Assembly: GCA_039208735.1 (NCBI GenBank)
Contig: JBCCQY010000101.1
Location: 1-33,922, forward strand
Reading direction: 5' to 3'
From: Myxococcota bacterium
GTDB taxonomy: Bacteria > Myxococcota_A > UBA796 > GCA-2862545
Length of the DNA stretch: 33,922 bases
Of this stretch, positions 1-33,922 are shown one piece after another (position 1 is the first letter of the stretch; every line of letters begins with the position of its first letter). Below the pieces are notes generated by a model, which worked only from the letters and a program-made list of their open reading frames with translations, was not told the DNA's origin and did no database searches. The translations under genes were made by a program, and so were the position numbers.

Positions 1-861
1 GTCGACGCCAACAGCAAGCTGTCGATCAGCGGGTCCGTCGCGGATGCGGTAGGGCCGGGCGTCGCCGGCTACCTCATTCAGTTCTTCTCGGCGCCGTACG
101 CCATCTTCATCGATGCCATGACCTACTTCGCCGCCGCCGGAATGTACGCGAGCATCCCCGACCACGAGCCCGCGCCGAATCCCCCGGCCCGTGACGCAGG
201 GCTCCTCCGGCGCGTGGCCGAGGGCCTCTCCACCCTCTGGGGGCACCGCGACCTGCGTGCGATCATGCTCTGTGGCGCCACCCACAACATCTGCTCCACC
301 GCCATTCGCGCGCTCTTCATCCTCTACATGAGCGACGAACTCGGCCTGGGCCCCGAAGCCGTCGGGCTGGTGTTTGCGTGCGGAGGCGTCGGTTCGATCG
401 TGGGCGGATCGCTGGCGCCGTGGCTGCAGCGCCGCTTTGGCACCCGCACGGCCTTGGTGGGATCCCAGTCGCTGACCGGGTTTGCGCGAGGCCTCATCCC
501 GGTCGCGGCCAGTTTTCCAGGGCTGGCGCTCCCCATTTTGTGCACCAGTTCAGGGCTGTTGGGCGTCGCGCGACCGGTCTTCAACGTCATCCAGCTGAGC
601 CTGAGAGGGCGGGCGGTGCCCGACCACCTGCAGGGACGGGTCACCGCTTCGTTTGGCTTTCTGATGTGGGGATTCACCCCGCTTGGCGCCTTGGTGGGAG
701 GCTACGCAGGAGCCACCTTCGGCATGCGACCCACGCTGATCGTAGCCGCGATCGGCGTGGTCCTCGCCACCGGGTGGTTGGCCTCGATCCGCGACGAATA
801 CCGTTTCAGTCCAGCGCCCGGGTCAGGTAATCGTGGGGAATCCGCAACATCTCCGGAATGA
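1..861 (+). CDS. MFS transporter (MFS_3/H+ antiporter-like), 5'-truncated by the window edge
   Basis: Frame is open from base 1 (VDANSKLSISGSVADAVGPGVAGYL...). Multiple TM helices; MFS loop motifs LQRRFGTR and VPDHLQGRV. Confidence 0.9.
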   Translation, partial: VDANSKLSISGSVADAVGPGVAGYLIQFFSAPYAIFIDAMTYFAAAGMYASIPDHEPAPNPPARDAGLLRRVAEGLSTLWGHRDLRAIMLCGATHNICSTAIRALFILYMSDELGLGPEAVGLVFACGGVGSIVGGSLAPWLQRRFGTRTALVGSQSLTGFARGLIPVAASFPGLALPILCTSSGLLGVARPVFNVIQLSLRGRAVPDHLQGRVTASFGFLMWGFTPLGALVGGYAGATFGMRPTLIVAAIGVVLATGWLASIRDEYRFSPAPGSGNRGESATSPE

Positions 862-2113
862 CGGCCACGAAGTTGCGCCGCGGACCGGCGCGTTCGGGAT
901 TGCGGAACGACCACACGACCTCCCGGCGAGCGTTCAACTCAAAGGCGTGGCCTTGGTTGCTTTCGGTGATGAGCAAGTGCCCCGCATCCAGTTCCTGGAC
1001 GGCTCCGAGGTAACGAGAACGTAACGGCGTCCCATCGATCTGGTCGATCCGCCACGCCTCTTCACCATCCTCCAATCCGAAGGCCCGAACGGCGCTTTGG
1101 TTCTCACCCAGACCAATGTTGTCGAAGACCATGAGGTGCCCGTCGCGTGTGATTTCGGGGTCGTGTTGTTCCCGGAACGGACCCTGCCACCACCACACCA
1201 CCTCTGCCGTGTCAGGATCGAGAACGACGAGCCCCGAAGGCGTCCGCATCGACAGCAACAGGTGACCCGGCTGAAAGGCAGGGTGGGCGTCCGCCATCGC
1301 GTCATCGAGTACCCGCAGGCTGTTCGTGTGGAACACGTCGCCGTCGGGGTACCCCGCCAGAAACGCCTCTCCAGCACTCGACGCGAGTACCGCATCGAGC
1401 AAGCTGATCTGAACCTCAGGGCACCCTTCAGCATCGAGGCGAGTCACGAAGTCCTCGAGCAAAGGCCGATGGTTGACGTCCCACCGCATGCGCGCCTGAC
1501 GGGAGAGCACCCAAACCCGTTCGTCGGGCAGCACCTCAAGATCGTGATGGGCTCCTCCGCCCCACGACCACACAACCTCAGAGTTCCAGTCAAGCCGGAT
1601 CAGTCCCTGGCCCTCGATGATGGCCAGCACATCGCCGTTGGGTCGCAAGGCCGCGCGACGCCAATATTGATGGTCTGACCTCCGATCATCGACGATGCGT
1701 TCGGGCCATAGAGCCTCAAACGGCATGCCCCAACGATGCCGCTCCTCGCCTTCGAGGTCCATGAGGACCGCCACGGCCCCATGTCCCGAGGTGTAGAACG
1801 CCAGCCCGTCCCGTGCGTCCGCCTCGTTCACCAACACCCCATCGACGAGCTTGGGAACTTCAAGACCAGCGACGTACCCCAGGTTCGCCAGCGCCATCAG
1901 CTCGGCCGACACCGCATCGTTGGCCGCACCGTCCTCAAGGTACCACCACAGTCCTCGCGCGGGCGACTCGGGCGGCGGCCCGCCATCGACGATGGGTGCC
2001 GCCGCAGGGTCCGGAACAGGACACCGCTGCCTGACCTCATCCGGCTCCGGGCTCTCCACCGGCTCGCTCGAAGGTGGCGGCGCACACCCTCCCAGCGCGA
2101 TGATCGTGAGCAT
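806..2113 (-). CDS. Arylsulfotransferase (ASST)-like beta-propeller lipoprotein
   Basis: Start re-called at ATG 2113 (GGGAGGG SD; MLTIIALGGC lipobox-like). ASST-type motifs AHHD, VFHTNS, QHDPE, VFDN. Confidence 0.8.
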   Translation of the reverse strand: MLTIIALGGCAPPPSSEPVESPEPDEVRQRCPVPDPAAAPIVDGGPPPESPARGLWWYLEDGAANDAVSAELMALANLGYVAGLEVPKLVDGVLVNEADARDGLAFYTSGHGAVAVLMDLEGEERHRWGMPFEALWPERIVDDRRSDHQYWRRAALRPNGDVLAIIEGQGLIRLDWNSEVVWSWGGGAHHDLEVLPDERVWVLSRQARMRWDVNHRPLLEDFVTRLDAEGCPEVQISLLDAVLASSAGEAFLAGYPDGDVFHTNSLRVLDDAMADAHPAFQPGHLLLSMRTPSGLVVLDPDTAEVVWWWQGPFREQHDPEITRDGHLMVFDNIGLGENQSAVRAFGLEDGEEAWRIDQIDGTPLRSRYLGAVQELDAGHLLITESNQGHAFELNARREVVWSFRNPERAGPRRNFVAVIPEMLRIPHDYLTRALD

Positions 2114-2136
2114 GTGGCCCTCCCTGGCGGCGCACT

Positions 2137-3594
2137 CTATCGGACGCGACCCGAGGGCGTCACCGGCCGAGTGTCGGGCACGACGAGGTGCGGCGGGAGC
2201 GGCGGCAATCCAAGGTCGGGATGCGCCCACACGTCGTAGTACCGCCGATGGTGCTGCTTGATCTTGCCCAGGTGGACGTAAGGAACCGAGGTTCCCTCAA
2301 GCCACACCCGATCCTCGGGGTATAGCAGCCACGTCGTGTTGGGTTGTCGAACCGTGGTGACGATGAGTTCGGGATCGGGCCACGCCTCGGGCGGTCCCGT
2401 CAGGCCCAAAGGATGCGTCTCGATCACCCGGTGCAAAGGGCCTATGCCATAGGCGAAGGCACCCGCGTCCCGGATCGCGACCGTCGAACCGGGTGGCAAT
2501 CGCTCAGCCAAGAACGCGGCCGCCTGAAGCGAGGCCCACGGTGCATCGACGCTGTGCTTGTGGTCGTCCTCGCGAACGGTGGACGGCAGCGGCGAAAGAT
2601 GAAGGAGCCCAAGTCCGACGACGAGGCTCAGACCGGCGGGTACGGCTCCCCTTCCGGGGCTCGCCGCAACGCCGGCCATCGCACAAGCGGAAAACACCCC
2701 TGCGGGCAGGAGCAGACGGCTGGCGGGCATCCATAGTTCGACCTGAAACGCCACCCCCACCAGCCCGACCGCCACGAGGACCAGCCCGAGCCCCTCCATG
2801 CGCCGAGGAAGGACCAGGGCAGCCCCGAGCAGACTCCACCCTACCCATGGCCACAGGACCCCATCGCGTCCGACGTAGCGAAGGTTTTCAACGAAGGAGA
2901 CGTCGGTGGTCTTGGCGAGTACCGGATGAGGAACCCAGGCGCCGTAGAACGCCAGGCGCCAGGCCTCCAGGACGACCAACGCCCCCACGAACCCGACGGC
3001 CACCTCCCGGCGGCGGTGGCGCAGGGCATCGAACGCCACGAACCACGCCCCCACCGCCATGCCCTCCGGCCGACAGAGGGCGAGGGCTACGCAGAGGACC
3101 GCGGTAAGCACCCGCCACGGGCCTTCCGCGGCAAATGTCGCCCATGCGGAAGCCACCAACAAGCACAACCACTGGGCAGTCTCAAGCCCGTTGGTGCACG
3201 CCACGACGACGTGGGGAGACAGCGCCAAGGTCGCCGGCGCAAGAAGCGTGGCGGGATGCCAGCGGCCGGCGAGGGTCGCCGCAAGTCCAGTGGCACACGG
3301 CAGCAACAGCAGCCCAAAGCCAAGGCCGGTCCAGGTCATAAACGGGTGCACCTCACCGGTCAGGACCAAGCCTAGGGCGAGCCACATCGTCCACAACGGG
3401 TTCGAAAACCCCTCTACGGACGGACCGTCGACGTTGAACACAAGCCCATGCCCGGCCACGAGGTGCGCTGCGTAGCGACCAGAAATCCACGCGTCATCGA
3501 CGGCGGAGCCAAGGGTTGGCAGAGCCAGGGCGACAAACGCGAGCCCGCAAACGACCCCACCGGGCCCAAGCCATCGTAGAGCAGCGAAGGGCAT
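2137..3594 (-). CDS. Polytopic membrane protein, GT-C-type glycosyltransferase (AftB/PMT-like)
   Basis: VDDAWISGRYAAHLVAGHGLVFN...VEGFSNPLW after the first TM helix, plus GLET and RPEG motifs and about 10 or more TM segments. Confidence 0.75.
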   Translation of the reverse strand: MPFAALRWLGPGGVVCGLAFVALALPTLGSAVDDAWISGRYAAHLVAGHGLVFNVDGPSVEGFSNPLWTMWLALGLVLTGEVHPFMTWTGLGFGLLLLPCATGLAATLAGRWHPATLLAPATLALSPHVVVACTNGLETAQWLCLLVASAWATFAAEGPWRVLTAVLCVALALCRPEGMAVGAWFVAFDALRHRRREVAVGFVGALVVLEAWRLAFYGAWVPHPVLAKTTDVSFVENLRYVGRDGVLWPWVGWSLLGAALVLPRRMEGLGLVLVAVGLVGVAFQVELWMPASRLLLPAGVFSACAMAGVAASPGRGAVPAGLSLVVGLGLLHLSPLPSTVREDDHKHSVDAPWASLQAAAFLAERLPPGSTVAIRDAGAFAYGIGPLHRVIETHPLGLTGPPEAWPDPELIVTTVRQPNTTWLLYPEDRVWLEGTSVPYVHLGKIKQHHRRYYDVWAHPDLGLPPLPPHLVVPDTRPVTPSGRVR

Positions 3595-3632
3595 GGGCCC
3601 CTGCTAGCTGGCGGGTAGTGTGGGAGTCCACC

Positions 3633-4914
3633 ATGGTTCCTCTTGCGGTTGCGTTTGTCGCCTGTCAGCCGAGTCGTCCAAAGCCCGCCAACATTGTGGT
3701 TGTAGTGCTCGACACCGTTCGCGCAGACCACCTGTCGACCTATGGCTATGCCCGCGAGACCACCCCGAATCTGACGCGCTTCGTCGCCAACGCAACGCAG
3801 TACCCACGGGCCTTCAGCAGCGCCCCTTGGACCCTGCCTTCGCATGCTTCGCTGTTCACAGGACGCCCCCCCCTTTGAGCACGGAGCCCACCTGGGGCCC
3901 GACGGGCAAGCTCAAGCGTACGACGGCCGCTTTCCGACCTTGGCCGAAGAGCTGAAGGACGCCGGGTACCGAACCGGGGCGTTCGTCGCCAACATCGGTT
4001 TTCTGGCGCCTCGGTGGGGACTTTCGCGAGGGTTCGATCGCTACGAGGTGATCGAAAGCCGGGCCTCCGAGATCACAGAGCACGCCCTGGACTGGCTCAA
4101 CGCCCCGTCCGACGCCCCCCAATTCCTCTTCTTGAACTACCTCGACGCCCACCGACCCTACCATACCGAGGTTCCAAGACCCGATGTCGTGGGCTATGCA
4201 GTTCCTGACACAATGGGCCCACTCGATGCATTAAAAGCCGAGGTTCTACCAGGCAAGCGCGACGCGCAACCGTCCCTCGTGTCGACGACGGAAGACCAAT
4301 ACGACACCGCACTGGCCAACCTCGATGCCGGACTGGGTCCGCTGCTCGATCGACTCGCCGCTGAATCCAACACGGTGGTGGTCATCACCTCGGACCATGG
4401 CGAGTTCTTGGGCGAGCACCGCTGGGCCGAGCACCCGCGGGACGTCTATGGGCCCGGCATCGCCGTGCCTTTGTTCATCCGGGAACCCAAGGTCGGTGGA
4501 GGCTCCGTCGACGACGTGACCTTTTCCCACGATCTGCCTGCGTTGATCCAAAGGGCCGCCGGTCTTCCCCAACCCTTTCCGCCGGGCCGTTGGCCGCTCG
4601 CAGAGCTGTATTACGACCACGCCCACTACCTGACGCGTCCCGATCTCGCGGCCCGCATGACCCGCGTACGTCGCGCCTGGATCGAATGGCCCGACAAACT
4701 CATCGTGAGCGAGCGCTCGGACAAGACGGACGTGGTGGAGCTGTACGACCTTGCAAACGATCCGGAAGAACGCCACAACCGAGCCTTGCTCGAGCCCAGG
4801 CGGGTGACCGAGCTGCGACGGAAGCTTCCGCCCCTCGTTCACGTGCAGCCTGCCTCGGTGGAGCTTTCACCGGAGGAACGCGCTCAACTCAAAGCCTTGG
4901 GGTACCTCGAGTAG
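3633..4914 (+). pseudogene. Sulfatase-like (alkaline phosphatase superfamily) lipoprotein, frameshifted at a C8 run; either a real pseudogene or a sequencing error
   Basis: Frame A (3633-3878): lipobox FVAC, NIVVVVLDTVRADHL, SAPWTLPSHASLFTG. Frame B (to 4914): TLAEELKDAGYRT, YLDAHRPY, TSDHGE, ELYDLANDPEE, LKALGY. Removing one C from 3866-3873 gives a single 426-aa ORF. Confidence 0.85.
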
Positions 4915-4977
4915 GGCATGGCTCCGACGATGTCGATCTCACCGGGGCTCGAACGTCGATCAAGCAGGAGGTCCACA

Positions 4978-5298
4978 ATGAATGGACAAGACCTATTTTG
5001 GCGGCTCGCCGATGAGCTGGCCGCCGAGGACTCGCGCATCGTCGAAGGCACCATCATGAACGGACGCTGCCTTCGGGTGAGCGGAGAGTTCCTCGCACTG
5101 CCCGATTTCAAAGGGTCCGGCATGGTGGTGAAGCTGCCCAAGCCCCGGGTGGCGCAACTCATCGAACAAGGCGTCGCGGAGCCGTTCGCGCCGAACGGGC
5201 GGGTGTTCAAGGAGTGGGCGGGGATTCCTGATGTCGACGAGGAGGTTTGGCGCGCCCTGTTGCTCGAAGGTGTCGCGTTCGTCGCCCCGTCAGGGTGA
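4978..5298 (+). CDS. Small TfoX-N / YjbR-like protein
   Basis: CAGGAGG SD before ATG 4978. Pattern M.GRCLRVSGEF...MVVKLP..RV..LIE.G.AEPF.PNGRVFKEW. Confidence 0.65.
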   Translation: MNGQDLFWRLADELAAEDSRIVEGTIMNGRCLRVSGEFLALPDFKGSGMVVKLPKPRVAQLIEQGVAEPFAPNGRVFKEWAGIPDVDEEVWRALLLEGVAFVAPSG

Positions 5299-5592
5299 AG
5301 CGGGGGTCTTCGGCGCGGGGTCCAGGGTGACCGTGGTGGTGAGCGTCGTGGGACGCTCCCCATCCGCATCGAGGGTGAGCGAGGCCGACACGCCGACTTG
5401 GTTTTCGTCCCAATCCGCCTTCACGACCGCCTCGAGATTGGCATCCTCCATCCCTTCGACGAGCGCGCCCCCTGCGGCTTCGAGATCGGCCGGCGTCACT
5501 TCGGCCAGGGAAGCCAATGTGGTCCGCCCTCCCTCGGAGCCAAGCAACAGGGCGACCCCAGCCCCCAGAGCAAGCTTGATGAGGCGTGTCAC
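5290..5592 (-). CDS. Hypothetical small secreted or membrane-anchored acidic protein
   Basis: GGGAGGG SD before GTG 5592. Hydrophobic N-terminus (LIKLALGAGVALLLG); GC-rich third codon positions. Confidence 0.55.
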   Translation of the reverse strand: MTRLIKLALGAGVALLLGSEGGRTTLASLAEVTPADLEAAGGALVEGMEDANLEAVVKADWDENQVGVSASLTLDADGERPTTLTTTVTLDPAPKTPASP

Positions 5593-5840
5593 GAGAACCC
5601 TCCCCGAAGGCTGATGGTGCACAACCTCCGCGAGTGCTCACTTCGGTTCGGCCGGTTCTGGAAGGGTTGTTCGAGAGTCGCGCCTTAACAAACACCCTTG
5701 CACGGCCACAGTCAGGCCGGCCGCCGACGTTGTGTACGCGTTCTCCGGTCCGGACATGGGGTTTGGACATCACGGCGCCGGCGGCCCGTCGATACTTTGC
5801 CGAAATCGCCACAACGCTCACTCCGCTGTCGACATCGAGG

Positions 5841-6770
5841 TCACGCCCTGACCGAAGTCAGGGAAACCTGGGTCGCCAACCGCTCCCGAAACCACCGGTG
5901 TCCGGGGTCCGCATTGAATCGCTCGTGCCAAAAGCTCGCCACCGAGTGGGCGGGGACTGGCAGGGGCAGCTCGCGCACTTCGATGGCTCCATCGACCGGC
6001 AAGGTACGCACCAGCGTGGTCGGCGCCGTGAGCACGAGATCGGTGTCCTCGATGAGCTTAGGTGCATTGACGAAATCGGGCAGGCGTAAGCCAATGCGGC
6101 GTTTCAGACCACGCTCGGCCAGCCGCACATCGACGATGCTGCGTCCATCGCCCTGGGGCGAAACCATGGCATGCGTTGCAGCCACGTAGGCCTCGAGCGT
6201 CCAGTCCTCCGCAGCGGGGCCGTCCCGGCCGACAAAACACGAAAAGGTGTCGCGCAACAGCGTCCGCGCGACGATGCCGGGCGGGGCTTCGACCTGTTCT
6301 CGAGCCAGAATGGCAAGATCGAGTTCGCCGGTCGTTAGTCCCTCGACGATTCCAGGCCCCGCAAATGGACGAATCGAGAGCCCGATCCCCGGCGCATCCC
6401 TCCGCAGCCGAGCCGCCAGCTTGGGCAACGCGGCGACGAGAAAGAGATCGGGCGCCGCGATGCGAAACGTGCGCTCTGCTGTGGAGGGGTCGAAGTGGAC
6501 CGGTGCCAGCACCTGGGCCAGCGTGCGCAGCCCACTTTGGAGGGTCGGGGCCAGCGCTTCAGCCCGTGGCGTAAGGACCATGGCTCCGCCAGCGCGAACG
6601 AGCAGCGGGTCGTCAAACACCTGGCGCAAGCGCCGGAGGGTGTGGCTCATGGCCGATTGCGAGACCCCCACCCGTTTTGCCGCCCGTGTCACGCTGACCT
6701 CGTCGATGAGCGCATCCAAGGCGGTCAATAAGTTGAGATCGATGTCGCCTAGTTCATGAACGTCCTTCAT
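5841..6770 (-). CDS. LysR-family regulator (NodD/MexT/LeuO-like)
   Basis: DLNLLTALDALIDEVSVTRAAKRVGVSQSAMSHTLRRLRQVFDDPLLVR HTH; C-terminal WHERFNADPGHRWFRE. Exact start uncertain. Confidence 0.95.
   Translation of the reverse strand: MKDVHELGDIDLNLLTALDALIDEVSVTRAAKRVGVSQSAMSHTLRRLRQVFDDPLLVRAGGAMVLTPRAEALAPTLQSGLRTLAQVLAPVHFDPSTAERTFRIAAPDLFLVAALPKLAARLRRDAPGIGLSIRPFAGPGIVEGLTTGELDLAILAREQVEAPPGIVARTLLRDTFSCFVGRDGPAAEDWTLEAYVAATHAMVSPQGDGRSIVDVRLAERGLKRRIGLRLPDFVNAPKLIEDTDLVLTAPTTLVRTLPVDGAIEVRELPLPVPAHSVASFWHERFNADPGHRWFRERLATQVSLTSVRA
6756..6770. promoter_or_regulatory. Putative LysR box ATGAA-N5-TTCAT (T-N11-A)
   Basis: Perfect 5-bp dyad with T-N11-A spacing over the lysR start, about 75 bp upstream of the divergent reductase. 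Confidence 0.55.
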
Positions 6771-6845
6771 GGTTACATGGTACTGAACCATCTGACTCAT
6801 GGCGATCCGCAGCGTACGTCTCCTTCATCGAACGGAGGTCGAATC

Positions 6846-7478
6846 ATGAAGTCGCTACTGCTTTTTGGGGCCACTGGGGGCACGGGTCGTGCCGTGCTGG
6901 ATCAAGCACTCGCCGCCGGTCACCGCGTCACCGCGATGGTGCGGGACGCTGCGCGGCTGCCGCTACAGCACCCTCACCTCACCGTCTTGGAAGGCGATGG
7001 GACCGACGCCCAGCGTATCGCCGAGGTGTTGCCCGGGCACGACGTTGTGATCTCCACGGTTGGGGCTCCTCCCAGCTCCCGGGCTGGCGTGCGGGAGTCG
7101 TGCACCCGAGCGCAAATCGAGGCCATGCAGGCGCAGAAGGTGCGGCGGCTCATTAGTCTTTCGACCCACGGCGTGGGAGAGAGCCGCAACGACCTGCCGT
7201 GGTTCATGAAGCTCTTCATTGTGCCCTTCATCTTGCGACGCGCCTTCGCTGACCATGAGGCCCAGGAGGCCCTGGTTCGGCAGAGTGATCTGGACTGGAC
7301 GCTCGTAAAGCCGACGAACCTCACGGATGACCCGGCGTCCGGTGACTACGCGCATGGCTTTGTCAACGTGCCGAAGGGACGATCGATGAAGGTGCCGCGA
7401 GCCGACGTCGCCGCCTTCATCGTCGCCCAGATCGACAGTGACGCCTATGTCGGCAAGGAGCCGGGCATCACCAGTTGA
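6846..7478 (+). CDS. NAD(P)H-binding oxidoreductase (flavin reductase / biliverdin reductase B-like atypical SDR)
   Basis: ACGGAGG SD. Rossmann motif LFGATGGTG; SDLDWTLVKP; RADVAAF. Confidence 0.9.
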   Translation: MKSLLLFGATGGTGRAVLDQALAAGHRVTAMVRDAARLPLQHPHLTVLEGDGTDAQRIAEVLPGHDVVISTVGAPPSSRAGVRESCTRAQIEAMQAQKVRRLISLSTHGVGESRNDLPWFMKLFIVPFILRRAFADHEAQEALVRQSDLDWTLVKPTNLTDDPASGDYAHGFVNVPKGRSMKVPRADVAAFIVAQIDSDAYVGKEPGITS

Positions 7479-7540
7479 TCACGCCCGTGTGATGGCACCC
7501 TGGAACGACGAGCGGTAGCCCAGCGTCAGGAGAGGATGCA

Positions 7541-8263
7541 ATGACGCTGCACGATCTCGATGTCCGGCTGCCCGATGGGGACATTCAGCTGTTGAACCCA
7601 AAGAATCAGGCGTTCCTTCAGGGTGCTGGGGAACCGCAACTCGGCGGGTCGGGCGTCGTGCTCACCTGGGTGGGCCGCGCCATGATGGCGCTCTTCGGCG
7701 CGCTCTTGCTTCTGATCTTGGGCTTTACCACCATGATGACGGTGTGGGACTCCTCGCTCGCGACTGCGACCCAGGCGACGGTCCAACACCGCGAGGGCGA
7801 CGACGTCACCTACACGTTCGACGTCGACGGCGCGACGGTGACCGCGACCCAGGGTGGCTGGTTCAAGCCTGTCTACGGTAGCCCTGGCAAAACCATCGAC
7901 ATTCGCTACCTCAATGCATCGCCATCATGGACGTTGCTCGAGCTCAACTTCGAAAAAACCGACTGGTTCACGTTCGTTGGCATCGTCGGATTTCTGGGCA
8001 TCTTGACCTACGCCGGCTGGGCGTTGATTCGAGACTCCCAACGGATGCAGCGCCTCGGAGAACACGCCACCCACGTGCTGCCCGGCCAACTCGTGCTCGA
8101 GATTCCAGGGCCCAAGGGGTCTCGCAACTACGTCTACGAGTTCACGGCCCCGGACAACAAGACCCTTCGAGGCACGGTCCCGGTTGGCGCGATGGTGCGG
8201 TACTCCGTGCCGTCGCCCGTTGCCGTGCTGTATGCCAACGCTCGCACCCACCACATGCTGTGA
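7541..8263 (+). CDS. Hypothetical two-TM membrane protein (DUF3592-like layout)
   Basis: GGAGAGG SD. TM helix, beta-rich loop (VTYTFDVDG...IDIRY), second TM helix, then a second similar module (YVYEFTAPD...VAVLY). Confidence 0.6.
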   Translation: MTLHDLDVRLPDGDIQLLNPKNQAFLQGAGEPQLGGSGVVLTWVGRAMMALFGALLLLILGFTTMMTVWDSSLATATQATVQHREGDDVTYTFDVDGATVTATQGGWFKPVYGSPGKTIDIRYLNASPSWTLLELNFEKTDWFTFVGIVGFLGILTYAGWALIRDSQRMQRLGEHATHVLPGQLVLEIPGPKGSRNYVYEFTAPDNKTLRGTVPVGAMVRYSVPSPVAVLYANARTHHML

Positions 8264-8266
8264 TCA

Positions 8267-9064
8267 TCAGGATGCGGGCTTCGTCACCACGTTGAACTGG
8301 CCTGCGTTGCGAGCGATCTCCAGCTCGATCTCTGCCTCGCTGGCCCACGGCGGCCCAAAGAACGCAGGCCGCGCGAACGGCACGGTGAGCCCCTTGGCAA
8401 ACGAGGGGCGCTGATGCAGTCGATCGATCCACGCCCGAAGATGCGACATCTGGGAAATGTCGGCATTCGCCCAATACGCACTCGCACAATAGGCGAAACA
8501 CGCCACGTCAACCAGGGTGATGGCCGGTCCGAGCACGAAGGGGCCACCCGAAACGGCCAATTGATCGTCCAGCACCCCGAGGAGACGCTCGGCTTCCGCA
8601 ATGAAGCGCCCGATCGCGAACGGGTCGTCGTGGCCGCGAACTTTCGCGATGCGTTGGAAGTACATCGCCTGACCCATGGCGGGTCCCAGTCCACTCACCT
8701 GCCAATACAGCCACTGCTTGACGTTCAGGTGGGCGGCCAGGTCGTCCTCGGCACGAGGCAGCAGCGAGCTTTGGTAGCGCGTGGCCGCGTACTCGAGAAT
8801 CGCGCCACTCTCGGCAACCGCCACTCCCCGTGCCCGGTCGAGCAAGGCGGGAATGCGACCATTCGGATTGATGGCCAAAAACGGCTTGCTGCGCTGTTCG
8901 TTCTTGGCAAAGTCCACGAGGGCCCAGTCATAAGGAACGCCCATCTCCTCAAACACAATGGGCAACTTCCAACCGTTCTGGGTCGCGTAGATGAGGCAGC
9001 ACACCTCGCTGTGCGTGCTCGGCTCGTTCGCCTCTTCAAGCGGTACCTGTCGTCCCAGCGACAT
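8267..9064 (-). CDS. Glutathione S-transferase, Nu-class / YfcG-YghU / Ure2-like
   Basis: GGGAGG SD before ATG 9064. TQNGWK, FLAINPNGRIPAL, ESGAILEY, QWLYWQVSGLGPAMGQ. Confidence 0.9.
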   Translation of the reverse strand: MSLGRQVPLEEANEPSTHSEVCCLIYATQNGWKLPIVFEEMGVPYDWALVDFAKNEQRSKPFLAINPNGRIPALLDRARGVAVAESGAILEYAATRYQSSLLPRAEDDLAAHLNVKQWLYWQVSGLGPAMGQAMYFQRIAKVRGHDDPFAIGRFIAEAERLLGVLDDQLAVSGGPFVLGPAITLVDVACFAYCASAYWANADISQMSHLRAWIDRLHQRPSFAKGLTVPFARPAFFGPPWASEAEIELEIARNAGQFNVVTKPAS

Positions 9065-9135
9065 CCGCACCTCCCGCAGCCAGGCCCGTAGTGACCTCAT
9101 GGATAGAATGACGCCGTCATCCAGAGGAGATCTCG

Positions 9136-10587
9136 ATGGACGCGACGTCGCTGCTCGAAGGATTGGCGCAAGGAACCACAACCAGTGCTCGGTTGCTCGA
9201 CGAGCACATCGCCCGAATGGAGGCTCGAAACACAAGTCTCAACGCGATCGTCGCGACCAACCTCGAAGCCGCCCGTGCCCGCGCCGCGGAGGCGGATGCG
9301 GCTCGCGCGGAGGGAACATTGTGGGGGCCCCTCCACGGCTTGCCCATGACCATCAAGGACAGCTTCGAGGTCGTCGGAATGCCGGCCACCTCCGGCGCCA
9401 AGGCGCTGGCCCACCATGTGCCGGATCAGAACGCAGACGCCGTGGAGCGCCTCATCCGCGCCGGGGCCATCGTCTATGGCAAGACCAATCTCCCGGTCTA
9501 CGCTGGGGAATGGCAAAGTTTCAACCCAGTCTATGGGGTCACCTCCAACCCATGGGACATCTCCCGAACGCCCGGTGGGTCCTCGGGCGGCGGAGCTGCG
9601 AGCGTCGCCGCCGACTTTTCACCCCTCGAACTGGGAAGTGACGTCGGGGGGTCGATTCGCATTCCCGCCCACTTCTGCGGCGTCTTCGGGCACAAGCCGA
9701 CACACGGGCTCATTCCCCTCCGGGGTCACATTCCGGGGCCTCCCGGGTCGTTGTCCGAACCGGACCTCGCGGTGGCCGGCCCCCTCGCCCGATCCGCTCG
9801 CGATCTCGCGCTGATGCTCGACATCCTGGTCGGACCGGCGACGACCGAAACCGCCTGGCACCTCGATCTACCGGCTCCCAAAGCCCGCGCATTGGGTGAA
9901 TTCCGGGTGGGCCTCTGGACGTCAGACCCTGCCTGTCCGCTCGAAAGCGACGTATTGAGCGTGCTCGAGCCCGCGTTGGACCAACTGACCGATGCGGGGA
10001 TGCAAGGGAAGCGAGGTGCGCCCGCGGAGTTGGACCTTGCCACCATCAGCAAGCTCTACGTCAAGCAGCTGGCCCCGCTCATGGCCACGGGACTCCCCGA
10101 CCGGGTGTTCAATCGCTTGGGCACGATGCGTCAGGTCTTAAAGGTCACCTCCCTCTTCCGTGCTCCCCCCTCCCCGTTGCTGCCGATCTACCTCGAAGGG
10201 GCCATCCAACCGCACCGCTCGTGGCTCCGCCTCAAGGAGTTTCGAGCCAAGCTGCAGGCTCGAATGGCTCGCTGGTTCGAAACGTACGACGTCCTGTTGA
10301 CGCCGGTGGCGCCGTGGGCGGCCTTTCCCCACGCGCACGACGGCAACGTGATCACGCGCACCATTCAAGTGCCAAGCGGGCAACGCCCCTACGTGGACCA
10401 CCTCTACTGGATCGGACTGGCGACCGCCCTTGGCCTTCCCGCCACCTCCGTGCCCGTCGGCCGCACCGACGACGGACTGCCCGTCAGCGTTCAGGTCATC
10501 GGGCCGCGCTTTGGGGATCACACCTGCCTTGCGTTTGCCGCGGAAGTCGAAAGAGTGCTGGGAGGCTTTGTCGCTCCCCCCGCCTGA
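9136..10587 (+). CDS. Amidase signature family enzyme
   Basis: GPLHGLPMTIKD, GKTN, TPGGSSGG and LGSDVGGSIRIPA, which are the Ser-cisSer-Lys triad motifs. Confidence 0.95.
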   Translation: MDATSLLEGLAQGTTTSARLLDEHIARMEARNTSLNAIVATNLEAARARAAEADAARAEGTLWGPLHGLPMTIKDSFEVVGMPATSGAKALAHHVPDQNADAVERLIRAGAIVYGKTNLPVYAGEWQSFNPVYGVTSNPWDISRTPGGSSGGGAASVAADFSPLELGSDVGGSIRIPAHFCGVFGHKPTHGLIPLRGHIPGPPGSLSEPDLAVAGPLARSARDLALMLDILVGPATTETAWHLDLPAPKARALGEFRVGLWTSDPACPLESDVLSVLEPALDQLTDAGMQGKRGAPAELDLATISKLYVKQLAPLMATGLPDRVFNRLGTMRQVLKVTSLFRAPPSPLLPIYLEGAIQPHRSWLRLKEFRAKLQARMARWFETYDVLLTPVAPWAAFPHAHDGNVITRTIQVPSGQRPYVDHLYWIGLATALGLPATSVPVGRTDDGLPVSVQVIGPRFGDHTCLAFAAEVERVLGGFVAPPA

Positions 10588-10661
10588 GGACTCCGTTCAC
10601 GGAGTGAAAACCGCGCTCCACGAAGCATGCGCTATCCAGTTGGGACCTGCATCCCAGGGCA

Positions 10662-13382
10662 GTGCCGATGCGACCGGATACCGAAGCCCACCTCTGTCGA
10701 GCCCTCCTTTACCGGCATGTGATGCGCTCGATCGCGCGTCACTTCGTGGCCCGCGACCCTGAGCACGACTACCTGCTGAACCTGTCGATGTACGTGGCAT
10801 TTCACGTGGGAATCGCGACGTTCTACCCCGAGCGTGCCGACACCACCCTCGTCATCAAGATGCTCGCGTCGCGGGTTCGTGCGCTCAAGCCGCCCAACGT
10901 GACGGGACGCCATGCGCAACGCATCCGCGACCTCGCCCTCATCGCCGACCTCGCAAGTCGCGATGCACCGTCGCTGACGCAGCTCGAACCGTTTCTCCGT
11001 CGAGACCCGATGGCGGAACGTGAGCGCGTCCTCGCCCTCAACAGTCCGGCCTTCGACCCGTCGAATCGCAAGATCTTAGCGAGCTCTGCCGTGTGGCTGG
11101 GGCGCGCACGCAGCGAGACGGCCTACTTTTGGCCCATCGTGCGGCAACGCTACCTCGAAGACGCGAGCCGGCGGGTGTGGGTGGAATGGTTCGAGTCTCG
11201 CATTCATGGCTGGCCCCGACTCAAGCCATGGGAAGAGGAGTGGGCAAGCCTATCGGTCGAACAGTGGCACCAGAATCCGCCCACGCTAAACCACACCTTG
11301 ATGAGCATCCGGGAGGGCTACCAGACGGGCCACCCGCCGCGCATGGTGTCACCGGTGCGCTCGTTCCGCCGCGCCCGAGCCATCTTCCTCGGGCATGGAG
11401 GGGCCGGCAAGACCTCGCTCATCAATGTGCTGAATGGTGAAGCGCCGTTGCCGGAACACCTCGTGACGCGAGGCGTCGAGCAACAGGACTTTTCCTATGT
11501 GAGCGGCCAGCTCTCGCGCATTCACGACGAAGCAGATGCCGTAGCGCGAGTCTACGACGACCCCCGGACAGGCATCGGCATTCACTTCTGGGACTTCGGT
11601 GGCCAGGTGATGGCTCACGGCACGCACCGGTTCTTTCTGCGTGCCTCGTGCGTCTATGTGATCGTGCTGGATGGACGGCATGCGGATCGGGCCAACTCCG
11701 AAGCCGCTTACTGGCTCGACTACGTGCGGGCCTTTGCCTCCGAGACAACGCCGGTCATCGTGGTCGGCAACAAATCCGACATTCAGCATGTCTCGATCGA
11801 TCTAGCCAGTCTGCAACGTCGATATCCCAACGTGGTCGACTACGTGGCATTGTCGTGCCGCGAGGCCCATGCCCATCCCGAGGGACGTTGGGGACAAGCA
11901 CTTGAGCTGTTCCGCTCCGTGTTTCTCGAACAGGTCGAGCGGCTCGCGTCCCGGGTCACCTTGCCTCGAGCCCATTTCGAGACGTTGTTGGATGTTCAGC
12001 GAGCCGCGCGATCCGCGGACTTCATCACCGACCGGGCCTATCAGAAGATCTGTGAGCAACGTGGCGTCCACGTCGACGAACGGGGCCCCCTTCTCGCCCT
12101 ACTCGACCAACTCGGGGTCGCCCTCACCTTTCCGCAGATGCCGTTTCTGCGGGACTACGTGCTCAACCCGCGCTGGCTAACCTACGGGGTCTACACGATC
12201 CTGTACGATGAAGCCACCAAACAACGAGGTGGCCGGCTTACGGAAATCCAAGCCGCGGAACTACTGCTCCGGGCCGAGATCGAAGACCGCGGGCGACGCC
12301 TTCGCTATCCGCCCGAACGAGCCCACCATGTCATCGATGCGATGGAAGCCTTCCAAACGGCGTACCGGCTCTCGGACCGCTCGATCGTGATTCCAAGCCT
12401 GCTCCCGTTGGAGCAACCACGTCATCCCTTTGATTTCCGCAATGTTCTGGCGTTTCGTTTCCAGTTTGAAGGCCTACTTCCACCGCAACTCTTGCCGAGC
12501 CTCATCGTGAATCGCCATCGAGAGATTGCAGCATTGGGTACTGCAGTCTGGCGAAATGGCGTCATCCTCGCCCCCCGGGGTGGGCTCGATGCCCAAGCCT
12601 TTGTCGAGGCCGATTCGCGCCTGTCCCGGCTTGAAGTATCGGTAGGTGGGCAAGATGCTTCGACGTACCTCGGGATTCTTCGCGATGACGTTCGACGGGT
12701 CCTCGAAGGCATGCCCGACCTGCCCGTTCGCCAGGAACTGCGCCTGGGCCCCGATGTCGCCATGTTGGACCCTGGAGAAACACCGCCTCGTGAGCCCGTC
12801 TGGGTGGTCTACGACGGTCTTCGTACGGCAAAGCGGAAAGGGGCCAAGACGATCATCCACGGCGACCACATCTACTCGGTCAACCGTGCGCTGCAGGTGG
12901 CCCCATCCCTCACGCAGGTTCGTCCTACCGACGTGTTCTTGTCCTATTCGGGCACCGACCGACCCCACGCCGCGGAACTGGCCACGGCTCTTGAACTGGC
13001 TGGAATCAGCGTGTGGTGGGATCAGCAGCTGCGCGCCCACCACTTCTACCGAAATGTGATTGGCAAACGCATTCGCATGGCCAAGGCGGTCATCGTGCTG
13101 TGGTCGCGCTCCGGAGCCAGTGAGTTTGTGTGCGCGGAAGCAAACCTGGCCGGGCCCAAGCTGATCGGCCTCCTGGGTCCGGGTGCGGTCGTCGAAGATG
13201 TCCCGCTTCCCTTCAACGAGCGCCACGTGAGCCGCTACGACGATGTGGGCGCCTTGCGAAGCGCGCTCGAGGACTTTGGCGTGTACGGAGCGGACCGCCT
13301 GGTTCGTCACCGCGATCTCACCGACGGCGATGAGACCCAACCCGGGCCCGTGCGTAAGAAGCGCCGCTGGGGCTCATTCTGA
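10662..13382 (+). CDS. Roco-family protein: non-LRR N-terminal domain, Roc GTPase, COR, TIR
   Basis: G1 GHGGAGKTS (11391), G2 TRGV, G3 FWDFGGQ..HGTHRFFL (11589), G4 VGNKSD, G5 LSC. COR motifs LDQLG, LNPRWLTYGVYTIL, IPSLLP, WRNGVIL. TIR motifs DVFLSYS, GISVWWD, AVIVLWS, SEFVCAE. Start codon uncertain (no clear SD). Confidence 0.9.
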   Translation: MPMRPDTEAHLCRALLYRHVMRSIARHFVARDPEHDYLLNLSMYVAFHVGIATFYPERADTTLVIKMLASRVRALKPPNVTGRHAQRIRDLALIADLASRDAPSLTQLEPFLRRDPMAERERVLALNSPAFDPSNRKILASSAVWLGRARSETAYFWPIVRQRYLEDASRRVWVEWFESRIHGWPRLKPWEEEWASLSVEQWHQNPPTLNHTLMSIREGYQTGHPPRMVSPVRSFRRARAIFLGHGGAGKTSLINVLNGEAPLPEHLVTRGVEQQDFSYVSGQLSRIHDEADAVARVYDDPRTGIGIHFWDFGGQVMAHGTHRFFLRASCVYVIVLDGRHADRANSEAAYWLDYVRAFASETTPVIVVGNKSDIQHVSIDLASLQRRYPNVVDYVALSCREAHAHPEGRWGQALELFRSVFLEQVERLASRVTLPRAHFETLLDVQRAARSADFITDRAYQKICEQRGVHVDERGPLLALLDQLGVALTFPQMPFLRDYVLNPRWLTYGVYTILYDEATKQRGGRLTEIQAAELLLRAEIEDRGRRLRYPPERAHHVIDAMEAFQTAYRLSDRSIVIPSLLPLEQPRHPFDFRNVLAFRFQFEGLLPPQLLPSLIVNRHREIAALGTAVWRNGVILAPRGGLDAQAFVEADSRLSRLEVSVGGQDASTYLGILRDDVRRVLEGMPDLPVRQELRLGPDVAMLDPGETPPREPVWVVYDGLRTAKRKGAKTIIHGDHIYSVNRALQVAPSLTQVRPTDVFLSYSGTDRPHAAELATALELAGISVWWDQQLRAHHFYRNVIGKRIRMAKAVIVLWSRSGASEFVCAEANLAGPKLIGLLGPGAVVEDVPLPFNERHVSRYDDVGALRSALEDFGVYGADRLVRHRDLTDGDETQPGPVRKKRRWGSF

Positions 13383-13985
13383 GGCGCGGTGGACCCCCAA
13401 CCCCCGCAAGATCGTGTGGACGACGCCGTCCGTCACGTCCTTGGGGTCGCTCGCTAAGTTGCCGTCGACAATGAGGTGTGCGAGGCCGTGCATGGCCGCC
13501 CAGGCGGGAAGAGCGGCCGTCTCAGGTTCGAGGTCGACGCCAAGTCGATCGCGAATGTCGGAAAGCGAGTCGAGCAGAAGTTCGTACGGATTTCGGCCCT
13601 GCGCGCCTACTCCCTCAGTCTTGATGCGCTCCGCCGCCCGCGGTCCGAACGCCGTGCGAAACAGCGCCGGCTCATCGATCGCGAATTGCACATACGCACG
13701 TCCGGTCGCCACGAAGCGTTCAACAGGGTCGTCCGACTCCGCCATTCCCGTTTCCATACGTCGTGCAAGTTCAGCAAACGCGCTCGACGCCACCGCCGCG
13801 AGCAGGGCGTCCTTGTTGGCGAAGTGCCGATACGCGGCCGCTGCATCAACCCCCACGGCTCGAGCCGCAGCCCGCAGGCTGAACTTCGCATGGCCTGCGG
13901 AGCGCACCATCGCAAAGGCCTCCTCCACCAGCGCACGCTTGAGGTCGCCGTGGTGATAGCGATCCCGTGTTGGACGGTCGCTCAA
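13374..13985 (-). CDS. TetR-family regulator with WHG-type C-terminal domain
   Basis: RYHHGDLKRALV, FSLRAAARAVGVDAAAAYRHF, AWAAMHGLAHL. TTG start at 13985 behind GGAGG/GAGG. Confidence 0.9.
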   Translation of the reverse strand: MSDRPTRDRYHHGDLKRALVEEAFAMVRSAGHAKFSLRAAARAVGVDAAAAYRHFANKDALLAAVASSAFAELARRMETGMAESDDPVERFVATGRAYVQFAIDEPALFRTAFGPRAAERIKTEGVGAQGRNPYELLLDSLSDIRDRLGVDLEPETAALPAWAAMHGLAHLIVDGNLASDPKDVTDGVVHTILRGLGVHRASE

Positions 13986-14084
13986 TCCTCGCCCTCCAAA
14001 CCACCGCCTATCGGAAGCAGCGACGATGTCACACCGACGCGCTACTTGGTGCATTGGTCACGAAATGTCATGACCCGAGCGGAT

Positions 14085-14106
14085 TTCTGGACCCGAAGTT
14101 CCAGAA
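14085..14106. promoter_or_regulatory. Putative TetR operator TTCTGGA-N8-TCCAGAA
   Basis: Perfect 7-bp inverted repeat ending 27 bp upstream of the + strand tetR start. Confidence 0.6.
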
Positions 14107-14133
14107 GCAGGGCAGGCACCCGCGGAGGCAGCA

Positions 14134-14718
14134 TTGGCACGACGCCGTGAATTCGATGAAGACGAGGTCATCGACCGAGCGATGGAGGCTTTTTGGGCCA
14201 GCGGATTCCGAGCGACCTCTCCGCAGCGTCTCCTCGAAGCCACCGGGCTGTCGCGCAGCAGCTTGTATGCGACGTTTGAAAGCAAGGAGGGTCTGTTCCG
14301 TGCCGCGCTCGACCGCTACCTTCAGAGTAGCGTACGCCGAACCCGCAAAGCGCTTGCCGAGGGCACCCTACGGGAGGGCCTCGAGCGCATGTACGACGGC
14401 ATGATCACGCACCTGACGACGACGGCTGACTACCGGAGCTGCCTCATGTGCACGACCGCCCTGGAAGTGCCCGACAGCGAGCGCAGCGAGGAGGGCAGCC
14501 GCATTCTACGGGACGGCCAGCGCGCGCTTCGAGGGGTCTTCGAGGAACGGTTCTCCCGAGCCAAGGCCGAAGGTCAGCTCCGCGACGATGCCGATCCTGC
14601 CGAACTGGCCTGGTTTATCTTCAACGCGAACGTGGGCCTTCAGGTGTCGGCTCGGTTGGAGCGCAATCCGCAGAAGCTTCGGCGGGTGGCCCAACGGGTG
14701 ATCGACACGATTTGCTGA
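14134..14718 (+). CDS. TetR-family regulator (NemR/ComR-like)
   Basis: GCGGAGG SD and TTG start. MARRREFDEDEVIDRAMEAFW..GF.ATS...TGLSRSSLYATFESKEGLF. Confidence 0.92.
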   Translation: MARRREFDEDEVIDRAMEAFWASGFRATSPQRLLEATGLSRSSLYATFESKEGLFRAALDRYLQSSVRRTRKALAEGTLREGLERMYDGMITHLTTTADYRSCLMCTTALEVPDSERSEEGSRILRDGQRALRGVFEERFSRAKAEGQLRDDADPAELAWFIFNANVGLQVSARLERNPQKLRRVAQRVIDTIC

Positions 14719-15985
14719 CGGGACCTTCGATGCACACCTGCAGGCCTCCCTGGAGCGCGCGCTCGTAGGTGATGGACCAGCCGGCCCGACGGGCGACCTC
14801 ATTGGTGATCGCAATCCCCAGGCCTGCACTGCGAGGGCGGGCCTCATCATCGGCGAACGTGCGTTTGGCAAGGTCGGCGCACGCCACGGGACTCAGGCCT
14901 TCACCATCGTCGATGACCTGAAGCGTAAAGCGTTCAGCATCGGCCTTGAGCAACACTGCGACGTGCCTGCCTCCGTGGACCACGGCGTTCTGCACGAGAT
15001 TGCCGATGGCACGCTCCACAAGGTCAGGCGAACATTGGACGAGGACCGGCGACTCCGGACGGGCGGCGCCAACCTCCACATCCTCCACGCGACCGATGGC
15101 CGCAAAACGGACCTCAAGCCGGGACACCACCTCGCAGAGGTCGGTACGACCTTCGAGCGGGTCGAGCCCGTGGCGCAAACGCGTAGCGTTGTGTAGGTTT
15201 TCGACGAGTCCACTTACGTACGTCGCGTCCTGAAACGCTCGACGAATGGGCGTGTGCGCGGTTGGCGCCGCCACCTCGACCTCCTGAAGCGCCAGGAGCA
15301 ACGAAGACAACGGAACACGAAGGTCGTGGGCGAGTTCCGCCATGTAGCGCTCCAACGCTTCGTGGCGCCGGACCAGCTCCGCGCGGTCCGACAGGATGCG
15401 ATCATGCGAGGCGTCGAGCACTTCGGCGATGTCGGAGAGCGCATCCCCCACTCGGTCGTTCTCCGAGCGGTACCCGCTTCCTCCCACGCCGACCGCCGCG
15501 CTCCGAATGCGATCGATTCGCCGAAGGAGCGGCGTCACCGTGAAGGCATTGGTGGCCAGCGCCACGGCAAGGACCGCGATGAACGCTCCCACCGCCAATC
15601 CCAAGGGGACCAGCGTGACCAATCGGTTGGGAGGCTGCAGCCGTAGGGCTACGTAGGCGCAAGGGCCCGCTTCGGCATAGCGAGTGATCAAAAATCGACC
15701 AGATAGGTCATCCAAACTACGCGACTCGCCCACCTGGAGTTGCAGACCGGGGGCAATGTCATGGAGACGCTCCACCGCTTGGACCCGGGTCCGCCCCACA
15801 TGCAGTTCCCGCCACACTTCGGGAGCGGCCCGGCATGCAGCATGGGCCTGGGCGCTGAAGGTGCGTGGCTGCCAATCTACCGGCGTCGTGATGATGCGTA
15901 CCGTCGCCACAACGACAAAGAACGCCATCGTTGCGACAAACACGGCCCCCACCAAGATGCGCGTGCGAAACGCCGAGAGTTTCAC
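14621..15985 (-). CDS. Membrane sensor histidine kinase (2 TM, HAMP-like, HisKA, HATPase)
   Basis: H-box LAHDLRVPL, N-box NLVQNA, G1 DDGEG, G2 GLGIAI. The GTG start overlaps the response regulator stop (GTGA). Confidence 0.9.
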   Translation of the reverse strand: MKLSAFRTRILVGAVFVATMAFFVVVATVRIITTPVDWQPRTFSAQAHAACRAAPEVWRELHVGRTRVQAVERLHDIAPGLQLQVGESRSLDDLSGRFLITRYAEAGPCAYVALRLQPPNRLVTLVPLGLAVGAFIAVLAVALATNAFTVTPLLRRIDRIRSAAVGVGGSGYRSENDRVGDALSDIAEVLDASHDRILSDRAELVRRHEALERYMAELAHDLRVPLSSLLLALQEVEVAAPTAHTPIRRAFQDATYVSGLVENLHNATRLRHGLDPLEGRTDLCEVVSRLEVRFAAIGRVEDVEVGAARPESPVLVQCSPDLVERAIGNLVQNAVVHGGRHVAVLLKADAERFTLQVIDDGEGLSPVACADLAKRTFADDEARPRSAGLGIAITNEVARRAGWSITYERALQGGLQVCIEGPVSKSCRSPVGPPAEASADCAPTEPTPEGPRSR

Positions 15986-16668
15986 GGGTGCTCCGGCTCG
16001 AACCGGTACCCGATGCCCCATACGGTTCGGATGTGCGCCGCATCGGGCCCCAGCTTCTTGCGCACCCGTGAAAGATGGCTATCAACCGTCCGATCGACAC
16101 GTTCACCGTGGGTCCCTAGCACCTTCTCGGAGAGCTGTTCGCGCGTCACCGCGCGGTTGGGGCGCTCGACCAACCACGCGAGCACGTTGAACTCGTGGGC
16201 CGTCAGGTGCAGGTCGGCCTTGCCCCGGAACACGGTCCGAGCATCGAGATCGACGATGGTGGACCCAACACGGACCGTGCGATGAGGACCATCCTCCATC
16301 AGGGCAAGGCGGGTCTGGATGCGGGCGACCAGCTCCTCCATAAAGAACGGCTTGGCCACGTAGTCCACCGCCCCCGCGGCAAAGGAGTCGAGGCGAGCCT
16401 TCAGTTCCGTGCGGGCTGACAACACCACCACCGGAGTGGAGACCCGACCGCGGGTCGCTTCCAGCACGCTGAACCCCGATTGTTCAGGCAGCATCAGGTC
16501 GAGCACCACCAAGTCGAACTTCTCGTCGAGAACGCGACCTGTCGCCGTCGCCCCATCCATCGCCACGCTGACGTCGAAGCCCGCCCGTTTGAGGCCCGAG
16601 ATCAATCCCTGGACCACGTTGAGGTCGTCTTCGACGACAAGAATCCGAGGCTTCGCCTCACGGTACAT
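15982..16668 (-). CDS. OmpR/PhoB-family response regulator
   Basis: ILVVEDD, LDLMLP, DYVAKPF; winged helix RTVDSHLSRVRKKLG...IRTVWGIGYRF. CGGAGG SD before ATG 16668. Confidence 0.95.
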   Translation of the reverse strand: MYREAKPRILVVEDDLNVVQGLISGLKRAGFDVSVAMDGATATGRVLDEKFDLVVLDLMLPEQSGFSVLEATRGRVSTPVVVLSARTELKARLDSFAAGAVDYVAKPFFMEELVARIQTRLALMEDGPHRTVRVGSTIVDLDARTVFRGKADLHLTAHEFNVLAWLVERPNRAVTREQLSEKVLGTHGERVDRTVDSHLSRVRKKLGPDAAHIRTVWGIGYRFEPEHP

Positions 16669-16848
16669 GGAGAACCTCCGCAAGCAGGCGGGCAGTCGAC
16701 GGCAGAAGAAGCGCAACCAGTCCGAACACCGTCCCTCCACGTACCGAACGTCACCCGTAGATTTCGAGAAAGTGTTGAAGCAGCGCTCGCCCCCGTCTTT
16801 GCACGCTTCCTCAACATCTGGGACCTAGAAAAAAGGCAGGAGGAAGCC

Positions 16849-18024
16849 ATGGCGATCGCGTTCGACGTCTCCCCCGAGCCCTCAACCGAGGATCTCGCGG
16901 TCCTCGAGCCCCCTCATCTCCAGGTGGGCTGGTGGATCGGCGGAGGACTGTTCCTGCTCGCCTTCATGGTGGCGGCGGTGGTCTGGTCGAACGGCGATCG
17001 CGAGCACGGGTACGACACCGTGTCGCTCACCACGGGGTCGTTGACTCAACGCGTCACCGCCGTTGGCCAGCTCGAACCCGTACACCACGTCGAGGTGGGG
17101 TCGGACCTCAACGGCGAGGTGTTGGAGATTGGGGTCGAGGTCAACCACCCAGTCACCTCCGGGCAAATGCTGGCCCGACTCGATCCCGAACCCTTCGAAA
17201 ATGCTACCGCCCAGCGGCGCGCCCAGGCCCAGTCGAGCGCGGCCAGCCTTGAGAAGGCCGAGATCGACCTGAAACGCGCCGAAACGGCCCTCGGTCGGAC
17301 CGAGCGCCTGCAGGGTCGTGGCGCGGCAACTGAGGTGGAGCACGACAATGCTAGGCTCGATGTCGAGGTCGCACAAGCGTTGGTCCGCGTCGCCCAAGCC
17401 TCCCGCGATCAGGCTCGCGCGTCGCTCGCCCAGGCGGAACAAGATCTTCGGGACACCGTGATCGCCTCACCGATCGATGGGGTGGTAGTGCGCCGTCACG
17501 TCGAGGAAGGGCAGACCGTCGTGTCTGCTATGGCGGCCACCCCTCTCTTCGAGGTCGCTTCCGATCTCAACGCCCTCAAGGTGGTCGTCGAAGTCGATGA
17601 GGCCGATGTCGGACGGGTAAACGCGGGACAGACCGCCGAGTTCACGGTGACGGCATGGCCCGGCGAAACGTTCAACGCCACGGTCCGATCGGTGGACCTT
17701 GCCGCCGACGACCGTGCCACGGTCGTGGTCTACGGGACCGAATTGCGGGTGGCCAACGTGGATGGCCGACTCCGTCCCGGCATGACCGCCACCGCCCAGA
17801 TCCAGGTTGGTCAGATCGACGATGCCCTGCTCGTGCCCACGCAAGCCCTGCGGTTCCGGCCTGACCGACGCGACACGCCAACCGGCGACCACCTGTGGAC
17901 GCTCAACGACGGGCAGCTCACTCCGGTGCCCGTCCAAGTCGGGGGCTCGGACGGCTCGCTCACGGCGGTCTATGGGGACGACCTCGTCGAAGGCCTCTCC
18001 GTCGTCATCGGAGGCACACGATGA
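16849..18024 (+). CDS. Efflux periplasmic adaptor (MacA-like membrane fusion protein)
   Basis: CAGGAGG SD. N-terminal TM helix, lipoyl/hairpin motifs, IASPIDGVV, VDEADVG, LRPGMTA, LLVP. Confidence 0.92.
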   Translation: MAIAFDVSPEPSTEDLAVLEPPHLQVGWWIGGGLFLLAFMVAAVVWSNGDREHGYDTVSLTTGSLTQRVTAVGQLEPVHHVEVGSDLNGEVLEIGVEVNHPVTSGQMLARLDPEPFENATAQRRAQAQSSAASLEKAEIDLKRAETALGRTERLQGRGAATEVEHDNARLDVEVAQALVRVAQASRDQARASLAQAEQDLRDTVIASPIDGVVVRRHVEEGQTVVSAMAATPLFEVASDLNALKVVVEVDEADVGRVNAGQTAEFTVTAWPGETFNATVRSVDLAADDRATVVVYGTELRVANVDGRLRPGMTATAQIQVGQIDDALLVPTQALRFRPDRRDTPTGDHLWTLNDGQLTPVPVQVGGSDGSLTAVYGDDLVEGLSVVIGGTR

Positions 18025-18713
18025 GCCTCATCGAACTTCGCGAGGTGTCCCGCGTGTACGGACGCGATGAAGGTGCGGTACGAGCCTTGGACGGCATCGA
18101 CGTGAATGTCGACCATGGGGAGCTGGTCGCGTTGATGGGGCCCAGCGGATCGGGCAAATCCACCGCCCTCAACGTGCTGGGCTGCCTCGACGTCCCCACC
18201 CACGGCTCGTACCGATTCAAAGGGATCGAAACCACCACCCTCGACCGCCACCGCAGGGCTCGGCTTCGGCGCGCCTGGATCGGATTCGTGTTCCAAGGCT
18301 TCAACCTTCTGGATCGAAGCACTGCACTCGAGAACGTAGAGCTTCCGTTGCTCTATCGAGGGGTGGGCATTGCCGAACGCCGGCGGCGCGCCCTCATGGC
18401 GCTGGACCAAGTGGGCCTCGCCGACCGCCAAAGCCACCTTCCAAGCGAGTTGTCAGGGGGGCAACAGCAGCGGGTCGCCATCGCCCGCGCGTTGGTGACC
18501 CGCCCCGAAGTGCTGTTCGCCGATGAACCCACCGGGAATCTCGATACCCAGCGCAGCCACGAGGTGATGGATCTGCTCGCCGAACTGCATCGATCCGGCC
18601 AGACCATCCTGCTGGTGACCCATGAGCCCGAGATGGCCGCCTATGCGGAACGCATCCTCCACTTTCGCGATGGGAACATCGTTAACGACGAAAACCTCGC
18701 GAGGACGGCCTGA
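18021..18713 (+). CDS. ABC ATPase, MacB/LolD type
   Basis: Walker A GPSGSGKST, signature LSGGQQQRVAIARAL, Walker B FADEPTGNLD, VTH. ATGA coupling to the upstream gene. Confidence 0.96.
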   Translation: MSLIELREVSRVYGRDEGAVRALDGIDVNVDHGELVALMGPSGSGKSTALNVLGCLDVPTHGSYRFKGIETTTLDRHRRARLRRAWIGFVFQGFNLLDRSTALENVELPLLYRGVGIAERRRRALMALDQVGLADRQSHLPSELSGGQQQRVAIARALVTRPEVLFADEPTGNLDTQRSHEVMDLLAELHRSGQTILLVTHEPEMAAYAERILHFRDGNIVNDENLARTA

Positions 18714-19924
18714 TGGCGCGGCTCGCGAACGCCGTCGGGCTGGCGCTTACCCAACTCCGCCGAAACTGGACGCGCTCGTTGCTCACGTCGCTTGGGGTGC
18801 TCATTGGCGTGGCTGCGGTCATCGCAATGGTGGGGCTGGGACAGGGCGCTAGGGCATCCATCGAAGACGACCTCTCGGACATGGGCACCAACTTGCTCAT
18901 GATCGAGTCGGGAACCGGCGGAGGCCCCCAAGCGCGCTCCCCGGCCCCCCCGTTCGACCTCAACGACATCCGGGCACTCGAGCGCCAGGTGCCCTACATC
19001 CGCGCGGTTGCCCCGATGGTTTCGAGCCGCGCCACGGCGCAAAGCGGAGGAATCGAGTGGAACACCAAGGTCCAGGGCTCCACCCGAGGCTTCTTGGTGG
19101 CCCGCGACTGGGATGTGGCCGTGGGCCGCGGCTTTACGGACGGTGAAGAGCGGACCGGCGCGGCGGTTTGCGTGCTTGGAGCCACGGTCCACCAGGCGTT
19201 GTTCGAAGGCCTCGACCCGCTGGGTGCCCAGGTGCGGTTTGGCGCAGTGAGCTGCGACGTCATCGGCGTGCTCGATGCCAAAGGAACGAACACGATGGGC
19301 ATGGACCAAGATGACTTGATCTTCGTGCCGCTAAGCCTGGTCCAACGCCGGTTGATTGGAACCACCGACCTGGCTTCGATTCTGGTATCGATCGACGATG
19401 TGGCCCATGTCGACGTTGCGCGCGGCTCGATGGATCAGTTGCTTCGCAGTCGGCGACACGTCACGAGCGACGAGACCGTCAACTTCCAGATCCGCGACAC
19501 GCGGCGAATGGCCTCGATGGTGCGGGGAGTGACGAACACACTCACCGCCTTTCTGGCTGCGATTGCCAGTGTGAGCCTGCTGGTGGGCGGCATCGGCATC
19601 ATGAACATCATGCTGGTCTCAGTGACGGAGCGAACCCGCGAAATCGGCATTCGCATGTCGATCGGCGCCCTCGAGGGCGACGTGATGATGCAGTTCTTGG
19701 TCGAGGCAGTGGTGCTCTCGCTGTTCGGCGGGGGCCTGGGGGTGGGCCTGGGGATTGTGGCGACCGCGGCGTTGGCGACGGCCTTGGCGGTGCCCATCGT
19801 GGTCGATCCGGCCATCGTCGCCCTGTCGCTCACGGTCTCGGCGGTCCTTGGGGTGGTGTTCGGATGGTGGCCCGCCCGGCGCGCCGCACGACTCGAACCC
19901 ATCGATGCCCTTCGTCACACCTGA
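18713..19924 (+). CDS. MacB/FtsX-type ABC permease
   Basis: RSLLTSLGVLIGVAAVIAM, SLLVGGIGIMNIMLVSVTERTREIGIR, PARRAARLEPIDALR. Confidence 0.96.
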   Translation: MARLANAVGLALTQLRRNWTRSLLTSLGVLIGVAAVIAMVGLGQGARASIEDDLSDMGTNLLMIESGTGGGPQARSPAPPFDLNDIRALERQVPYIRAVAPMVSSRATAQSGGIEWNTKVQGSTRGFLVARDWDVAVGRGFTDGEERTGAAVCVLGATVHQALFEGLDPLGAQVRFGAVSCDVIGVLDAKGTNTMGMDQDDLIFVPLSLVQRRLIGTTDLASILVSIDDVAHVDVARGSMDQLLRSRRHVTSDETVNFQIRDTRRMASMVRGVTNTLTAFLAAIASVSLLVGGIGIMNIMLVSVTERTREIGIRMSIGALEGDVMMQFLVEAVVLSLFGGGLGVGLGIVATAALATALAVPIVVDPAIVALSLTVSAVLGVVFGWWPARRAARLEPIDALRHT

Positions 19925-19988
19925 TTTGCACAACCAGACGTGCCGACAGCTATGGTCTCCGTCGGTGACGTCGCTGCGTTTGGAGGTC

Positions 19989-21344
19989 ATGGTGCTGCGT
20001 GCAAGTTGTCTGTGGTTGCTGGGCATCGCGTGTACGCCCCCCGAAGATGTGGTCGACGACCTCTCGAAACCGACCCCCACCCTACCGACCGAGACCACTC
20101 TGTCGCCTCTCCCCAAGGCCGATCCGGACCCCGATCCCAAGCCCAACGCTCCGACGGCCACCGGAGACTGTGAAGCCACGGACCATCCGTTGGTGTTCCG
20201 ATGCCGTTTCGAGATGTCGGAAAAGGCCCCCCTCCGGCTGACCGTGACCTCGCCAACCGCGACGGAGCGAACCTTCGAGCGCCCGGCCGCCGTGACGCAC
20301 GAGCTGCTTGCATGGGGACTTGAAGCCGACACCACCTACACCTGGACCGTGTCGAACGCGACAGGTTCGCTGACCACGGGATTGCTTCCCACCGAACTCA
20401 ACCCCCTCACCGTGGATGTGCAGGGGACGTTGTTCGGCACCGATGCGGTGCTGGTCTACGTGGGGTGCGGGTACTTCTTGATGATCGAGAGCGATGGCGA
20501 TGTGGTGTGGTTCGGGGAGACCGACGTCTACGACTTCCTCGCCGACGGAATGATGTGGTCGCAAGAGACCCGCACGGTCCTCGCGTTGCGCGACAGCACG
20601 ATGTCGTTCAACGAGCCCAGCAAGTACGAAGAGATCGACCTCCTCGGTCAGACCCTGCTCGAGCTGAACGAGGGCGTCGACTTCGACGCTCGACTCACCC
20701 ACGACATAGGCCGTTGGCAAGGGTACACCTACCTCCTCGCCGAAGATCAGTCCCGGGGAGGCGGATTCCTGGTCTACGATGGCCCGACGTTCTTGGGACA
20801 ATGGTCGCTGTTGGACGACTTCGTGACGGGAAACTCCCACGTGAACGGGCTCACCGTGAGCACTACGGGCGAGGTGGTGATTTCCGACCTGACCTCCGAC
20901 ACCATCGTCGCGGTCGACGGAGACCCCGCATCGCCCACATTCCTCAAACGGCTGTGGCACGCTTCGGGGGGCACCGGTTCGAACCTGCCCGACCCCGACT
21001 ATGAGCCGGTCTCCGGCATCCTGTTCGACGGCCAGCATAATGCGAGTCGACACGGCGATGAACTGTGGGTGTTCGACAACCGAAGCCAGGGCGATTCTCG
21101 TGCGCTGCGCATGGCGATGGACCACGTCAACGGCAAGCTCACCGAGATCGACAGTTGGTCGATGAACCGGCGTTGCAACAACCAGGGCGGCGCGATGCCC
21201 CTCCCTGGCGGGGTACTTGCGACCTGTGCCAATACCGGCCGAGTGCTCGCCTTCGCGGACGGCTCTAACGAGGCCGAATGGGCGATGCTCGCCGAGTGTC
21301 AGGGGGCCGGAATGACGCGTGCCTTCCCGGTCACCATCAATTGA
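19989..21344 (+). CDS. Arylsulfotransferase (ASST)-like lipoprotein with N-terminal Ig/Fn3-like domain
   Basis: TGGAGG SD; lipobox LGIAC; Pro/Thr linker; GLEADTTYTWTV; motifs THD, SHVNGL, GQHNA, WVFDN. Confidence 0.7.
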   Translation: MVLRASCLWLLGIACTPPEDVVDDLSKPTPTLPTETTLSPLPKADPDPDPKPNAPTATGDCEATDHPLVFRCRFEMSEKAPLRLTVTSPTATERTFERPAAVTHELLAWGLEADTTYTWTVSNATGSLTTGLLPTELNPLTVDVQGTLFGTDAVLVYVGCGYFLMIESDGDVVWFGETDVYDFLADGMMWSQETRTVLALRDSTMSFNEPSKYEEIDLLGQTLLELNEGVDFDARLTHDIGRWQGYTYLLAEDQSRGGGFLVYDGPTFLGQWSLLDDFVTGNSHVNGLTVSTTGEVVISDLTSDTIVAVDGDPASPTFLKRLWHASGGTGSNLPDPDYEPVSGILFDGQHNASRHGDELWVFDNRSQGDSRALRMAMDHVNGKLTEIDSWSMNRRCNNQGGAMPLPGGVLATCANTGRVLAFADGSNEAEWAMLAECQGAGMTRAFPVTIN

Positions 21345-22934
21345 TCACGACGGATCGAGCACGGGAGCGAGCGTCTCGAGCCGCTCCGCGACCACAGGGC
21401 AGTACTTCGCATTCGCGAAGATGGCGCACGGGCTGATCGCTTCCGCCCGGAATGCCATGTCATGGACGCTGTCGTATTGGACTTCCCAGAGTTTTTCGCC
21501 CGTCGTCGGATCGACTTCGACAAATGACGTCCGATCGCCAGGCGTGGGGGTTGCTGCCTCGATGTGGCCCATGGCGATGAGCACGCGTTCACCGGAGGTG
21601 TAGTCCACGCCGCCAAGGCTCGTCTCGTACCATTGGGGCTCCGTCCAATCCCACAGTTTCGTGGCCGTCATGGTGGACTCATCCAGGCGGTACTCCACCG
21701 CGCGGCTGAAGCCTCGTTGGTTGCCGTTGTCGTAGACCAACAGACGGTCATCGCGCCGTTGCAATCCATGCTGACACTGGGGATATTCGGAGTCCGGCAA
21801 TGCGTTGCCGTCGGTATCAACCAGGTCAAAGTCACCGTTTCGGCCAAATGTCCAACGCCAATCGCCGCTGGGCACGTCCACCGCCACGGTCCATCCTTGC
21901 GTGCACAGGCTGACGTACATGACGTCCTGGCCGTCCACGTCCACGATGTCGACCCAGTTGGCGTGGTACGCATCGCCGCCCCCGCCGGGCAGGTTCCCCT
22001 CGTCAAAAGGACGCTGACTCGACCAATCGAACGTCACCTCGTCGGTTTCGGGATCGACGATGCGCACGCCAAATCCGCGGAACGTCCCGCCTCCCGGACG
22101 CTGGATCACCGGTTCTTCCAACGTGAGGAACTGACCGTCGGACAACTCCCTTGCATCGTGGTGAAACCACGTGGCGTTGAGATCGCCTAGGGCCACGGCC
22201 GAATCGTAGCGAACATCGGAGCCAAACAGCTCGATCTGCTGGGGGCGTCCGTTGTGATTGGGAGGCCAACCTCCCCCGATGGTGAACGCTTGGCTCGTGG
22301 GAGACCAGTTGACCGCCGAACCTCCGACACCACCCCCTGCGTTGGCTGCGGCCCGCCACCGAACCTGGGCATCCCGGTCCACCACCAATCGACGCTGTCC
22401 GTTCCAACCATCATTGCGCTGATGATTTGTGAGCACATAGTCGCGGCCGGCCGACGCTTGGTGAACCTCGAGGTTCATCTGTGGTAGGTCCGAATTCGAT
22501 TCATCACCGGTTTGTAGAGTTAGAACCGTCGGCACCTCCGTCGTCGTGGGGCAAACGGGGGCCACCGTGCAGGTGTAGGTGGACGACGCGAGCAGTCCCG
22601 CAAGCCTCAGGGTGTGGTCCAGTTGCGCCTCGACGCCTTCCACCAAGTGAACCTCGGTGTCATCACCGTCAAGCGCGCAGGCGACGGCAAGAGCGGCCGA
22701 CGACGACAATGAGACGGTGAAGCGAGCCTCGTGCTCGGACCACGGCTGTTCGACCATCGCACTCTCGACGACGAGTCCGGCCTCAGACTCACAGGGCTTT
22801 GGTCCCTTCGTCACCACGCTGGTCCCGGTGTCAACCGGCGGCGCCGAGGGGTCCGATGGGTCGCCTGTGACGTCCATCTCATCGGTCCCCCCTCCGCATG
22901 CGACTAAAGACCACCACACGAGGCTGCGCATCAT
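21345..22934 (-). CDS. Arylsulfotransferase (ASST)-like lipoprotein with N-terminal Ig/Fn3-like domain
   Basis: CGGAGGA SD (start 22934 or 22931); lipobox LVAC; GLLASSTYTCTV; motifs FHHD, DAYHANWV, CQHGL, VYDNG, SRAVEYRLD. Confidence 0.78.
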   Translation of the reverse strand: MMRSLVWWSLVACGGGTDEMDVTGDPSDPSAPPVDTGTSVVTKGPKPCESEAGLVVESAMVEQPWSEHEARFTVSLSSSAALAVACALDGDDTEVHLVEGVEAQLDHTLRLAGLLASSTYTCTVAPVCPTTTEVPTVLTLQTGDESNSDLPQMNLEVHQASAGRDYVLTNHQRNDGWNGQRRLVVDRDAQVRWRAAANAGGGVGGSAVNWSPTSQAFTIGGGWPPNHNGRPQQIELFGSDVRYDSAVALGDLNATWFHHDARELSDGQFLTLEEPVIQRPGGGTFRGFGVRIVDPETDEVTFDWSSQRPFDEGNLPGGGGDAYHANWVDIVDVDGQDVMYVSLCTQGWTVAVDVPSGDWRWTFGRNGDFDLVDTDGNALPDSEYPQCQHGLQRRDDRLLVYDNGNQRGFSRAVEYRLDESTMTATKLWDWTEPQWYETSLGGVDYTSGERVLIAMGHIEAATPTPGDRTSFVEVDPTTGEKLWEVQYDSVHDMAFRAEAISPCAIFANAKYCPVVAERLETLAPVLDPS

Positions 22935-23033
22935 TTCCTCCGACGAACCCGGGAGGTAGCCGTACGAAGGCGCCAGCACCACCGGGTCGTAACGACCGTG
23001 ATGCCGCGAGCCGCACAGGATCTGACGGAGGCG

Positions 23034-23459
23034 CTATCTAGTGGGGGTGCGAATCCGGAAGATGACCTCGGTCGCAACGACCTGGTCGGCATCTACGCCA
23101 TCGGGAAGCGGGAAGTTGGGCATCACGACGTCGGTAAGGTCGCCCGTCGTCTCATCGTAGATGTGGCCGTGGGGCCGGACGTGCGTGTCGAAGTAGGTCT
23201 TGTCCGCGTCGACCCGGACCTCATGCAGCAAGCCGGCTTGGACGAACTGGCCGAGCGTGTTGTAGACCGTGGCGAGCGAAACGCCGAGCCCCGCTTGCAC
23301 GGCCTCGAGGTAGAGTTCGCTGGCGACCACATGACGGTCATGACCACCAAACAACAACCTGGCCAGTCCCATTCGTTGCGTCGTGGCCCGAACTCCGGCT
23401 TCTTCGAGGAGGCGCCGCAGTGCGCTTTCGTCCGTGAGATGTCGACCCGTCGGTTCCAT
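23034..23459 (-). CDS. Fur-family regulator, Irr/PerR-like
   Basis: GVRATTQR, RHVVASELY, VSLATVYNTLGQFVQAGLL, YFDTHVRPHGHIYDE. No CxxC zinc site. Confidence 0.88.
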   Translation of the reverse strand: MEPTGRHLTDESALRRLLEEAGVRATTQRMGLARLLFGGHDRHVVASELYLEAVQAGLGVSLATVYNTLGQFVQAGLLHEVRVDADKTYFDTHVRPHGHIYDETTGDLTDVVMPNFPLPDGVDADQVVATEVIFRIRTPTR

Positions 23460-23579
23460 CAGCTTGCGCTCGCAGGGTTCTTCACTTCGCGTGGTTACGG
23501 CTACACCCGTTCAACGTCTTCCGTAACGTGTCCGGGTGCCGCTCGGCGAGCTGCGGAGCTTCGCCAACGGCACTGCAGG

Positions 23580-25031
23580 CTACGGCAGAGGCCGTTCGAG
23601 CCATTCCTCGATCACCGTGCGTTCGGGCTCACCGAAGTTGGGGTCTTGCGGCGGCATGTCTTGCAGGTCCACCACACGTGCCTCGATGTTCGCGAGTCGG
23701 TCCTGCCACGCCTCAAGGGTCGTCAAATCGGTACTGATGCCGTCCACCCCGTGACATCCGGCGCAATGCCGATCGAAGATGGGCTTCACATCGACGGCCC
23801 AGCTGCGTTCTCCGGGGAGGCGTAGCTTGTGGACGGACAGGGTGCGCGTCACGGTGCTCTCGCCACGGGTGGCCTCCAACGTGAAGCGGGTCGTCGGATC
23901 GGTCGGGAAGGCGCCACTCGCCGACCATCCACCCTCGGGTGTCTCGACGAGCGGAACGACAGCGCCATTGGCCGAGACAGCCAAGGACCACCCCGTCTCC
24001 TTGCCCAACTCGGGACTCACCACCTCGGCCGTGAAGGTGTACAACTCGTCTCGGGTGGCCTGATTGGGACGAAGCCCATCGACACGGATCGCAGGCCCAT
24101 CGGCGTGGTGGCAAAGCTGGCCTTCTTCGACAACCCAAACGCCATGGGCGTGGGCCACCACATCGACCACCGGCCGCTTCGGATCCACCGCAAGGCGTGC
24201 GAACGCACCGTCGCGAACGCGAAGCACGCTCGAGGAACCGGCCACGTAGAGCGTGTCACCGCCGCCCTCAACGCGCTCAAGGCTCTCGGGACCCTGCAGT
24301 GCGTAGCCGGTCCAGCGCTCTGGCGCACCCACCCATAACGTACCGCCCGTCAGCAAAATCCCCAGATCTTCATCGGCCGCCGCCCCATCGACCCAGCCTG
24401 CGAAGCCTTCGAAGAACTCGGCCCGGTCTGCATCAACGCGCCACAGCAGGCCATCGTCCGACAGGCCCCAGGTGATTCCGTCGGCCCCCTGACACTGCCC
24501 GTCCCGATCGAGAAGCTGCGCGAGCGGTGCATCCCCGGTGGGCTCCCAGAGGTACCATGCGTCGTCTTGCTGTTCGACCCATTGGCCGTCAGAAACAAGG
24601 ATTCCATTTGTTTCAAGTTCGCCACACCACGGAATGCGCTCATCGATCGAAATGGGGGGTTCTGACAACCGAACGCGAGGACCACCGTCGGGCAGGCGCC
24701 ATACCGTTCCACCCGCCACAAACGTGGCATCGTCATCGGACCACGCCCGCATTTGCTGAATTGGCGGAAGTTCGAGGGTTCGCGTCACCGACGTACCGTC
24801 GCCGAATGGATCAATAATACGGAATTGTGGATTGCCTTCCCCCTCCGTGACCAACCACGCGTGGCCCTCAGGGGAGATCGCGCCAATTCGCTCGCCAGAA
24901 CCCAGAGAAACACACTGTTCAGTGGTCTCGACGGTGGGGACGGATGCCAGGTCGACGGGTTGGAGTTCGGCGGGCACAATGAAGCTCGTCAGCCCGCATC
25001 CCGCGAAGAGTACCCAGATGAACGATGACAT
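23580..25031 (-). CDS. Lipoprotein with a beta-rich (propeller-like plus Ig-like) body and a C-terminal monoheme cytochrome c domain
   Basis: AAGGA SD before ATG 25031; lipobox FAGC. SWAVDVKPIFDRHCAGCHG (CxxCH at 23751-23765), then DMPP and IEEW. Confidence 0.75.
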   Translation of the reverse strand: MSSFIWVLFAGCGLTSFIVPAELQPVDLASVPTVETTEQCVSLGSGERIGAISPEGHAWLVTEGEGNPQFRIIDPFGDGTSVTRTLELPPIQQMRAWSDDDATFVAGGTVWRLPDGGPRVRLSEPPISIDERIPWCGELETNGILVSDGQWVEQQDDAWYLWEPTGDAPLAQLLDRDGQCQGADGITWGLSDDGLLWRVDADRAEFFEGFAGWVDGAAADEDLGILLTGGTLWVGAPERWTGYALQGPESLERVEGGGDTLYVAGSSSVLRVRDGAFARLAVDPKRPVVDVVAHAHGVWVVEEGQLCHHADGPAIRVDGLRPNQATRDELYTFTAEVVSPELGKETGWSLAVSANGAVVPLVETPEGGWSASGAFPTDPTTRFTLEATRGESTVTRTLSVHKLRLPGERSWAVDVKPIFDRHCAGCHGVDGISTDLTTLEAWQDRLANIEARVVDLQDMPPQDPNFGEPERTVIEEWLERPLP

Positions 25032-25161
25032 ACGGATCCTTTTTGGCGATGGCGCGCGTCTTAACGAATTTACGAGTTCTCGTTCCATCATGAACGGTCA
25101 CAACCGCCTTGGCAGCAACGAGAGTCCAAGGGTACACTCGCCGCCGACCTGGGGGAACGAC

Positions 25162-27198
25162 GTGCATCGAAACTCACATCGATGGCCCAAACTTAGGCGA
25201 AACTGGTTCGCCACGTTTGTGCTAGGTCTCGCAGCTTGCAACCCAACATTGGTACGGGTCGACGAGCAACCAACCACCGAAGATCCGTCGGCTGAGCAAG
25301 AAGTTGAGTCCGAACCAAAGGGCGAAACGGCTCCGTGTCTACCGGACGAGGAAGTCTCCGCTGACGCTTATTTGCGTCGGGTGAAGAATCTCCTCACTGG
25401 CGATGCGCCAACCGACGCAGAAGTCCAAGGGATTCTCAAGGACCCGTCGGTATTGGCAAATTACATCAGCCAATGGCAACAGACGGATGCCTTTCGCTCG
25501 AAACTCACCGAGTTCTTCCGCAAATCCTTGCAGCAGCAACCCGCCGATGACAACCTCGGCCGCCAGCTGCACGGCAATGACAATGACAACAACATCCCGA
25601 ACGAGCTCGAAACGGCCCTCGAAAACGCCTTCGTCCGGACCGCGGTGCGCATCGCGACCAACGACGAGCCGTTCACGAACATCGCCACGACGCGCACCTG
25701 GGAACTCAACACCGCGTTGATGAGTTGGTTCCTCGCGGTGGACCGCAATCCCGATCAGCTCGAAGACTACAAGTTCTACACCGAGCCGGTCACCCGCAAC
25801 GGCATCGACTTCGACGCCAACACGCCGCTAGGTGTGCAGTTCGAGAACCTCACGTTCCATGTGGCGGGTCTCGAGGCAGGCTGTGCCCAGCCGTTCGGCT
25901 TCCAGGACGCCGACGACAACATCCGAGGCCGCCGCCTGTTGAACCTCACGGTTCGCGAGATGTTGGACCCGACAGATGAACTGGATGACGACGAGTGCGA
26001 TCTTGTCGTGGGGCTCTTCAACCAGGGCGACTACGACGATTGGCGCGCGGTGACGATGCAGCCGCTGGGCTCGGATCGGCCCCTCGACTTCTTTGAGGTC
26101 GACACGCTGCGCACCAGCAACACGCTTAGCTTGCGGCTGCCTCGTACGGGCTTCTTCATGGCGCCCGCGTTTCTCGCCATGTGGGAGACGAACGACGACA
26201 ACAGCTTCCGCGTGACCACCAACCAGGCCCTGATCGCCGGTTTGGGGATTCAGTTCGACTCTGAGGATGTCACGACGCCGCTGGGCGATGATGGTCTGGC
26301 CGACGCGCACGCAGCCCCTGGCACCGCCTGCTACGGCTGCCACAAGAACCTCGACCCCATGCGGAACTACTTCAAAAACGACCTCACATCGCCGTTTTAC
26401 TCGGTCGTCGATCCGGACGATCTCGACGACGACTACGTCTACGAAGAGGCTTCATTCAGCTTCCAAGGGCACTCGGGGTCGGATGCGGGCGGAGAGACCC
26501 TCGACGACTTTGGGCATCACCTCGCGGTGCACCCCGAATTCGCAGCCGGCTGGACCCAGAAGCTCTGCTTCTTCGCCAACAGCATGAAATGCGACGAAGA
26601 CGACCCTGAATTTGCCAGGGTGGTGAAGGCCTTTTCGGCCTCAGGTTACGACTTCGCGACGCTGGTCCGCGAGCTCTTCGCATCGCCCCTCGTGACCCGT
26701 GCCTCGTGCGCCGACGGCTATGAGCGCCAGTTCGCCCCGACTTCGATGGCCCGCCGCGACCACCTCTGTGCGGCCCTGTCGGAGCGGCTCCAGATTCCGG
26801 GCGTTTGTGAAAACCGAGGTTCGCGAGCCCGCGACCTTGCGGACTCCATTCCCGAAGACGTGTGGCCCCGTGGGCGCGAGACGCCCGAGCAGCCGACCGA
26901 GCCGTCGTTGGTTTACGCGGCCACCGTCGATGCGCTGTGCAACGCGGTGAGCAACAACGTCGTCAATCGCGGCGAATCGCCAATTACCACGAGCGACGTG
27001 GAAGGCTCGCTCGAGTTCATGGTCAGCAACCTGATGGCCCTGCCGCCTTCCGATCCGCTCCATGCGCCCGTCCTCGAACGCCTCCAGGCCGTGATCTCCG
27101 ATGCCGAGAAGGCCGGAGTCAACAACGCCCGTGACCGTTTGCGGGCGGCGTTCCAAGTCGCGTGCAGCTCTCCTTTCGTCACCACCGTCGACCTGTGA
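25162..27198 (+). CDS. CxxCH lipoprotein related to the DUF1585/1588/1592 (planctomycete/myxobacterial cytochrome-like) group
   Basis: GTG start behind GGGGG; lipobox LAAC. YLRRVKNLLTG, NSFRVTTNQAL, CYGCHKNLDPMR (26329), WTQKLC, LVRELFASP. Lies directly upstream of a Tat DUF1501 gene. Confidence 0.7.
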   Translation: MHRNSHRWPKLRRNWFATFVLGLAACNPTLVRVDEQPTTEDPSAEQEVESEPKGETAPCLPDEEVSADAYLRRVKNLLTGDAPTDAEVQGILKDPSVLANYISQWQQTDAFRSKLTEFFRKSLQQQPADDNLGRQLHGNDNDNNIPNELETALENAFVRTAVRIATNDEPFTNIATTRTWELNTALMSWFLAVDRNPDQLEDYKFYTEPVTRNGIDFDANTPLGVQFENLTFHVAGLEAGCAQPFGFQDADDNIRGRRLLNLTVREMLDPTDELDDDECDLVVGLFNQGDYDDWRAVTMQPLGSDRPLDFFEVDTLRTSNTLSLRLPRTGFFMAPAFLAMWETNDDNSFRVTTNQALIAGLGIQFDSEDVTTPLGDDGLADAHAAPGTACYGCHKNLDPMRNYFKNDLTSPFYSVVDPDDLDDDYVYEEASFSFQGHSGSDAGGETLDDFGHHLAVHPEFAAGWTQKLCFFANSMKCDEDDPEFARVVKAFSASGYDFATLVRELFASPLVTRASCADGYERQFAPTSMARRDHLCAALSERLQIPGVCENRGSRARDLADSIPEDVWPRGRETPEQPTEPSLVYAATVDALCNAVSNNVVNRGESPITTSDVEGSLEFMVSNLMALPPSDPLHAPVLERLQAVISDAEKAGVNNARDRLRAAFQVACSSPFVTTVDL

Positions 27199-27205
27199 GG
27201 ATCCG

Positions 27206-28546
27206 ATGAAAACGTCCCGGAATCCCATCGCGATGAGCCGACGGCAGGCGCTTCGAACCGCATTGTTCGGTACCGGCCTCGTCGGATTGCAGTCCCTGGC
27301 CACAGGCCTTCCCTCGGCCGTGTTCGGTCCGATGGGCCTTGGCGCCCTCGACGCCTACGCTGCCGAAGGCCGCGAACCCCAGTATTTGCTGATGTTCACC
27401 TCGTCCCGGGGTGAGCCGTTCAACTGCAACGCCCCCGGCGTCTACGGAGTGGCGGGCATCGATACGAACCCCCAAGGGGCCATGGCCGAGACGGCCGTGA
27501 CGTTGGGCGAGGTCGCAACCACGGCCTCGGCGCCGTGGGCCACATTGCCGCAGTGGGTGCTCGATCGCACGTCGGTCATTCACCACCGGACCTACCAAAA
27601 TGCCCACCCCCAGTACGCCAAGGTCATGCGCCTGGTGGGGAGCGCACGTGAAGCCGATGGCGGAGGCACCGAGTACTTGCCTTCGGTCGTGGCCTCCGAG
27701 ATGCACCAAGCGTTGCGGACGATTCAGGCCGCCCCCATTCGGATGGCTGGCGATAACGAGGAACTCGGCTTTGAAGGGCGCCCTGTGCAGCGGATTCGCC
27801 CCTCGACCCTGGCCGAGGTGTTCTCCGTTCCCGACAACGACAATGCCATCGCATTGGCCGAGATTCGGCAGCGCGCCCTCGACGACATCAACGCGCTCGC
27901 CAAGGAACGCGGCACTCCGAGCCAGCGGCTGCTCATCGACCGCTTCGCCACGTCGCGCGAACAGGTCAAGAGCCTGGACGAGACCCTGCTTGGCCGACTT
28001 GCCCTCATCGATGGCGATGACGCTCGCAACCAGTTGCAGGCAGCCATCACGCTGTTCCTCATGAACCTGACGCCCGTAGCGACGGTGCAACTGCGGTTTG
28101 GCGGCGACAACCACAACGACAACAATCTCGACGACGAGCGAGAGCAGCACGTCGAGACCTTCGAACTGCTCCGCGACTTCTTCCTCGACCTCGAGCAGAC
28201 CCCCCTGCGCGACAAGGTGACCGTGGCGAACCTCGATGTGTTCGGCCGCACCCTCGAACGCAACAACAACGGGGGCCGGGACCACAACCTCAACCACCAC
28301 GTCATGATGATCAGTGGTGCAGGGGTACGAGGGGGCCTGCACGGCAAGGTGGGTCCATCAGGCAACGACTTCGGAGCCACCGCCATCGATTCGCAGACCG
28401 GTGAAGGCTACGACGGCGCGGACATCCCCGAGGAAGAGACCCTCGAAGCCGCGGCAAAGACGCTCGCCACGGCGGTGGGGATCGATGCCGAAACCGTCGA
28501 ACGCCGCATCGATGGCGGCAAGGTGATCGTGCCCGCTATCGCGTGA
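27206..28546 (+). CDS. Tat-exported DUF1501-like protein
   Basis: Twin-arginine SRRQAL and GLQSLATGLP. C-terminal FGGDNH, DVFGRT and GRDHN match the DUF1501 GGWDTH / EFGRT / GxDH pattern. Confidence 0.75.
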   Translation: MKTSRNPIAMSRRQALRTALFGTGLVGLQSLATGLPSAVFGPMGLGALDAYAAEGREPQYLLMFTSSRGEPFNCNAPGVYGVAGIDTNPQGAMAETAVTLGEVATTASAPWATLPQWVLDRTSVIHHRTYQNAHPQYAKVMRLVGSAREADGGGTEYLPSVVASEMHQALRTIQAAPIRMAGDNEELGFEGRPVQRIRPSTLAEVFSVPDNDNAIALAEIRQRALDDINALAKERGTPSQRLLIDRFATSREQVKSLDETLLGRLALIDGDDARNQLQAAITLFLMNLTPVATVQLRFGGDNHNDNNLDDEREQHVETFELLRDFFLDLEQTPLRDKVTVANLDVFGRTLERNNNGGRDHNLNHHVMMISGAGVRGGLHGKVGPSGNDFGATAIDSQTGEGYDGADIPEEETLEAAAKTLATAVGIDAETVERRIDGGKVIVPAIA

Positions 28547-29792
28547 TGACGAGTCCGGTGCCGAGCTGAAAGACGAGGCCCGACGTCGCGATGTCGGGCT
28601 CGACTCGGACCCACTCCTCGTCCGACCAAAAACCAAGCCCCCCGTGAAGGTTCCACCCCACGGTGGGGCTGGCCTGCAGGTCCACTCCAATGCGCCCGCG
28701 ACCACCGGTCGCCCAGTACATCCCGTCCTCGTCGCGGTGGTATTGCGCCACCACCGCTTCTCCCCCGACGTATGGACGAATCACGCCCTTGAGCGTTTGA
28801 AACTGTAGTCCAGCGCTCAAGGGGGCCATCGCGTTCCACACCCGGGTGCCCCCGTCAGCCAGCTGGAGATTGGGCGGAAGTTCTCGATTGACCGCGTATA
28901 GTTCAATGCCCGCCACCAAAAAGAGCGGACCCACCAGGCGACGGGCTCCCTCGATACCGCCCGATGCGAAGTCGAACTTGTCGTAGCGAGCCCAGCCACC
29001 GCGCCCCACGAGCCTCCAGCCCACGCGATCGGTGGGCCGTTCCTTCGCTTCCTTCGCTTGTACCGTCCGGGAGGATTTGGCCGTCTTCTCTGGCTTGTTT
29101 GCCTTCGAGGCCTTGGCCGTCTTCTCCGGCTGGTTGGCCTTCTCTGGCTTGTCCGCCTTCACCGTCTTTTTCGGTTTCTCTGGTTTTTCCGCCTTGGCGA
29201 CCGCTGGAGCCTCCGGTTCCGGTGCCGCTTTGGGTGGATCCTTCTTGGTCTTTTCAGGTTTCAGGCCTCGCTCGACCGCCGGAGGTTCTGGCTCGGCCGT
29301 CGGAGGCTCGAGCCCCAACAGCTCAGGCGGGATCGGAATGCCCGTCAGCAGCGATTCGACAGCAAGAAAGACCCGCTCTTCGATGTCGGCAGGGCGCTCG
29401 GGCACGGGAACCGCCACGCGTTCCTGAACGAGCCCTCGGTACACATGCACGATGTCGAATATCGGACCGTCCGGAGACGGGGCGACCGCTGCGGCCACGA
29501 GGTGAGGGGCTCCGCCCGTGATCGCCAGTTCCTCGAGGCATCGAACGTCTTCCAGGCATGCTGGGTTCCAGCTCTGCGACCCCGCGGTTGGCGTCACGAG
29601 GTCGAACTCGGGGCCTCGCATGAGTTCGGCGATGAGGGCCCGGTGAAGATCCTTTGGATTGATGGAGAGGTCCATCGCACTCACTACCGGCGGTACCACG
29701 ACCACTTCTTCCGGAGGGTCATCTGCGGCCCACGCCGGCAATGGAAAAAACCATAAGGCTAAAGCCAGGATTGTCGGATCCCATTTGGTCAT
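28536..29792 (-). CDS. Secreted protein: N-terminal globular domain, Lys/Pro/Ala/Glu repeat linker, probable C-terminal outer-membrane beta-barrel
   Basis: Signal peptide ending PAWA. C-terminal amphipathic strands (IRPYVGGEA, GRIGVD, FQLGTGLVITR). Confidence 0.65.
   Translation of the reverse strand: MTKWDPTILALALWFFPLPAWAADDPPEEVVVVPPVVSAMDLSINPKDLHRALIAELMRGPEFDLVTPTAGSQSWNPACLEDVRCLEELAITGGAPHLVAAAVAPSPDGPIFDIVHVYRGLVQERVAVPVPERPADIEERVFLAVESLLTGIPIPPELLGLEPPTAEPEPPAVERGLKPEKTKKDPPKAAPEPEAPAVAKAEKPEKPKKTVKADKPEKANQPEKTAKASKANKPEKTAKSSRTVQAKEAKERPTDRVGWRLVGRGGWARYDKFDFASGGIEGARRLVGPLFLVAGIELYAVNRELPPNLQLADGGTRVWNAMAPLSAGLQFQTLKGVIRPYVGGEAVVAQYHRDEDGMYWATGGRGRIGVDLQASPTVGWNLHGGLGFWSDEEWVRVEPDIATSGLVFQLGTGLVITR
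29072..29197 (-). repeat. Degenerate in-frame tandem repeat encoding KAxKPEK(T/P/A) units
   Basis: Encodes KAEKPEKPKKTVKADKPEKANQPEKTAKASKANKPEKTAKSS. TTGGCCGTCTTCTC occurs twice and TTCTCTGG three times on the + strand. Confidence 0.75.
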
Positions 29793-30034
29793 GCCCCCCC
29801 CCAGTCGACCACGCGACTTAACCGCATCGACGGGCCACCAAGGGTCCAACCTCGTCAGAACACGTCCGCGCGTTCGCGTGACGGCCCCGCGACAGCTTCC
29901 CCACGGCGGTTGGAAATCCAGATCCGACGCCGAACGATCATGGAACATCGCCCGATTCGAATGGGAAGCAAACGTCCGAACATCGCTTGCCCATGGGGGC
30001 GCTACGGTACGGCTGAACCCCGACGGGAGATGCC

Positions 30035-30532
30035 ATGCGCACGGTACTTGCGATGCTTTCGGCCCTCGCCTGTGACGATGGAGCCCGCATCGAAGCGTCG
30101 GGCCCTGACTCGGGAGACATCGAAGCCACCTCCGAGGCTCCGCCGCTCCGCTTCCGCATTGGCTGGACCCTTGAAGGGATCACGCTGCAGATCGAAAACG
30201 GTTCCGAGGAAGGCTACTTTTTCGGTCTTGCCGAGACTGACGGCCCCTGCAACGACGCAGGGACCTGCTGGACGGGGGAGGACTGCCTCAACGGGTTTGG
30301 CGACTATGGGTATTGCCACCCCATGTCGGGAACCGGGGGGACCTTGCGGTATGGGGCAGCCCCATCCGACGTTGAGGAAGGGTCGACAACGGTGTTTGGC
30401 GCCCCTGAACTCTCCAGCACCGTCACGTACTTCATCGAATCCGCCGACGCGGGCGCCTGTTGGGTAGGCGGGCACGACCCGAGCTACTACACCGCACTCG
30501 GCTGCGAGATCATCGAACTTCAGGCCGACTGA
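30035..30532 (+). CDS. Small Cys-rich acidic lipoprotein, function unknown
   Basis: GGGAG SD; MRTVLAMLSALAC lipobox; six further Cys (PC, TCW, EDC, YCHP, ACW, LGC). Confidence 0.75.
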   Translation: MRTVLAMLSALACDDGARIEASGPDSGDIEATSEAPPLRFRIGWTLEGITLQIENGSEEGYFFGLAETDGPCNDAGTCWTGEDCLNGFGDYGYCHPMSGTGGTLRYGAAPSDVEEGSTTVFGAPELSSTVTYFIESADAGACWVGGHDPSYYTALGCEIIELQAD

Positions 30533-30962
30533 GGTGGCCGTCGTCGCCGTGAACCGTGACGACGACGTTTCGTGCGTGCGGTCGCGTGCGGTGCTCAAAC
30601 AGGTAGAGCCCCTGCCACGTACCCAATGCGAGCCGCCCCTCGCGGACCGGCACGTGCAGTGATGTCTGCGTCAGCGCGGCGCGAATGTGCGCGCTCATGT
30701 CGTCAGGACCCTCCTCGGTGTGGCGATAAACAGGGTCACCATCCGGAACCCGCGACGTGAACCATCCGTCGAGGTCGTGATGAACGTCGGGGTCGGCATT
30801 CTCCTGAATCACCAACGACGCCGAAGTGTGCTGAAGAAAGACGTGGCACAGCCCAGTTTGAATCGGCGATTCAGACACGATCCGTGCCACATCGGCCGTG
30901 AGATCGTGCAGCCCGCGGGTGCGGGGGGGCGTGCGCAGCATGGCTTGATGAAAGGCAATCAC
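30510..30962 (-). CDS. yjbQ: YjbQ / UPF0047 protein
   Basis: HTSASLVIQENADPDV, HTEEGPDDMSAHIR, LGTWQGLYLFEHR. GAGGAG SD before GTG 30962. Confidence 0.93.
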   Translation of the reverse strand: MIAFHQAMLRTPPRTRGLHDLTADVARIVSESPIQTGLCHVFLQHTSASLVIQENADPDVHHDLDGWFTSRVPDGDPVYRHTEEGPDDMSAHIRAALTQTSLHVPVREGRLALGTWQGLYLFEHRTRPHARNVVVTVHGDDGHLSRPEVR

Positions 30963-30999
30963 CGTCTCCTCATATCCAGACTGCGTTTTGAGCTGCGCC

Positions 31000-31015
31000 T
31001 GCGACAATCGACCAC
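31000..31015 (+). promoter_or_regulatory. Possible RegA/PrrA-type box TGCGAC-N5-ACCAC
   Basis: Resembles the GCG(G/A)C-N5-G(T/C)CGC consensus with a degenerate right half; about 50 bp upstream of the barrel-regB-regA operon. Confidence 0.35.
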
Positions 31016-31063
31016 GGTCCAACGTGCCTCTTCTGCCGATACGGTCGGGATCCAGGAGGAGCC

Positions 31064-32038
31064 GTGCGCAAACCGACATTTTGGTTCTTGGCAGCTTGCG
31101 GTTCGGTTTTCCCAACCCACGCCTGGGCGCATCACGATACCGCTGTGCAACAGGTCGGGAGCACCACCACCGACGTGGGTTCCACCGATTTCGAAGGGGA
31201 CGGCCCTCGCTTCGAGGCCCGAGCCGGATTCACCTGGCAGAGCTTCGGCCGCCTGCAATCGGGCGGCGATCGGTTCGACGACGCCAAGCCCGCCGTCGCC
31301 GTCGAACGGTACACGCTGTCGATGTCGTATCGCATGGCCTCGCGCACACGAATCGATCTGGCGTTGCCGGCGGGACGAATTCGAGGCGAGCGGGCCGGCG
31401 CCATGGGCCTGGGGGATGTCTCGGCCGGGCTGTCCCAGGCCTTCGGCCCTGTGCGTGTGGGGCTCCTTGGCACCGCTCCCACGGGCCGCTACACCATGGA
31501 TGCGGTGAGTTCTGTGGTCGATGTGACAGCCGATGATTCGGGCACCCCAAGGCTGACGACCTACGATGCGCGAGCCAGCCTTGGTTCAGGCACCTGGCAA
31601 GTCGGCACGGTAGCAAGCTTGGAAGGGCGCTTGGGCCGGTTCGGAGGACAGCTCCGCACCACGCTCATCCAGCCCCTCAACGAAACCGTCGACGGCATCC
31701 GTTGGGGTCGTGACGTCACGTTGCTTGCCGCAGCCTCAGCGCGGCTCGCCGGTGACCAGATTCAGCTTGGCACCGGTCTCCTCGGGCGTATCCATGCCGC
31801 TGACCGCATCCAGGCCGAGCCGGAGCCCGAACGCACTGCCGAGGTGCTTCGAACCAGCCGCCGCCGATCGCTTGGCATCGTCACGAGCCTAGGCATTCGC
31901 CTTACCGGAGGCCTAAGCTGCGGCACCCGGGCCCATGTTCCACTCGCCCAGTGGGTCCAGGGCGTGCAACTCGCCGAGTCCTTCACGGTGACGGCCTCGT
32001 GTGCCCTCGCCCGGGAGTGGTCGCAGGCATCCTCGTGA
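31064..32038 (+). CDS. Probable outer-membrane beta-barrel channel (MetA-pathway/SphA 'transporter'-like)
   Basis: CAGGAGG SD; signal peptide ending AWA followed by HHD. Motifs GLGDVS, APTGRY, LGSGTW and amphipathic strands. Confidence 0.65.
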   Translation: MRKPTFWFLAACGSVFPTHAWAHHDTAVQQVGSTTTDVGSTDFEGDGPRFEARAGFTWQSFGRLQSGGDRFDDAKPAVAVERYTLSMSYRMASRTRIDLALPAGRIRGERAGAMGLGDVSAGLSQAFGPVRVGLLGTAPTGRYTMDAVSSVVDVTADDSGTPRLTTYDARASLGSGTWQVGTVASLEGRLGRFGGQLRTTLIQPLNETVDGIRWGRDVTLLAAASARLAGDQIQLGTGLLGRIHAADRIQAEPEPERTAEVLRTSRRRSLGIVTSLGIRLTGGLSCGTRAHVPLAQWVQGVQLAESFTVTASCALAREWSQASS

Positions 32039-33279
32039 GCAGGCTGGAGCCTGTGGTGGAGGTGGCTTGGGTGTGGCGGTCCCGCTGGCTCGTCGCCCTC
32101 ACCCACGGCATCGTCGTGGCTTGGAGCCTCGTGGCTGGCTTGACCATCGATTGGCCGTTGGTCCTCATCACCCTGCTCGTCAGCGTGGTCTCGAACTATG
32201 TCGTATGGGCCAATCAGAACGTGGGATCTCCCGTCGCCGCCGCCGCCTTGCTGGCGCTCGATCTGGGTCTTCTCACCCTGTTGTTGCTGGGTAGCGGAAG
32301 TTCAGCCCATCCCTTCACCTTTTTGTACCTGTTCCAGGTCGTCGTGGCGGCGATGGTCCTCGAGTCGCGCTGGGTGTGGGGTCTCGTGCTGCTCGCTGCC
32401 CTTGGCTATGGCAGTCTCTTTGTTCCCGCCTGGCTTTCACCCGACCCCCACGCCGGCCATGCCATGCATGGTTCCGGGGGAATGTTCGACCATTATGTCG
32501 GGATGTGGGTCGCGTTTGGGGTGACCGCCCCTTTCGCGGCCTTCGTGGTCACCCGCGTGCGGCAGGCGCTCGCCGATGCCACCGCTCAAGTCGAGCAGGC
32601 CCAGCGTTTGAAGGAGCGGACCGAGCGCCTCACCGCCTTGGGCACGTTGGCGGCCGGTGCCGCCCACGAACTCGCCACGCCTTTGGCGAGCATTGCCGTG
32701 ATCGCCGGTGACCTTTCCCGGTCAGACCACCCCGAAACCGCGGACGATGGCGCGACCATTCGCCAACAGGTCGAGCGCTGCCGTGCCGTGCTGAATCAGC
32801 TTGCTGCCGATAGCGGCCAAGGCGTGGGCCAGCGGCCCGAATTGGTCACCGGGCGAGCGCTTTTGGAGCGCGTGCTCGAGGGCACCGACCAAGCGCGGCT
32901 GGAGGTCACCGTCAACGCACAGGCCGCCCATCATCCTTCTTGGGTCCCCGCCGACCGCGTCGCCCAGGCAATTCGTCAGCTCGTGGCCAACGGCCTTGAC
33001 GCAACCGATGGCCAAGTCGAGGTCAATGTCGCGGTCGTGGGTGGGCATCTTCAAGTCACCGTGCACGACGCCGGATCAGGCATGGCGCCAGACGTGCTCG
33101 CTCGCGCCACCGAGCCCTTCTTTACCACCAAGCCGGTCGGGCAAGGCACGGGCTTGGGGCTCCACTTCGTACGATCGATTGCCGAGCAGGTGGGCGGTTC
33201 GTTGGACCTCGCTTCGGTTCCTGGTGAGGGAACTACCGCGATCATGACCTTACCCACTCGACTTGAGGAGGACGCATGA
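32035..33279 (+). CDS. regB: RegB/PrrB/RoxS-family sensor kinase
   Basis: GTGA coupling; multi-TM N-terminus; GSSAHPF; HYVGMW; LGTLAAGAAHELATPL; QVERC; EPFFTTK; GLGL. Confidence 0.88.
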   Translation: MSRLEPVVEVAWVWRSRWLVALTHGIVVAWSLVAGLTIDWPLVLITLLVSVVSNYVVWANQNVGSPVAAAALLALDLGLLTLLLLGSGSSAHPFTFLYLFQVVVAAMVLESRWVWGLVLLAALGYGSLFVPAWLSPDPHAGHAMHGSGGMFDHYVGMWVAFGVTAPFAAFVVTRVRQALADATAQVEQAQRLKERTERLTALGTLAAGAAHELATPLASIAVIAGDLSRSDHPETADDGATIRQQVERCRAVLNQLAADSGQGVGQRPELVTGRALLERVLEGTDQARLEVTVNAQAAHHPSWVPADRVAQAIRQLVANGLDATDGQVEVNVAVVGGHLQVTVHDAGSGMAPDVLARATEPFFTTKPVGQGTGLGLHFVRSIAEQVGGSLDLASVPGEGTTAIMTLPTRLEEDA

Positions 33280-33842
33280 CGGACGGTGTCGATGCCCGAC
33301 TGCAGGGTTCGAGCATCCTCATCGTGGACGACGATGAAATCTTGCGGGAGCGCCTCGTCCGGTCGTTCTCGCGGCGTGGTTTTGAGGCGTTGGAGGCCGG
33401 TGACTACGAAAGCGCATTGGTCGTCGTGCGGCAGCATCGCATCGACTTGGCCGTCATCGATCTGCGGATGCCTGGCGAATCTGGCCTCCTGGTATTGCGA
33501 GACCTTCTCGACACCCATCCCGAAGCTCTCGTGGTGATCTTGTCCGGGTATGGCAGCATCGCGACCGCCATTGATGCCGTGCGCCTCGGCGCCGTCGACT
33601 TCGTTCAGAAGCCAGCCGACGTCGACCAGCTCATCGAAGCGTTCGCCCGTGCCCTCGAAGACAACCCTTTGGTCGAGCGAGACCCGACGTACGACCCCCC
33701 GTCGCTCGCGCGGGCGGAGTGGGAGCATATTCAGCGGGTTCTTCATGATTGCGGGGGGAATATTACGAAGGCGGCGAGGATGTTGGGGTTGCACCGACGG
33801 ACGTTGCAGCGGAAGTTGCAGAAGCATCCTCCGAGACAGTGA
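33276..33842 (+). CDS. regA: RegA/PrrA/RoxR-family response regulator
   Basis: Receiver domain ILIVDDD, IDLRM, LSGYGSIATA; Fis-type HTH EWEHIQRVL..CGGNITKAARMLGLHRRTLQRKL. Confidence 0.95.
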   Translation: MTDGVDARLQGSSILIVDDDEILRERLVRSFSRRGFEALEAGDYESALVVVRQHRIDLAVIDLRMPGESGLLVLRDLLDTHPEALVVILSGYGSIATAIDAVRLGAVDFVQKPADVDQLIEAFARALEDNPLVERDPTYDPPSLARAEWEHIQRVLHDCGGNITKAARMLGLHRRTLQRKLQKHPPRQ

Positions 33843-33922
33843 TCAGCCTGCAGGCGCGTCAGCGCCGAAGGCTGAACCTGCGCGTCGGCCTGCAGGAGCG
33901 CAGCGACGAAGGCCAGCGCAAC

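Follow-up and report, generated by a model that had tools for sequence, protein, structure and literature searches.

A Roc-COR-TIR protein with a helical domain in the position of leucine-rich repeats, a candidate single-gene immune switch of a Myxococcota bacterium

The question raised by this locus is what a single gene that joins a Roco-type GTPase to a TIR domain does for its host, and what it carries where other Roco proteins carry leucine-rich repeats (LRRs). The window (the whole stretch of DNA analysed, 33,922 nucleotides) is an entire contig of a Myxococcota genome of 9.4 Mb with 64% GC and 93% completeness. The gene is the only Roc-COR gene found in that genome. In addition, the genome had 13 MYXO-CTERM matches over the cut-off, which makes a myxobacterium-like host probable.

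Domain content and integrity of the gene

The gene lies at 10662..13382 on the plus strand and comprises a helical domain, Roc, COR and TIR, as delimited by the ORF call, Pfam and AlphaFold. The ORF of 906 aa starts from GTG at 10662, and the database gene call (P0002) has 904 aa, fitting ATG at 10668. The Roc GTPase (11382..11864, +; Pfam aa 241-373, E 9e-16) possessed the motifs G1 GHGGAGKTS (aa 244-252, 11391-11417), G2 Thr269 (11466-11468), G3 WDFGGQ (aa 310-315, 11589-11606), G4 NKSD (aa 370-373, 11769-11780) and G5 SCRE (aa 398-401, 11853-11864), all on the plus strand, and these residues were near-invariant across the 59-row family alignment. COR-A (11994..12404, +; aa 445-581, PF16095, E 3.5e-20) and COR-B (12441..12848, +; aa 594-729, PF25497, E 3.7e-11) came directly after Roc, and this arrangement together with G1-G5 is that of the Roco family. 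According to the available text of two papers, COR-B forms the dimer interface in solved Roco proteins (PMC6337361, PMC11052575). The TIR_2 domain (12933..13277, +; aa 758-830, E 1.8e-12) was recognized by Pfam, by its motif and in the AlphaFold model. Of the features of TIR NADases, the catalytic Glu in helix alphaC was present (Glu826, GAA at 13137-13139) and the motif Trp was absent, with Phe822 (13125-13127) giving FxxxE in place of the usual WxxxE. The Roc, COR-A, COR-B and TIR_2 matches each exceeded the curated Pfam cut-off, and no LRR family was found in the protein by Pfam, even at E<=1.

By sequence, the closest solved relatives were the Roco2 of Methanosarcina barkeri (4wnr, E 4e-39) and the Roco of Chlorobium tepidum (3dpu, E 7e-38). 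Moreover, the AlphaFold model of the whole protein (59-row alignment, pLDDT 82, pTM 0.72) had 3dpu as its top Foldseek match (E 9e-28). The N-terminus was all-helical with 12 helices, both in this model and in that of residues 1-233 (84 rows, pLDDT 79). These results were in agreement with the first-pass annotation of the window, which had described a 906-aa frame with five Roc G motifs, COR and TIR, a Glu kept at the TIR codon named above, and no LRRs.

The contigs of the probable source run matched the gene with zero differences. In other runs, contigs of about 96-99% identity covered parts of the gene and joined both of its ends to the flanking genes, and the gene occupied the same site in related strains from three studies. 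Among the SNVs listed for these strains (40 of 57 rows), 30 fell in the gene, at codons 313-890 and thus within Roc, COR and TIR only; all 30 were synonymous, including every one within TIR, against 26% expected by chance. The gene is shown by these synonymous SNVs, a comparison of sequences in Roc, COR and TIR, to be under purifying selection. The GC3 of the gene (0.73) was host-like (0.70-0.82 in the host). A stable site and host-like GC3 are unlike fast-turnover defence genes and speak against an immune reading. The same DNA was also present in marine and microbial-mat metagenomes, and no RNA data sets were among its listed holders.

Two trivial origins of the architecture were rejected. 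A truncated or frameshifted LRR-Roco does not agree with an open frame that reaches only 18 codons further upstream, with family proteins that begin with the helical domain, or with the identical source-run contigs. An assembly chimera was rejected because other-run contigs bridge the amidase and the gene start as well as the gene end and the TetR gene.

The flanking genes are an amidase upstream (9136..10587, +) and a convergent TetR regulator downstream (13374..14054, -), both assigned by Pfam and both without conserved partnership. The other 35 scanned ORFs of the window had no defence-type families in the Pfam scan, which confirmed the earlier description of a gene standing alone between an amidase and a TetR with no defence gene nearby; this absence also counts against an immune reading. 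The surroundings of this copy are metabolic and regulatory genes. The flanking gene order was not found in four genomes of the same genus, and scans for promoters, terminators and repeats gave nothing above chance. No ThsA, the Thoeris partner, was found near the TIR gene, either in the window or as a conserved neighbour of homologues. Genome searches for STALD and ThsA_Macro gave no match, with controls that were equally blank.

The N-terminal helical domain

The helical domain consists of two parts, an N-terminal half (aa 1-135, 10662..11066, +) that was all-alpha in AlphaFold and is a candidate variable sensor surface, and a conserved Trp-rich half (aa 136-222, 11067..11327, +) assigned by the family HMM and ending in an alpha0-type helix. 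The typical N-domain of the family has about 230-300 aa, holds the position of the LRRs and runs from a conserved start (RxAxRxxP) through an Ala-rich middle to a Trp-rich end. In 23 proteins of the TIR clade, the Ala-rich core varied from 80 to 136 aa and was 33% identical, whereas identity reached 64% in the Trp-rich end, 68% in TIR and 71% in Roc-COR. In the one locus examined, this core was a degenerate GCC-rich tandem array.

In the present protein, homology to the family was demonstrable for the Trp-rich half only. A family HMM built without the query matched aa 169-220 (E 4e-11 at Z=1), and hhalign gave 93% for the Trp-rich half against the family profile; because of the match at residues 169-220, the N-terminus of this protein is not unique. 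Residues 1-130 scored against the family N-half profile like shuffles (307 of the 455 listed rows scored as high), and identity to the nearest relative was 14% in the N-terminal half versus 47% in Roc-COR. Furthermore, no homologue of residues 1-240 or 1-200 other than itself was found among proteins of near or shorter length. For residues 1-130, homology to the variable core of the family could not be demonstrated, which speaks against a variable-sensor reading. At its C-terminal end, the N-domain profile matched the helix that precedes Roc in 4wnr (E 1e-8), a score to which Roc residues contributed in part. The alpha0 helix is reported, in the available text, as a swivel for the LRRs of the C. 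tepidum Roco (PMC11052575). By profile and model comparison, the N-domain is shown to stand where LRRs stand in other Rocos and to end in an alpha0-type helix.

Against 1.84 billion representatives, the N-domain profile matched 254 proteins at E<=1e-30, and 2674 at 1e-10 and 4976 at 1e-3, two looser counts that may hold matches driven by Ala richness or alpha0. Among the best 150 matches, 75 had Roc-COR; many of the other 75, which lacked it, were short and may be cut. The 39 non-Roco proteins with extra sequence carried TIR_2 (7), NACHT (2), TerD (2) or nothing in Pfam (28), and one of the two NACHT proteins also had a calcineurin-like phosphoesterase. Many of these 39 proteins had two or three tandem copies of the N-domain, and an N-domain in front of Roc-COR and behind a caspase was also found.

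No Pfam or PHROG family was common to the members (53 and 84 members), and Foldseek found no match to the fold in PDB or BFVD at E<=1e-3. The best structural likeness was the DUF416/YjaG fold (2q9r, 3f7c), whose top row (2q9r, Z 6.9, rmsd 3.9, 144 aligned) does not reach the score at which helical bundles can be trusted and is a lead only; a second DUF416 entry gave Z 5.0. The E. coli YjaG had a probability below 1% against the family profile, the same as unrelated controls. An Imm5-like domain (PF21805) was an unconfirmed Atlas lead (0.76) for a family member, and gene searches for DUF416 and Imm5-like domains gave no match. The best Atlas cluster for the present N-terminus (0.76, lead only) equals in size and length the 0.92 match of a typical member.

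What is new in this locus is a helical domain, unnamed, mobile and variable, that takes the place of the LRRs and is likely a variable sensor. No description of it was found in the open-access literature. The expectation that the novelty would lie in the N-terminus held, the helical domain being unmatched in Pfam, PHROGs and PDB. The family is large (254 clusters at E<=1e-30 and 2674 at E<=1e-10) and tied to conflict-type architectures, and a candidate new sensor. A bolder proposal, which we regard as doubtful, is that the N-domain is a bacterial pattern-recognition module of a new class. It would be a bundle of helices, with a core of low complexity and variable length, placed singly or in two or three tandem copies before Roc-COR, NACHT or a bare TIR. 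Its Roco form would then be an immune receptor that inverts the logic of NLRs, the TIR NADase being released when GTP drives the dimer apart. If true, a bacterial LRRK2 homologue would for the first time have a physiological output that can be assayed.

Distribution, effector exchange and neighbourhoods

No orthologue was found in 40 relatives; two of them had other Roco genes (29-34% identity) and the remaining matches were TIR-only. In 250 other genomes of the phylum, the N-domain profile gave 0 matches. A search with residues 130-906 returned 102 proteins at E<=1e-20, itself included, among 8000 candidates scored. No LRR families were present in the best 84 non-self matches, and TIR_2 was present in 52 of the best 56 (36-44% identity). 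The hosts of the clade are Rhodomicrobium and other Alphaproteobacteria, cable bacteria, Thiotrichales, methanotrophs and anammox bacteria, with up to five paralogues per genome according to the record titles. No phage-borne copies were found in viral contigs.

In the FastTree tree of 71 Roc-COR regions (reduced from 151 for redundancy, with fragments dropped), the N-domain proteins stood apart from the LRR forms (support 0.845, long branch), with one further member just outside. The present protein and P0003 (0.999) were sister to the alphaproteobacterial TIR group (join 0.788). By tree and domain content, the gene falls in a clade of Roco proteins that lack LRRs and occur sporadically. Its horizontal gain, inferred from tree and distribution, would be old, because the composition is host-like.

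The clade seems to have been seen before. According to the available text of Kaur et al. (2021, PMC8195603), proteins with LRR, AP-GTPase, COR and one of at least 24 effectors, TIR among them, are predicted counter-invader systems. The source data of its Figure 6 hold a table of LRR-less AP-GTPase-COR proteins, in the available part of which the N-terminal domain is not named; the entries include AP-GTPase+COR+TM+TM in Ca. Kentron, a form with DUF4404 in Methylovulum and two AP-GTPase+COR+TIR proteins. The Ca. Kentron entries (839, 844, 851 and 598 aa) equal our P0079, P0084, P0081 and P0076 by species and length, not by sequence. These LRR-less entries appear to include the present clade. In addition, AP-GTPases have been noted in ternary conflict systems (available text of Kaur et al. 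2020, PMC7159879).

The C-terminal domains are exchanged across the clade. Of 71 tails extracted, 56 were scanned: TIR_2 was found in 9 and DUF4062 in 1, four others had weak unrelated matches only and the rest had none; by eye, the unmatched tails included two-TM forms and a low-complexity stretch plus a helical domain. In the 39 complete TIR rows of the family, Glu was present in all, and the residue four positions before it was Trp in 33, Tyr in 3 and Phe in 3, the present protein being among the last. The Phe, together with residues 1-130 being unrelated to the family by HMM, could point to a weakened or redirected copy, in which the N-terminal half was replaced and a TIR with little NADase activity acts by TIR-TIR binding to another TIR protein of the host; the family TIR profile matched no fewer than 13 further ORFs of the genome (E<=1e-4), which could supply such a partner. 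This explanation is quite improbable, as Glu826 is kept, Tyr or Phe occurs at the motif position in 6 of 39 family TIRs, so that the aromatic swap is tolerated, and the listed SNVs in TIR are all synonymous.

The genome scan kept 80 loci from 94 confirmed, and no conserved operon or partner gene was found in them. In 160 loci, eight N-domain ORFs lacked Roc-COR, all directly upstream of a Roco frame; they were interpreted as parts of genes that are broken or cut, and no separate N-domain partner gene was found. For the comparison of neighbours, the nearest 150 of 227 ORFs within 3 kb (72 loci) were set against 150 of 185 ORFs beyond 6 kb (56 loci). Toxin-antitoxin, nuclease or IS genes by Pfam made up 24/150 of the near set versus 3/150 of the far set (Fisher p 2e-5, with gene classes set post hoc and kin not independent); the 24 were toxin-antitoxin genes (15, in 12 loci), nuclease, methylase or caspase-type genes (6) and transposases (3). 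PADLOC matches numbered 8/150 near versus 5/150 far, or 6 versus 1 minus evident housekeeping cross-hits. The homologues, as these Pfam and PADLOC counts imply, therefore occupy variable insertion sites, and the toxin-antitoxin enrichment may only mark insertion hot spots. The defence-island enrichment suggested for the homologues was thus not seen by PADLOC, which is a point against an immune reading; nor were the homologues core genes in a fixed housekeeping context, since their distribution is sporadic and no partner is conserved in the 80 loci. PADLOC 2.0 gave only weak matches to the TIR part of the protein (E 2e-7 or worse), and no full-length match to one of its defence models.

The lack of PADLOC enrichment, the regulatory and metabolic neighbours, and the stable position, host-like composition and purifying selection described above would suit a stress or developmental signalling role in a social or filamentous bacterium, and many hosts are indeed cable bacteria, Thiotrichales and Rhodomicrobium. 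The TIR would then make small amounts of an ADP-ribose-type signal or serve as a scaffold under the control of GTP level, with no phage role. Such a role is unlikely, as the gene was not found in its kin (40 relatives, nor the N-domain in 250 other genomes of the phylum), effectors are swapped, paralogues are expanded, and neither a conserved partner gene (80 loci) nor a separate N-domain partner (160 loci) was found.

The proposed switch and known systems

An immune role of either polarity is probable. The earlier proposal of an immune or conflict switch gained from the sporadic spread, swapped effectors, variable N-terminus, invariant TIR Glu, toxin-antitoxin-rich surroundings and lack of a housekeeping context, and lost from the PADLOC comparison. 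The preferred reading, based on sequence, models and analogy and held tentatively at a little below an even chance, is that of a single-gene immune sensor, GTPase switch and NAD-cleaving TIR effector, off as a COR dimer and on as a GTP monomer. By analogy with the C. tepidum Roco, the empty or GDP-bound form would be a closed COR-COR dimer, and GTP would open it into a monomer, with alpha0 swinging the N-terminal domain aside. A symmetric TIR dimer would be inactive, as in AbTir-type TIRs, the active site being built in head-to-tail chains. An invader molecule might bind the variable helical domain and favour the open GTP state; the freed TIRs would chain up and hydrolyse NAD+ to ADP-ribose, and the infected cell would stop or die, sparing its neighbours. 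Cyclic products are less likely than ADP-ribose because the motif Trp is replaced by Phe. We infer all these steps, which go beyond domain content.

The off-dimer and on-monomer polarity was considered likelier because Roco dimers are two-fold symmetric and split on GTP, and TIR sites need head-to-tail contact. According to the available text, the C. tepidum Roco is a dimer when empty or GDP-bound and a monomer with GTP (Deyaert 2017, PMC5714945), and prokaryotic Rocos have little affinity for GDP and do not require an exchange factor (PMC6337361). By inference, cellular GTP would therefore keep Rocos mostly monomeric. This would also fit an immune switch of opposite sense, in which the GTP monomer rests and GTP hydrolysis or depletion in infection lets the COR dimers join and activate the TIRs, with the nucleotide pool, or the GTPase cycle of the protein itself, as what is guarded; TIRs need self-association, as stated in the available text of a 2026 preprint (10.64898/2026.10.06.757174). 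However, a two-fold symmetric dimer would lack the head-to-tail TIR interface, such dimers being inactive in AbTir according to that text, and the variable N-domain suggests ligand sensing, which together make the opposite sense improbable.

Under the preferred reading, the compact Roco with a predicted enzyme read-out (NAD+ cleavage) would make the coupling of cycle and effector measurable. This matters since the control of an effector by the Roc-COR nucleotide cycle is still debated for LRRK2, and a 2019 review, in its available text, assigns every prokaryotic Roco to the LRR group and calls their physiology little known (PMC6337361). This copy is a divergent member, and a WxxxE relative from Alphaproteobacteria may be a better test subject.

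Compared with known systems, the protein combines familiar parts. Its Roc-COR fold, G motifs and pre-Roc alpha0 helix are shared with the C. tepidum Roco (3dpu, 6hlu, 8r4b) and the M. barkeri Roco2 (4wnr). The Avs and bacterial NACHT (NLR-like) anti-phage proteins are STAND ATPases that oligomerise when active, and they share the logic of sensor, NTPase and effector in one gene with the present protein. However, there is no sequence relation between them, the PADLOC matches touching the TIR part only and weakly. The NLR-like label given earlier was thus apt for the layout, whereas "NTP-bound = oligomer = on" is not directly transferable, because the C. tepidum Roco, in the available text, is a dimer with GDP or without nucleotide and a monomer once GTP is bound (PMC5714945).

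The nearest solved TIRs were NADases of the AbTir/PdTir type (7uwg, 8g83, 3h16; weak match, E 0.014-0.5). They share the catalytic Glu and an accessory dimerising domain with this protein, but have a coiled coil and WxxxE where it has Roc-COR and FxxxE. In AbTir, the symmetric dimer is inactive and the head-to-tail filament is active, and the motif Trp is needed for cleavage and cyclisation, according to the available text of the preprint (10.64898/2026.10.06.757174). AbTir had no anti-phage activity in E. coli according to the same text, and this, like Phe822 in place of the Trp that AbTir needs, counts against the preferred reading.

In the open-access literature, no study was found that tests a bacterial Roco experimentally against phage or otherwise in defence. 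The function class is already known as a computational prediction, and the immune role is not new as a hypothesis, because it was predicted in 2021 for prokaryotic Roc-COR-effector proteins including TIR forms (available text of PMC8195603); the novelty claimed earlier therefore stands for the N-terminus and not for the function. The AP-GTPase-COR proteins of that study are likewise single genes with a Roc and COR core, a variable C-terminal effector including TIR, and paralogue expansions (Fig. 6D). In its available text they are defined by rapidly evolving N-terminal LRRs, whereas the present protein has a helical domain instead. Lacking LRRs, it is a variant rather than a typical counter-invader member, although the LRR-less table of the paper holds such proteins.

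Other fusions of the helical domain

The profile search with the unnamed all-helical N-terminal domain matched seven proteins (P0105, P0173, P0178, P0194, P0201, P0229 and P0240) in which one to three tandem copies of this domain were joined to TIR_2 and an NTPase was absent. These proteins form a candidate switch-less sensor-TIR family. Further fusions of the helical domain were found among P0104, P0221, P0167, P0186, P0209 and P0226, where the partners were a calcineurin-like phosphoesterase with NACHT and pentapeptide repeats, NACHT, caspase combined with Roc-COR, and TerD; in P0226, the partner was a truncated KAP-type P-loop, as judged by eye. In addition, P0120, P0147, P0155, P0161 and P0210, as well as tandem forms such as P0158, P0188 and P0190, continued behind the helical domain into roughly 300 aa of unnamed C-terminal sequence, which had no Pfam match and is possibly a new effector.

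Host genome and window

At least 13 further ORFs of the window's own genome matched the family TIR profile (contigs C69, C104, C83, C4, C113, C271, C102 and others), and this genome is TIR-rich. Among the other genes of the window were three that resemble arylsulfotransferases, one for a sulfatase, and a pair encoding PSD2 (DUF1585) and DUF1501 (806-4914, 19755-22982 and 24832-28546), all of them ordinary for hosts of this sort. Furthermore, one contig joint in sequencing run X1 connected window position 8215 to 13480, omitting 5264 bases including the Roco-TIR gene, but on one side it comprised no more than 22 letters. This joint was probably derived from another organism or a chance match.

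Surroundings and integrity of homologues

Two loci from Gallionella had, immediately downstream of the LRR-less Roco gene, a small LRR gene of its own (L064, 12297-13082; L065, 12341-13189). In three alphaproteobacterial MAGs (L016, L018 and L066), the gene occupied the same region near chorismate synthase, and an IS1595 or MT-A70 methylase gene adjoined it in two of them. Clade genes at L018, L034, L051, L066, L092, L098 and L037 were broken inside the N-domain or just past its end, the last being split by a Tn5-type IS (10297-11625). The splits may be artefacts of assembly, signs of decay, or the outcome of phase variation within the repeat-like core.

C-terminal tails

Most gammaproteobacterial and cable-bacterial members ended with a stretch rich in Asn, Ile, Gly and Ser and, behind it, a helical domain (L021, 3770-4342; L025, L027, L064, L072, L078 and L091). 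The stretch may resemble amyloid signalling motifs. The helical tail domain of these members corresponds to DUF4404 in a 2021 table (PMC8195603).
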